From an uncultured delta proteobacterium (GTDB taxonomy: Bacteria > Desulfobacterota > Desulfobacteria > Desulfobacterales > CAWEAR01), in NCBI GenBank assembly GCA_963806835.1, contig CAWEAR010000013.1, positions 16,901 through 80,900 of the forward strand: a stretch of 64,000 nucleotides of DNA, written 5' to 3'. The position numbers and the translations under genes were made by a program. The notes under the pieces are model-generated. The model was not told where the DNA came from and did not search any database. It saw only the letters and a program-made list of their open reading frames with translations. The stretch's first letter is position 1; each line of letters opens with the position of its first letter. Shown here one piece after another: positions 1 to 64,000 of the stretch.

Positions 1-441
1 ATAGGGGTTACATCCGCCGGAGATGTATATTCAAAATCGCTGAATCCGATTCAGGCTCTTTCTAAGAGTTTTGCTCAGACGTATGAGGTAACGGAACTGA
101 CCATCATCAGTATTGTAAAACTGATACAGGGGACTGTTTCGGCAAAAACGCTTGGAGGACCTATTATGATTGCCCAGATGGCAGGGGAGCAGGTCAAAGA
201 AGGGGCATTGCATCTGCTCTTCTTTATAGCGCTTCTGAGCATCAACCTTGCTATTCTGAATCTTCTTCCCATACCTGTTCTGGACGGGGGGCATCTTGTT
301 TTCTTTTTTATAGAACTGATTATGAAACGCCCCGTCAGTACAAGAGTGCGTGAAATTGCCACACAGACAGGGATATTTATCCTTTTTCTGCTGATGATAT
401 ATGTCTTTTACAATGATATTAGCCGGATATTTTCCAGTTGA
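1..441 (+). CDS. rseP: RIP (site-2) metalloprotease RseP, C-terminal part; 5' end outside window
   Basis: Frame 1 is open from base 1 to the stop at 439-441. The tail GGPIMIAQMAGE...LLSINLAILNLLPIPVLDGGHLVFF matches the conserved last membrane segments of M50/RseP proteases. Confidence 0.75.
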   Translation: MGVTSAGDVYSKSLNPIQALSKSFAQTYEVTELTIISIVKLIQGTVSAKTLGGPIMIAQMAGEQVKEGALHLLFFIALLSINLAILNLLPIPVLDGGHLVFFFIELIMKRPVSTRVREIATQTGIFILFLLMIYVFYNDISRIFSS

Positions 442-443
442 TT

Positions 444-596
444 CTATTTACCGCCTTTAGGCGGTCCGTGTGAAATCAGACGTTTACCGCACTGCAGGAC
501 CCGCCTGTAAAAGTTTGTAGTACCGCCTTTAGGCGGTCCGTGTGAAATCAGACTGTTACCGCAGCACGCCGAACCGCCTAAAGGCAAATTTTTTCG
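444..596. repeat. Family-1 REP-like element: two tandem copies plus a partial inverted partner (core ACCGCCTTTAGGCGGT)
   Basis: GTAGTACCGCCTTTAGGCGGTCCGTGTGAAATCAGAC occurs twice (about 446-490 and 517-562), with AACCGCCTAAAGGC at 572-586. The same core recurs at 4359, 9805, 12391, 22229, 26799, 30412 and 33037. Confidence 0.85.
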
Positions 597-759
597 GAAA
601 TCTGCATGTGTTAAGAGATCGGCGAGGACGGCATTGCAAAAAATGCGGAAGAGGCTTTGCATGTGGCAAATCAGTTAGTTGCAAAGATAGGCGGCAAAGC
701 ATAATAATTATCGCCCCTTCCTTTCAGGACAGGGGGGTTAGGTCTTTAATAAGGCATCT

Positions 760-1980
760 TTACGGACGTCCCCAGCAGCGTAAGCACATACTTGTCAGGC
801 TGAAAAAGAGTATCTGCCAAATCAAGGATTCATCTTCTTCAACAGCTTCAATATTATCAATAATCTCCGGTAACGGCACATATTTTCCGAAATGAATTTC
901 ACTCTTCGCCAGTCTGACCATCTGATTATCAGTACTTTCCGATGAAAGCAGAAGAGAGCCTTTGGAAAATTCCTTTGCATGACGTAACTCCTGAGGATCA
1001 ACCTTATTCTTTTTCAGTTTCCAAAGCTCCTGTAACAGCAAATCAATTGTCATTTCTGTCTTATCAGGATGAACCCCTGTACAGATTCCGAACATTCCTG
1101 TATCCATGTATGAACTGATAAAAGAATAGACTGAATAAGCCAAGCCTCTTTTTTCCCGTATCTCCTGAAAAAGCCGTGAACTCATATTTCCGCCGAGTAT
1201 GGTATTCATCAGAGAAAACGCATAACGGCGAGGATCAGTGATTGCCAGCCCCGGCGTCTCAAGACATATATGAACCTGCTCCAGTTCTTTGGGATATACT
1301 GCGGTCTGTGAATGAAATTCAGGCGATGTCCGCTCCGGAAAACCGTTCCCCGGAGTAAGAGATTCAAACGCTGGTCCCACCAGATCAAGAAACTGCTCAT
1401 GTTCCAGATTTCCGACAGCAGAGATTACAATCCGTTCAGGCTGATACAGTCTGTGAAAAAAATTTCTTATATTTTCCGCATTAAATCCGCTGATATTCTC
1501 CTCTGTTCCAAGAACTGAGCGCCCAAGCGGATGATCCCCCCAGAATGTATTTTCAGCAAGCAGATGAATATAATCTTCAGGAGAGTCTTCCACCATTCCA
1601 ATCTCCTGAAGAATTACAGGACGCTCATTTTCAACCTCTTTTTCATCAAAAAGTGAGTTTAAAAATATGTCGCAGAGAATATCAGCCATTGTTCCAAGAT
1701 GTGTATCCATGACTTTGGCATGAAAACAGGTTGTTTCCATTGTGGTGAAGGCATTTGAGTTGCCGCCGACCGTGTCAAATTCTCCGGCAATCTGAAATGC
1801 TGTACGTCTGGCGGTTCCCTTGAAGATCATGTGTTCAATAAAATGGGAAAGCCCGTTTTCAGCGGGCAGTTCATCTCTTGCGCCCGCATTGACCCACACC
1901 CCCATTGATACAGAGCGCACATAAGGCATTTTCTGAGTCAGTATTCTGATTCCGTTATGAAGAAGAGTCTTATTTACCAA
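760..1980 (-). CDS. M16-family zinc peptidase (insulinase-like); probable frameshift near the 3' end
   Basis: Contains the HFIEHMIFKG (HxxEH) zinc motif and an M16 two-domain layout. After about 840 a second frame reads DLADTLFQPDKYVLTLLGTSVKMPY* (stop at 747-749), which is the usual family C-terminus. Confidence 0.85.
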   Translation of the reverse strand: MVNKTLLHNGIRILTQKMPYVRSVSMGVWVNAGARDELPAENGLSHFIEHMIFKGTARRTAFQIAGEFDTVGGNSNAFTTMETTCFHAKVMDTHLGTMADILCDIFLNSLFDEKEVENERPVILQEIGMVEDSPEDYIHLLAENTFWGDHPLGRSVLGTEENISGFNAENIRNFFHRLYQPERIVISAVGNLEHEQFLDLVGPAFESLTPGNGFPERTSPEFHSQTAVYPKELEQVHICLETPGLAITDPRRYAFSLMNTILGGNMSSRLFQEIREKRGLAYSVYSFISSYMDTGMFGICTGVHPDKTEMTIDLLLQELWKLKKNKVDPQELRHAKEFSKGSLLLSSESTDNQMVRLAKSEIHFGKYVPLPEIIDNIEAVEEDESLIWQILFFSLTSMCLRCWGRP

Positions 1981-1996
1981 TGTTTTTATCTTCCAA

Positions 1997-2066
1997 AAAC
2001 CTAACCCCCTGCCCCCTTCCCTGAAAGGAAGTGGGAAATATGCAGGGGCGAATAATTATTCGCCCT
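1997..2066. repeat. Family-5 element (AACCTAACCCCCTGCCCC..TTCCCTGAAAGG) plus the palindrome GGGCGAATAATTATTCGCCC
   Basis: An inverted partner lies at 701-745 on the other side of the M16 gene. A full palindromic copy is at 16327-16410, and a related palindrome is at 18074-18103. Confidence 0.7.
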
Positions 2067-4214
2067 TACGGTTTTGTTCTTCCAAAACCGCTTTATGGCT
2101 TAACCGTATTTTTCCGTCTTTGCCGACTTCAATAACTTTGACTTTAAGCGGATCCCCTTCTTTCACAACATCTGTTACCTTTTTAACACGGGTCATTGCA
2201 AGCTGTGAAATATGCACAAGTCCGTCTGTTCCGGGTAAAATCTGGACAAATGCCCCGAAATCTGTGATTCTTACCACTGTCCCGTCATAAACCTCGCCGA
2301 CCTCAGCCTCTTTGACAATCTCTTTTATCCGTTTTACAGATGCTTCGCTCTCTTCTTTGGATGTAGCAGAAACCTTTACCAGACCTGTATCATCAATTTC
2401 AATCCGTGTGTTTGTTTCACTTTGAATCGCCCGGATAATCTTTCCCGCAGGTCCGATAACATCCCTTATCTTGTCAGGATTGATTTTAAAAGTAATTACT
2501 TTGGGCGCATAAGGTGAAATTTCATTTCTTGACTCTTTCAGGGTCCCCAGCATTTTATCAAGAATAAAGATTCTTCCGACCCTGCCTGCTCCAAAGCCCT
2601 CTCCATAATCTCTTTTGAGATTTCATGAATCTTTATATCCATCTGAAGAGAGGTGATGCCGTCCTTTGTTCCGGCTACTTTGAAATCCATATCGCCTGTG
2701 TGATCTTCATCTCCGATAATATCGGAAAGAATCACAATCTTATCGCCTTCTTTCATCAGACCCATGGCAATTCCGGCAACCGGACTCTTTATCGGAACTC
2801 CGCCGTCCATTAATGCCAGACTTGCCGCACATACTGTTGCCATAGATGATGAGCCGTTTGATTCAAGTACTTCTGATACCACCCGGACTGTATAATCAAA
2901 GCCTTCTTTGGGGGGGAGAACTTTTTCAATTGCCCGTGTTGACAATCCCCCGTGTCCGATGTCCCTGCGGCTCGGTCCCCCAAGACGCTTTACTTCACCC
3001 ACAGAAAACGGCGGAAAATTATAATGAAGCATAAACGGTCTTGATTCTTCACCGCTCAGGGTTTCAACTCGCTGCTCATCCTGACCTGAGCCGATAGTCA
3101 GAACCCCTAATACCTGAGTTTCACCCCGTGTAAAAAGTGCGCTGCCGTGAGGTCTCGGAAGCATACCGACTTCACAGGCAATAGGACGTATTTCATCAAA
3201 TTTTCTTCCGTCAATCCTGCGTCCCTGATTCAGAACCAAATCTCTGGATAAAGTTTTATGAAGATCATGAAATATTTCATTAATGTCATTTTTACGGTTC
3301 TCAGCGCAGACTTCTCCCATTTGTTCATGCAGACCTGTTCTGATTGCTTTAAATCTGTTATTTCTCTTTATTTTTTCAGGTATTATGATTGCTTCGCTCA
3401 TCGGAACCAGACAAAGAGATTCGATTCTGCTTATCAGTTCCTTATCTTTTTCAGGAGAGATAACAATGCGTTTGGGCAAGCCTACAGCCTCTCTCAGTTT
3501 TATCTGCAAATCAATCATCGGCTGCAATGCCTCATGTCCGAAGAATATTGCCTCAAGCATTTCAGCTTCACTGACAATATTCCCTCCCCCCTCCACCATT
3601 ACAACTCCGTTTTTTGAACCGGCAAGAATGATATTTATATCACATTTTTCAGATTCTTTGATGGTAGGGTTAATTTTCAGTTTTCCCGCGATTTTGCCTA
3701 TCCTGACGCCTGCAATGGGTCCTGAATAAGGTATATCTGATATTTCAAGCGCCGCAGATGCCCCCGTCATGGCAAGTACATCCGGATCATTCTCCTGATC
3801 CATGGAAAGTACCGTTGCTATTATCTGCGTTTCATAATGAAAATCTTTGGGAAAAAGCGGGCGGATAGGACGGTCAATCAGGCGTGCGGTCAGTGTCTCT
3901 TTTTCACTCGGTCTTCCTACTTCACGCCGAAAGTAATTCCCCGGTATTCGCCCTGCTGCATATATTTTTTCCTGATATTCAACTGTCAGAGGAAAAAAAT
4001 CTGATCCCGCTATCATTTCATCCTCAGAGACAACTGTAACCAGTACAATTGTCTCTCCATACTGAACCACTACTGCACCGGATGCCTGTTTGGCAAGCTT
4101 GCCGGTATGAATACTGAGGGGTTTGCCTCCGACCTCTGCTTTAAACGATATTTCCATATTCTCCCGCTCTTCAAAATCTGATAAAAGCTGATCATCATCT
4201 GATTCCTGTTTCAC
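2056..4214 (-). CDS. pnp: Polyribonucleotide nucleotidyltransferase (PNPase), split into two ORFs by one frame break near 2545-2600
   Basis: ORF 2538..4214 carries the two RNase PH domains. ORF 2056..2553 carries KH ([11 protein letters not shown]) and S1 ([19 protein letters not shown]). At the junction, ALEQA continues as [19 protein letters not shown] in the other frame. The likely true start is [11 protein letters not shown] (about 4157). Confidence 0.9.
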
Positions 4215-4358
4215 AGAGGATGCCCGAATTAACTGCCCATGTCTTACATCCTCTCCGCAGGCTTAACTTCCCGTCAGGCTGACGGTAGATTTTTTTATAT
4301 TTTAAGCCGCAAGAGCCTTGAGGTTCAGAGCGGCGTTGAATTCTCTGTCAATGACTCA

Positions 4359-4424
4359 GGTTCGTAGTACCGCATTTATGCGGTTATTCACGCCCACCGC
4401 CTGAAGGCGGTACTACAAACTCTT
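4359..4424. repeat. Family-1 REP-like double hairpin in the rpsO-pnp intergenic leader
   Basis: GTTCGTAGTACCGCATTTATGCGGT...ACCGCCTGAAGGCGGTACTACAAAC: two hairpins in an inverted arrangement. Confidence 0.8.
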
Positions 4425-4447
4425 CAAGACCCTCAGGGTTTTAAAGA

Positions 4448-4717
4448 CTATCTTCTCAATCCAAGCTCTTCAACAATCATTCTGTACCGTTTTACATCTT
4501 TGTTTTTTACATAGTTTAAAAGTCTTCGGCGCTTGCCGACCAGCATCAGCAAGCCTCTTCTTGAATGATGATCCTTTGTATGTACTTTAAAATGCTCTGT
4601 CAGATAAGAAATCCGATATGTCAGAAGTCCGATCTGAACTTCAGGGGAACCGGTATCATCTTCATGCTGTTTATATTTTTCAATCAGTCCTTTTTTCTCT
4701 TCTGTTGTAAAAGCCAC
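4448..4717 (-). CDS. rpsO: 30S ribosomal protein S15
   Basis: 89 aa. Contains [35 protein letters not shown], the typical S15 sequence. It sits between truB and pnp as in most bacteria. Confidence 0.95.
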
Positions 4718-4740
4718 TTTTTTTCAGCCTCCTATTTTTG

Positions 4741-5655
4741 TTAGAAACTTGAAGTTTGAAATACGCAACAATAATTATAAAATTTGCTTTCCTTATTTAA
4801 GACTGCAAGAAGATTGTTGCTTATATCAATAACTTTTATAAAGCCATCCGGCATATCAGTTGTAAAATCTGTTTCTGTGATACTCTGACCATAGATAATT
4901 TTTTTTATAAGCCTGTTATCGGCAATACAGACCGGCATATTATGCAAAGCGTCTGCCATAGGAATAATCCTGTCATATAATTTCCCGGATAAATCAGGGA
5001 ATAATTCCAGTTCTGAAAGTTTTATTGCATCTTTAATATTAAATCCGCTGCTCTCAGTTCTTCTCAGTTTTTTTAAATGCCCCCCGCATCCGAGTGCTGT
5101 TCCAATATCAGCGCATAATGTCCTGATATATGTTCCGCCGGAGCAGGATACTTCAAAATGAATTTCCGGCAGATTTATATGAAGTATATCAAGGGATGAT
5201 ATAATAACAGTTCTCGCATCTTTTTGTACCGGATTACCTTTTCTCGCAAGTTTGTAAAGTGGAACTCCTTTATGCTTTAATGCTGAATAAACCGGAGGAG
5301 CCTGTAGAATCTCTCCTTTAAACTGTTGAAATACAGAATATATCTTTTCTTCACTAAATGCTGACGGCTGTATCTCACATCTTGAAACAACTTTTCCGGT
5401 TAAGTCCTGAGTATCTGTTGCTGTTCCCAGAAAAAGAACTGCTTCATATCTTTTACTGCTGCGCAGAAAAAATTGGGCAAGTTTTGTTGCCTGATTGATA
5501 CAGCAGACTGTCACGCCTGTTGCAAAAGGATCAAGCGTTCCTGCATGTCCGGCTTTCCGGGCATTAAACAGCTTTTTGACACGGGCAACAACCTTTGCAG
5601 AGGTTATATCCTCAGGTTTGTCAATAACAATTATTCCGCTGATTTCCGGCTGCAT
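4741..5655 (-). CDS. truB: tRNA pseudouridine(55) synthase TruB
   Basis: Contains GIIVIDKPEDITS and GHAGTLDPFATGV (catalytic Asp motif). An alternative GTG start at 5691 overlaps the rbfA stop (GTGA). Confidence 0.9.
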   Translation of the reverse strand: MQPEISGIIVIDKPEDITSAKVVARVKKLFNARKAGHAGTLDPFATGVTVCCINQATKLAQFFLRSSKRYEAVLFLGTATDTQDLTGKVVSRCEIQPSAFSEEKIYSVFQQFKGEILQAPPVYSALKHKGVPLYKLARKGNPVQKDARTVIISSLDILHINLPEIHFEVSCSGGTYIRTLCADIGTALGCGGHLKKLRRTESSGFNIKDAIKLSELELFPDLSGKLYDRIIPMADALHNMPVCIADNRLIKKIIYGQSITETDFTTDMPDGFIKVIDISNNLLAVLNKESKFYNYCCVFQTSSF

Positions 5656-5687
5656 AAAAAAATAAGTTGCAAGGCACAAGTTGCAAA

Positions 5688-6089
5688 TCACAGGTCAGAA
5701 TTCTGCATCCTGTCTCCTGCATCCTGAGTCCTGCCTCCTGCCTCCTGAACCTCTTTAAGCAATTTATCAATGTGCGATCCGTAATCAAAAGATTCATCAT
5801 AAAAAAACTGGAGTTCCGGCATATAACGAAGTCCTAACTGAGATGCCAAAGTACGTTTGATATATCCGCGGGCGCTCTTAAATCCTTCAGATACTTCTTT
5901 TCTCTTCTCCTTGCTGTTGTCGCCGGATATGGAAAAATATATCCGTACATATTTCAGATCATCAGACATTTTAACACCCGTTATAACCGTTGTTTCAAGA
6001 CGGGGATCTTTTGTCCCTTTCATTAAAATATCTGCCACATTTTTTTGTATCAGACTTCCGACTCTATCTGAACGTTTAAATGTTCTCAT
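5688..6089 (-). CDS. rbfA: Ribosome-binding factor A, with a low-complexity C-terminal tail
   Basis: N-terminus RSDRVGSLIQKNVADIL...DLKYVRIYFS...LRYMPELQFFYD is typical RbfA. The tail EAGGRTQDAGDRMQNSDL is encoded by a CCTGC-rich short-repeat tract (5703-5748). Confidence 0.85.
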   Translation of the reverse strand: MRTFKRSDRVGSLIQKNVADILMKGTKDPRLETTVITGVKMSDDLKYVRIYFSISGDNSKEKRKEVSEGFKSARGYIKRTLASQLGLRYMPELQFFYDESFDYGSHIDKLLKEVQEAGGRTQDAGDRMQNSDL

Positions 6090-6277
6090 TGGTGACCATC
6101 CTTAAATAATGCCAATTAATGTTTAAAATTAACCTTATTATTCAGCAGATATATAACACCGAATTAACCGGCAGGGCGATAGCCCTGTCCGGTTGAATGA
6201 CTGGTTATGCTTAAGAACAGTATGGTTCGGCACGCATAACCCGCTGTTAGTTCCTGATTCTTAATTCTTAATTGGTA

Positions 6278-6565
6278 TTAATAGTTGATGATTTCCATCT
6301 CTGTATTTACCACTTCAGCCAATCCCAACTCATCTGCCAGATTAAAAATTTTATCTATTTTTGAGTTTATTATGCTCCGGTCATTTCCAACCACCGAGAA
6401 ACCTATCAATGCTCTCTGATAAACATCATTTAATCCGACCTCCGCAACCGAAATATTGAAATGATTGCGTAACTGGCTGATAACCGCTTTTATGACTCCT
6501 CGTTTCCCTTTTAAAGAATGACAGTCATTCAATTTGAACGTGATAATTCCGATACCAACGACCAT
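6278..6565 (-). CDS. ylxP: DUF503 (YlxP-like) protein
   Basis: 95 aa. It occupies the position between infB and rbfA that ylxP holds in the Bacillus nusA-infB operon. The sequence ...FKLNDCHSLKGKRGVIKAVISQLRNHFNISVAEV... fits DUF503. Confidence 0.7.
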   Translation of the reverse strand: MVVGIGIITFKLNDCHSLKGKRGVIKAVISQLRNHFNISVAEVGLNDVYQRALIGFSVVGNDRSIINSKIDKIFNLADELGLAEVVNTEMEIINY

Positions 6566-6716
6566 AGATTTTTTTATCAGTTGTCAGTTATTCTTTGCTG
6601 ACAACTGTTTATTTATTGTCAGGAGATCGAAAATTTTTTCATACTGCTCTGTTGTCGGATTTCTCAATCCGACGCAAGCATTTCCGATCCGCTGTTCACT
6701 GAGTACTGTTCATCGG

Positions 6717-9660
6717 TTACTGTTCACTGATAACCGGCTTAATTTCTTCCATATAATAGCATTCGATAACATCGCCGAGCTTTATATCATTGTAATTTTC
6801 AATTCCTATTCCGCATTCATAACCGCTTATAACCTCTTTGACATCATCTTTGAATCGCCGCAATGAACCGAGTTTACCGTCAAAGATAACAACCCCTTCT
6901 TCTGAGAAGTCGAACAAGCTGTCCTCTCTGAATTTTTCCGTCTGTTACATAACATCCTGCAATGGCACCTATTTTTGGAACATGAAAAACTTCCCGCACA
7001 TCAGCTCTTCCCAAAATCCGTTCTTCATAAGTTGATTTCATCATTCCGACAATAGCATCCTGAATATCCTTTATAACATTATAAATAATATTATAAAAAC
7101 GGATGTCAACATGCTCTTCATTTGCAATTGTCTGAACTTTTGGAGTGGGTCTGACGTTAAAGCCGATAATAATTGCATTTGATACAGCAGCAAGCGAAAC
7201 ATCCGATTCAGTAATTGTGCCGGTTGCCGAATGAATTATATTGATGTTTACTTCCTTATTGGAAAGTTTGATAAGCGAATCTCTGATAGCTTCAATAGAA
7301 CCGTGAACATCAGCCTTGATAATCAGATTAAGGTCCTTTACTTCACCCTGCTGCATCTTTTCAAACAGCTTTTCAAGGCTTATTCTGCTTGTTTTTGCAA
7401 GGTCTATGGAACGCTGTTTCTGTATACGGTGCAGACTCACCTGTTTTGCGCTTCTGTCATCCGACACAGAGACTAACTCATCTCCGGCGTTAGGTACCCC
7501 TGATAATCCCAGAATCTCTATAGGAACTGACGGACCTGCTGCATCAACCTGAACCCCTCTGTCATTCAGCATGGCGCGAATCTTTCCGTGATGTATGCCG
7601 CACACCACTGCATCCCCTGCGCAAAGGGTACCATCCTTTATAAGAACTGTGGCAACAGGACCTCTGCCGGAGTCTAATTTTGCCTCAACCACATAACCCG
7701 CTGCTGGTTTATCATGATTAGCTTTTAATTCAAGCACCTCTGACTGAAGAAGGATCATTTCAAGGAGCGTATCAATCCCTATATTCTGCTTTGCAGAGAC
7801 TTTGACAAAAATCGTCTCGCCTCCCCAGTCCTCCGACATAAGTCCATGTTCGGAAAGTTCACGATATACCCGATCAATATTTGCATTGTTTTTATCAATC
7901 TTATTGACGGCAACGATTATCGGAACCCGGCGGCTCTGGAATGATTGATAGCCTCTACGGTCTGAGGCATAACGCCGTCATCAGCCGCTACAACCAGTAC
8001 AACTATATCTGTTACCAATGCTCCTCTGGCACGCATAGCTGTAAAAGTCTTCATGCCCCGGTGTGTCCAGAAATGTAATCTGCCCTCTTTCTGTTGAGAC
8101 ATTATATGCGCCGATATGCTGTGTGATTCCGCCTGCTTCATTTTCAGTTACCCTGGTTTTCCGAATGACATCTAAAAGAGATGTTTTACCGTGATCTACA
8201 TGCCCCATGATTGTTACTACAGGTGCCCGCCATGTCATATTTTCAGGCACATCTTTTTCACTCATTTTCAGAAAACTGTTTTCTTCAAAAGATGCTTTCT
8301 CCACTTCATAATTAAATTCCGCTGCCACTGACGCTGCTATATCAAAATCTATGGTCTGGTTGACAGTTACCATCACCCCCAGCCCCATCAGTTTAGCAAT
8401 CATCTCAGCGGCTTTTATACCCATCCGTTTTGCCAGATCCGAAAGAACAATAGTATCATCTATTTTTATCCTTCGCTTAATTGCCTTGGGTGTTGTTATC
8501 TGTGGCTTCTGGTTCTGAACAGTTGTTTTGACCTTTTGATTTTTACGCGATTTTTTTCCACGCCCGCCGTAAAGCTCATCTCCTTCAACAACCTCTTTCC
8601 GTTTAAATGAGATTTTCTTTTTCGCCCAGCGAATCTCTTTCGGTTTTTTATCATCGCTGACGGATTCTGTAATTACGCCAACCTCTTTTTTCCGTTTCTT
8701 TTTATACTTATCTGCTGTTTCAGACAAATCTTTCGGGGGTATCTGCTCGGCTGTTACAGGTCTGACACTTGAACTATCTTTGGAACCTGAACCGTCTATA
8801 GGATGACGACGAGGTTCCGGTCTCCGTTTCCCATGAAATTCTCTGTTATCTTTTACATGGACAACAGTTTCCGATGTTGCTGTCTTTTTAGCAGCCGGAG
8901 CCTTTGCAGACAATTGGGATTCCTCGTTCAGAGACGGCAATTTTATAATTCTTGCAGGCGTATCTTTTCTTCGCCGTTTTCTTTTTCTTGATTTTTTAGC
9001 TTTGAGATCAGCGGGGGATAACGGATGATCAGACTTCTTTTGTGACGGATATGGAGAATCTTTTCTCTCTTTGCCATCCGAAGTATTCCCCGATGATTCA
9101 GAACCTCTTTTATTATTGTTCCTCTCTTTTGATAAGGCTGAAGGAGATACTGCTTTTACCGGAGTATCAAAATTTGGAACCTTTTTTTCCACCGGCTCAC
9201 TTTTTTCGGGAAACCTTTGCTTCCCGTCCTTTTGTTCTGCAAACCCTTTTTTTTCAAAAGATTTATTCTTGTATTCAGATGGTTCTCTTTCCCTTTTTAT
9301 AAAATTGGGAAGAATTTTTTCAGAAGGCGATCTTTCATTAATCGGATCATTGCCTCCGACTCCGGTATTACTTTCCTTTTCCGAATAAGATTCTGTTACG
9401 CCTGTATCTTTCTGCTCTTCAGATAAAACAGATTTCTTATGAATAAACTTTTTGCGTCTTCGGATAACAGTTTTTTTGTCACGTGTTTCATCCGGAGCAT
9501 CTTTGCCAAGAAGATTTGCCCTGATTTTTGATACAGTTTCATCATCCAGAGAACTCATATGGCTCCTTACCACGATATCCATTTTACCCAGTTTTTCAAG
9601 GAGTACCCTGTTTTTCATATTAAGATCCTTGGCAAGCTCATATACTCTGATGTTTGCCAT
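6717..9660 (-). CDS. infB: Translation initiation factor IF-2, spread over four ORFs by three frame breaks (about 8040, 7925 and 6900)
   Basis: N-terminus [13 protein letters not shown], then a long K/E/S-rich linker and a G domain: [18 protein letters not shown](D)F then TAMRARGA in the next frame, then NKIDK. The C-terminal domains run through ...[23 protein letters not shown]. One break is at the G run CCGGGTTCC near 7925. Confidence 0.9.
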
Positions 9661-9804
9661 CCATTCCCCCTTCATTAGCTGCCGGTTTTAGCGGTACAGA
9701 ACAAAAATAAAATTTTTACACTCCTGCAAAAATAAAATTTCTGCACTCCCTGACTAATCGCCATTTTTTTTTGTTTCATCATTATCTGCTGCATTTTCAG
9801 GCAG

Positions 9805-10149
9805 ACCGCCTTTAGGCGGAACCACTGCACCGCCTAAAGGCGGTACTACGGACAAAGACTTAGCACCGCCTGAAGGCGGTACTGCGGACAAAGACTCAGC
9901 ACCGCCTGAAGGCGGTACTGCGGACAAAAACTAGCACCGCCTGAAGGCGGTACTGCGGACATAGACTCAGCACCGCCTGAAGGCGGTACTGCGGACATAG
10001 ACTCAGCACCGCCTGAAGGCGGTACTGCGGACAAAACTGGCACCGCCTGAAGGCGGTACTGCGGACATAGACTCAGCAACGCCTTCAGGCAGTGCTGCGG
10101 ACAGAGACTCAGCACCGCCTTCAGGCGGTACTGCGGACAGAAGAGAAGA
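9805..10149. repeat. Tandem array of about 10 units (34-36 bp) derived from the Family-1 hairpin, spanning the nusA 3' end and the nusA-infB spacer
   Basis: Cores ACCGCC-NNNN-GGCGGT start at 9815, 9839, 9875, 9911, 9946, 9982, 10018, 10052, 10088 and 10123. The unit is CACCGCCTGAAGGCGGTACTGCGGACAAAGACTCAG and translates on the minus strand as SAVPPSGGAESM. Confidence 0.9.
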
Positions 10150-11457
10150 TAAAGGTTCTTCAGTCGGTTCATCAGGACTCAGATTTGAATCAGCAGCACC
10201 GTCTAAAGGCGGTACTGCAAATTTTTGGCTTGAACCGGCGGTTAAAGAAATAAGTTTTTCAGCATCTTCTCCGGTTATACCCATAGAATGAACAAGATCA
10301 TCCGCTGAAGCTTTGCTGATCTCTTCAGCAGAGAAAAAACCGTGTTCATATAAAGAATCAGCCATACTGATGCTCATTCCGGGTAATTCCATCAGAGAAT
10401 TGTATGCATTCTGCATGGTTTTATTGTACTGATTTTCATTCTTCACATCAAGACGCCATTTTGTCAGTCTGGATGCCAGTCTGACATTTTGCCCGCCTTT
10501 GCCGATAGCAATGGAGAGAAATTCATCAGGAACAATAACTTCCATGGAACGGTTATCTTCGTCAATAATCACTCTTGAAATTTCAGCCGGAGCCAGAGCG
10601 CTGCATACAAATTTTGCAGGATCAGAATGCCACGGAATAATATCTATTTTTTCACCTCTAAGCTCCTGAACAACACTCTGTACCCGGCTCCCTTTCATCC
10701 CTACACATGCGCCTACCGGGTCTATATCAGCGTCATTTGAAACCACAGCAATTTTTGAACGGCTTCCGGGATCACGGACAACTCCCATTATATTAACAAT
10801 CCCTTCACTGATTTCAGGTACCTCTGTTTTAAAAAGGCTTACCAGAAATTCAGGATGAGACCTTGAAAGAATTACCTGTGGACCCCGTGAGTCATGACGG
10901 ACATCCATAATGTATGCTCTTATGCGGTCTCCGCGGCGGTAGGTCTCTTTTGCGACCTGCTCTTTTTCCGCCATAATTCCTTCTGTCTGCCCCAGACTGA
11001 CAATAATATCATTCCGTTCAAATCTCTGAACAATACCGTTTATGATTTCACCTTTTCTGCCGATAAAACCGGAATAGACTGTATCTCTCTCCGCCTCTTT
11101 CATTTTCTGAATGATAACCTGTTTTGCGGACTGTGCGGCAATTCTTCCGAAAGTGCCGGTATCTGTTTTTATACCGATACTGTCGCCGATTTCACATTCA
11201 GAATCGAGCTTTTTACCTTCTTCAAGAGACATCTGAAGCTCCGGCTCGGTAATCACTTCTGCAACCTCTTTGAACTGAAAAACTTCAATTTCGCCGCTCT
11301 CTTCGTTGTATTTTACTTCAATATCAATTTTATTTCCGAATTTTTTTTTCGCAGCAGATTTTATCGCCTCTTCAACCGCTTTTATAAGGAGATTGCTGTC
11401 AATCCCTTTATCACGGCTGACCTGCTCGACAACGCGTTTCACATCTTTTATAAGCAT
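10003..11457 (-). CDS. nusA: Transcription termination/antitermination factor NusA with a repeat-derived C-terminal tail
   Basis: The N-terminal domain, S1, two KH domains (GACVGMKGSRVQSV, AIGKGGQNVRLAS) and an HhH region are all recognisable. The last approximately 60 codons lie inside the 36-bp array. Confidence 0.9.
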   Translation of the reverse strand: MLIKDVKRVVEQVSRDKGIDSNLLIKAVEEAIKSAAKKKFGNKIDIEVKYNEESGEIEVFQFKEVAEVITEPELQMSLEEGKKLDSECEIGDSIGIKTDTGTFGRIAAQSAKQVIIQKMKEAERDTVYSGFIGRKGEIINGIVQRFERNDIIVSLGQTEGIMAEKEQVAKETYRRGDRIRAYIMDVRHDSRGPQVILSRSHPEFLVSLFKTEVPEISEGIVNIMGVVRDPGSRSKIAVVSNDADIDPVGACVGMKGSRVQSVVQELRGEKIDIIPWHSDPAKFVCSALAPAEISRVIIDEDNRSMEVIVPDEFLSIAIGKGGQNVRLASRLTKWRLDVKNENQYNKTMQNAYNSLMELPGMSISMADSLYEHGFFSAEEISKASADDLVHSMGITGEDAEKLISLTAGSSQKFAVPPLDGAADSNLSPDEPTEEPLSSLLSAVPPEGGAESLSAALPEGVAESMSAVPPSGGASFVRSTAFRRC

Positions 11458-11579
11458 CTGTTTTTTTTCCTGTATTTTTATAATATCATCCTGAAATCAT
11501 CACAGCACAGATCAGATTAAAAAAACAGATCTGCATATTATAATTGAAAAATTTCCGGCTCATAAATCATGATCTGCTT

Positions 11580-12145
11580 TCATAAAGACTGATAATTGAC
11601 CAGCCGGGCTTTGGTGATTTCCTGAAAAGGAATGGAGATAATTTTTTCATTAACTTTAATAAAAACAGTCCCTTCCGATATTCCCTGTAAAACGCCGTGA
11701 AATTTTTTCTGCCCTTCAATCGGCTTAACTGTCCTGATTTTTGCAATATTACCCTTAAATTTTTCAAAGTCTCCCTCCTTTCCCAAAGGACGGTTTATCC
11801 CCGGTGAAGATACTTCCAGAGAATATCCGACATCAGGCATTGTAATACAGACATCTAAAAGATCGTCTAATTGCCGGCTGATACGGACGCAGTCATCTAA
11901 TAAAACACCTCCGGGCTTGTCTATATAAAGACGGAGAACTCTCCCCCGGGTTCCCGCTGATATTCCACATGAACCAGTTCCATCCCCTCAGATTCACATA
12001 ATGGCTCGGCTATCAGTCTGATATCGTCAGTCTTTATGACGGGGGTCCTGTTTTTTTCAGCAGAAACAACCGGAGCATTTATTCCATTCTCTTTTACCGG
12101 AGGTCTCTCTTTTTTTATATCCGGTTTTTTTCTTTTTGAACTCAT
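11580..12145 (-). CDS. rimP: Ribosome maturation factor RimP, two ORFs with one frame break (about 11850-11940)
   Basis: IAEPLCESEGMELVHVEYQREPGG(.)VLRLYIDKPGG continues into ...YSLEVSSPGINRPL...FKGNIAKIRT. The gene lies upstream of nusA, as is canonical. Confidence 0.8.
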
Positions 12146-12390
12146 TTTCTTATGGTATCCTGAAAAAATAAAAAACGGGCAGATGCCCGTTTTACACTCA
12201 GTAAACCTTTTGTCGCGGATATTGAATAGTTATCTGTTCATAAAAATAACCGTACGAAAAAAATAATCGCAATTCACTCTTAATAATCTTCTTCATTTTT
12301 CAGAATGTCGGGTTACGCTCCGCTACGTGAAAAATGATAAAAGAGAGAAAGATTTACCTAAACCGCATCTGCTTCCGAAGAATCTGAAAC

Positions 12391-12459
12391 AAAAGCTCGT
12401 AGTACCGCCTTTAGGCGGTTGACGTGAATAACCGCCTAAAGGCGGTACTACGAACTTTT
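12391..12459. repeat. Family-1 REP-like double hairpin
   Basis: AAAGCTCGTAGTACCGCCTTTAGGCGGT-TGACGTGAATA-ACCGCCTAAAGGCGGTACTACGAACTTTT. Confidence 0.85.
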
Positions 12460-12502
12460 ACAAGTTTCCGATCTGCTTAACATATCTGCTGTAAAAAAAA
12501 TT

Positions 12503-12578
12503 TGGAGCGGGCAACGAGATTCGGACTCGCGACCCCAAGCTTGGGAAGCTTGTGCTCTACCAACTGAGCTATGCCCGC
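12503..12578 (-). tRNA. tRNA-Gly (anticodon CCC), CCA encoded
   Basis: The reverse complement GCGGGCAUAGCUCAGUUGGUAGAGCACAAGCUUCCCAAGCUUGGGGUCGCGAGUCCGAAUCUCGUUGCCCGCUCCA folds as a cloverleaf: 7-bp acceptor, 4-bp D stem, anticodon stem CAAGC/GCUUG with loop UUCCCAA, and discriminator U73 typical of Gly. The T-loop reads UCCGAAU instead of UUCGAAU (C at position 55). Confidence 0.85.
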
Positions 12579-12594
12579 TTGCAAGTTTCATACT

Positions 12595-12622
12595 ATTTAT
12601 GATAAAAAAATTTTTTTGTCAA
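12595..12622 (-). promoter_or_regulatory. Candidate sigma70-type promoter for tRNA-Gly
   Basis: On the minus strand: TTGACA (12622-12617), a 16-nt spacer, then ATAAAT (12600-12595), about 16 nt upstream of the tRNA 5' end. Confidence 0.4.
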
Positions 12623-12650
12623 TATTTTTAATTGTAAATTTATAACCCTT

Positions 12651-12680
12651 TTGACAACCCGGTATAAAGTAGCGTATGAT
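12651..12680 (+). promoter_or_regulatory. Candidate sigma70-type promoter for mltG
   Basis: TTGACA (12651-12656), an 18-nt spacer, then TATGAT (12675-12680), about 100 nt upstream of the TTG start. A GGAG Shine-Dalgarno lies at 12768-12771. Confidence 0.4.
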
Positions 12681-12780
12681 ATTGGGAATCGGTAATGCTG
12701 TCAAAGGCGGGCTGCCAAGTTTCAGAGACTTGGGAACTCTTTAAGCATATTAACCAAATATAAAAAACGGAGAAATAAAA

Positions 12781-13794
12781 TTGAAAAAATTTTTTATCAT
12801 CATTTCTATATCTGCTGCCGCGGGTATTTTTCTTTTCATTTCATATTTTCTGGCAGATTTGTTCTTTATATATGCAGATAAACCTGTTAATACAGATAAA
12901 ACAGAGAGAATAATGATTGTCAGCAGGGGACAGAAATTTGAAACAGCCGCAGAGCGTCTGTACGAAATAGGTATTATAGATAATCCTTTTAAGTTTAAAT
13001 GGTTTGCACGTCTCAAAGGGTATGACAAAAAGATAAGAGCCGGAGAATACGGATTTTTTTCTTCTATGTCCCCTGCCGAGATACTGAAAGACATGATCAG
13101 CGGAAAGGTAAGGCTATGTAAACTGACTATTCCTGAAGGGTATTCCATGTATCAGATTGCCGATTTGACAGCCTCGGAAGGATTTGGAACAAAAGCAGAT
13201 TTTTTAAAGGCTGCAACTGACCCGGCTTTTGTTCACAAACAGGGGATTGATGCAGAAACAGTTGAAGGGTATCTTTTCCCGGATACTTATTATTTTCCGA
13301 AAAATATCCAGCCGAAACAGATCATATTTTCAATGGTAAAAAATTTCCGGACAGTATTTATTCCTGAATGGCAAAGGCAGACAAATGACATGGGATTTTC
13401 AATTCATGAAATTGTAACCCTTGCATCTATTATTGAAAAAGAGACAGGAGACCCATCTGAACGTCCTCTTATTTCATCTGTTTTTCATAACCGTTTAAAG
13501 AAAAAAATGCGTCTTGAAAGCGACCCCACCGTGATTTACGATATAAAAGATTTTGACGGCAATGTGAAACGGATACATCTTGATAAATCAACTCCCTATA
13601 ATACCTATAAAATAAAGGGACTGCCGCCGGGACCTATTTCAAATCCAGGACGTGAATCAATAGAAGCCGCGATTTATCCGTCAGATACAGGTTTTCTTTT
13701 TTTTGTTTCAAGGGGTAACGGTACTCATGAGTTTACGACAAGTTTGGGAGAGCATAACAGAGCAGTAAAAAAATATCAGTTGGGCAATAAATAA
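12781..13794 (+). CDS. mltG: Endolytic murein transglycosylase MltG (YceG-like)
   Basis: N-terminal TM helix, then ...ASIIEKETG...ERPLISSVFHNRLKKKMRLESDPTVIY...YNTYKIKGLPPGPISNPG..., which are characteristic YceG motifs. Confidence 0.85.
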   Translation: MKKFFIIISISAAAGIFLFISYFLADLFFIYADKPVNTDKTERIMIVSRGQKFETAAERLYEIGIIDNPFKFKWFARLKGYDKKIRAGEYGFFSSMSPAEILKDMISGKVRLCKLTIPEGYSMYQIADLTASEGFGTKADFLKAATDPAFVHKQGIDAETVEGYLFPDTYYFPKNIQPKQIIFSMVKNFRTVFIPEWQRQTNDMGFSIHEIVTLASIIEKETGDPSERPLISSVFHNRLKKKMRLESDPTVIYDIKDFDGNVKRIHLDKSTPYNTYKIKGLPPGPISNPGRESIEAAIYPSDTGFLFFVSRGNGTHEFTTSLGEHNRAVKKYQLGNK

Positions 13795-13940
13795 TACCGG
13801 ACTTACGCAATGTGCAACTTTTAATTTTTTAACCACAAAGGACACAAAGTTTTCACAAAGTTTTGTGTCCTTTGTGCTTTCTTTGTGTCCTTTGCGGTAA
13901 AAAGTTACATATAGCACGAACTTATGAAGTTTTATAACTG

Positions 13941-14098
13941 TAGAAGTTACGCATTTGGAATTTTTGCATCGTAAAAATGAACCGCAAAGGGCGCAGAGTT
14001 CTCCGCAAAGGGCGCAAAGTTTTAAAACATATCTTTGCGTAACTTTGCGATATTTGCGGTTAAATAAAAAAATGAATTTCAACTGCGCAACTCATAAA
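13941..14098. repeat. Family-4 MITE-like element (GTTACGCA terminal inverted repeats, internal CGCAAAG repeats)
   Basis: An inverted near-copy lies at 62391-62524 and a partial copy at 15076-15118. Related CACAAAG/CGCAAAG tracts occur at 13830-13900, 25270-25300, 45880-45905, 53145-53180 and 61215-61275. Confidence 0.8.
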
Positions 14099-14152
14099 CT
14101 GAAAGAAACTAAGTCTTTCAAAAAACTTGGCTTCTCTTTTTAAAGGAAAATT

Positions 14153-14811
14153 ATGAGAATAACCGATGAGATATTTCAGGTTGGCGGAGGGAAACTGACT
14201 TCATATCAGGATGCCGCTGTTTATCTGATCAATTTTGACGGACATGCGGCACTTATAGATGCCGGCTGCGGCGATTCTTTGAATAAACTGCTGAAAAATA
14301 TCAGATTATGCGGCGTTGAACCGGAGCATATAGAGTATGTTCTGATCACTCACTGTCATTTTGACCATACCGGCGGCGTCAGTGCTTTGAAGGAAAAAAT
14401 TCCATGTAAAATTGTCTGTCATGAAAAAGACGCCCGGTTTCTTGAACAGGGGGATAATGAAGTAACTGCCGCAGCATGGTATGGAGCAGAAATTCAGCCT
14501 TTTACTGTTGACAGAAAATTAACCGGTGACAGGGAAGATATTCATTTAGGGGAGAGAATAATTCAGGCAATCCATGTTCCGGGGCATTCTCCGGGATCAG
14601 TGGTTTACATGACTGAATCAAATGGATTAAAAGTGCTTTTTGCCCAGGATGTTCACGGTCCCTGCATCCGGGTCTTCTTTCTGATAAAGAAGATTATCTT
14701 TATTCGCTGAGCCTGATGATCTCACTTGAAGCAGATATTCTTTGTGAAGGTCATTACGGGATTTATGAGGGAAAAGATGAGGTCAAAGATTTTATTGAAT
14801 CATTTATGTAA
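14153..14811 (+). CDS. MBL-fold metallo-hydrolase; frame break near 14665
   Basis: Contains the HCHFDHTGG (HxHxDH) motif. After FAQDVHGP a second frame continues ...SLMISLEADILCEGHYGIYEGKDEVKDFIESFM* and ends at 14811. Confidence 0.7.
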
Positions 14812-14993
14812 TGAAAATTTCAGGTTCGTTTAAGTTAAGTTTTGAGTTTGGATTTTAAAATATTAAGTATCAAGGATTCCTACAATTTTTAAAACCTGAA
14901 ACCTGAAACTTAAAACCCAAAACTTAATTCCCGTAGAATCTGATTTGACAAAAACAGATATTTGTTCTAATTTTTAAATTGTCTGAATCAGTA

Positions 14994-15074
14994 CCGTAGG
15001 TCGGGGTGAATGAAATGAACCCCGACAAGAATAAACAACTGTTGGGGTTCATTTCATTCATCCTAACCTATGGG
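14994..15074. repeat. Family-2 palindromic element (CCGTAGGTYGGGGTGAATGAAATGAACCCCGAC...)
   Basis: Nested inverted repeat. Other copies are at 25186-25264, 44209-44313, 44678-44713 (half) and a variant at 43481-43566. Confidence 0.85.
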
Positions 15075-15123
15075 ATTTACGGTTAAATAAAAAAAGCGGT
15101 TTTCAACTGCGTAACTCCTGATA

Positions 15124-15248
15124 TTAACCCAAGTTGCCACCTATGCTCCTGCCGGATTGACAAATCCGGCAGGGGGTTCGGATTTGTCAATCTTCCACCG
15201 GGCAGGGGGAGACTATTTTTTCAACAGGTCGCAACTTGGGTTAATATT
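15124..15248. repeat. MITE-like element with about 20-bp terminal inverted repeats (TATTAACCCAAGTTGC.ACCT)
   Basis: ATTAACCCAAGTTGCCACCT at the left end and AGGTCGCAACTTGGGTTAATATT at the right end. Internal hairpins CCGGATTGACAAATCCGG and GGATTTGTCAATC. Confidence 0.6.
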
Positions 15249-15268
15249 ATTACGATGGAAAAAATTTT

Positions 15269-16278
15269 GTGCAAAATAATATAAACATAAAAGATAAGAT
15301 ATTGAAGTTCATGCTGTATCTGATATGCTGTTTTATTTTTCAGATACTTATATCGGGGACTGCTTTTTTTCGGATTGCCGAAGCAAAAAAACCTGAGCTT
15401 GTGGATCGGATTATTGCTGTAGTAAATGAAGATATTATTTCACTTTTTGAACTGAATCAGATGGCAAAACCTTACAGCGACAAAATCCGATCCATGGGAT
15501 ACCCGGAGGATAAAGCAAAAGAAATGCTCCTGAAAATCCGGGAGGATATTCTTAACCAGCTTATTGATCAGAAACTTACAGATCAGGAGATCAGGCGGAG
15601 GGGAATAACGGTTTCTGAAAAAGAGACGGATAGCGCTATAGAGCGTCTGCTTAAAGATGCCAATCTGCGCAGCAGTGAGGAACTGGAAAAAGCATTGTTA
15701 AAAGAGGGGCTTACACTTGAGGAATACCGGCAGAAGATAAAGGAGCAGATACTCAGGGGCAGATTAGTCAACACTGAAATAAAAGCCGGAATTGTTATTA
15801 CCAAAGAAGATATAAAGGCATATTATGAAAGCCATCATGATGAATATGAAGGGGAAAAAAAATATCACCTCAGAAATATTATTATGAAAAAAGAAGATTC
15901 AGGGAATGTCAAAAAGAAAATGGAAGATGTGCTGAATAAGCTGAAGTCAGGTGAATCTTTTGAAAAAACGGCTAAAAAATACTCTGAAACATTGGCTGAA
16001 GAAGGGGCGATCTCGGATCCTTTAAATTTGATGAACTCTCCCCTCAGATTCAGGATGCAGTAAAAGGGTTGAAAGATGGTGAGTTCAGCGGTATTCTGGA
16101 TACAGATATAGGATATCAGATATTTTTTGTTCAGGAGATTATTAAAGAGAAAGGAAAGTCCCTTGAAGATGCGTCATCTGAAATTCAGGATAAACTTTTT
16201 AATGAAATCGTGGATAAAAAATTTCAGTCATGGGTTGAAGAGCTTCGTAAAAAATCCTATATAAAGATTATGCTGTAG
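15269..16278 (+). CDS. SurA-like periplasmic chaperone / parvulin PPIase; frame break about 16010-16070
   Basis: Signal/TM region, then a SurA N-domain-like region (DRIIAVVNEDIISLFEL...). After the break the reading continues DLGSFKFDELSPQIQDAVKGLKDGEFSGILDTDIGYQIFFVQEI (rotamase C-terminus). Confidence 0.7.
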
Positions 16279-16326
16279 ATAGGATGTTTCTTCCCACGCG
16301 AAGCGTCAATGTTATTAAGTTAAAAT

Positions 16327-16410
16327 AACCTAACCCCCTGCCCCTTCCCTGAAAAGGGGAGAATCGTCCTTCTCTTTCTCCCCCTTCCCTTCAGGGCAGG
16401 GGGTTAGGTT
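16327..16410. repeat. Family-5 palindromic element
   Basis: AACCTAACCCCCTGCCCCTTCCCTGAAAAGGGGA...CCCCTTCCCTTCAGGGCAGGGGGTTAGGTT. Confidence 0.8.
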
Positions 16411-16527
16411 TTTATTAATGGCATTGACGTGAATCGCGGAAACGGAAAAAAATTTCCCCAATTTAATCAGAAAGGAAACGGCGTCTTTTCTTCCGCCCTA
16501 TGCGGGAGTCTCTGCGCCTGTCAGAAG

Positions 16528-17785
16528 ATGGATAACGAAAAAAAATCACTTTCATTTGGAAATTATCTTAAAACGATACGGCTTGAAAAAGAAATCCGTC
16601 TTGAAGATATTTCAGACAAGACACGGATAAGAATGCAGACCCTTAATTATATCGAGAATGAAGAGCTTTATAATCTTCCGGAAGAGGTTTTTGTCAAAGG
16701 ATTTCTGCGCGCCTATGCAAAGGTTGTGGGCGCAGACGGCGATGAAGCTGTAAAACTTTATCTGTCAAGTCTTTACAGTGAAATAAGAAAAGAGAAGTCT
16801 GAAATTGAAGGATATTCTGTTCAGAATCCGGAAACTGCGGAGACTTCGCCTGATAACAGGAAGGACTTCAAAACTGAGACAAAGTACATAAAAAAGGAGT
16901 CTTCGGAAACTGAATCTGATAACAGGGTGGTTCCCAAAGCAGAACCTGAGAAAAAAGAGATTTCCAGGGTCCGACCCTGAAAAAAAAGGAAAGAAAGAGA
17001 CCGGCGATAAAGGGAAGAAATTTTTTGAAAATAAAGTAAAAAAAGAGACAGGTAACAGGGGAAAGAAAACAGATGAAAGTAAAGAGAGTTCTCAAACCGG
17101 ATCTGATAACGGGACTGAAAATAAAGGCAGGAATAAGTTTATTTTTTATCTGATAATTATGGGAATATTGTCATGTCTGATTACCCTGTCTGTATTTTTA
17201 ATCTTTGCTTTTCAGAATAAGAATACAGATAATAATTACCCGGTTATTAATGAAAATAATGATGCTCCTCTGTCAGAAACTCCGGTGATCCGTGACAGCA
17301 CCGAAGATGCCGGTTCAGAGATTATTCAGAATCATGAAAATCAGGTACCTTCTCCTGAAAAGAAAAATGATTCGCCTGCACAGGGAACAACGGAGCAGTC
17401 CGGCAATCAGAAATTTTCAGGCGGGAATACAACCCCTGATAAGCCTCCTGAACAGGAATCAGTTGTTCAGAATGTCATTGCGCCGGAGAGCGAAAATGTA
17501 CAGGATATATCAAATAAGAATTCAGGCTCTAAGAAAGCATCTTCTGAAAAATTAGTGCTGAAGATAAACGCAGTTGAAAAAACATGGATGAGGGTTGTTA
17601 TAGATGATAAGGATACAAAAGATTATATCCTGAATCCCGGAGATAACCGGGAGGTTGAAGCATTGTCAGGTTTTCAACTGACAATCGGCAACGTAAAAGG
17701 AGTTAATCTGATGTTAAATGATGCTCCAGTCTCTCTTTCCGGTGAACGGGGCAGCGGAGGGGTGTTAAAAATGAAGATTCCTTAA
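16528..17785 (+). CDS. rodZ: RodZ-like cytoskeleton protein (HTH + TM + DUF4115); frame break(s) about 16975-17150
   Basis: N-terminal XRE-type HTH (FGNYLKTIRLEKEIRLEDISDKTRIRMQTLNYIENEE...VFVKGFLRAYAKVVG), a TM helix (ILSCLITLSVFLIFAF), a P/E/S-rich linker, and a C-terminal DUF4115-like segment (LKINAVEKTWMRVVIDD...GNVKGVNLMLND). Confidence 0.65.
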
Positions 17786-18174
17786 AACAATAAAGACCTA
17801 AGAAAAACCATTAGGGTTTATAAACAAAGGATTAAAAGTCGGAGGTAAAATACGGAAACAGAAAATTTTATAAGACCGGGAAGGAAAATTGCCCGGGCAC
17901 CTGAACAGAAATCAGTCTTTGATGAATTTGACGCAACAGAACTTTATTGTCCTAAATGCCGTGCACGGTTCCTGTGCGGAAGCATCTTCTGCTGATTCTT
18001 CCTGAAGGTGAAAAATACGAATATCGGTGTGTTTTTTGTGCGGAGTCTGTCGGAACAAAACTTGCCAAAAACGTAGGGGCAAATAATTATTTGCCCCTAC
18101 AGATTATTCTTTGATTATAAAACAAATCTCTTTAAAGAGATTTAGATTACTTAAAAAAACAGAGGTGAATTATA

Positions 18175-20082
18175 ATGCTCAAATTTATGCGCGTGTATGC
18201 TACAAGCTGGTTTATCAAGTTTATTCTTGGTGCAATCGTGATTGTTTTTGTCTTCTGGGGTGTCGGAAATTTCGGTGCGCAGAAGGTCAACAGAGCCGCT
18301 ACAGTCAACGGTGATATTATCACCCAGACAGAATACAGCAATGCCTTTAAAAATCTTATTGAACGGTACCGTCAGAATTTCGGCAGTAATTTTAACAATG
18401 ATATGATTGAAAGGTTCAATATAAAACAGCAGGCATTGGATGGTCTTATAGATCAGAAACTTCTCCTTCAGGAAGCGGCAAGACTTAATTTCAAGGTTTC
18501 AGAAAAAGAGATGATTGATGCTATCACAAAAATGGATGCCTTTAAAGAGAACGGTGTATTTGATAAGGTACGTTACAGAAAACTCCTGACCAACTACCGG
18601 ACGTCGCCCGGAGAATTTGAGACTGCCCAGAAGGAATCCATGACAGAGCAGAAGCTCAGGTCATTCATTTCCAACAGTGTCAGAGTATCGGATCAGGAAG
18701 TAAAGGAATGGTTTGAATGGGAGAACAGATCGATCAGCATTGAATACACGCTGTTTGAGCCTGAAGCATATAAAAATATCGAACCCCCTTCAGATGAAGA
18801 TGTTAAGGCTTTTTTTGAAAAAAATAAAGATAACTATAAAACAGAGCCTAAAGTAAAGGCACAGTTTTTATATTTTAATCCTGAGACTTATAAGTCAGAT
18901 ACAGCAACAGACGATGCTGAGATGCAGGATTATTATGATGAACATCCTGAAGAATTTAAGATACCTAAGAGTGTCAAGGCACGCCATATTCTTATAAAAA
19001 CAGAAAAGGATGAAAAACCGGAATCTGTTGAAAAGAAAAAGCAGAAGGCACTTGATGTTTTGAAGATGCTAAAAGAAGAGGGGAAAGATTTTGCAGCGGT
19101 TGCAAAAGAATATTCAGAAGACCCGGGAAGCAAAGTGAACGGCGGTGATCTGGGTGAGTTTACAAAGGAAAGGATGGTAAAGCCTTTTGCTGACAAGGCA
19201 TTCTCTATGCAGCCGGGTGAAATCAGCGAGCCTGTGCTTTCCCAGTTCGGATGGCATATTATCAAAGTTGAAAGCGTCAATGAAGAGAAGAATCCTTCTT
19301 TTGAGGAATCAAAAGAGAAGATTAAGAAAAAACTGACCGATGAAAAAGCAAAAAACATTGCTTATGAAAAGGCGGAAGCTCTTTATAATTTATGTTTTGA
19401 AGGGGATAATCTGGCAAAGATTGCAGAGAAAAACGGAATTCAGATCAATGTAACAGATACTTTTACCAGAAAGGGACCTGAAAAAGATGTGAAAAACCGC
19501 TATAAATTCGCATCTGCCGCGTTTGCTCTTGATGCAATGGGGATCAGCAGTATTCAGGATCTCGGAGACGCTTATTATATTATTCAGGTAACTGAAAAAA
19601 TACCGGAAGAAATATCTCCGTTTGGTGAGGTCAAAGAAAAGGTCTGGGCTGACATTATGGTAGAGAAAAAAGATGAAAAAGCAAAATCAGATACAGAGGC
19701 TTTTTTATCCGGTCTGAAAGAAGGTAAAGAATCTATGGATGATCTTTGCAAAAAATATAATGTAACCCTAAAAAGTACAGATTTTTTCAAGCGGAACGTT
19801 CAAATCCCTGATATTGGGTATGAGCGTGAAATTGCAGAGGCTGCGTTTAAGCTGTCAGAAGAGAAAAAATTGCCGGAAAAGGTATTCAAAGGAAAAAAAG
19901 GATATTATGTTATCCGGTTTAAAGAGAGCAAAGTGCCTGATGCCGGGGAGTTTGAAAAAGAGAAAAAAGCGGTAAAAGAGAAGTTGTTGCAGCAGAAAAA
20001 ATTTAAGGCGTTTACGACATGGCTGGCTCAGATCAGAGAGAAAAGCAAGGTTGAGGTTTTTGTTAATAACAACATCAATTAA
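18175..20082 (+). CDS. ppiD: Periplasmic chaperone PpiD (SurA-N / parvulin domain)
   Basis: N-terminal anchor [18 protein letters not shown] and a rotamase domain ARHILIK...[21 protein letters not shown]...GWHIIKV. Length 635 aa. Confidence 0.8.
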
Positions 20083-20095
20083 GACCTGACCCATG

Positions 20096-20278
20096 CCCCC
20101 TTCCCTAAAGGGCTACTCTATGCACACAATCTTGAAACTGTCTGAAAAATAAGGCGGTTTTATTTCCCCCTTTTGTAAAGGGGGCAGGGGGATTTCTGTA
20201 TAACAGCCTTAAAATCTAATCCCCCTTTAGAAAAGGGAGGAGATAAAAAGATGTGTGCATAGAGTAAAAGGGAAGGGG
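20096..20278. repeat. MITE-like element with about 30-bp terminal inverted repeats
   Basis: CCCCTTCCCTAAAGGGCTACTCTATGCACACA at the left end and TGTGTGCATAGAGTAAAAGGGAAGGGG at the right end. Internal CCCCCTTTTGTAAAGGGGG-type hairpins. Confidence 0.65.
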
Positions 20279-20490
20279 AGACCTTCTCATACTCTTTATT
20301 CCCCTCATATCATTCTCATGATTCAATTTTCTTATGAACCTATCCCATAATTATTTTTAACCGGTAGAAACAGGTAAAAGTTATAACTTTTTTTTCTTAA
20401 TATTTTTCTGTCAAACACTGACAGAATGTGCAATACAAATCTTATAGGTTTATATGGCCGATTGCTTAGCAGTTTCCTTGCCGAAATTTT

Positions 20491-22206
20491 ATGAAAAAAA
20501 TACTTCTCATCTATCCTTATTGTCTTGAAGAGCGGCTCCATGCTGAAGATGCAGGCATTGTACCGATGGGGGTTTATTATATCGGTGCATTGCTGAAGGA
20601 ACATCATTATGATGTTGAAATCCTGAATTTTCACAATATCAGATCGCCGCAGGCGATACAGGAGATTCTGAGAGCAAAACAGCCCGATATAATCGGTTTT
20701 TCCATATTAAACGCAAACCGTCATGGCGGCATAGAGATTGCCCGGATTGCGCGGCAAATCAATCCGGGTGTGAAAATCGTCTTTGGCGGTGTAGGAGCAA
20801 GTTTTTTATGGGAGCATTTTTTAACCCATTTTAAAGATATTGACGCGGTGGTTATCGGTGAAGGGGAATATCCTTTTTTGAATCTGGTCAAATGCTTTGA
20901 ATCAAAAGATGATTCACAACTGGAAAATATCAGGGGAATTGCATTCAGAAGAGAAGATAAGATTATAAAAACAGATGATTCCGAGTTTATACGTGATTTG
21001 GACAGCCTCCCTGTTCCTGCCAGATATTTCACATATCAGCATCTCTCTTTAACAAGAGGCTGCCCCGGAAATTGTACTTTCTGCGGATCACCTCAGTTCT
21101 GGAAACGTAAAGTCAGATTTCATTCCCCTGAATATTTTGTCAGTCAAATAGAAATCCTTTATAAAAAAGGGGTCAGATTCTTCTTTGTTTCAGACGATAT
21201 GTTCATGCTGAGATCAGGTTATGTAATTGAAATCTGCAAAAAAATTCTGGAGAGAAATATTAAAATCAGTTGGGCGGCGATCTCTCATGTCAGCCATGTT
21301 AATGAAGAGGTTCTTTACTGGATGCGGAGAGCCGGGTGCGATCAGATCAGCTACGGAGTTGAGAGCGGGTCGGAAAGAATAAGAAATCTGCTGAATAAAC
21401 CGATAAAAAAAGAGCAGATAAAAAAGGCATTCTCCATGACTGTCAGATACGGAATCTTAGCCCGCGCCTATTTTATTTACGGATGCCCAGTAGAATCATG
21501 GGAAACTGTTCAGGAAACCATAGATTTAATTGAAGATATTAAGCCGTTAAGTATTATCTTTTACATTCTTGATATTTTTCCCGGAACCGCTTTGTATGAA
21601 GATTTTAAGAGACGTTCTTCTGAAAAACCAGAGAGTGAAAATAGAGCATTTGATGACATCTGGTTAAAACAGATTGAAGATATGCTCTATTTTGAAACGG
21701 ATCCGGATTTATCCGAAGATATGATATTGAGATTCGGAGAGAAACTGAGGATGAGCTATTACAATGCTCTTCCTGATTTTGCAGATAAAATTGAGGTTAT
21801 CGCTGATAAAGAATTTTATGAACTTCACGCTGATTTTTTTTCAAAATTAGGAATGACCTTCAGTCACGGAGATTATGCAAATATTGAAGGGATCAGAAAT
21901 AAAGATGGTGTTGCTGAAAGACTTTATCAGAGAGCATCAGATTTTTATCCGAATTACCGGGCATATCTGGGACTTGGGATTATCCGGCAGAAAAACCTGG
22001 CATATCAGGAGTCCGTCAATATTCTTTCCAAAGGGCTTTATTATTTTCCCGAAAGCGAGCCGCTGAATATCTGCATGGGAATCAGTCTTATGAATATGGG
22101 AGAATATGATAAAGCACTCCCTTATTTTCTGAAATTCCGGGATTCAGAAGCAGCAGCATATTATATTTCAGAGTGTCAGAAAGCATCATTAAATAACGGT
22201 TTATAA
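20491..22206 (+). CDS. B12-binding-domain radical SAM enzyme with a C-terminal TPR-like region
   Basis: N-terminal cobalamin-binding-like Rossmann segment (DIIGFSIL...VFGG), a radical SAM cluster motif CPGNCTFC, and a tail with TPR-like helices (...YLGLGIIRQKNLAYQESVNILSKGLYYFPESEP...GEYDKALPYF). Confidence 0.75.
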   Translation: MKKILLIYPYCLEERLHAEDAGIVPMGVYYIGALLKEHHYDVEILNFHNIRSPQAIQEILRAKQPDIIGFSILNANRHGGIEIARIARQINPGVKIVFGGVGASFLWEHFLTHFKDIDAVVIGEGEYPFLNLVKCFESKDDSQLENIRGIAFRREDKIIKTDDSEFIRDLDSLPVPARYFTYQHLSLTRGCPGNCTFCGSPQFWKRKVRFHSPEYFVSQIEILYKKGVRFFFVSDDMFMLRSGYVIEICKKILERNIKISWAAISHVSHVNEEVLYWMRRAGCDQISYGVESGSERIRNLLNKPIKKEQIKKAFSMTVRYGILARAYFIYGCPVESWETVQETIDLIEDIKPLSIIFYILDIFPGTALYEDFKRRSSEKPESENRAFDDIWLKQIEDMLYFETDPDLSEDMILRFGEKLRMSYYNALPDFADKIEVIADKEFYELHADFFSKLGMTFSHGDYANIEGIRNKDGVAERLYQRASDFYPNYRAYLGLGIIRQKNLAYQESVNILSKGLYYFPESEPLNICMGISLMNMGEYDKALPYFLKFRDSEAAAYYISECQKASLNNGL

Positions 22207-22228
22207 GTTCAGTATATCTAAAATTTTT

Positions 22229-22297
22229 AAATGTTTGTAGTACCGCCTTTAGGCGGTTCTTTGCGTCCCGCCGCCTAAAGGCGGTACTGCAAACTTT
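22229..22297. repeat. Family-1 REP-like double hairpin
   Basis: TTTGTAGTACCGCCTTTAGGCGGT...CCGCCTAAAGGCGGTACTGCAAACTTTT. Confidence 0.85.
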
Positions 22298-22333
22298 TCG
22301 GTATTTTCGATCTACTGAAGTTTTCTGGTATAA

Positions 22334-22367
22334 AGACCTGCGGGGTTTCTGGAAACCCCGCAGGTCT
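22334..22367. repeat. Family-6 hairpin (GGTTTC-N-GAAACC core)
   Basis: AGACCTGCGGGGTTTCTGGAAACCCCGCAGGTCT, a perfect 16-bp stem. Relatives are at 28136, 30510, 32991, 35273, 44639 and 60820. Confidence 0.8.
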
Positions 22368-22462
22368 GGTATTGAAGAATTTATGAACTTACTTACCAAC
22401 CCGCTAAAATCAGACTTGACTATCTGCTGATCATCAGAATAAAATCAGGCTGAGGGGGAAAC

Positions 22463-22969
22463 ATGAGGCAGAAAGCAGAAAAAGCAATAAGAGAAGCAGC
22501 AGCCGGTCTGAAAGATTCATCAGGCTGGTACAGAATAGATCAGGTGAGAGAGCGTACTGCACTTATCAGAAAAGTCTTTGACAAAACAATACTTGATATG
22601 GCAAGAGTAGGAACTATTGAGCTTGCCAGCGTTGATGCCGACAATACCGGAGATGCTCAGATCGGAGAGCTTATAACTTACGGTAAAAAAATATATATCA
22701 GCTTTGCATTTTTGGAACAGGCTTCAGTTCCGGTTAAAGAACCGGAAAAGCCGGAATCTGAAACAGCAGATGCAAAATCTTTGAACGGAACCGGAGTATT
22801 GAATACAGAATCCGTAAAAACAAAATCAGAAAAAATGAATATCACATTGCAGGGATTTTACCGTACAGAATGGGAACAGTTTGAATATCTTTGCAAAATC
22901 AGAGAAGGAAAAAAAGGTATTCACAAGATATGGGAAATGATTTGTGAATACAATCGGAGAGGAAATTAG
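22463..22969 (+). CDS. Hypothetical protein (168 aa), no recognisable motif
   Basis: An ORF with a GGGGGAAAC purine-rich Shine-Dalgarno-like stretch upstream of the ATG. Its TAG stop lies inside an AATTAGG heptamer element. Confidence 0.4.
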   Translation: MRQKAEKAIREAAAGLKDSSGWYRIDQVRERTALIRKVFDKTILDMARVGTIELASVDADNTGDAQIGELITYGKKIYISFAFLEQASVPVKEPEKPESETADAKSLNGTGVLNTESVKTKSEKMNITLQGFYRTEWEQFEYLCKIREGKKGIHKIWEMICEYNRRGN

Positions 22970-23095
22970 GAATTGAGAATCTGGAATTAGGAATTTTATT
23001 TTAAATGTAAGGGGCAACTCATTGCGGTTTTTATTTTTTCAGGGTAAGCACAGGGGCTTACCCCTACAAAAAAATACAGATAAGGAAAGATACTG

Positions 23096-24001
23096 ATGAT
23101 TCATGATCTTCAGCAATGGAAACATAGCCATTATTATATTGATGATAACAGAGAGGGTGAAAAAAATACCCGCAGAGTTATCTTATTGACAATAGGGATG
23201 ATGGTTATTGAAATCATTTCAGGATTTGTCTTCGGATCAATGTCGCTGCTTGCTGACGGCTGGCACATGGGAACTCATGCCGGTGCTCTTGGTATCACGG
23301 TGTTTGCTTATTATTATGCACAGAAACATGCGGAGAATCCGAGTTATACTTTTGGCACAGGAAAGGTCGGCGTACTGGGAGGATTTGCCAGCGCGGTTAT
23401 ATTGGCAATTGCTGCATTGCTGATGGCAGCAGAATCGTTTCAGCGGCTTTTATATCCTAATCCGATACGCTTTAATGAGGCAATCGCTGTTGCATTTCTC
23501 GGTCTGGCGGTGAATCTGATCAGCGCATTTCTTTTACAGGAGCATCATCACCATGAAGAGAATGAGGAGCATTATCATGATCACAATTTAAGAGCCGCTT
23601 ATCTTCATGTACTTGCTGATGCCCTGACATCTCTGCTGGCAATCGTTGCATTATTTGCCGGTAAAATATTCGGGTGGATATGGATGAATCCGTTTATGGG
23701 GATTATCGGATCAACCGTTATTATGAAATGGTCTTATGGGCTGTTAAAAGATACAGGTAAAATCCTTCTTGACAGATCTGTGAACCGGCAAATGATTGAT
23801 GCCATATATTCGGCAATAGAATCGGATGCTGATAACAAAATAGCAGATATTCATGTCTGGCGGATCAGTTCAAATCATATCGGAGCAATAATTTCAGTTG
23901 TTACTTTAAAGCCGAATCACCCGGAATATTACAAAAAACTGCTCCGTGATTTTCATGAGCTTGTTCATATTACAGTTGAGGTTAATCCTGATTTATCCTG
24001 A
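23096..24001 (+). CDS. Cation diffusion facilitator transporter, DmeF/CzcD-like (Co/Ni/Zn efflux)
   Basis: Contains SMSLLADGWHMGTHA, FGTGKVGVLGGF, the His-rich loop QEHHHHEENEEHYHDHN and AYLHVLADALTS, with six TM segments. Confidence 0.8.
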   Translation: MIHDLQQWKHSHYYIDDNREGEKNTRRVILLTIGMMVIEIISGFVFGSMSLLADGWHMGTHAGALGITVFAYYYAQKHAENPSYTFGTGKVGVLGGFASAVILAIAALLMAAESFQRLLYPNPIRFNEAIAVAFLGLAVNLISAFLLQEHHHHEENEEHYHDHNLRAAYLHVLADALTSLLAIVALFAGKIFGWIWMNPFMGIIGSTVIMKWSYGLLKDTGKILLDRSVNRQMIDAIYSAIESDADNKIADIHVWRISSNHIGAIISVVTLKPNHPEYYKKLLRDFHELVHITVEVNPDLS

Positions 24002-24161
24002 AAATGTATTATTATCATTCAAATTTGGTTTTTTTGGCACAGTTTATGCGTACACAATTTGAAATTTTTCAACCGTCAATGTTTTTAAATCATCAATATA
24101 ATTGCCGACATTGATTCAGAAATCGCAAACTTTTATCATTTTGCTGCCCTTAATTAAATCT

Positions 24162-25184
24162 ATGACTGAGAATAATCAACAAAAAACAGCACATCGGATA
24201 AAACTTTTATTATCCTATCTGAAAAAAAAGGTTATCTGTCCGGGTGGACCTGTTTATCTGACAATCACTTCAACATCCCGGTGCAATCTTAAATGTCCAA
24301 TGTGTCCCAGAGCTATATCCGAATTCGGAGATCAGGATATTGATTTTGACTTATTTAAGAAGATCATTGATGAAGGATGTTATTTTGCCGAATCTGCGGT
24401 TCTCTACGGCGGAGGAGAGCCGCTGCTGAATCCTGAAATATTCAGGATGATAAGATTCTGCAAAGAAAAAAATCTCCGCACTGAGATTTCAACAAATGCA
24501 ACCCTGCTCAAAAGAGATACAATAGAAAAAATATTTGATTCAGGTCTTGATTATATTATTCTGGCGTTTGACGGAGCAACTCCTGAAGTTTATGAGAAAT
24601 ATCGGAAAGGAGCAATCTTTGAGATCACAAGAAGAAATATTTTAAATTTTCTGCAAAGAAAAAAAGAGCGGAATTCATCTTTAACAGTGATTATCCAAAT
24701 GGTACGCCTTCCTGAAAATCAGCATCAGATCAAAGATTTCATGAAATTATGGAATATTGAAGGGGTTGACAGTATCCGTATTAAAGAGGATGAAATCTGT
24801 ATTGACGGCGTTTGCCTGAATGACAGAAAAAAGAAGATTTTAAGGAGAAATCCGTGTCATCTGCTCTGGCAGGGACCTGTCTTTGTTTCAGAAAACGGGG
24901 ATGTTTATCCCTGCTGCTATATGTGGCGATCAGAACCTGTCGGTAATTTACGAAAAGAATCTTTGTTACAGATATGGAATAATAAAAAGATGACGGCTAT
25001 CCGGGCAGCGCATATTAAAAAGAATCTCTCAGGATTTCATGATTGTATCTCATGTAAAGCGGCAACCCCCCGGCTTGGGCTGATTATCGGCAGCTTTCTT
25101 ACTGATCCGTACAGAGTGCGCAGGATAATCCCTTTGATAGAAAAAATTTCACTGTTTTATAAGATTCCGTTTTTTGATCGCTGA
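24162..25184 (+). CDS. Radical SAM / SPASM-domain protein
   Basis: Cluster motif CNLKCPMCPR and a C-terminal Cys-rich SPASM-like region (CHLLWQGPVFVSENGDVYPCCYMW...CISCKAA). The ORF track starts at TTG 24102; the ATG at 24162 is more likely. Confidence 0.75.
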   Translation: MTENNQQKTAHRIKLLLSYLKKKVICPGGPVYLTITSTSRCNLKCPMCPRAISEFGDQDIDFDLFKKIIDEGCYFAESAVLYGGGEPLLNPEIFRMIRFCKEKNLRTEISTNATLLKRDTIEKIFDSGLDYIILAFDGATPEVYEKYRKGAIFEITRRNILNFLQRKKERNSSLTVIIQMVRLPENQHQIKDFMKLWNIEGVDSIRIKEDEICIDGVCLNDRKKKILRRNPCHLLWQGPVFVSENGDVYPCCYMWRSEPVGNLRKESLLQIWNNKKMTAIRAAHIKKNLSGFHDCISCKAATPRLGLIIGSFLTDPYRVRRIIPLIEKISLFYKIPFFDR

Positions 25185-25185
25185 A

Positions 25186-25264
25186 CCTGTAGGTTGGGGT
25201 TAATGAAATGAACCCCGACAAATATAAACCGTTGGGGTTCGCTTTGCTCACCCCAACCTACGGG
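25186..25264. repeat. Family-2 palindromic element
   Basis: CCTGTAGGTTGGGGTTAATGAAATGAACCCCGAC...GTTGGGGTTCGCTTTGCTCACCCCAACCTACGGG. Confidence 0.85.
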
Positions 25265-25302
25265 ACTCTGACTTTACCGCAAAGAAGACGCAAAGATCGC
25301 AA

Positions 25303-26750
25303 ATGTTATTGAACAAACAGGAGATAATAACAAAGAAAATGGGTATAAATGAAACACAGCAGAATCTTTTACGAAACCTTCCGGGTGTTGACTATATCCT
25401 TGAAATAATAAAGCAGGATGCTTTTTTTAAAAATATTCCGAAATCAGTTACAGTTGCTTCTGTCCGGCAGGCGATTGACTTATTTCGGCAGGTGATTTTT
25501 GAAGATAATCAGGAGATAACCGAAGAATCTCTTTCAGATGACAAGTTGATTGAACAAGTCAAAATATATGTAACAGATGCAATGACTCTGAATCTGAAAT
25601 ATGTGATAAATGCAACAGGTGTTGTTGTGCATACAAATCTGGGGAGATCCCTTCTTGCTGATGAAGCTGTTGAAAACATTTCACGCATTGCCGGAAGATA
25701 TTCAAATCTTGAATTTGATCTTGAAAAAGGGAAGCGCGGATCAAGATACAGTGCTGTTGAAGATATATTATGTGAAATCAGCGGGGCAGAAGCCGGAATG
25801 GTCGTGAACAACAATGCCGGGGCAGTCCTTCTTTCTCTTGAGAGCCTTGCAAAAGGGAAAAAGGTGATTATCTCCAGAGGGGAGCTTGTTGAGATCGGCG
25901 GTTCTTTCAGGATCCCGGATGTTATGGAGCGAAGCGGCGCTATTCTGAAAGAGGTCGGCACAACAAACCGGACTCATCTGAAAGATTATGAAAATGCTCT
26001 TGACGCAGATACAGCCCTGCTGCTGAAGGTTCATAAAAGCAATTACAGTATTGTCGGGTTTACCAAAGAGGTTTTGCTCAAAGAACTGGTCGCTTTAGGT
26101 GCAAAACATTCCATTCCTGTGATGGAAGATTTGGGAAGCGGTAATTTCATTGATTTTTCAAGATACGGCATGATAAAAGAGCCGACTGTACAGGATTCAG
26201 TAGCATCATGGGCTGATGTTGTTACATTCAGCGGCGATAAAATGCTTGGCGGTCCTCAGGCGGGGATTATCGTAGGAAAGAAGATATTTATTGATAAAAT
26301 CAGACAAAATCCCATAACCAGGGCATTGCGTATAGATAAACTGACTCTTGCCGCACTTGAAAGCACTTTACGGCTTTACAGGGATCCGGAAAAAGCTGTA
26401 AATGCAATTCCGACTTTGAGAATGTTGACAATCTCTTTTAAAGAGCTTGAAAAAAAAGCAGAACTCCTTGCTGAAAGACTTGATAAAATACAAGGGCTTT
26501 CTGTTGATTTGCTGAATCTCTCTTCACGGGTAGGCGGGGGATGCTTCCGCTTCAGGAGCTTCCAAGCAAATGTATCGGTATAAAGATCAAAGGAATCTCG
26601 GCAAATGCCATAGAGAAATATATGCGGGAAAATACTCCGCCGATTATCGGAAGGATTGAAGAAGATTTTTTTATCATGGATCTTCGGACAATTAGAGAGG
26701 ATGAATTCTCTTTTATTGAAGATGCTTTTGAAAAGATACTTATTTCTTGA
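25303..26750 (+). CDS. selA: L-seryl-tRNA(Sec) selenium transferase; frame break at a G run near 26540
   Basis: Contains LRNLPGVDYIL and VINATGVVVHTNLGRS, plus the PLP-lysine motif FSGDKMLGGPQAGIIVGKK. The second frame continues LPLQELPSKCIGIK...PPIIGRIEEDFFIMDLRTI. An alternative start is the ATG at 25339. Confidence 0.85.
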
Positions 26751-26798
26751 ATTCCCCCTTAAAATTAAATATGATAATTAAAAAGCTCAAAAATTCAG

Positions 26799-26890
26799 AA
26801 AAGTTTGTAGTACCGCCTTCAGGCGGTTACTGTGAAATCAGGAGATTATCTTTACACGCCATACCGCCTGAAGGCGGTACTACGAACTTT
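26799..26890. repeat. Family-1 REP-like element, long form
   Basis: AAAGTTTGTAGTACCGCCTTCAGGCGGT-TACTGTGAAATCAGGAG...CACGCCAT-ACCGCCTGAAGGCGGTACTACGAACTTT. Confidence 0.85.
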
Positions 26891-26942
26891 CTCGATTTGC
26901 TGAAATTAACTGAGTATTTACTGCTGAAAACAGGAAAACAGA

Positions 26943-28130
26943 ATGGAAAAGATAATATGTAAAGGATTTAAAGCATCAGGTGTTTCTTCGGGATTAAAGA
27001 AGAAGAGCGGAGAAAAAGACCTGGGGCTTATATTTTCAGAAGTTCCCGCGGCAGTTGCCGGTGTATTTACAACAAACAAAGTACAGGCTGCGCCGGTTCT
27101 TTTAGATAAAAAGCGTGTAGCATCCGGTATGTGTCAGGCGATTATAGTGAACAGCGGCAATGCCAACTGCTGCAACGGTGAGCAAGGTATGCTGGACGCT
27201 ATTGCCATGTCTTCATTTGCCGCCAATGGATTGAAGATTAAAGAAGAATCAGTTCTTGTTGCATCCACAGGGGTTATCGGAAAAACTATGGATATTGAAA
27301 AAGTAAAAAAGGCTGTTCCTGAGCTTGTAAAATCACTCAGTCCCGAAGGATTTTCCGATCTTGCCAAAGCGATCATGACTACAGATACTGTTCCGAAAAT
27401 GGTATCTAAACAGGGAAAAATAAACGGCAAAGAGTTTAATATTGTCGCTGTTGCAAAAGGTGCCGGAATGATCTGCCCGAATATGGCGACTATGCTATGT
27501 TTTGTCTGTTCTGATATAAAAGCCGCGCCGGAGTTTCTTAAAGAAGCTCTTTCACGGTCTGCGGATGTTTCATTTAACAGGATAACCATAGACGGGGATA
27601 CCAGCACCAATGACACGGTTCTTATCATGGCAAACGGGCTTTCAGGAGCAGAGATTAAGAATCAGGCTGATAAAGATATGTTTCAGGGGATGCTGGATGA
27701 GGTTCTTATCAGCCTTGCCAAAATGGTTGTAAAAGACGGAGAGGGAGCTACCAAATTAGTTGAAATTGATGTAAAAGGTGCTTTGTCAGATAAAGATGCC
27801 CGCGATGTTGCCAATACCATTGCCAATTCCAGTCTGGTAAAAACTGCTCTCTTCGGAGAGGATGCCAACTGGGGAAGAATCCTTGCCGCAGCAGGCAGAG
27901 CAAATGTTCCCCTTGATCCGAATAAAGCAGATATTCTTTTTGATAATGTGCTGATGGTAAAAAACGGCATGGGATGCGGAGAATCGGCTGAGGCTGAAGC
28001 AACAAAGGTGCTGAAAAAACCTGAGTTTGTTATATCCGTTGATCTGAAGCTGGGAAAAGGTGCGGCTTCGGTTTTTACCTGTGATTTTTCTGTGGATTAT
28101 GTAAAGATCAATGCAGATTACAGAAGCTGA
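26943..28130 (+). CDS. argJ: Bifunctional glutamate N-acetyltransferase / amino-acid acetyltransferase ArgJ
   Basis: Full-length OAT family member with the self-cleavage site PNMATMLCF, plus TIDGDTSTNDT and FGEDANWGRILAA. Confidence 0.9.
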   Translation: MEKIICKGFKASGVSSGLKKKSGEKDLGLIFSEVPAAVAGVFTTNKVQAAPVLLDKKRVASGMCQAIIVNSGNANCCNGEQGMLDAIAMSSFAANGLKIKEESVLVASTGVIGKTMDIEKVKKAVPELVKSLSPEGFSDLAKAIMTTDTVPKMVSKQGKINGKEFNIVAVAKGAGMICPNMATMLCFVCSDIKAAPEFLKEALSRSADVSFNRITIDGDTSTNDTVLIMANGLSGAEIKNQADKDMFQGMLDEVLISLAKMVVKDGEGATKLVEIDVKGALSDKDARDVANTIANSSLVKTALFGEDANWGRILAAAGRANVPLDPNKADILFDNVLMVKNGMGCGESAEAEATKVLKKPEFVISVDLKLGKGAASVFTCDFSVDYVKINADYRS

Positions 28131-28135
28131 TATAT

Positions 28136-28176
28136 AAACCCTAAGGGTTTCAGAAACCATTAGGGTTTTATTTTAT
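28136..28176 (+). terminator. Rho-independent terminator candidate after argJ (Family-6 hairpin plus T-rich tail)
   Basis: AAACCCTAAGGGTTTCAGAAACCATTAGGGTTT followed by TATTTTAT, 6 nt after the argJ stop. Confidence 0.55.
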
Positions 28177-28262
28177 ATTTGGGAGTTTTTTTCATGTTTC
28201 ATTATCTGTGAAGTGTGATTTCCTTATGATTTCTCTGATTGACTTGGTTAAACATTCATCTA

Positions 28263-28931
28263 TTATTTTGCAATCATAGCGCGCATTACATCGCCTGCAT
28301 TTTCAGCATGATCCGCTATAGAACCGATGATCTCAGCCAACCTGACCGTATGAAAAATACTGATCGGATCAATATTCATGTTAAAGACTTTTCTCTTTAT
28401 CATATCCTCAGCTTTATCAGCCTCATGCTCCTGCTGACGGATATTACGGATAATCTCTTTTACATGCTTCCGCTGTTTTTCTGAAAAATTTTTAAAATAT
28501 TTTCTCGCTTCAGCCACCATCACGGTTAATTCTTCAATCGGATCAATAATTGCATCCACTAAAAGAAAAAACTCTTTTTCAATCTCTTTGGGAATACCCG
28601 GCTCCTGTCTATAGGAAATCCAGTCAAGAGAATCCTGAACCGCATCAAGTACTGCATCCTGCTCTCTTAAATACATAAATAACTGAAATTTATCAACATA
28701 CATCAGCGCACCCTTGGGAATATGCCCCCGGATACGCCGTTTGATAACATCTGCTTCATCTTCAAGTCTGAAGACTTCCTGCCTAAGCTCTTCAAATGTC
28801 TGACATCTTTCTGTAACATGACACTCCATCGCCTGTTGAAAAGCCCATGCACATTCTTTCACCTTTTCCGCATGCTCCTGAACACCGCCGAAAGGGGAGA
28901 TCATAAAAAGCGACACAAACGGAATACGCAT
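28263..28931 (-). CDS. DUF47 / PhoU-like phosphate-transport regulator
   Basis: Helical protein in the position typical of the PiT-associated TIGR00153-type partner. It starts 13 nt after the PiT stop (MRIPFVSLF...). Confidence 0.75.
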   Translation of the reverse strand: MRIPFVSLFMISPFGGVQEHAEKVKECAWAFQQAMECHVTERCQTFEELRQEVFRLEDEADVIKRRIRGHIPKGALMYVDKFQLFMYLREQDAVLDAVQDSLDWISYRQEPGIPKEIEKEFFLLVDAIIDPIEELTVMVAEARKYFKNFSEKQRKHVKEIIRNIRQQEHEADKAEDMIKRKVFNMNIDPISIFHTVRLAEIIGSIADHAENAGDVMRAMIAK

Positions 28932-28944
28932 ATATTTATTCTCC

Positions 28945-30171
28945 TTATAAAAAGAGTTGAAGTATTTTGTAAATAACAACACTGGTCAGCGCGGAGGCAG
29001 GAACTGTCAGAACCCAGTATATCATAATCTTGACGATAATTCCGAAATTTACTGCTTCAATACCGCGTGCAAGCCCCACACCGATAACCCCTCCTACTGC
29101 TGCATGGGTGGTAGATACAGGAAGTCCCATTTTTGAAGCAATTAATACCGTAGTTGCTGCGGCAAAATCAACGGAAAATCCCCGTGTATTGCTTAAAGTT
29201 GTTATTTTTGTTCCCATAGTATCCATAACCCGCTCCCCTGCCATATAAATACCGCATGCAATACCGACTCCTCCGAACAGAAGGAGAAAAACCGGGACAG
29301 CAACACTTTCACCGACATTTCCTGTATGGACAAGAAAATAAACAACAGCAAGAGGACCGATAGCATTGGCAACATCATTTGCTCCCTGTGCAAGCGCCAC
29401 ATAGCAGGATGTTCCGATCTGAATACGCCGGAAAATCTCTTCCACACCGTTTGAATCCACGTCTTTTACGTAAATGTTTAAAATTTTCATCCCTGCAAAT
29501 CCCATAATAGCGGAAATGATAACCGAAAGTATGGTAGCAGTTGATGTTCCAAGAGCCAACCTGCTGCCAAGAGGGGTTTTAAAGAGAAATGAGAGTATAA
29601 CCACAAAGAAGGCAATCCCTATAAAAAGAGGAGATAACCTGATAGCACTGGCAAAAGAATCATCTTTGGAGAGTATCAGTCTGACAATGATTTTGAACAT
29701 CAGGTATGATATAATAAGACTGAATAACGGGGATATTACCCAACTTATCATAACAGCAGTCATGCTCCCCCAGTTAATCGCTGAAAAGCCTCCTGCCATG
29801 ATGCCGAAGCCGATCATGGCACCTACAATTGAATGGGTGGTTGAAACCGGAAGAGACTGCCATGTGGCAAAAGAAACCCAAATCGCAGAAGCCAGCAAAG
29901 CTGAAAATGCGCCAATTATGATCATCTGAGGGTCAGCCATAATCTCTGTTGAAACAATCCCTTTGCGGATTGTATCAGTAACATGGGCACCGAGAAAAGT
30001 CGCCCCGATAATATTCAGGATTCCTGCAATAAACAGAGCCTGACGAATTGTTATTGCTTTTGCGCCGACGGCTGAAGCCATGGAATTGGCGACATCATTT
30101 GCTCCGATGTTCCAAGCCATATAAAAACCGCAGACATAACCGGCAATCAGAATAGAATAATTTGTAATCAT
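28945..30171 (-). CDS. pit: Inorganic phosphate transporter, PiT family
   Basis: Two GANDVAN signature repeats (NIGANDVANSMAS, AQGANDVANAIGP), polytopic, 408 aa. Confidence 0.85.
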   Translation of the reverse strand: MITNYSILIAGYVCGFYMAWNIGANDVANSMASAVGAKAITIRQALFIAGILNIIGATFLGAHVTDTIRKGIVSTEIMADPQMIIIGAFSALLASAIWVSFATWQSLPVSTTHSIVGAMIGFGIMAGGFSAINWGSMTAVMISWVISPLFSLIISYLMFKIIVRLILSKDDSFASAIRLSPLFIGIAFFVVILSFLFKTPLGSRLALGTSTATILSVIISAIMGFAGMKILNIYVKDVDSNGVEEIFRRIQIGTSCYVALAQGANDVANAIGPLAVVYFLVHTGNVGESVAVPVFLLLFGGVGIACGIYMAGERVMDTMGTKITTLSNTRGFSVDFAAATTVLIASKMGLPVSTTHAAVGGVIGVGLARGIEAVNFGIIVKIMIYWVLTVPASALTSVVIYKILQLFL

Positions 30172-30411
30172 TTACTGTTTCAAAGAATATTCTTAACGGA
30201 TTAAAAAACTTGGCTTCTTATATATTATATTAAAAGCACATTGCAACCTTTGTGAAAGAATGGATAGCACGATATAGATTTATGATCAACAACAAATCCT
30301 AACATTATTTTAACATTTTCTGAAAATAAATAAAAAAGAATAAAATAAATAAGTTAAGAATCATAAGGCAGGAGTATAAATCTTAGAAGGTCAGCATATC
30401 GAAAATTTTAG

Positions 30412-30503
30412 AAAGTTTGTGGTTCCGCCTTTAGGCGGTTCATGTAAAATCAGACTATTATCATAGAACGGCAGACCGCCTGAAGGCGGAACTACGAACT
30501 TTT
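30412..30503. repeat. Family-1 REP-like element, long form
   Basis: AAAGTTTGTGGTTCCGCCTTTAGGCGGT...GACCGCCTGAAGGCGGAACTACGAACTTTT. Confidence 0.85.
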
Positions 30504-30509
30504 TTGCAA

Positions 30510-30547
30510 GAGCTGCGGGGTTTTGAAAACCCCGCAGCTCTTTTTTT
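30510..30547. repeat. Family-6 hairpin with a T run
   Basis: GAGCTGCGGGGTTTTGAAAACCCCGCAGCTC followed by TTTTTTT on the + strand. No + strand gene lies upstream, so it is probably a repeat copy rather than a dedicated terminator. Confidence 0.6.
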
Positions 30548-30586
30548 AAATAAACCAAGTTTTTCCAAAAATTTAGTTCTTAATTC

Positions 30587-32770
30587 CTAATTCTTCAGCG
30601 CCCGCCGTATTATCCTGGCTATCTCACCCCTGATAACCGGCTTCATAACAAATTCACGGATCCCTAAAGATTTTGCTTTTTCTTCAGACATTTTTTCACT
30701 GAATCCGGTGCAAAGAATAATCGGAATATCAGATCGGATTGCCATAATTTTTTTTGCCAATTCTTCTCCGGTCATCTTAGGCATAGCCATATCAGTTATG
30801 ACAAGATCAAAATTATCCGGCGAATTTTCAAACTGCTGATATGCTTCAGGACTGCTTATAAATGCTTTTACCTGATAGCCAAGCTGCTCCAGCATCTTTT
30901 GCAGCATATTGAGAACCTGCTCTTCATCATCAGCCAGCAAAATACGTTCATCTCCTGTAGGAGGCTCCTCAAACGACAACTCTGTCAGATTAGTTTCAGG
31001 GGTATCCATCAAAGGCAAATATACATGAAATATAGAGCCTTTTCCGGGTTCGCTATATACGGTTATACATCCGTCATAACTTTTGACAATACCGTGAACA
31101 ACAGAGAGTCCCATTCCTGTCCCTTTGCCCGGTGCCTTGGTTGTAAAAAACGGATCAAAAATCCTTTCCATAACAGATCTCTTCATGCCATATCCTGTAT
31201 CTCTGACAGAGAGATGGAGATAAGAACCGGGAGATATATTCATATAAGGTACAATATCATAAGGATTCAGTTTTACCTGATTCAGACTCACTTCCAGTAT
31301 TCCCCCTTTCTCCTGCATGGCATGATAGGCATTGGTGCATAAGTTCATAATTACCTGATGTATCTGAGTCCGATCTCCAAGTATGTAACCGCATTTTCTA
31401 TCTATATTCTGATGTATTTCAATATTTTTTTCCATAGAGACCATCAGAAAATCAAGAGTCTCTTTTATAACAGACTGAACTTTCAATGGTTTACGTTCTC
31501 TGTTGCTCCTGCGGCTGAAGGTGAGAATCTGCTGAATCAGATTTCTGGCACGGTTGGCTGCCTTGAATATCTCTTCAAGATTCTTTCTTATATCATTCCC
31601 CTCAGCTATTTTAATCATGCTCATCTCAGTATAGCCGATGATCGGAAAAAGAATATTATTAAAATCATGGGCAATTCCTCCGGCAAGGATTCCGATAGAT
31701 TCTAATCTCTGAGAATGCTGAAGCTGCATCTGAAGTGTATCTCTTTCATCTTCCGAGATTTTTCTCTGAATAGCAATAGCATAAAGATCAGCCAATTCCT
31801 GAAGCAGACGGATATCTCTGTCAGAATAATCACGGGTTGAATCAGCAACAGCAATCTGTCCCATAAGCATATCATTGATAATGACCGGCGCAGATAAAAA
31901 ATTACGGAAAGGAAGGAAATCTTCAGGGATTCCCGAATATCTTTGATCTTCTTCAGGATTATTGCTTAACAGTGTTTTCTTGTTTTTTGAAACCCATTCC
32001 CACAGCCCCCCGGTTCTTTCCAAAGTAAAATCTTTGTCCGACGCCGTTGATTTTATCCAGACTTCCTGATTTATAGGCGGATATGCCAGATAATCTTTGT
32101 GAACTTGGATATAAGCTGTATAACCGTATTCACTCTCAGTAATCTGTTTTGCTTTTTCCAGAATCATAGAAGAGATTTCATCAATAGATAATGATGATAT
32201 AAGAGCTTTGGATAATTTGGCAATCGCTTCATTTACCCTTGCCTGCCATACAAGGCGATCTTCCGCCCATTTACGATCCTCTATCTCCTGTTTTAACTGC
32301 TTATGAATCTCTTCCAGATGCCGGTTTCTTTCTCTCAGGCTTTTTATAAAATTTTCATTGCTGTCGCGTATCTTTGCAGATATGGATTTCATAATGGAGA
32401 TAGAAAGCGTGCTTGCTTCCGAGATAATCCGGTTGAAGTTGTCCCGGCTTATAGAGAGAAGGCGGGTCGGTTCCCGTGTAATTACTGTGGCACTTCTTGG
32501 AAGGTCATCAATGAGTGCAATTTCACCGAATAACTGTCCTTTTCCGTAAACCGCAAGCAGATCGCGATCCGGCGTATCGTAATTTTTGAATATTTCTATA
32601 GAACCTTCAAGGATAATGAAAAAATTATCCCCTGATGATCCTTCTTTAAATACAATCTCCCCTTTTTCAAACCGTTCTTCCTGACAGACTTCCTTAATTT
32701 TTTTTATATCATGTTCTGAAAGGGGACTGAAAAAATATATGTCTTTTAATGGTTCAGGATTATTTTTCAT
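30587..32770 (-). CDS. Hybrid sensor histidine kinase: cNMP-binding + GAF + HisKA/HATPase + receiver
   Basis: cNMP domain ([23 protein letters not shown]...[16 protein letters not shown]), a GAF-like middle region, H-box [13 protein letters not shown]-box [13 protein letters not shown] and a receiver [14 protein letters not shown]. Confidence 0.8.
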
Positions 32771-33261
32771 TTTAAATCCTTTGGATTAACTTTATTAAAT
32801 CAGATTATTATAATCAGGCTTAATTTTCAGCGAATTTATAAAGTACTGTTAATTTTTAATTCCTGATTCCTGATTGGCATTAATAATTTATTCTTTTCTA
32901 TTAATCAAGAGATAAGGGGTAGTATTAAATCAATTCATATTTATTTTTAATGCTTTAGCATATCTTAAACGTTAATAATCCGAAATCGGGAGAGACCTGC
33001 GGGGCTTCTGAAACCCCGCGGATATTTACCCATAGTAACCGCCTAAAGGCGGTACTACAAACTTTATTCATAAAAAGTAGGATATTTCTACCTCTGAATT
33101 ACTCTTTATGACCCATTGTTTTCTTTAAATGAATAACATAGGGTGTAAATTAATAATGCTAATTGGGAATTAAGAGAAACAAAGATTTCCGAAGTTTCAA
33201 AAACTTCTAAGAAACCAGGTTTTTTTAAGAAACTTAGTTTCTATAATTATGGAGGAGAAAT

Positions 33262-35127
33262 ATGAATCTGTTTTATATGATAAGAAATAGAAATTTCTGG
33301 GCTATGGTGATGGGAGACGTGCTTTTTCTCATGTTTGCCTATTATCTTGCGTATTATCTCCGTTTTGATGGAATGATTCCGTTAAATGAGCTGAATAATT
33401 TTGCCCTCACCGTAACATGGATGATTCCGCTTAAAATCCTTATTATTTTTTACTATGATTTGTACAAAGGGATGTGGCGATATACCAGCATTTATGATCT
33501 GCTCAGTCTGATAAAAGCATCTGTGATTTCATCCGGTATTATCATGACTGTGATTCTTATAATGTTCAGATTCGGCGGATTTTCAAGAGGAGTCTTTGTA
33601 ATTGACTTTATGCTGACTCTTCTTTTTCTTAGCGGATACCGCCTGAGCGTCCGGTTATTTTATACACAGGCATTTGAAAATAAACGTTCTCTTCTGACAG
33701 GGAAAAACAGGTGCAGCGTTAAGAGGATACTGATTATCGGTGCCGGAAGCATGGGGGAGAAACTTGTAAGAGGAATTGCAGAGAATCCTAAACTCCATTA
33801 TGATGTGGTCGGCTTTATTGATGATGATCCGTATAAATTAAATCATAAAATTCATGGGATTCCGGTTCTCGGTGTTTTGCAGGATATGGAAGAGCTTATA
33901 AAACAGTACGGAGTTGAAGAAATTATAATTGCGATCTCTTCAGCATCAGCAATAGAGATGCGCCGTATTATCAATTCCTGCAAGACTGTAGATATTCCTT
34001 TTAAGACCATACCGGGGATGGGGGAGCTGATTGAGGGAAGAATAAACCTGAACACTATACGGGATGTGCGTTATGAAGACCTGCTCGGAAGAGAGCCTGT
34101 TCAGCTTGATATGAAACAGATATGCGGTTATCTGGCAGGCAAACGGGTTATGGTTACAGGAGGAGCAGGCTCTATCGGTTCAGAGCTTTGCAGACAGATT
34201 TCCAGATTTAAACCTGATCAGCTTATTCTGGTTGAGCAGAATGAATCAGGTCTGTATGATATTGAACTCAGCCTGCGTGCAAAATTCCCTGATCTGAAAA
34301 CAGTTGCCATTCTTGCTTCTATACAGGATGAGAGACTGCTACAGCAGGTCTTTGAAAAAACTCAGCCTCATGTTGTGTTTCATGCCGCAGCTTACAAGCA
34401 CGTTCCTATGATGGAGCTTCATCCATGGGAGGCGGTATTCAACAATGTTATCGGAACCCGGAATGTTCTTGAGCTTTGTCATCAACATAAAATTGAAAGA
34501 TTTGTTCTGGTTTCAACAGATAAATCTGTCCGTTCCACCAATGTCATGGGAGTATCAAAGCGCGTGGCTGAGATAATGACACAGGCTTACTCGAAAAAGA
34601 ATCATACGCGATACATGGTTGTAAGATTCGGGAATGTTATAGGAAGCGTCGGCAGCGTGATTCCGCTGTTCAAGAAACAGATTGAACGCGGGGGACCTGT
34701 TACTGTAACGCATCCTGATGTTACACGGTATTTTATGACCATTCCGGAGGCATGTCGCTTAATCCTTCAGGCAGGGGCAATCGGTGAAGGCGGAGAAATA
34801 TTTGTTCTGAAAATGGGTGTTCCGGTTAAGATTGCTGATATGGCAAAAGATATGATCCGCCTGAGCGGGTTTGAGCCGGGGAAGGATATTGAAATTGAAT
34901 ATACAGGGCTAGACCCGGTGAAAAGCTGTATGAAGAGCTGATCACAGACGGAGAGGATATTCTGAGAACACAGCACAGTGACATCATGGTGCTGAATACA
35001 AATAATCATCATCAGATGGAAGATATAAATATTCAGTTAAAAAGCTTGTTGAATTGGCAAAAATAGCGGACTCCAACGGAATAAAAGCCCAGTTCAAAAA
35101 GATAGCTCCGGAATATAATCCTCAGTA
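33262..35127 (+). CDS. Polysaccharide biosynthesis protein, CapD/PglF/WbpM family (membrane-anchored NDP-sugar 4,6-dehydratase); frame breaks near 34915 and about 35050
   Basis: Four N-terminal TM helices, Rossmann motifs IIGAGSMG and VTGGAGSIGSEL, and STDKSV...VMGVSKRVAE. After YTGL a second frame reads RPGEKLYEELITDGEDIL...; a third frame ends ...KKIAPEYNPQ* at 35127. Confidence 0.8.
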
Positions 35128-35319
35128 GTGAAAGCTCCGGAGTGCAAAAATTTTATTTTTGCATCTCGTTCTTATTACTACGCTTTGCATGGGAAAAGAC
35201 ACCACGACATAAATGTCAGGGCTTCCCCCTCGTTCCCACGCTTCGCGTGGGAACGAAATATTTTGTCAAGAGGAACCTGCTGGATTTTCAAAACCCCGCA
35301 GGTCTTTTATGATCTGTTA

Positions 35320-38300
35320 CTAATCCGCTGTTTTTCTCAGAACGTATAGCAGATCTTCAATTCCGATCTGCATATCGCCGTTCACATCGGCGCTTATGCA
35401 GATTTCTCCGGCAGATATTCCTGTCATGAGCTTCATCACATCAACTGCATCCTTCAGATTCACCTCTCCGTCCCCGTTCACATCCCCGTAATCACATGCT
35501 TCATGAATTACGCCGATGGCTTCAAGGTCAAAGCCTGCACGGGACAGGGTTCTGTAATAATAGGCATCGTAAATGATATTCCCGTGACTGTCCGTATCTT
35601 TTCCGTAAACAGCGTCTGAGATTCTTACATGGGTTATTCTTTTCAGATTCACAGTTCCGTTTTCCGTTTCCGGTTTTCCCGAAAGCCGGGACAGATCAAA
35701 GGCGGTTCCGTAGCCTGTTCTGTATTTTCCCGCAAATCCGTCAATCTTTGAGGAATCAACAGCGCCGAAACTTTCAGGGGTGTTGAGAGATACATTGTCA
35801 AAACGGATAAAATTCAAGCCGTCAGATGAAACTTCAACAAAAGCAAGGTCAAGAGCCGTATCATTGAAATTCTCCGCGAACACGGCAAAATCATATCCGG
35901 CTCCGTCTGTGACCGGATGCCTGAATGTCAGAACAATTGAACCGCCTGTTCCCAGAGAAACAAAGCCGGATGACTGATCCGCATCTGCTTTGCCTATTGC
36001 ATTTTCAGGTTTTTTAAACCTGTCAGATGAGAAATCTTTTCCGTATTTCACAGCTTCATAGCCTGTTGCCCATGACTTCAGCAGGGAGGAATCTTTATGA
36101 ATTCCGTCAGAGCCTGTTTCAGTATAAGCTGTTGTGAATACAGCATCCGCGCCGTAACTGATAATGCCGTTCTTTTTTGTAACCAGCCGGTAATGATACT
36201 CTGTATTTTCATTCAGGTATTCAAGGTATTCATTTACATAAATATTGTCATAACCCGCACCGGCAAAGATTTCAGGGGTTGTCATTCCGTAATCTTCCGT
36301 TGTTCCGTATTCAAACCAGTATGTCGCCTGAGAACCCTGCGGATTCAGGATTCCGTTCAACTGGGCGGTTGTAAAGCTGATTCCCGAAGGCGTGCAGGTT
36401 GCATACGGTATGATTAAAGAAATATCCGCTTCCGAATTATCCGTTTCCGTGACAGCATCATTTGTGCCGTTTCCGTCTGTGTCATATTTCAGAATCCCCT
36501 CTCCTGCCTTTATTTCTCCGGCATCAGCAGGCAGAACTTTACCGGAAATATCAGCCTCGGCTCTGAAGACGATTTTCACATCCCCGCCCGCAGGGATTGT
36601 TATCCCTGTAATGCGGAGATTAGGAAAATCCTGATCCGCAATGCTTCCGTCCGGAATAATCAGACTTCCGGGAACATAATCCGCAAATCCGGGTACGGTG
36701 TCTGAATATTCAGCATCTTCAATAACATATCCGCTTTCATTTTTCAGAATAACCGTATATTCAATCTCATCCCCGGAAAATACGCTGCTTCCGTCTGTAT
36801 TTACAGCGGTCTTGACCGCCGCAACCTGAATCTTTCCGCCGTTCACCATGATCTGCGCAGGCTGATTTCCCGGCTCATCAGGATTGCCGTCTGTCTCTCC
36901 GGTTGTATCATTTACCCCGTCACCGTCCGAATCATAAGAGACCGTCCCCGGTATATCCGTAATGATCTGCCCGAAATTCACGCCTGTATCCGCAGTTGTA
37001 TCATAGCTGATTTTCACTGTTCCGTCAGGAGGAATATTGCCTGTCCATTCAAGCTGATTCATCTCTTCATTGTAAACAATTTCACCTGAATCTGTTTCCG
37101 CACTGCCCGGAATGTATGTCATATAAGGGGGCAGGGAAAAAGAGCTGTAACGCCGGATGCTGTTCTGTCTCCTGTATTTGCAATAACCGCACTGTGCCGC
37201 AGCGTATCTCCGGGAGTTGTTTTTCCGTCATTATCCGTGTCATAATGCAGAGTCACGCTTTTTGTGATTCCGGTCAGTTCCGGTGCGGTTGTCAGCATGA
37301 CCGTGATTTTTACCGTTGCAGTATCTGATTCTGAAATTCCGTCAGATACTTTATATTCAAAACCGTCTTCCCCGAAATAATCTGTGTCGGGGGTATAGAC
37401 AAATGAACCGTCTGCATTTAACGTAAGTTTGCCGTGTGCAGGATCGCTTATTTTTACAGCAGTCATCTCCTGTTCATCAGGATCCGCGTCATTTGCAAGC
37501 ACGCCCGGTTTTTCAACGGTCAGAACCGTATCCTCTTCAACAGTATAAACATCGCCTACGGCAACAGGCGTGTCATTCACTTCAAGGACTGTTACTGTAA
37601 CTGTTGCAGTCCCGGAATCTGCTGAACCGTCATTTGCCCTGTAAGTGAAACTGTCCTCTCCTGTATAATTGGCATCAGGTGTATAGACAAACGAACCGTT
37701 TTCATTCAGTTCAAGTTTTCCGTATTCAGGATCCTTTACCCTTACCGCTTTGAGCAGATTTTTATCAGTATCCGTATCATTCGTAAGAACACCCGGAGCC
37801 GTAATTGTCAGGATATTGTCTTCCGCAACTTCATATTTATCGTCATCTGCTGCCGGAGCGTCATTCACGGGATTGACCGTGATATTTACAGTTGCGGTGC
37901 CTGAATCGGCAGAACCGTCATTTGCTTTATAGGTAAAGCTGTCCGCGCCGCTGTAATCAGCGGAAGGCTTATAGACAAATGATCCGTCAGCTTTCAAACC
38001 GAGCGTTCCGTGAGAAACGCCGTTTATCAGAACTGCGGTTAAAGTATCTCCTTCAATATCAGTGTCATTTAGAAGGAGATTGCCGTTCAGTTCCGTATCC
38101 TCATCTGTGCTGTATATGTCGTTATTCGCAACAGGCGTATCATTTACCGGATTTACCGTTACTGTGAAAGCTGTTTCAGCAAAAAGTCCGCCTGAATCAG
38201 TTCCGCGCACCGTGATATTTACGGCTCCGTTTCCGTTTGCAGTATATGCAAGGGTAAGATTACCGCCTGAAATACCTGTGCTTACCAGTCCGGGATTTGA

Positions 38301-41300
38301 ATTTGACTGAACTGAATAAACAAGACCTGCTGCGCCGCTTTCAATGTCGTTAAATGAAGTCAGCAGGTTAATCACTGTATTTGCAGAATCTTCATTTACT
38401 GTTACGTTTGAAATGCCTGATGTTGACGGATTGTCATTTACCGCATTTACCGTTACCGTGAAAGCCGTTTCTGCAAAAAGCCCGCCTGAATCGGTTCCGC
38501 ACACCGTGATATTTGCGGTTCCGTTTCCTTTTGCAGTGTATGCAAGGGTCAGATTACCGCCTGAAATATCTGTATTTACCAGAGACGGATTTGAATTTGA
38601 CTGAACAGTGTATGTAAGCCCTGTTCCGTCTTCAATATCGCTGAACGAGGTCAGCAGATTAATCACGGTATTTGCAGAATCTTCGTTTACCGTAACATTG
38701 GAAATGCCTGATGTTGAGGGATTGTCATTTCCTGCATTTACCGTTACCGTGAAAGCCGTCTCTGTAAAAAGCCCGCCTGAATCAGTTCCGCGCAACGTGA
38801 TATTTGCAGTTCCGTTTCCGTTTGCAGTATATGCAAGGGACAGATTACCGCCTGAAATACCTGTACTTATCAACGCGGGATTTGAATTTGACTGAACCGA
38901 ATAAACAAGCCCGGCTGCGCCGTCTTCAATATCGTTAAATGAAGTCAGCATGTTAATCACTGTATTTGCGGAATCCTCATTTACCGTTACGTTTGAAATG
39001 CCCGTTGTTGTCGGCGTGTCATTTCCCGCATTCACCGTTACCGTAAATGTTGTCTCTGCAAAAAGCCAGCCTGAATCGGTTCCGCGCACCGTGATATTTG
39101 CCGATCCGTTTCCATTGGCAGTATAAGCAAGGGTAAGATTACCGCCTGAAATTGACGCATTTGCCAGTCCGGGATTTGAATTTGACTGAACTGAATAAAC
39201 AAGCCCGGCTGCGCCGTCTTCAATATCGCTGAATGAAGTCAGCAGGTTAATCACGCTGTTTGCAGCATCTTCATTTACCGTAACATTGGAAATTCCCGTT
39301 GTCGCGGGATTGTCATTTACTGCATTTACCGTTACCGTGAATGTTGTTTCAGCAAAAAGCCCGCCTGCGTCTGTTCCTCTTATCGTGATATTTGCGGTTC
39401 CGTTTCCATTGGCAGTATAAGCAAGGGTAAGATTACCGCCGGAAATACTTATGCTTACCAGTCCGGGATTTGAATTTGACTGAACTGAATAAACAAGCCC
39501 GGCTGCGCCGTCTTCAATATCGTTAAATGAAGTGAGCAGGTTAATCACGCTGTTTGAAGAATCTTCATTCACCGTAACATTGGAAATTCCCGTTGTTGCG
39601 GGATTGTCATTTACCGCATTCACAGTTACCGTAAAAGCTGTTTCAGCATAAAGCCCGCCTGAATCAGTTCCGCGCACCGTGATATTTGCGGTTCCGTTTC
39701 CATTGGCAGTATAAGCAAGGGTAAGATTACCGCCGGAAATACTTATGCTTACCAGTCCGGGATTTGAATTTGACTGAACTGAGTAAACAAGCCCGGTTCC
39801 GTCTTCAATGTCGTTAAATGAAGTCAGCATGTTAATCATGCTGTTTGAAGAATCTTCATTCACCGTAACATTGGAAATTCCCGTTGTAGCGGGATTGTCA
39901 TTTACTGCATTTACAGTAACTGCAAGGTTGAACGTATTGCTGTCTGCCGCACCGTCATTCACTTTTACCGGAACTGTGAGCGTTCCGTTGTAATTTGCAG
40001 ACGGTGTTACTGTATTTCCTGAAACTGTGTAATTCGTGCCGTTCTGAACTGTCAGACTGAAGCCGGTGGGATAAGTATTGTCAACATCGGTAACTGTCAG
40101 ATTGCCCAATGCAATTGTCAGAGCATTGTCTTCATTTACGCTTAACGCACTCTGTCCGGTTATCACAGGCGCGTCATTTACCGCATTCACTGTTACCGTA
40201 AAGGTTGTTTCGGTAAAAAGCGAATCCGGATCTGCCGCTTTTACTTTGATGGTTGCCGTACCGCTTCCATTGGCGGTATATGCAAGCACCAGATTCTGAT
40301 TTCCTGTGATACCTGTACTCACAAGACCTGTGTTTGTGTTCTCTGTTACAGAGTAAGTCAGAGCGGAATCCGCGCTTTCCGTATCTGCAAAAGAGAGCCA
40401 CAAATCAATGGTTGTATTTGCCGCATCCTCATTTACCGTTACATTGGAAATGCCGGTTGTGGTCGGAGCGGTGTTTGTAATAATTTCAATATCGCTGCTG
40501 TCTGCTAAAGACTGCCCCGCGGGAATTGTCATAACAGCATCATTGCCTGCCGCGTCTTTCAGTGTTGCACCGGCTGCCGGAACCAGAGGAGAAGCCGAGT
40601 TCAAATCCGTGCTGTTATGCCCTGCGGCAACCGTATATGTTGCAGAGGCTGTATTTGCCGGACCGAAAGGCGTGATAACCGCTGTTCCGCCTGTGTCAAG
40701 ATTTACCGTGAGATTTCCGAGTGCAAGGCTTACATTTTCAGAGAAATTCACGGTGATATTGATCGCATCGGCAAGTCCGTAAGTTGCATCTGCTGTGGTT
40801 GAAGTTACAGAGGCAACAGCCGGCGCCGTGATGTCATACGTCCGGGAAAGAGCGGTTGCCGCAGTGCTGTTATTGCCTGCGCTGTCCTGAGCAACATTTG
40901 CCGGAATATTCACAGTTACCGCGCCTTCTGCCGCAGGCGTTACATCAAATGTATAGGAAGCTCCCGAACCTGCAAAATTGCTTACAGAGCAGTTGGTTAC
41001 GCTTATATCCGTGTCTGCAAAGCCGGTTACGGATTCGGAAAATGTCGCTGTTACGCTGAACGGAGATATGTTTGTGGGATTTGACGCCGCGCTGGAAAGT
41101 GCAACAGTCGGCGCGGTCTTGTCAATTGTGTAAGTCTGCCCTGTGAAATTTCCGTTGCCTGCGCCTGCTCCGCCGAGAGGAACGCTCATTCCGTTGACAA
41201 TACTGTCATTGTCTGTGAGATTCAGACCCAGCGTGCCGTCTCCGGTGATAGTGTTCACTGTTACGGTTATGCTTGTGCCGGATGCCGCAGAAACAGAGGC

Positions 41301-43373
41301 TATTGTTCCGGATGCCGTTCCGGTTGTTGCCAGCGTAAAATCTCCGGTGTCAATGCCGGAAACGCTTTCATTAAAGGTTACGGTGAAATCCACACTTGCC
41401 GCATTGGTCGGTGAAGCTCCGGCACGGTTTATTGAAGATACCGAAGGCGGCGGCGGTGAATAGGTTACGGTGTTGTCTGTTGAAGTTGAAGCCGCGCCGG
41501 TGTTGCCTGCGCTGTCTGATACAACGCCCGCAGCGATTGATGCAATAACCGTTCCCGCTGATGTCATGCCTGAAACAGCCACATTGTAAGTTGTCCCGCT
41601 TCCGGTTACAGTTCCGGTTGTTGCGCCCGCAGTTCCGCTGAAGTGTTACATCTCCGGTTGCAAAGCTGGTTAAGGATTCGCTGAAAACAACCGTGAAATT
41701 AACCGGCGAACTGTTTGCCGGGTCTGCCTGTGATGATTCCTGATTGACGGTAACAGTCGGCGAAACGGTGTCAACAGTAAATGCACTCACTGCCAGATCG
41801 CCGGACGCATTGCCTGCGGTGTCTGTTACGCTGATTTCGCAGTTACTGTGCGCTCCGTCTGCCAGTGTGCCGAAGGTTATGGTATTATTGCCGATCACCG
41901 CTGCGGTGGTGGCGGAAGAACAGTCGCCGCTGTAACTAATCGTGCCTGCCTCTGTGCTGGAAAATGTATAATCCGGCGTGGCGTCATTGCCGGGAGTGGT
42001 TACTGCGGTAACTTCCGCCAAGGTCGGGGCGGTTGTGTCAATCACAATTGCCTTGTTTGCGCCCAGGGAACGACTGCGCCCGGTGCGGGAAGGGTGAGGT
42101 CGGCATCAAACGTGCCTGCGAGATTCTTTATTGTTCCGCCGTTCAAGGCAAATGCGGCGGTTGAAATATAATCCAAATCTGCGCTGGTATGACCTGCGGC
42201 TGCGGCTACCGTGTAGGTAAAGGTAAGTGTGGCTGTGCCGGAGCCGGATGTGTAATTCACAACCGCATCCGTTGTGCCGGTTTCCAGCGTGAGCTGCGGG
42301 GTACCGCCGCTTACATTCACAGCCTCGGAAAAGGTGACGGTGACAGAAACCGTGTCGCCTGCGTTGTATGAACCGTTGGCAGTTGAAGCACTCACAGAGG
42401 AGACAGTCGGGGCAGCAGGCGTCCCCGTGCCGTTCAGCGTAACCGTGTAGGGATTCTCATCACTGTCATTGTTGGCAATGCTGATCTGTGCGGTTTTCGC
42501 TGCGGCGGAAGACGGCGTGAATGTTACCGTGAAGTTCGTACTCCCCGAACCAGCGACCGGCGTGGTTGTCGAAGTCTCATTCACCGTGAAATCCGCCGCA
42601 TCCGTGCCGGATATGGCAATCTTCGGTGTTCCGCTCAGAGTCAGATTCGCAGAGCCGGTGTTCTGGATGGTGAACCCGTATGCCCCGCTGTTGCTGCCCA
42701 CAGCCACGCTTCCGAAATCGTGAGAACCGGCAGAGGCAATGTTGGTTGCGCCTGCTTCAGATTGATTTCCTGAGCCGCCGGCGGAATACATGTTACTCCG
42801 GTTACTGTACTGCTGCCGCAATTATTCACCGTGATAGCAGGCGAGATGGTTCCTGTTCCCGCAAAACTCACGGGATTAGCCGCCGTACCGTCGAGGTTGA
42901 AAGTCCCGCCTGCTGCTTTGGTCACTGTTTTACCGGCATTGATGGTCAGAGTGCGGGCTGCTGTCAGAGGCGTTGCCCACTGCCAGTTGTACAGGGTGAA
43001 ACTGCTGTTCACCGTGTGATTCGCATCACTGAATTTTACCGTGCTTGTACCTGCGTTGAATGTGCCGTCATTTTGAAGGGGTGTGGCACCGCTCAGGGTG
43101 ATGGTGTAACTGCCGGCGTTCAGGGTGGAGGAGGAATCAATTTGAATAGAGGAAACAGAAATATCCGAATCTGCGGTTACAATAGATAAAAAGAAATTCT
43201 GTGCGTCATCACTGCTGCCCGGGAAGACGACCGGCACCACTGCAACTACTCCATAGTACGCTATTATTCCAATTTCCGATAGACAAAAAAGTATTGCAAG
43301 CCATCGCCCCACCACCAATACATATAAATCCCCATAGCATTACTGTCAGTGCAATAAAATATTTTTTTTTCAT
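35320..43373 (-). CDS. Giant secreted repeat adhesin (about 2,680 codons if contiguous), present as six frame-shifted pieces
   Basis: - Signal peptide [23 protein letters not shown] from the ATG at 43373 (own translation).
- ORF pieces 42641..43318, 42042..42821, 41371..42045, 37119..41582 and 35320..37122 continue one another across each break. For example, FATGDVTL runs into [29 protein letters not shown], and [11 protein letters not shown] runs into [11 protein letters not shown] inside a DUF11-like repeat.
- Domains: choice-of-anchor-D-like, Ig-like, 97-99-aa tandem repeats, cadherin-like/VCBS-type repeats, DUF11-like, FN3-like, and a dockerin-like tail [12 protein letters not shown]...[17 protein letters not shown]. 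Confidence 0.8.
37293..38144 (-). repeat. Three approximately 95-aa cadherin-like/VCBS-type repeats inside the adhesin
   Basis: [33 protein letters not shown]....HGTL.L.ADGSFVY.P.ADY.G.DSFTY.ANDG...S..ATV.ITV occurs three times. Confidence 0.75.
38145..39902 (-). repeat. Six near-identical tandem coding repeats (291-297 bp; 97-99 aa) inside the adhesin
   Basis: The unit is [35 protein letters not shown](AA)[62 protein letters not shown] diverged seventh copy starts near 40478. Confidence 0.9.
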
Positions 43374-43480
43374 AGCAGAAATCCTTATTTAAACGGTAAC
43401 TGGAAATTTGGTTAAATCATCCTTAAAATCTTTTTGTCTATCTCATCCAATGGAATCTGTCTCTCTAATTTCTTTTTCAG

Positions 43481-43566
43481 CCCGTAGGGTGGGTGAAGCG
43501 ATAGCGTAACCCACCGGAAACATATTATAATAATGGTGGGTTACGCTCCGCTTCACCCACCTGCAT
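43481..43566. repeat. Family-2 variant palindromic element
   Basis: CCCGTAGGGTGGGTGAAGCGATAGCGTAACCCACC...GGTGGGTTACGCTCCGCTTCACCCACCTGC. Confidence 0.75.
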
Positions 43567-43567
43567 G

Positions 43568-43709
43568 ACTGTGATTCCCGTATGATTCTTATGATTTACA
43601 TGATTGAATCACAGCCGTTGTCTGAACTGTGATTTTCGTGTGATTATTATGATTTACATGATTGAATCACGGTAATCACAGAAATCATAAGAAAATCACA
43701 GTTCAGAAA
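43568..43709. repeat. Family-3 element (CTGAACTGTGATT / AATCACAGTTCAG inverted ends, internal TGATT-rich repeats)
   Basis: Related copies lie at 44335-44465 and 52953-53112. Confidence 0.8.
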
Positions 43710-43789
43710 TATTGCAAAGGCGGAGAACGACCGGCGTAAAACATGCAGGGGGCTTGAGCGGTTTTTACAAAATGCGGGCGCACCTCTGG

Positions 43790-43899
43790 GAGTGAGTGAG
43801 TGAGTGAGTGAGTGAGTGAGTGAGTGAGTGAGTGAGTGAGTGAGTGAGTGAGTGAGTGAGTGAGTGAGTGAGTGAGTGAGTGAGTGAGTGAGTGAGTGA
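43790..43899. repeat. Tetranucleotide microsatellite (GAGT)x27.5
   Basis: An uninterrupted GAGTGAGT... tract of 110 nt, 417-526 nt upstream of the adhesin ATG at 43373. Confidence 0.97.
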
Positions 43900-44208
43900 A
43901 ACTGCCTGATTTTTATGGAAAAGTCAAGTCTTTTTTTAAAAAAATCTGCGGAACAGCCTGCATTCCGGGACAGGATATTTGAATGCGGAGTATAATCTGA
44001 AAAATTCTGTTCTGAAGTCTGCGGCATGAAACACCTCCGGATAATTCAAATAAAAAAAACAGATTATCCGGACGGTGCCCCTGCCGTCCGTAATTCCTGT
44101 GACAGCGACGCGCCGTTACACCCTTTTGATCTGAAAAAGAGATTTCAGAATAAACAGACTGAACGGTTTTGTCAAGTGTTTTTTTTGCATTCCGGACAAA
44201 ATTTTCAG

Positions 44209-44313
44209 CCCGTAGCCCGTAGGTTGGGGTGAGGCACGAACCCCAACATTTCAATTATCCCAAAATACAACATCCTTTTTTTGTCGGGGGTTCGTTCCTC
44301 ACCCCAACCTGCA
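44209..44313. repeat. Family-2 palindromic element, long form
   Basis: CCCGTAGCCCGTAGGTTGGGGTGAGGCACGAACCCCAAC...GTCGGGGGTTCGTTCCTCACCCCAACCTGC. Confidence 0.8.
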
Positions 44314-44334
44314 TATTTCATTTAATTACCTGTT

Positions 44335-44465
44335 GTCTGAACTGTGATTCCCTTATGATTGCCATGATTAAATCACAGCCATTATCTGAACTGTGATTCC
44401 CGTATGATTCTTATGATTTACATGATTGTATATGAACAAATCACGGTAATCACAGAAATTATAAG
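44335..44465. repeat. Family-3 element
   Basis: TCTGAACTGTGATTCCC..ATGATT... occurs twice, followed by AATCACGGTAATCACAGAAAT. Confidence 0.75.
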
Positions 44466-44518
44466 CAGGCAGGGCGGACTAAGCCGAAGCGTGTCCGCCG
44501 ATGAATGAACGGGTGGAC

Positions 44519-44632
44519 AAGCTGATTCTTGTTGAGCAGAATGAATCAGGGCTGTATGATATTGAACTCAGCCTGCGTGCAAAATTTCCGGATCTTAAAA
44601 CCGTTGCTGTTCTTGCTTCTATACAGGATGAT
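44519..44632 (+). pseudogene. Orphan approximately 112-bp fragment of a capD/pglF-like gene
   Basis: Bases 44521-44632 align with 34221-34332 inside the intact capD-like gene (LILVEQNESGLYDIELSLRAKFPDLKTVA(I/V)LASIQD). The differences are mostly synonymous third-position changes. Confidence 0.8.
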
Positions 44633-44817
44633 ATGAGATAAAAACCCTAAGGGTCTTAAAGATCATTAGGGTTTAAATTGTCGGGGTTCATTTCATTCAC
44701 CCCGACCTACGGGACCGATGTGGTCGTGTAATAGTCAATTTTTTCAGGTTTCTGATGAAACAGATTGTAAATCCTGCCGGATTATAGTATATTTTCTGAA
44801 AAAAATTCGGAGGAGCA

Positions 44818-45808
44818 ATGAAAAAAAATATATTGGTTGTCGGCGGCGCGGGCTATATCGGCTCTTATATGTGCAAATATCTGGCAAAGAACGGTTATCA
44901 GCCGATTGTTCTGGACAGCCTTGTCTGCGGACATGCTCAGGCTGTGAAATGGGGTCCGCTGATTCATGGTTCAACAGATAACTCGCGAATTGCTGAGACA
45001 GATATTTTCAGATTATCAGATTGCGGCGGTCATGCACTTTGCCGCGTTTATCTTTGTCGGGGAATCCGTAACAGAGCCTGCAAAATATTACCGCAATAAT
45101 GTTGCCAATACTTTGAATCTTCTTGAAATCATGGTTGAAAAAAAGATTGCCGACTTTATATTTTCATCCACCTGTGCTATTTACGGAGAGCCGACTCAGA
45201 TTCCCATGACAGAAGAGCATTCTCTTTATCCGGTAAATCCTTATGGCAGAAGCAAGCTGATGGTGGAGAATATCATTGATGATTTTAAAGATGCCTACGG
45301 CTTGAAGGCGGTTTGCCTTAGATATTTTAATGCAGCAGGGGCTGATCCTGATGCTGAGGTGGGCGAAGCTCATGATCCTGAAAATCATCTTATTCCCCTG
45401 ATTCTTCAGACCGCACTTGGAAAAAGAGAAGCGATTTATATTTTCGGGGATGATTATCCGACAAAAGACGGTACCTGCATCCGGGATTATATTCATATTG
45501 CTGATCTGGCTCAGGCGCATCTCCTTTCATTAGAATCTCTTCTGAAAGGGTCATCCGGCGGAAAATATAATCTTGGAAACGGAAACGGCTATTCTGTCAA
45601 AGAAGTGATTGATGTTGCCCGGAAAATAACCGGAAAAACGATATTGGCAAAGATAATGCCAAGACGTGCAGGAGATGCGGAGGTTCTTATCGGTTCAAGT
45701 GAAAAAGCAGTCAGAGAACTTGGCTGGAAACCTGAATATCCTGATCTTCATACAATTGTTGAGACAGCATGGAGATGGCATAAATCTCATCCTGATGGAT
45801 ATAAGTAG
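44818..45808 (+). CDS. galE: UDP-glucose 4-epimerase GalE; frame break near 44965
   Basis: Contains VVGGAGYIGSYMC, ...AAVMHFAAFIFVGESV, SSTCAIYG, the YxxxK motif NPYGRSKLM, and DYIHIADLAQAH. Confidence 0.85.
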
Positions 45809-45961
45809 AATGAGCATAACCCACATTGCAGTTGATTTATGACTCTCTGATTTTTTTGCGGCTTTGGATCAAAATTTCACGCAAAGACGCAGAGACGCAA
45901 AGTTTTCAGCTTCCCGAATTAGCGTGGGAGCGCAGCAAATATCAAGGAATCTAAAGACAGT

Positions 45962-48265
45962 ATGAAAAAAGCATTAATTACCGGAATAACCGGACAGGAC
46001 GGAGCGTATCTTGCAGAATTTCTGCTTAAAAAAGGATATGAAGTTCACGGCATCAAACGCCGTGCATCATCATTTAACACAGGTCGCGTAGATCATCTTT
46101 ATAAAGATGTTCATGAAAAAGAAGTACGTTTTTTTATGCACTATGGCGACCTTACAGATTCAACAAATCTTATCCGTATTATTCAAATGGTGCAGCCGGA
46201 TGAAATTTATAACCTTGCCGCGCAGAGTCATGTCAAAGTCTCTTTTGAAACACCTGAATATACAGCAAATTCTGATGCACTCGGTACTTTGCGTATTTTA
46301 GAGGCAATCCGCATTTTAGGGTTGGAGAAAAAAACCCGGTTTTATCAGGCGTCAACAAGTGAAATGTACGGCAAAGTTCAGGAGATTCCCCAGAAAGAGA
46401 CAACCCCTTTTTATCCGCGAAGTCCTTACGGAGCGGCAAAAGTTTATGCGTATTGGATAACCGTGAATTATCGTGAAGCGTATAATATGTTTGCGTGTAA
46501 CGGGATCCTCTTCAACCACGAAACTGTTGCTGATTTTATGCCTATGATATTCAGAATGGGTGAAAGTGGTAAAATAGACATTAAACCGATTTCAGAAATC
46601 GTAAAATATCAAACAATTGAAAACAAAATTTCAATTGATGAAGATAAAAAAGAATATCAGACAGGTACAGTAGAAACCGATTTATATGTATGGGATGCGG
46701 ATGGATGGACAAAGGTTAAACATTTTTCAGCTTATCCCCATGATATTGAAAATGACAACAAAAAGCCGATAATTGTGAATAGCAGGAATGCCTGTTTTGT
46801 TGCTACATCTGAGCATGTTGTCATTATGAAGGATAAGGGTGAAAAAAAAGTCGGAGATTTAAAAATCGGAGACAGAGTTAATTTGATAGAATATCCGACA
46901 GACTATAAAAAATATGATGAAATAACCTTAAAAGAGTCTGAATTACTTGGATTTATTATCGGTGACGGATATTACAGTCAAAAAAATAATAAATTGCGAT
47001 TAATAGGCAAGGATTTAGATAAGTTGAAATATTTTGTCAATATTTGGGAAAGTGAATTGGATGGAGATTCTTCTTACAGGCAGGTGCCTTCGGGATTCAA
47101 TAAAGAAAGTCTTGTTTGGCAAGTAGATTTAACCAAAAATAAAAAATGGATAAAACAATTTTCAATTTACGACGAATACGGCAAAAAAAGAGTTCCTTAT
47201 CAGATATTAAATAGCTCTGAGGAAATAAAACTTGCATTTTTAAGAGGTTATTACAAAGCAGACGGATTGGACTCCAAACACTGCCGATATGAATTCAGCA
47301 ACATAAAAACAAATTCAGCGACTTTAGCCGCAGGATTAATCTTTTTGCTGAAAGAGGTGACAAATCAGGAATATAACATAACGGTAGAAGAGCGGATAAG
47401 AGAATCGGATAAAAGAAGTTTTTACTACTCTGTCAACCTGTTAAGTAATTCAGATAAGGGTAATAACCATAAAAATTCAGCAGATAAAAGGGATAAGGTT
47501 TTAGAACTGTCGGAGTCAGGCATATCCCAAAGAGGGATACAGAGAGAAACAGCTATAAGCAGGACTTTTATAAGAAAAGTTCAGAATGGATATAATCCGT
47601 CAGATAATCATCATTTATCAAAAGATAAAAGCGAAATAAAGAAACTGATAGGCTTTGATGAATATAACGGATGGTTTTATGACTTGGAAACAGAAAGCGG
47701 CACATTTCATGCAGGTATCGGTCAGGGGCATGTTCATAATTCTCCTATACGCGGCGAGACCTTTGTTACAAGAAAGATTACAAGAGCAGTTGCGCGTATC
47801 AAATTAGGATTACAGGATGATATTTATCTTGGAAATTTGGATTCCAAACGGGACTGGGGATTTGCACCTGATTATGTCCGGGGAATGTGGATGATACTTC
47901 AGGCAGATGAACCTGATGATTTTGTTATTGCCACCGGAGAATCTCATTCTGTCCGTGAATTTGTTGAAAAATCTTTTGAAGAGATTGGAATTCATTTGAT
48001 ATGGGAAGGTTCAGGCGTGGATGAGACTGGAAAAGATGCTGCCACAGGCAAAATTCTTGTTCGGATTGATCCCCGATATTTCAGACCCACAGAGGTTGAA
48101 TTTCTGCTTGGAGATCCCTCAAAAGCAGGAGAGAAACTCGGATGGAAGCCGAAAGTCTCTTTTCATGAGCTTGTTAAGATAATGGTGCGTGATGATTTAA
48201 AAGAGGCGGAACGGGATCAGCTATGCAAAAGAGAAGGTTTTCCGACATATAATCATTTTGAATGA
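45962..48265 (+). CDS. gmd: GDP-mannose 4,6-dehydratase precursor containing an intein
   Basis: Exteins (residues 1-187 and 594-767) contain GITGQDGAYLAEFLL, TSEMYG, SPYGAAK and ACNGILFNHE | SPIRGETFVTRKITRAV...DPRYFRPTEVE. Joined they give 361 aa. Confidence 0.9.
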   Translation: MKKALITGITGQDGAYLAEFLLKKGYEVHGIKRRASSFNTGRVDHLYKDVHEKEVRFFMHYGDLTDSTNLIRIIQMVQPDEIYNLAAQSHVKVSFETPEYTANSDALGTLRILEAIRILGLEKKTRFYQASTSEMYGKVQEIPQKETTPFYPRSPYGAAKVYAYWITVNYREAYNMFACNGILFNHETVADFMPMIFRMGESGKIDIKPISEIVKYQTIENKISIDEDKKEYQTGTVETDLYVWDADGWTKVKHFSAYPHDIENDNKKPIIVNSRNACFVATSEHVVIMKDKGEKKVGDLKIGDRVNLIEYPTDYKKYDEITLKESELLGFIIGDGYYSQKNNKLRLIGKDLDKLKYFVNIWESELDGDSSYRQVPSGFNKESLVWQVDLTKNKKWIKQFSIYDEYGKKRVPYQILNSSEEIKLAFLRGYYKADGLDSKHCRYEFSNIKTNSATLAAGLIFLLKEVTNQEYNITVEERIRESDKRSFYYSVNLLSNSDKGNNHKNSADKRDKVLELSESGISQRGIQRETAISRTFIRKVQNGYNPSDNHHLSKDKSEIKKLIGFDEYNGWFYDLETESGTFHAGIGQGHVHNSPIRGETFVTRKITRAVARIKLGLQDDIYLGNLDSKRDWGFAPDYVRGMWMILQADEPDDFVIATGESHSVREFVEKSFEEIGIHLIWEGSGVDETGKDAATGKILVRIDPRYFRPTEVEFLLGDPSKAGEKLGWKPKVSFHELVKIMVRDDLKEAERDQLCKREGFPTYNHFE
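46523..47740 (+). mobile_element. Intein (406 aa) with a LAGLIDADG homing-endonuclease domain
   Basis: Inserted between E187 and S of the conserved NHE|SP motif. It has block B VATSEHVV, LAGLIDADG motifs LLGFIIGDGYYS and LAFLRGYYKADGL, and C-terminal WFYDLETESGTFHAG...GHVHN followed by Ser+1. The first residue is Thr (ACT at 46523-46525). Confidence 0.85.
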
Positions 48266-48332
48266 TAAAGGGTAATAAATTGGTTTTATTGGTTTAAACC
48301 AACAGAACCAATAAAACCGACAGAACCAATCC

Positions 48333-50455
48333 ATGTCAAATGAAGAAAAAGATATGTCTCAGGAAAAATTTTCCGTTACTTTCTGTCAGAAAGAAGGGAT
48401 TCTTATGTCTTCAATGAATTCCCCGATCGGTATCTATATTGTTCAGGATCGCAAGTTTGTCTTCTCTAATGCCAAGTTTCAGGAGATAACCGGCTTTTCA
48501 GAGGCGGAGCTTATTGGCAGGCACCCTTTGGATCTGGTTATTGACGAGGATAAACCCCATGTCCGGGAAAGTGCGGTTCAGATGCTGAAGGGAGAAAAAA
48601 AAGACCCTTATCATTTCAGAATCCTTAATAAAGAAGGAACTATCCGCTGGATTATCGAAACAGCGGTCTCCATCCGCTATCAGGAGAGATTGGCGGTCAT
48701 GGGGAATTTCATGGACATCACTGAAACCAAGAAGACAGAAGAATCCCTGCGAGAATCAGAGTCAAAATACCGTTCTCTTTTTGAACTGGCGCGGGACGGA
48801 ATTGTGATTATCAGCTACACAGATGGAAAAATACTTGATTCTAATCTGGAATTCCAGCGACAGACCCAGTTTGAAAATCGGCACCTTTTACAGAAAAAAA
48901 TATGGGAGACTCAGCCCCCTGAATTCCGCGATGAGGCAAAAGAGACTTTTTTCCGTTTCAGAGAAAACTGCGGCGGAATTGTCTCATGGCGGCTTTTCCA
49001 ATGCAGAGACGGCAAAGTCCTGCCTGTAGAGATAGCCGCACAGCGGATGTATATCAAAGGGGATGATGTGATTCTCTGCATGGTGCGCGATATAAGTGAG
49101 CGTGAGGCAATGATGCGGGCATTGAGAATGGCTTCTGAAGAGTGGCGCAAATCATTTGACGCAATTACGGATCCTGTTCTGCTTATAAACCCGGACTTTA
49201 ATATCCACAGGGCAAATCTTTCAACCGCCAGAATGCTGAAAATGGATGTACGTGACATTATCGGCAGGCGATGTCATGAACTGTTTCACGGAACAGATGT
49301 ACCGCCGGATTATTGCCCCCATGTCAAGGCGCTGCAGAGAGGGATTTATTGCGAAGCAGAAAAAGATGAGCCTTATCTGGGGCGTACTCTCCATTTTGCA
49401 TCATCTCCTATGGAGAATGACATCGGAGAGGTAACGCATACTGTTGAGATTATCAGTGATGTCAGCAGTAAAAGACGGTATGAGCGTGAATCTGCAAGGC
49501 TCAGTCAGGTTCTGGCTGCGAGTTTTGAAGGGATTACCGGGGCGTTGAGCGATATGGTTGAAAGCCGGGATCCTTATACCGCAGGACATTCAAGGCATGT
49601 GGCTGAATTATCGGTTCTGATAGGAAAACAGCAGGGATTGAATGAAGAAGAGCTTCAGGGTCTGCGGATATGTGCATCTTTGCACGACATTGGAAAAGCA
49701 ATTATTCCCGCGGCGATTCTGAATAAGCCGGGGAAGCTCTCCAAACATGAATGGGGGCTGATCCGTGAGCATCCTACCACTGCTTATGAAGCGCTGCGAC
49801 TGATCCCGTTTCCGTGGCCCGTGGCAGACGTGGTTCACCAGCATCATGAACGCCTTGACGGCTCAGGTTATCCACTTGGATTAAAAGGGAATCAGATACA
49901 TCCTTGGTCGCGTATTATTGCGGTGGCAGATATAGTGGATGCCATGACCAGCCACCGCCCGTATCGTCCCCGTCTTCCTCAGAGAAATGCTCTTGATGAA
50001 ATTGAAAAAGGATATGGGGTTCTGTATGATCCTGAGGTTGCTGACGCCCTGATTTACACACTCGGATTAGATAATAACAGGGTGATGGTGATTGATAATG
50101 ATCCCAAAAGTCTGGAAGAGATTATTAACGGGCTGAAAGCAGACGGCTTTTTTGCTGCGGGGTATTCAGATCCGGCAGTTGCTGTGAGTGCGTTTATTGA
50201 AAAACCTTTTCCGGTTGTGATTACTGCACTTAAAATGCCGGGTATGGACGGGGTACAATTGGCAGGGAAGATAAAGAAAATCAATCCTGACAGTGAGATT
50301 ATCCTGATAACAAAATATAAGAGCAATACAGATATTCTCCGCGCCTTCGCACGGGTGCATCTGATTTTCTGGAAAAACCTGTTGATATGGATATTCTTAA
50401 ACAGAGCGTCAATCACGCGCTCCGTCAGTTTGCAGAAAATGTCAGGGACTTTTAA
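48333..50455 (+). CDS. PAS/PAC (x3) + HD-GYP phosphodiesterase + receiver-like domain protein; frame break near 50340
   Basis: PAS modules; HD-GYP motifs LHDIGKA and HHERLDGSGYP; a C-terminal CheY-like fold VMVIDNDPKSL...VVITALKMPGMDG. The second frame ends ...EKPVDMDILKQSVNHALRQFAENVRDF*. Confidence 0.8.
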
Positions 50456-50456
50456 A

Positions 50457-50493
50457 CAACAAACTAAGTTTCTTCAAGAAACTTAGTTTGTTG
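50457..50493 (+). terminator. Perfect 16-bp hairpin immediately after the HD-GYP gene stop
   Basis: CAACAAACTAAGTTTC-TTCAA-GAAACTTAGTTTGTTG. There is no U-tract, so intrinsic-terminator function is uncertain. Confidence 0.4.
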
Positions 50494-50764
50494 ACTGTCT
50501 AAAAGCGTTCAAATTAAGCATCTGTCTCATCATGAATATTATGCAATCCATGTTTTCTTTCTTTCATGTACGGTTTGCTGTTCAAAGACTTCCGGCTGCC
50601 GCGCCGGAGGGGAACCCGCAGATACGGGGAATGCAGGCTGTCCGCATTGCGGTATGCGGAAAAGGCTCCGGCTCACCTGTGATTTTTCCGCGGAATTCCG
50701 CCGGAGATGATATGTTACCGGCTTCCAAACCGAATAAATACTATTAATTTGGTAACTATTTACA

Positions 50765-52684
50765 TTATGATCGCATACCTGAAACAACCTGTAAAATATA
50801 AATCAATTCTTCAAATCCGATAATTCCGTCCTGATAAATATCCGTGCCGGAATAAGCAACATTCTTTATTCCAGCCAATATCTTCAGAATTGCTATGGCA
50901 TGATCCAGATCAGCATTATTCTTCTGACTGTACAAATCCACTCCTATCAGAATCGGGTCATGGTCAGAGGAACGGAAAGGTTTATCACTGTAAAAATTCA
51001 CTTTTTGTGCCTCTGTTTTATTCTCTTCATTGTAATCAAGGATAGCCGGTTCATCAGCATTGATATGCCATTCAGCAATATTTTTTACCTGAGATACCAG
51101 AGATTTACTTGCCAGAGCATGATCAAGATACCCTGCTTCTCCTTCATAAATATATGAATAAGCAGTATCTCCTGTTTTCTGCTTTATCAGATTGGTATAG
51201 CCTGCATCTTCAATCACAGCAACAGGATCCTCCATTGCATAAGAATTTAAATCTCCGATAATCAGTATATCCGGATCATTGACTCCGGTAGGATAAGTTG
51301 AAAGCCATGCTGTCAGTTCTTTGGCAGCGGCTGTTCGTGTAAGGTTGCAATTCCCCTGCCCGTCATTCATATCAGGGTCATCAGGACAGGAACTTCCTTT
51401 TGCTTTGAAATGATTAACAACAAGAGTAAATTCTTCCCCGGAACGGATATCTCTGAATGTCTGGGCAAGGGGCTGGCGGTTATGTTCGGAAAATGCTCCG
51501 TCATTTTTTGTTGCGGTTGTTCCGACAGGTTTAACGCTCTCTTTTTTATAGAGCATACCGACTGCAATCTCATCAGAACCAAGACGGGAAATTCCCGGAT
51601 TGATAAAAGCATAAGCAACACTGGAAGAAGCTGTATTCAGTCCGTTGACCAGATCCTGAATCGCACTTTCTGCGCCGTAGCCGTCATTTTCAATCTCCAT
51701 AAGCCCGATAATATCAGCATCTGCTACAATAATCGCATTGATGATTTTGGCGCGCTGGCGTGCAAATTCCGTTGAAGTATCTGCCCCGCGTGAGGTAGGA
51801 AAAACGGGACCGTTAAAATAATTCAGTACGTTAAAGCTGGCAATTTTCAGTCTGGCGTTTATATCCGGTTTAGCCGGGCGCGGATTGGAGGTTTCATCAA
51901 ATTTCGGCGGATCAGTCGGATGAATACGGTACGCTCCGAAGCTGTAACTCATAATACCGGTAATCCCTGTTACAGTGTAACCTGTACGCAGAGTATTTTC
52001 CGCGATGAGTCCTGTTGGGGACGGATACGGAATCGGATCAGGGTTTACTGTATAACTGCCGTCGTCCAGAATGATCTGATTCAGCATGTTGGCGGATTTT
52101 AAGGTATTTGCATCTGTTCCGGGACCTGCAATCTGAGTAGGCGACATCAAACGCCCGTTTGAAAGTATTACAGAGCCATAATATGCAAGATCATGATTAT
52201 CGGAAACCGTCAGTTTCTGCGGCAGAATAACCTGCATCCCTTCAAACCTCTCAGGAAATGTGCTGCTTTTCATCGGCAATTCAAGAACTGCGGAATCAGG
52301 GAGTTTATTGCCGGATGAGATCACTTTTATATCAGTGATATTAATGAGTTCAGTCAGTCCGTTATATTCAGTTACTTCGCCTGTAGCCCGGATAATATCC
52401 CCTTCTTTTACATCAGAACGGTTATAAAAAACAAATATCCCTTCTGATGTTGTTTCATCTGCATCCCAAGCCTCCTCCTGAAGAAAGAAGCCGCCGAGCC
52501 GGTTATCCTGCTGAAAATCGCCTGTAACAATCCCCTGAACTGTGCATATCTTGCTGATCATAAGACTCTCTGAGCCGCTGCCCTGAATTGCATGGACAGG
52601 CGTAATTGTATCAGCATAACATTTTGTTTCTATTGTGTATATCAATAGAATTGCCAGAAACAGAAAATTTTTTAATCGGATCAT
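50765..52684 (-). CDS. Extracellular nuclease, ExeM/NucH-like (OB-fold + endonuclease/exonuclease/phosphatase domain) with a dockerin-like C-terminal tail
   Basis: Signal peptide LFLAILLIYTIETKCYA and EEP motifs IASFNVLNYF, IIGLMEIEN and SSDHDPI. The tail LDHAIAILKILAGI...TDIYQDGIIGFEELIYILQVVSG resembles the adhesin tail. Confidence 0.8.
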   Translation of the reverse strand: MIRLKNFLFLAILLIYTIETKCYADTITPVHAIQGSGSESLMISKICTVQGIVTGDFQQDNRLGGFFLQEEAWDADETTSEGIFVFYNRSDVKEGDIIRATGEVTEYNGLTELINITDIKVISSGNKLPDSAVLELPMKSSTFPERFEGMQVILPQKLTVSDNHDLAYYGSVILSNGRLMSPTQIAGPGTDANTLKSANMLNQIILDDGSYTVNPDPIPYPSPTGLIAENTLRTGYTVTGITGIMSYSFGAYRIHPTDPPKFDETSNPRPAKPDINARLKIASFNVLNYFNGPVFPTSRGADTSTEFARQRAKIINAIIVADADIIGLMEIENDGYGAESAIQDLVNGLNTASSSVAYAFINPGISRLGSDEIAVGMLYKKESVKPVGTTATKNDGAFSEHNRQPLAQTFRDIRSGEEFTLVVNHFKAKGSSCPDDPDMNDGQGNCNLTRTAAAKELTAWLSTYPTGVNDPDILIIGDLNSYAMEDPVAVIEDAGYTNLIKQKTGDTAYSYIYEGEAGYLDHALASKSLVSQVKNIAEWHINADEPAILDYNEENKTEAQKVNFYSDKPFRSSDHDPILIGVDLYSQKNNADLDHAIAILKILAGIKNVAYSGTDIYQDGIIGFEELIYILQVVSGMRS

Positions 52685-52952
52685 TATTCACCTCGTAAGT
52701 TTTATAAATTGAGTATAAAATCCTAACAGAAATTCACTCATATTATTGCTGAATCTGTACTGATATGCAATGCCAAAATGAAATATTTTTCATCCGATTC
52801 CTGAACCGATGTTGAAGCCGGATGGGATATTTAACCGGAAAAGTATAAAATTTTTTATTTTATTAGCTTGACCGGAAAAGAGAAAAAGATATATAAATGT
52901 CAATTAAAAATTAGGAATCAGGAATTAACAAATATTAAAAGAAGCTAACTGG

Positions 52953-53112
52953 TCTGTCAGATAAATTCTTTTACATTTTCTGAACTGTGATTTTAATGAT
53001 TAAATGAATACTGTGATTATGATATGATTAAGAAACAGTCACAGTCTGTCATTTAATCATTTAAAATCACAGTTCAAAAAACTGAAATGTAAAAAAACTT
53101 TTTTGACAGCCT
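52953..53112. repeat. Family-3 element with outer inverted repeats
   Basis: CTGTCAGATAAATTCTTTTACATTTTCTGAACTGTGATT at the left end and AATCACAGTTCAAAAAACTGAAATGTAAAAAAACTTTTTTGACAG at the right end. Confidence 0.75.
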
Positions 53113-53223
53113 ACCAGTGCTTTGTCAAATTTGTTTTGCCAGTTTAACCACGAAGACACAAAGGCACAAAGATCACAAAGAAAAAAACTGTATCCGTCAG
53201 TTTAAGTTTGACAAAGCACTATG

Positions 53224-53737
53224 TTCTGTTGACATTTTAATTTTGTCATATATTTTACAGCCTATGAAAACATTGTCAGGAGACGATCAAGCTGAAGATA
53301 TCGGCTTTTCTGAAGAATGGGCCGTGTGTTTATGCGGGAAATGAATCCGCACTCCGCCTGTCTGCTGAAGCTGTCCTTTGGATAATGCGCACAATGGCGG
53401 CTTCTTCCGAAGGAATACGGGCTGCGGAACACTGTTTACAGACGATTTGCCAGGCGGAGCGGCAAAGGCGTACGGGAGCGGCTGTTTGCCTTCTGCGCCT
53501 GTGATCCGGATATGGAACTCCTGATCCCTGACAGCACGGTGATCCGGGCTCATCCGTGCGCCGCCGGCGCACTGAAAAAACACGGACAGAGAACGTCATC
53601 CTGCGGAATGTTTTATCAATAAAATAAAACATTTCAGACATATTTTCTCACGCTTTGACAAACTGGCTGAACGGTATATGCCGTTTCTTCACTTTGCCGG
53701 TGCACTTATATGGCTGAGGTGAAATGTCAACAGATCC
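53224..53737 (+). mobile_element. Internally deleted, frame-shifted IS5-family (IS427/IS1031-like) element remnant
   Basis: Inverted ends TTCTGTTGACATTT (53224-53237) and AAATGTCAACAGA (53722-53734). Own translation gives ...AVLWIMRT / WRLLPKEYGLRNTVYRRFARRSGKGVRERLF...LIPDSTVIRAHPCAAGALKK, then, after the missing DDE core, ECFINKIKHFRHIFSRFDKLAERYMPFLHFAGALIWLR* (stop at 53720-53722). Confidence 0.7.
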
Positions 53738-53755
53738 TAAGACACAAAAATAAAA

Positions 53756-56700
53756 CATCCGATGTGTATAATTCATAATAAAAATGAAACTCATAAAAAA
53801 ACTTCCCGACCCCCTGTTAAATGAATGTCAAAAAAAATGGGATGAATTCTGTACAGCTTCAAAAGAAGCAAAGATTCCCCTGCCAAATAATCCTGAATTA
53901 ATAGAGATTATTCAGCAAGTCTTTACATTCAGCGATTTTGCTGCAAAGAGCTGTATCCGTCATCCTGAGATACTGTATGATCTTATTCAAAGCAATGATC
54001 TTCAAAGGGAATACCGGACAGATGAATATTATCATATTATTCAGTCTCATATTGCTGATATAAAAAATGAAGCAGAACTCAGCCCGATTCTCCGCAAAAT
54101 CAGGTGCCGTGAAATGGTACGCATTGCCTTCCGCGATCTTGCCGGGTGGGCGGATTTATCAGAGACAATGACAAATCTTTCAACATTTGCAGATGCCTGT
54201 ATTGATAAGACGCTTTCCTGTCTGTATGATCTGCACTGCTCAGAATACGGCATTCCGGTTGACGCAGACGGCTCTCAACTTTATCTTGTTGTTCTTGGCA
54301 TGGGAAAACTGGGCGCGTGGGAACTGAATTTCTCTTCAGATATTGATCTGATCTTTGCCTACGGAGCAGGCAACAATGAACACACCCTGCACCCTGCGAC
54401 CTGCACCCTGCAACCCGAATCCTTCTTCACCCGCCTTTGCCGTCAGCTGATAAATATACTTGGCGCAAAAACCGCTGACGGAATTCTCTTCAGGGTAGAT
54501 ATGACCCTCCGCCCTTTTGGAGAGAGCGGTCCTTTGGCAATGAATTTTGATGCAATGGATGAATATTATCATATACAGGGGAGAGAATGGGAGCGGTATG
54601 CGTGGATCAAAGCAAGAGTCGCGGCAGGGAACAAAACAGCCGGTGCAAATCTTCTGAAACGCCTGAATCCGTTTATTTACCGCAGATACCTTGATTTCGG
54701 CGTATTTGAATCCCTCAGAGATATGAAATATAAGATTTCCCTTGAAGTCAAACGTAAAGGGGTGAAAGGTAATATAAAACTTGGAGCAGGCGGAATACGT
54801 GAAATTGAATTTTTCGGACAGATATTTCAACTGATCCGGGGCGGCGTTGAAGCAGGGCTTCAGGAACGTCCGATTCAGAAAGTCCTGAAGATTCTTGCTG
54901 AAGATGGGCATATTGAACAGGATATCTGCGATGAGCTTACAGCCGCTTATATATTTTTAAGAAACACGGAACACAGGTTGCAGGAATTTGCAGATCAGCA
55001 GACACACAAACTCCCGACTGATCCGCTGGAACAGGCTCGCCTTGCCGCATCTATGGGATTTGAGGATTGGGATAAATTTATCTCTGAAGTGATTCTCCAC
55101 CGTAAAACCGTTCACCATCATTTCAACAGATTGTTGGAAGCAAAAAATCCGGAAAATTCAGATGAAAAACAGAACAGCAAATTAAAGATGTTATGGCAGA
55201 ATCCCGCAGATAATGAATATAATCACAAGATACTTTCTGCTCTCGGTTTTTACAACAATTCAGGCGAGGTATTGAGGCTGCTTGATTCTTTTCAGAAAGA
55301 TGCGGCAATACGGAATTTAAGCAAAGAGGGGTGGGAGTCGCTTGACCGGCTGATTCCTCTTGTATTGCAGACTGTCAGTACCTCTGAGCATCCTCTGCTT
55401 GCTTTAAGCCGTATTATTGATCTGCTCAAAAGTATTCAGCGGCGCATTACATATCTCTCTCTTTTACTGGAAAATCCGTCTGTTCTTACGCATTTAGTCA
55501 ATCTTGCCAATGCAAGCTCATGGATATTATCTTTTCTGACCCGTCATCCGGTTCTTCTGGATGAACTACTTGATCCCCGTACTCTTTATCTTCCGCCCAA
55601 ACGATCCGAGCTGGAAAAAGAATTGCGTCACCGCCTTGAGCAGATTTTGCCTGATGATCTGGAATATCAGATGGAAGTGCTGCGTATATTCAAACAGGTG
55701 AATATCCTGCGGGTTGCCGCGGCAGATATTACAAATGCCCTTCCCTTGATGAAAGTGAGCGATCATTTGTCTGATATTGCAGAGACTATTTTAAATGAAG
55801 TGGTTCATCTGTCATGGCATTATCTTGTTGAAAAACATGGAGAACCGGAATGTTATCTCCCTTGTTCACAGACTCACGGATGTGAACGGAAAGATACCTG
55901 TGATAAAGGATTTGTCGTAATTGCTTACGGAAAGCTCGGAGGGCTTGAACTCGGATATAATTCCGACCTTGATCTTGTTTTTCTTCACGCGGGAACAAAG
56001 GAGCAGACAAAAGGGGGAGAGCGCCCTGTTGATAATTCTCAGTTCTTTGCGCGGCTTGGACAGCGTGTTATTCATATTCTGACTCCTCATACTTCCGCGG
56101 GTATCCTGTATGAAACTGATATGAGACTGCACCAAGCGGAAATGCCGGGCTTCTGGTCTGTCATATTGATTCATTTAAAGAATATGAAATGCAGAAAGCA
56201 TGGACATGGGAGAAACAGGCTCTGATAAGGGCAAGGGCAATTATCGGGGATTCCCGCCTGATTGCTTATTTTGAAGATATAAGAAAAGAAGTCCTTGCAC
56301 AGCCCCGTGTCAAATCTGAACTTCAGGATGAGGTAAAATCAATGCGACATAAGATGCGGAAAGAGCTTTCATCCTCTGTTCCGGGAATTTTTGATCTCAA
56401 GCAGGATGAAGGGGGGATTGTAGATATTGAATTTTTAGTTCAGTATCTGGTTTTATTACACGCACATCAGCATCCTGAACTTTTAAAACGGACTGATAAT
56501 GTCCGTCTTCTCGGGAACTCTGTCAAAAACCGGCGTTCTGGATGAGAATACAGCTTATTTTCTCAGGGTTGCTTATCTGACATACAGAACAACGGGGCAT
56601 AAACTGAGTCTTCAGAAACAACCTGCAAAAACGCCTGAAAAACAGTTCAGCAAACATCCGATGTGTATAATTCATAATAAAAATGAAACTCATAAAAAAA

Positions 56701-59553
56701 CTTCCCGACCCTCTGTTAAATGAATGTCAAAAAAAATGGGATGAATTCTGCACGGCATCAAAAGAAGCAGATATTCCCCTGCCGGAGAATCCTGAATTAA
56801 TAGAGATTATTCAGAAAGTCTTTACATTCAGCGATTTTGCTGCAAAGAGCTGTATCCGTCATCCTGAGATACTGCATGACCTTATTCAAAGCAATGATCT
56901 TCAAAGGGAATACCGGACAGATGAATATTATCATATTATTCAGTCTCATATTGCTGATATAAAAAATGAAGCAGAACTCAGCCCGATTCTCCGCAAAATC
57001 AGGTGCCGTGAAATGGTACGCATTGCCTTCCGCGATCTTGCCGGGTGGGCGGATTTATCAGAGACAATGACAAATCTTTCAACATTTGCAGATGCCTGTA
57101 TTGATAAGACGCTTTCCTGTCTGTATGATCTGCACTGCTCAGAATACGGCATTCCGGTTGACGCAGACGGCTCTCAACTTTATCTTGTTGTTCTTGGCAT
57201 GGGAAAACTGGGCGCGTGGGAACTGAATTTCTCTTCAGATATTGATCTGATCTTTGCCTACGGAGCAGGCAACAATGAACACACCCTGCACCCTGCGACC
57301 TGCACCCTGCAACCCGAATCCTTCTTCACCCGCCTTTGCCGTCAGCTGATAAATATACTTGGCGCAAAAACCGCTGACGGAATCCTATTCAGAGTTGATA
57401 TGACCCTCCGCCCGTTTGGAGAGAGCGGTCCCGTGTCAATGAGTTTTGATGCAATGGATGAATATTATCATATACAGGGGAGAGAGTGGGAGCGGTATGC
57501 GTGGATCAAAGCAAGAGTCGCGGCAGGGAATAAAAGAGCCGGAGCAAATCTTCTGAAACGCCTGAATCCGTTTATTTACCGCAGATACCTTGATTTCGGC
57601 GTATTTGAATCCCTCAGAGATATGAAATATAAGATTTCCCTTGAAGTCAAACGTAAAGGGGTGAAAGGTAATATCAAACTTGGAGCAGGCGGAATACGTG
57701 AAATTGAATTTTTCGGACAGATATTTCAACTGATCCGGGGCGGCGTTGAATCAGGGCTTCAGGAACGCCCGATTCAGAAAGTCCTGAAGATTCTTGCTGA
57801 AGATGGGCATATTGAACAGGATATCTGCGATGAGCTTACAGCCGCTTATATATTTTTAAGAAACACGGAACACAGGTTGCAGGAATTTGCAGATCAGCAG
57901 ACGCACAAACTCCCGACAGATCCGCTGGAACAGGCTCGCCTTGCCGCATCTATGGGATTTGAGGATTGGGATAAATTTATCTCTGAAGTGATTCTCCACC
58001 GTAAAACCGTTCACCATCATTTCAACAGATTGTTGGAAGCAAAAGATCCGGAAAATTCAGATGAAAAACAGAACAGCAAATTAAAAATGTTATGGCAGAA
58101 TCCCGCAGATAATGAATATAATCACAAGATACTTTCTGCTCTCGGTTTTTACAACAATTCAGGCGAGGTATTGAGGCTGCTTGATTCTTTTCAGAAAGAT
58201 GCGGCAATACGGAATTTAAGCAAAGAAGGGTGGGAGGCGATTGACCGGCTGATTCCTCTTGTATTGCAGACTGTCAGTACCTCTGAGCATCCTCTGCTTG
58301 CTTTAAGCCGTATTATTGATCTGCTCAAAAGTATTCAGCGGCGCATTACATATCTATCTCTTTTACTGGAAAATCCGTCTGTTCTGACTCATCTGGTCAA
58401 TCTCGCCAATTCAAGCTCATGGATATTATCTTTTCTGACCCGTCATCCTGTTCTTCTGGATGAACTACTTGATCCCCGTACTCTTTATCTTCCGCCAAAA
58501 CGATCCGAGCTGGAAAAAGAATTGCGTCACCGCCTTGAGCAGATTTTGCCTGATGATCTGGAATATCAGATGGAAGTGCTGCGTATATTCAAACAGGTGA
58601 ATATCCTGCGGGTTGCCGCGGCAGATATTACAAATGCCCTTCCCTTGATGAAAGTGAGCGATCATTTGTCTGATATTGCAGAGACTATTTTAAATGAAGT
58701 GGTTCATCTGTCATGGCATTATCTTGTTGAAAAACATGGAGAACCGGAATGTTATCTCCCTGTTCACAGACTTCACGGATGTGAACGGAAAGATACCTGT
58801 GATAAAGGATTTGTCGTAATTGCTTACGGAAAGCTCGGAGGGCTTGAACTCGGATATAATTCCGACCTTGATCTTGTTTTTCTTCACGCGGGAACAAAGG
58901 AGCAGACAAAAGGGGGAGAGCGCCCTGTTGATAATTCTCAGTTCTTTGCGCGGCTTGGACAGCGTGTTATTCATATTCTGACTCCTCATACTTCCGCGGG
59001 TATCCTGTATGAAACTGATATGAGACTGCGCCCAAGCGGAAATGCCGGGCTTCTGGTCTGTCATATTGATTCATTTAAAGAATATGAAATGCAGAAAGCA
59101 TGGACATGGGAGAAACAGGCTCTGATAAGGGCAAGGGCAATTATCGGGGATTCCCGCCTGATTGCTTATTTTGAAGATATAAGAAAAGAAGTCCTTGCAC
59201 AGCCCCGTGTCAAATCTGAACTTCAGGATGAGGTAAAATCAATGCGACATAAGATGCGGAAAGAGCTTTCATCCTCTGTTCCGGGAATTTTTGATCTCAA
59301 GCAGGATGAAGGGGGGATTGTAGATATTGAATTTTTAGTTCAGTATCTGGTTTTATTACACGCACATCAGCATCCTGAACTTTTAAAACGGACTGATAAT
59401 GTCCGTCTTCTCGGAACTCTGTCAAAAACCGGCGTTATGGATGAGAATACAGCTTATTTTCTCAGGGTTGCTTATCTGACATACAGAACAACGGGGCATA
59501 AACTGAGTCTTCAGAAACAACCTGCAAAAACGCCTGAAAAGCAGTTCAGCAAA
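53756..59553 (+). repeat. Direct tandem duplication, 2 x 2,899 bp, covering glnE plus 28 bp of its upstream region
   Basis: Bases 53756-56654 are colinear with 56655-59553. The junction CAGTTCAGCAAA|CATCCGATGTGTATAATTC joins codon approximately 957 of copy 1 to the region upstream of copy 2, with AAA microhomology. Confidence 0.9.
53784..56655 (+). pseudogene. glnE: glnE copy 1: 3'-truncated by the duplication junction and interrupted by a -1 (about 56131) and a +1 (about 56515) frame break
   Basis: ORFs 53784..56225, 56189..56545 and 56499..56723 together are colinear with copy 2. Differences include CTGCACCAAGCGG vs CTGCGCCCAAGCGG and CTCGGGAACTCTG vs CTCGGAACTCTG. The pseudogene status is uncertain given the error-prone assembly. 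Confidence 0.55.
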
Positions 59554-59598
59554 TACCGGAAACAGGTTACTGATATTTGGAATACTTATATGGAATAG
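56683..59598 (+). CDS. glnE: Bifunctional glutamine synthetase adenylyltransferase/adenylyl-removing enzyme GlnE (copy 2, intact, 971 aa)
   Basis: Two nucleotidyltransferase domains (LGMGKLGAWELNFSSDIDLIF and AYGKLGGLELGYNSDLDLVF), plus DMRLRPSGNAGLLV. Length is typical for GlnE. Confidence 0.9.
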   Translation: MKLIKKLPDPLLNECQKKWDEFCTASKEADIPLPENPELIEIIQKVFTFSDFAAKSCIRHPEILHDLIQSNDLQREYRTDEYYHIIQSHIADIKNEAELSPILRKIRCREMVRIAFRDLAGWADLSETMTNLSTFADACIDKTLSCLYDLHCSEYGIPVDADGSQLYLVVLGMGKLGAWELNFSSDIDLIFAYGAGNNEHTLHPATCTLQPESFFTRLCRQLINILGAKTADGILFRVDMTLRPFGESGPVSMSFDAMDEYYHIQGREWERYAWIKARVAAGNKRAGANLLKRLNPFIYRRYLDFGVFESLRDMKYKISLEVKRKGVKGNIKLGAGGIREIEFFGQIFQLIRGGVESGLQERPIQKVLKILAEDGHIEQDICDELTAAYIFLRNTEHRLQEFADQQTHKLPTDPLEQARLAASMGFEDWDKFISEVILHRKTVHHHFNRLLEAKDPENSDEKQNSKLKMLWQNPADNEYNHKILSALGFYNNSGEVLRLLDSFQKDAAIRNLSKEGWEAIDRLIPLVLQTVSTSEHPLLALSRIIDLLKSIQRRITYLSLLLENPSVLTHLVNLANSSSWILSFLTRHPVLLDELLDPRTLYLPPKRSELEKELRHRLEQILPDDLEYQMEVLRIFKQVNILRVAAADITNALPLMKVSDHLSDIAETILNEVVHLSWHYLVEKHGEPECYLPVHRLHGCERKDTCDKGFVVIAYGKLGGLELGYNSDLDLVFLHAGTKEQTKGGERPVDNSQFFARLGQRVIHILTPHTSAGILYETDMRLRPSGNAGLLVCHIDSFKEYEMQKAWTWEKQALIRARAIIGDSRLIAYFEDIRKEVLAQPRVKSELQDEVKSMRHKMRKELSSSVPGIFDLKQDEGGIVDIEFLVQYLVLLHAHQHPELLKRTDNVRLLGTLSKTGVMDENTAYFLRVAYLTYRTTGHKLSLQKQPAKTPEKQFSKYRKQVTDIWNTYME

Positions 59599-59641
59599 AC
59601 TATCAGGAATGGACATTTTTCACCTTATGCAGAAAAAAATT

Positions 59642-60811
59642 TCAGGATTTCTGATAGGTACAGATAGCAAATAAACCGACTCCTATAAACATAATCACTG
59701 CTCCAAAGGTGAACGCCTGACGAAGGTGAAAATAATCCATAATCAATCCGGCAAGAATAGCCCCGACCGTCATTCCGCCGCTGTGAGCCATAGTCATAAT
59801 TGCCATAACGGATCCCATTGCGCCGGTTTTATTCCCTTTCTTCGCTGCCATTGCCATTATCGGAGACATGCTGATTCCGCCGCCTATACCGAAAAACAGA
59901 TTAATCAGAAATAAATCCCAAAATCCCCTTGACCATTCAAATGACAAGACCGCACAGGCAACAATCAGCCCCCCGATAACAGAAAGCATTCTTTTACGGG
60001 TAATCCTGTCCGCCAAAGGACCCATAAGTGCATTCATCAAACCGCTTACAGATAGTCCAAGTGTAACAAGGATGCCGATACGGGAGCTTGAGAGAGAAAA
60101 TTCGGAATCTGCAAATATCGGTAAAAATCCCCATATCATTCCGATACATGCAGTATAGGCAAATCTGAATGAAAAATACCCTGCAATCTCTCTGTCTTTT
60201 AAAAGCACTCCCCATGTTGCGGGGATTCTCCGGCGGGAGATTGCACGCTCCGAATATGTGGGCGGAAGGAGAAAAAGACTGAGGCAAAAAGCGATTAAGG
60301 CAAGAACCCCCATACAGATAAATGAGGATTGAAGACTGAAATAATCTTTTATAACTCCTCCGGCTAAAGGTCCCAGACTCAATCCCATGAATACAGACAT
60401 ATTAAAGAGTCCCATGGTAGAGCCTTCACGGTTCGGCGGTGATATATCTCCTACATAAGCCTGAGTCACGGGCATGATCATTGCAGAGGCAATCCCCTGA
60501 ATAAACCGGATGGCAATCAGAGATTCAATACTTTTTGAAAAAATAAAGGCTATTGAGATTATTGTATAGGCAAAAAGACCCGTAACAATATACGGTTTGC
60601 GACCGTTCTGATCTGAAGACCTGCCGAAAAAGGGTAAAAAGAAAGTTCTTGAAAGGGAAAAGACTCCGAAGATCAGTCCGATGTATATGCCGCTGGCACC
60701 AAGATCATGGGCATAGACCGGCAGCAAAGGCACAACAATTCCAACTCCTGTAACTGAACTGAAGATCGAAAAAAACAGGATGGCAAAGATTTTTTTGTCT
60801 GATTTATCCAT
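59642..60811 (-). CDS. MFS transporter (12 TM)
   Basis: Contains the MFS loop motif FFGRSSDQNGRKP and a polytopic hydrophobic profile. 389 aa. Confidence 0.8.
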   Translation of the reverse strand: MDKSDKKIFAILFFSIFSSVTGVGIVVPLLPVYAHDLGASGIYIGLIFGVFSLSRTFFLPFFGRSSDQNGRKPYIVTGLFAYTIISIAFIFSKSIESLIAIRFIQGIASAMIMPVTQAYVGDISPPNREGSTMGLFNMSVFMGLSLGPLAGGVIKDYFSLQSSFICMGVLALIAFCLSLFLLPPTYSERAISRRRIPATWGVLLKDREIAGYFSFRFAYTACIGMIWGFLPIFADSEFSLSSSRIGILVTLGLSVSGLMNALMGPLADRITRKRMLSVIGGLIVACAVLSFEWSRGFWDLFLINLFFGIGGGISMSPIMAMAAKKGNKTGAMGSVMAIMTMAHSGGMTVGAILAGLIMDYFHLRQAFTFGAVIMFIGVGLFAICTYQKS

Positions 60812-60819
60812 TCAATATT

Positions 60820-60854
60820 AAAACCCTAGGGGTTTCTGAAACCCTAAGGGTTTT
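60820..60854 (-). terminator. Family-6 hairpin between the small secreted-protein gene and the MFS gene
   Basis: AAAACCCTAGGGGTTTCTGAAACCCTAAGGGTTTT. On the minus strand the stem is followed by TTTTAATATT. Confidence 0.45.
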
Positions 60855-60860
60855 ATAAAA

Positions 60861-61178
60861 TCATTCGGGATGTGTTACCGTAACATTTACAACAACCTCT
60901 TCTCCGGTTGAGCTGTTTCTGATGCTTACATTTCCATTTCCGAGATTAGTAACCTCAACTTTATTCCCTTTATAAGCACTGCTTAATACATATTTTGCTT
61001 TATTCGGATCGGTTATTGTTCCTGTTGTTTTTGCTCCGTGTTTGGAATAAAAATTTTTGACTGATATTTTTATCCCAAATTCTTTCAGCGAAAGATACGC
61101 TCCCCATCCTGTCCCTGATGATGCAAATATTAATGTTGTAAAAACAACGGTAATTATAAAAACCATTTTCCTAAACAT
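60861..61178 (-). CDS. Small secreted protein of unknown function (about 105 aa)
   Basis: ATG at 61178 preceded by a strong AGGAGG Shine-Dalgarno 7 nt upstream. Signal-like N-terminus MFRKMVFIITVVFTTLIFASSG and a beta-rich remainder. The longer ORF-track start lies in a CGCAAAG repeat. Confidence 0.55.
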   Translation of the reverse strand: MFRKMVFIITVVFTTLIFASSGTGWGAYLSLKEFGIKISVKNFYSKHGAKTTGTITDPNKAKYVLSSAYKGNKVEVTNLGNGNVSIRNSSTGEEVVVNVTVTHPE

Positions 61179-61331
61179 AATTATCCTCCTCATTTTACTA
61201 TATGCTTTTGCGTTCTTTGCGTGGAATATGAGCCGATTTTCACGCAAAGGGCAGAGAACACGCAAAGGGCGCAGATAAAAACCTTATTTCTGATAAAGTC
61301 TGAAGAATTATAAACATAAAATAATAAAGGG

Positions 61332-62282
61332 TCAACGAAAACTTTTTTTTTCGGCAGAGGTAGAAGATTTTTTCTGTTTTTTCTCTTTCTTCTCTTTAAC
61401 ATTCCCGTCTGAAAAGCCATAGTCAGCTCTGCACTTCTGAACATATTCCTGAAATTCGGATTCCCTCTGCTTATGCTTATCTGACATATTATCAAGACCC
61501 CGGCGCATTTTGCGTGAATATCCGTTTAAAACCAGCTTATTCAGAAAAATCCACCCTTCATTCAGTTCCCTGATTCCTGAAAGGATATTCTTTTTTCTGA
61601 TTTCAATCTCCTGATGAGAATCCTGAATAATCTTCTGATAAACCGAAGATGATCTTTCAGGTTGATGATTTTCAGATTCTGCTCTGAATCTTTTTTCATA
61701 AGTATCTTCATATTTGTTCATATCCTCAAATGTTTCATTAAGTTCTCCGACTTTTTCATCACCCTCTCCCTCAATACTTAACAACAGTGTAGGGCGTCTT
61801 TCAATTCTCTCTCCCAGAACATCCATAAGATATGTTGCTTTTTTTAACATTCCTGTATGAGACTGAATAATTTTCCGCATTTTTTCAGATTCTTTTATAA
61901 TGGATGCGATAATCTCCACTTCATCTGAAATTGCTGCCAGAAGCAACATCTGGTGTTTTTTGATCTTTCTGAAACACAGGTAAGTTTTTTCATCTGTTCC
62001 AGGGATCCCTTTGGATTGGACATTCAGTTTAAATCTGAAATTTACTATATGATTAAGCGATTTATCATATTTCAGAAGAATAACAGAAGACTCCCTCATT
62101 ACAGCTTTATAACATGCTTTATATTCATACTGAATCTTATCATGTCCCTGAAAATCGGGTTTGAGACCTGAATCAGCATAACTTGCTGAGGTTCTTATAT
62201 ACTGATCAAGGTGTGAAATAAATCTGTTCGCCTCAATATCCTGTATGAATTCTGTTTTCTGTCCGGTATTTTTCTTTTTCAT
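61332..62282 (-). CDS. Hypothetical protein (316 aa), K/E-rich, no recognisable domain
   Basis: A long ORF with coding-like composition and a charged C-terminal tail KEKKEKKQKKSSTSAEKK. Confidence 0.45.
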   Translation of the reverse strand: MKKKNTGQKTEFIQDIEANRFISHLDQYIRTSASYADSGLKPDFQGHDKIQYEYKACYKAVMRESSVILLKYDKSLNHIVNFRFKLNVQSKGIPGTDEKTYLCFRKIKKHQMLLLAAISDEVEIIASIIKESEKMRKIIQSHTGMLKKATYLMDVLGERIERRPTLLLSIEGEGDEKVGELNETFEDMNKYEDTYEKRFRAESENHQPERSSSVYQKIIQDSHQEIEIRKKNILSGIRELNEGWIFLNKLVLNGYSRKMRRGLDNMSDKHKQRESEFQEYVQKCRADYGFSDGNVKEKKEKKQKKSSTSAEKKSFR

Positions 62283-62390
62283 TATTTTTTAATGAGCATT
62301 AAAAATGTCAATTAGGAATTAGAAGTTAGAAATTAACATGATGTGCAACTTTTTATAATTTACTGATTTTAGAAGAAGTTAAGTTTCTAT

Positions 62391-62524
62391 GAGTTACGCA
62401 GTTGAAATTCACTTTTTTATTTAACCGCAAAGATCACAAAGTTACGCAAAATATATGTTTTAAAACTCTTGCGCCCTTTGCGGTTCATTTTTCCGATAAA
62501 ACTCCAAATGCGTAACTTCTAGTT
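62391..62524. repeat. Family-4 MITE-like element, inverted relative to the copy at 13941-14098
   Basis: GAGTTACGCAGTTGAAATTCAC...TTAACCGCAAAG...TTGCGCCCTTTGCGGTTCATTTTT...AAATGCGTAACTTCTAG. Confidence 0.8.
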
Positions 62525-62772
62525 TCTTTAAAAAATTTAGGAATGGAAATTCAATAATATCCTGTTTATAATCCTATGAAAGCACGCAATACAGTATCGT
62601 TATGATCAAAACGGGAAGTTATTTAATTTGCGTTCCTAATTGCCTTAGTATCGGGGATTAAATAACTTCCATATTCTGAAGAAAAAAATTTCCGAAGTTT
62701 CCGAAACGGTTCGACTGAGCTCACCGAAGTCTTCGGAAGTCTTTGCAGTCAGGTTATTTGCTCAGCGAATTA

Positions 62773-64000
62773 TCAGGCTTTGCCGTACAAATCTTTAACC
62801 TTTATCCGGTCAATTGTCCCGTCTGAATTTTTGGGAAGATCATCAACAAAGATAACATACCCCGGTTTTTTATACCGGGCAATCCGATCTGCAACAAAAT
62901 CTTTCAGTTCCTTATCTGTAAGAGAAGTTCCCTGTTTTAAAACGCAGATCGCTTTTATCCCCTCCCCGAATTTCTTATCAGGAACACCGATGACACATAC
63001 TTCTTTGACATTAGAATGTTGCAGAACCACCTCTTCAACCTCGGCAGGATAGACATTTTCACCCCCCTGGTTATAAGCTCTTTTTTCAGGTTTTCTCCCT
63101 TTAAACCAGAGGTATCCGTCTTCATCCAACTGCCCCATATTCCTGGGGATGGAGCCACTCACCCTTCACGGAATGTATAGTGGTTTAATTCTTCCTGTTT
63201 CCAGTAGCCTTGCAAGACCAGAGGTCCCTTAACCACAATCTCTCCTGTTTTTCCCGCGGGAGATCATAACTGTTGCCATCTACGATCTTCATCTTTGTTA
63301 CAAGCCCCTGAGTTCCCGCGCTTCCCGGACAGTTTTTCCATAGCAGGGGAGAATGTTACAAGACCTGTGGTTTCACTCTGCCCGTACAGAATCCAGAATT
63401 TGGCATTTGTTTTCCTCTCTTCAAAACTGCCTGATATTGTCAGGGCTCCGTTAATCCCCATAACAGTTTTTGGAGAAGAAACATCATGATTCCCTTTATC
63501 AATTTCTGGATGTCAGACGTGACAGAATCGGCGGGAAACTCCCGAATAGAGTAATCTTCTCCTTTTCAATCTGCTCCGCTGCTATTTTTTCATCAAATTT
63601 GGACTCCACAACATTTTTCTCCTCCCACCTGCATAACAGACATGGCAAGATTCATGCCGGTGATATGAAACAGCGGGAGCATACTCAGGTAAAGGCGTCA
63701 TTCCGGTTCAGTCCCATAGCAGCCGCTGTTCCCTGCATATTCCCAAGATGATATTACCGTGAGTCAGTACAGCCCCTCTCGGTTTCCCTGCCACAGCCGC
63801 TGTATGTATAATACAGACGGATCATCAGGATTAACATCCACATAGGCTGCGTTGCAGCACCTGATTTTATTAAATCATCAATGCCCGGTAAGCCTGCTGA
63901 CATTCGGATTCCATGCAGAAGATAGAACCCGGAGTACCATATCTGATACCATTTCTCCGATTTTATAGGTATAATTGCTGTCAACAACCATTGCTCTTGG
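62773..64000 (-). CDS. AMP-dependent acyl-CoA synthetase/ligase, fragmented by several frame breaks; 5' end outside window
   Basis: - C-terminal domain ORF 62773..63162 (DEDGYLWFKGRK...VADRIARYKKPGYVIFVDDLPKNSDGTIDR).
- ORF 63264..63461 contains YGQSETTG.
- Own translation near 63756-63788 gives GKPRGAVLTHGNI, and near 63650-63700 gives LPLFHITG. Confidence 0.65.

Follow-up and report, generated by a model that had tools for sequence, protein, structure and literature searches.

The tandem array at 9805-10149 of the window, by which we mean the whole 64,000-nt stretch of DNA that was analysed, is probably a head-to-tail cluster of the genome's own GTAG-type REP (REPIN) that lies in the putatively disordered tail-coding end of nusA, where it grew by slippage and was tolerated. 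Unit starts and lengths were obtained by cutting the region at each palindrome (Table 1). Every unit is built on ACCGCC-N4-GGCGGT, and TRF reported a 36-bp period at 9827-10144 with 8.9 copies, 90% matches and a score of 494. The succession of 36, 36, 35, 36, 36, 34, 36 and 35 bp given in the preliminary description was recovered except for its final value, that unit being 36 bp long. The loop reads TGAA in the central units, TAAA and TTTA in the distal ones and TTCA in the two that lie next to the nusA body (10078 and 10114), so that the loop inversion described for the last two units was found again. The minus strand carries the repeated peptide that had been claimed, with SAVPPSGGAESM/L repeats and a sense-strand consensus of (A/V)VPPxGG-AES-[ML]-S; nearest the gene body the NusA frame reads SAVPPEGGAESL / SAALPEGVAESM / SAVPPSGGA. 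TRF also gave a 106-bp super-period over the array, for which a true higher-order repeat was considered; it mirrors the short units at every third position.

Table 1. Positions in the window of the nusA region, the units of the array and the dispersed copies of the hairpin.
Feature	Position	Strand	Remarks
nusA structured part, aa 1-403	10249..11457	-	Pfam NusA_N, S1, KH x2, one HhH
nusA tail-coding region as reconstructed	9754..10248	-	~165 codons, no Pfam domain, ends TAG 9754-9756
Stop ending nusA as assembled	10003..10005	-	484 aa; ORF list and three-frame translation
True nusA-infB spacer	9661..9753 (~93 nt)	-	25-bp x 1.9 direct repeat 9702-9749 (TRF); infB Shine-Dalgarno GAAGGGGG
infB	6717..9660	-	in pieces through three 1-bp indels; ORFs, Pfam
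REP hairpin array	9805..10149	-	nine 34-36-bp units and a terminal inverted partial unit
Array unit	start 9805		24 bp, partial, loop TTTA
Array unit	start 9829		36 bp, loop TAAA
Array unit	start 9865		36 bp
Array unit	start 9901 (9901..9935)	-	35 bp, one base short; sense GGTGCT-AGTTTTTGTCC; A5 on + strand
Array unit	start 9936		36 bp
Array unit	start 9972		36 bp
Array unit	start 10008 (10008..10041)	-	34 bp, two bases short; sense GGTGCC-AGTTTTGTCC; A4 on + strand
Array unit	start 10042		36 bp
Array unit	start 10078		36 bp; loop TTCA; stem decayed, AACGCC...GGCAGT
Array unit	start 10114		36 bp; loop TTCA
Isolated decayed REP copy in nusA tail	10198..10225 (palindrome 10198-10213)	-	aaaatttGCAGT-ACCGCCTTTAGACGGT, codes KFAVPPLDG
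Intergenic REP locus	450-537 (copies 450/522)		arrangement more complex than a doublet
Intergenic REP locus	4396-4423 (copy 4396)		
Intergenic REP doublet, REPIN-like	12392..12458 (copies 12404/12431)	.	GTAG heads outward, upstream of rimP
Intergenic REP doublet	22230-22297 (copies 22242/22270)		heads outward
Intergenic REP doublet	26800-26890 (copies 26812/26863)		heads outward
Intergenic REP doublet	30412-30502 (copies 30424/30475)		heads outward
Intergenic REP locus	33038-33065 (copy 33038)		

With one mismatch allowed, ACCGCC-N4-GGCGGT occurs 22 times in the window, compared to 0.03 occurrences expected from shuffles. Twelve copies lie outside nusA, all of them at seven intergenic loci within 64 kb, which bears out the earlier identification of the palindrome as the core of an intergenic element (Family-1) present seven other times. 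The GTAG-headed REP/REPIN family has the sequence AAAGTTYGTAGTACCGCCTTYAGGCGGT, and the consensus of 11 intergenic heads is AAAGTTYG-TAGT-ACCGCCTTYAGGCGGT. Nine of these 11 heads are GTAG, one is GCAG and one GTGG; the array has one GTAG, eight GCAG and one GTGG head, and the isolated copy in the nusA tail is GCAG. All copies in nusA are co-oriented with the head on the sense strand and read ...TGTCCG-[C/T]AGT-ACCGCCTTYAGGCGGT. Alignment of the array sequence GTCCG[C/T]AGTACCGCCTTYAGGCGGT with the intergenic GTTYGTAGTACCGCCTTYAGGCGGT revealed G-YAGTACCGCCTTYAGGCGGT as the part in common, and the identity to the dispersed family spans 21-24 nt and runs past the palindrome into the (G)YAGT head, showing, as had been proposed, that the array unit derives from the mobile-type hairpin family of the window. 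A 20-nt spacer is specific to the array units and absent from the intergenic copies. The AAANTTTG-YAGT flank of the intergenic copies is still present at 10198, where the isolated copy reads AAAATTTG-CAGT. The palindrome of the family is short and GC-rich (6-bp stem, 4-nt loop), carries a GTAG-type tetranucleotide at one end and occurs in dispersed intergenic copies and inverted doublets, as known for REPs. A regular-expression motif search of the window for the HUH...Y motif of a RAYT gave no hit. Judged by these sequence features, the elements would be assigned to the REPs in all respects bar the unseen RAYT, and the array would qualify as an in-frame intragenic insertion by its form in an intact relative described below.

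The gene that carries the array encodes NusA_N (2e-35), S1, KH_5 (3.8e-30), KH_1/KH_2 and HHH_5 (aa 354-403) according to Pfam, in the order of NusA_N, S1 and two KH domains expected for NusA, and its homologues are NusA proteins of Desulfobacterales. E. coli NusA has the acidic repeats AR1 and AR2, with AR2 being a folded HhH domain. Such a second C-terminal HhH repeat was not detected by Pfam in the protein of the window, which has a single HHH_5 match and nothing in the tail. As assembled, the ORF (10003..11457) runs about 49 codons into the array, and not about 60 as first counted, before the 34-bp unit shifts the frame and leads to the stop at 10003; the resulting protein of 484 aa, whose last 12 residues are out of frame, has no exact sequence on record. 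Three units further on, the 35-bp unit shifts the frame back. As the deficits of both units total 2 + 1 = 3 nt, the frame is regained downstream, re-enters the repeat frame and ends with ...VVPPKGGLPENAADNDETKKNGD / ...SAVPPSGGAESLSAVPPSGGAKSLSVVPPLGGAVVPPKGGLPENAADNDETKKNGD at TAG 9754-9756, with LPENAADNDETKK as its C-terminal peptide. Perfect units would therefore add about 84 codons up to this TAG, instead of the about 50 estimated previously, and give a repaired NusA of 568 aa, in which the array accounts for about 110 aa of a tail of about 165 aa. No Pfam domain was found in the repaired tail. The ORF 9846..10172 was rejected as a gene because it is the out-of-frame middle of the array's repeat frame. 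The likely infB start at 9660, ATGGCAAAC, was taken from the gene call of the relative described next.

Clustering at 90% identity grouped the NusA of the window with one other member, P0121 (526 aa), encoded on the 5.7-kb JGI metagenome contig L081, whose DNA shows 94-95% identity to the window in the conserved coding portions of rimP-nusA-infB. The nusA gene of L081 has no interruption and carries a 4 x 27-bp version of the window's hairpin (MSVVPPLGG; TRF 2260-2366), infB is intact (1040 aa), and the NusA end reads ...SLSVVPPLGG MSVVPPLDG MSVVPPLGG MSVVPPLGG LPENTADNNETKKNGD, with the terminal ...VVPPLGGLPENTADNNETKKNGD at the orthologous TAG. The final 16 codons, the TAG and the first bases of the spacer are common to L081 and the window frame ending at 9754. 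Since L081 is intact and shares this end, a NusA tail read through a hairpin array would be the ancestral and normal state in the lineage. This supports the claim that the array forms the C-terminal tail of NusA, and it corrects the view that it fills the nusA-infB junction: in L081 the array is coding sequence throughout, up to the stop equivalent to 9754. The in-frame intragenic insertion is thus seen directly in L081, and in the window only after 3 nt are restored. Four 27-bp units in L081 versus about nine 36-bp units in the window, in genomes that are 95% identical, also substantiate the suggestion of a variable-length tail, and in the proposed comparison of nusA 3' ends presence, unit length and copy number all varied between relatives. 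In a more distant relative, L183 (P0002, 83% aa identity), no hairpin of the window family was found, and what is left of the ancestral tail end, CTGAAAACAGAGCAGATAATGATGAAA, is located downstream of the stop codon of nusA. Other palindromes have colonised the same genes in these neighbouring genomes. A second palindrome, GGTTCAAGTCTNAGACTTGAACC, is present eight times in L081, always within the N-terminal extension of RimP, the tail of NusA or the N-terminal region of IF2, and is absent from the window. In L183 a third palindrome, GAGTGCCAAAC-N6-GTTTGGCA, has two copies in the nusA tail and one in the spacer, and the 5' part of infB contains two copies of a 35-nt perfect palindrome.

An assembly error in homopolymer length may account for the stop at 10003, and we lean slightly towards this explanation from the kind of short units, the 3-nt sum of their deficits, the other frameshifts on the contig and the intact L081. 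Runs of A4/A5 occur only in the 34- and 35-bp units. Further frameshifts of 1 bp are found on the contig in pnp, whose KH+S1 part is thereby separated, in infB (three) and in rimP, which makes five sites in housekeeping or essential genes within 12 kb; compared to the intact L081, those in infB and rimP correspond to GGGG to GGG, GGGGGG to GGGGG and two single-A insertions. The short units GCT-AGTTTTTG and GCC-AGTTTTG (sense) may be explained as simple contractions of GCTAAGTTTTTG (G-A-K-F-L), with the 35-bp unit being consistent with a contraction of AA to A, and GCTAAGTTTTTG is one C-to-T change away from the GCTAAGTCTTTG of the unit at 9829. Programmed ribosomal frameshifting over the short units was considered and rejected, as it needs two shifts (+1-like and +2-like), no recognisable slippery sites are present and the intact relative needs none.

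A less probable but serious alternative is that the sequence is correct as assembled, with NusA ending at 10003 after 484 aa and the remaining ~250 bp of the array forming an untranslated string of about six hairpins between nusA and infB. The ORF as listed agrees with this, and the short units carry substitutions besides the missing bases and resemble each other; their likeness and the 106-bp super-period would fit a duplicated real variant. Moreover, the indel rate in the neighbouring genes, about 4 in 5.5 kb, makes two indels in 320 bp unexpected unless repeats are polished worse, tail length is clearly dispensable across homologues, and L183 is a natural case of a tail end severed from nusA, indicating that natural truncations occur in the clade. 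Against this alternative stand the five neighbouring frameshifts, the confinement of the deficits, exactly 3 nt in sum, to units with homopolymer runs, and the 95%-identical relative that is intact and shares the stop at the position of 9754. If the stop at 10003 is no error, it is otherwise a very recent truncation; with or without an error there, the array originated as tail-coding sequence and largely still is. Both the 'junction' and the 'overlapping ORF' of the preliminary description may be by-products of an error-prone assembly.

We propose that a REP copy landed in the hypervariable region past the single HhH domain and was then multiplied by replication slippage or unequal recombination among the palindromic units, where only unit lengths divisible by three would have held the frame, such as the 27 bp of one lineage and the 36 bp of the window. 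Ribosomes would traverse the full array and stop at TAG 9754 after the ancestral acidic end LPENAADNDETKKNGD, giving a NusA of about 568 aa, and the insert would be a harmless flexible peptide rich in Pro, Gly, Ser and Ala that is tolerated by the putatively disordered tail. On either strand, one frame of CCGCC-N4-GGCGG reads Pro-Pro-x-Gly-Gly, so that a flexible, helix-breaking Pro/Gly-rich peptide is expected from an in-frame copy in either orientation. This history and the neutrality of the insert would fit a tail that is little constrained, turns over fast and has been colonised by palindromes: the 120 homologue tails examined, which belong to Desulfobacterales-type NusA, comprise 24-153 aa after the HhH domain, are acidic and unalignable, and several have lineage-specific tandem repeats (P0072, P0020, P0107, P0010). 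The insert is absent from orthologues, as VPPxGG repeats occur in none of these 120 tails, the palindrome has 0 copies in 80 nusA loci of related and unrelated genomes (with no relative closer than 75%), and L183 lacks it as well. In the window, P+G amounts to 30% of the tail versus a median of 10%, and D+E to 12% versus a median of 32%.

It is unlikely that the array is kept for an RNA function, be it as exonuclease barriers, as RNase sites or as NusA-stimulated pause or weak termination signals that set the nusA:infB ratio. Such a role would agree with the stabilising effect of REPs on upstream mRNA in E. coli and with the ability of NusA to enhance pausing and termination at hairpins. The sense transcript of 9740-10220 folds with -253 kcal/mol, far better than shuffles (z = -14.2), although comparable scores are obtained from any palindromic array. 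Array units fold with -15 to -19 kcal/mol, the 10-bp stem with one G.U pair reaching -19 kcal/mol, compared to a 6-bp stem with -10 kcal/mol for the intergenic REPs and a 5-bp stem with -10 kcal/mol for the unit of L081. The stronger hairpins could hint at selection on RNA or DNA structure. The G.U pair in the lengthened stems is present only in the sense transcript, but this pair is one event that was duplicated and not independent covariation. Similarly, four loose matches to terminator-like sites, hairpins followed by T-rich sequence, were found on the sense strand, compared to 1.3 +/- 1.1 in shuffles, but the T-runs of the tails AGTCTTTGTC or AGTTTTTGTC are interrupted and offset from the stem. 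No Rfam family reached its gathering threshold in the array (STAXI 27.5 bits versus 40.5), and only tRNA-Gly passed the thresholds in 9300-12700. Ribosomes would also melt the hairpins if the array is translated, L081 has four weaker hairpins at another spacing, and L183 has none of the window family. A regulatory role is therefore a minority rival, and the array opens no question of long standing.

Even less probable is a function of the repeated peptide itself under protein selection, for example as a Pro-rich docking motif or a tuned spacer. For such a function it could be argued that 27- and 36-bp units both preserve the frame, that VPPxGG is retained in both lineages and that the tail stays net acidic with a charge of -12. 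However, VPPxGG is dictated by the conserved DNA palindrome, and x switches among S, E, L and K with the loop inversions. These loop flips swap Ser to Glu and Leu to Lys regardless of chemistry, which fits palindrome dynamics at the DNA level and not selection on the peptide. The motif is also missing from all 120 other homologues, and a protein search with the repaired tail alone gave nothing significant among 8000 candidates, probably because of the low complexity of the query. That the whole array is an assembly artefact, for instance from collapsed or concatenated reads of dispersed REPs, is highly improbable despite the error-prone contig and the poor assembly of repeats in general, as a JGI metagenome that was assembled independently carries the same hairpin as an in-frame array at the exact site, unique orthologous sequence flanks the array on both sides and the 20-nt spacer of its units is not found at the intergenic copies.

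The REPIN concept reportedly goes back to Bertels and Rainey, and the Rickettsia palindromic elements (RPE), found in frame in protein-coding genes by Ogata et al. in 2000, are said to be the classic case of such insertions. GTAG-tagged REPs/REPINs owe their mobility to RAYT (TnpA_REP) tyrosine transposases (Nunvar 2010, PMC2817692; Di Nocera 2013, PMC3733652). Their single copies and dimers have been catalogued, with a head-to-tail arrangement called rare, and intragenic GTAG REPs, often in information-processing genes, as well as REP clusters coding 43-82 aa have been described (Di Nocera 2013, PMC3733652). A text search of the supplements of PMC3733652 did not find NusA in the intragenic-REP tables, and literature searches for the hairpin sequence or its peptides gave no paper.

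The elements of the window share with GTAG REPs and REPINs the GC-rich palindrome with a 6-bp stem, a 4-nt loop and a GTAG (or GYAG/GTGG) end tag, the dispersed and mostly intergenic copies, the outward-headed doublets and, in metagenome contigs, a flanking Y1_Tnp gene. They differ in that nine or ten copies stand head to tail inside a coding sequence with a unit divisible by three, that the array has mostly GCAG instead of GTAG and a 10-bp stem, and that no RAYT motif was seen in the window. As with intragenic REPs and RPEs, a palindrome lies in an ORF with the frame kept, at a surface- or linker-like site of a housekeeping information-processing gene, and is absent from orthologues; in contrast to them, the sequence family is another one, the expansion is longer (array of ~110 aa, tail of ~165 aa), the site is the NusA C-terminus, and copy number and period differ between 95%-identical genomes. 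Like the NusA tails of Desulfobacterales and E. coli, the tail follows the KH + HhH module, is putatively disordered, net acidic and of variable length, and other Desulfobacterales lineages also expand it by tandem duplication. Those tails, however, are D/E-rich (median 32%) and not made of a genome-wide palindrome, whereas P/G is 30% and D+E 12% in the window, and the AR2 HhH domain of E. coli is absent. In-frame tandem units, copy-number differences and a proneness to slippage are shared with bacterial coding minisatellites (VNTRs), but here the unit stems from a mobile REP hairpin with a strong palindrome, and the host is a cytoplasmic essential transcription factor and not a surface protein. 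The kind of event is therefore already known, and what is new is a large head-to-tail case in the hypervariable NusA tail.

A metagenome scan for at least three hairpins spaced 24-38 bp matched 101 contigs, and those checked have 58-71% G+C, indicating that they belong to unrelated organisms. The flank GTTYGKAGTY, which was not forced by the search, was present on nearly all matching contigs. In about a dozen of them an ORF with a HUH...Y motif (HYHVLV...NYIHHNP) adjoins the arrays. One such ORF, on contig L120, matches Pfam Y1_Tnp (IS200-like) with 4.8e-7, above cut-off, and lies between doublets and arrays of GTTTGGAGTACCGCCTTTAGGCGG...CCGCCTAAAGGCGGTACTCCGAAC. From this flanking of a Y1_Tnp gene by hairpin and head, the hairpin family is RAYT-associated elsewhere. 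Unit lengths divisible by three (27, 30, 33, 36) were found for 54 of 111 arrays, which were not dereplicated, versus 4 of 13 possible lengths. In-frame arrays were detected in the linker between a protein-kinase domain and WD40 repeats (L084), in a DnaX tail (L112) and at the C-terminus of a molybdopterin enzyme (L130), and a separate metagenome scan with the array/tail junction pattern CCGCCTNNAGGCGGTCTGCCTGAAAA had 0 matches. It is a speculative idea, to which we give little weight, that the RAYT-associated hairpin is a recurrent raw material for disordered linkers and tails across distant phyla (NusA, DnaX, kinase-WD40, molybdo-enzyme) and that the nusA-infB hairpins were in addition co-opted as NusA-sensitive pause, termination or stability elements tuning infB versus nusA.

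We regard the array as selfish or slippage-driven DNA that is tolerated in a low-constraint tail, whose length and composition it causes to differ between close relatives, and not as a purpose-built device. For annotation this means that ORF breaks in such arrays on error-prone contigs should be taken neither for gene ends nor for intergenic 'junction' elements. Beyond this, the nusA array would be a clean and datable case in which more than 100 residues of an essential transcription factor come from selfish palindromic DNA. It lends support to the idea that REP-type elements can enter genes harmlessly at disordered tails and linkers and make new low-complexity protein sequence there.

Repeats other than the GTAG-type REP hairpin (ACCGCC-N4-GGCGGT) were also observed around nusA. 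In L081, a metagenome contig of a 95%-identical relative, a second palindromic repeat GGTTCAAGTCTNAGACTTGAACC, translated as GSSLRLEP, was detected in eight copies. All eight lie within called genes, at the N-terminal extension and the C-terminal end of RimP, in the NusA tail and in the N-terminal region of IF2. With up to 3 mismatches allowed, GGTTCAAGTCTNAGACTTGAACC was absent from the window, where only a decayed remnant was found near 10160-10190. A third palindrome, GAGTGCCAAAC-N6-GTTTGGCA, was detected in L183, a contig of a more distant relative whose NusA is 83% identical to that of the window. The nusA tail holds two copies (33 bp x 2, with a flipped loop) and the nusA-infB spacer one; what remains of the ancestral end of the NusA tail is located downstream of the nusA stop in L183. 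In addition, the 5' coding part of infB in L183 carries two copies of a perfect 35-nt palindrome. The true nusA-infB spacer of the window is filled by a 25-bp direct repeat, whereas the equivalent position in L081 holds a different 7/14/21-bp repeat ACTGTTCACTGATA, indicating that tandem duplication turns over this spacer too.

In the window, the reading frames of pnp, infB and rimP are all interrupted by 1-bp indels; compared to L081, two of the indels are G-run contractions. Indel errors are systematic in this contig, and every ORF boundary of the window should therefore be treated with caution.

Coordinates of repeats, host genes and indel breaks
Feature	Location	Details
GGTTCAAGTCTNAGACTTGAACC copies	L081 117-139, 201-223, 261-283, 747-769, 2193-2215, 2907-2929, 3084-3106, 3384-3406	
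Palindrome sites	L183 2291-2356, 2570-2596, 3025-3059, 3092-3126	
Direct repeat CAAAAATAAAATTTCTACACTCCTG	window 9702-9749	x 1.9, 91% identical
pnp break	window 2056-4214	1-bp indel; KH+S1 split off
infB breaks	window 6717-9675	1-bp indels, 3 sites
rimP break	window 11580-12145	1-bp indel, 1 site
Intergenic REP cluster	window 447-600	downstream of M16 peptidase gene
(GAGT) x 27.5	window 43790-43899	110 bp, 100% identity
294-bp unit	window 38140-39914	6.1 repeats, 86% identical
ORF with 294-bp repeats	window 37119..41582	minus strand, 1487 aa
Short repeats	window 54383-54415 / 57282-57314; 56109-56129 / 59008-59028	identical, ~2.9 kb apart
ORFs with short repeats	window 53784..56225; 56683..59598	adjacent, large
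Transposase ORF with flanking REPs	L120 1440-2350	Pfam Y1_Tnp 4.8e-7
Further transposase-REP loci	L086, L119, L128, L146, L147, L148, L161, L166, L088, L117	
REP array hosts	L084; L112; L130	kinase-WD40 linker; DnaX tail; molybdo-enzyme C-terminus

Elsewhere in the window, a perfect tetranucleotide microsatellite, overlapped by short minus-strand ORFs, is a candidate slippage-prone (phase-variable) tract, and the ORF holding the 294-bp repeats looks like a gene for a large repeat-domain protein. The recurrence of identical short repeats in two adjacent ORFs suggests that the two ORFs arose by tandem gene duplication.

The complex intergenic REP cluster consists of two hairpins of the head type (carrying the GTAG-type tag at one end), spaced 72 bp apart, and additional decayed partner hairpins; each head-type hairpin is followed by the conserved spacer CCGTGTGAAATCAGAC, and TRF called a weak 36-bp repeat. 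In high-GC metagenome contigs, REP doublets (two inverted copies) and tandem arrays were found on both sides of an IS200-like HUH/Y1 transposase ORF. Within Pfam-domain genes of three high-GC metagenome contigs (L084, L112 and L130), in-frame tandem arrays of the hairpin encode DRLKAGLQTA, RPPEGGTPNEEG or VTPPSGGRS, according to the strand and frame in which they are read. As the hairpin and head flanking the transposase ORFs are essentially those of the window, itself of 41% GC, one REP core seems, judged from sequence, to be common to very distant organisms.
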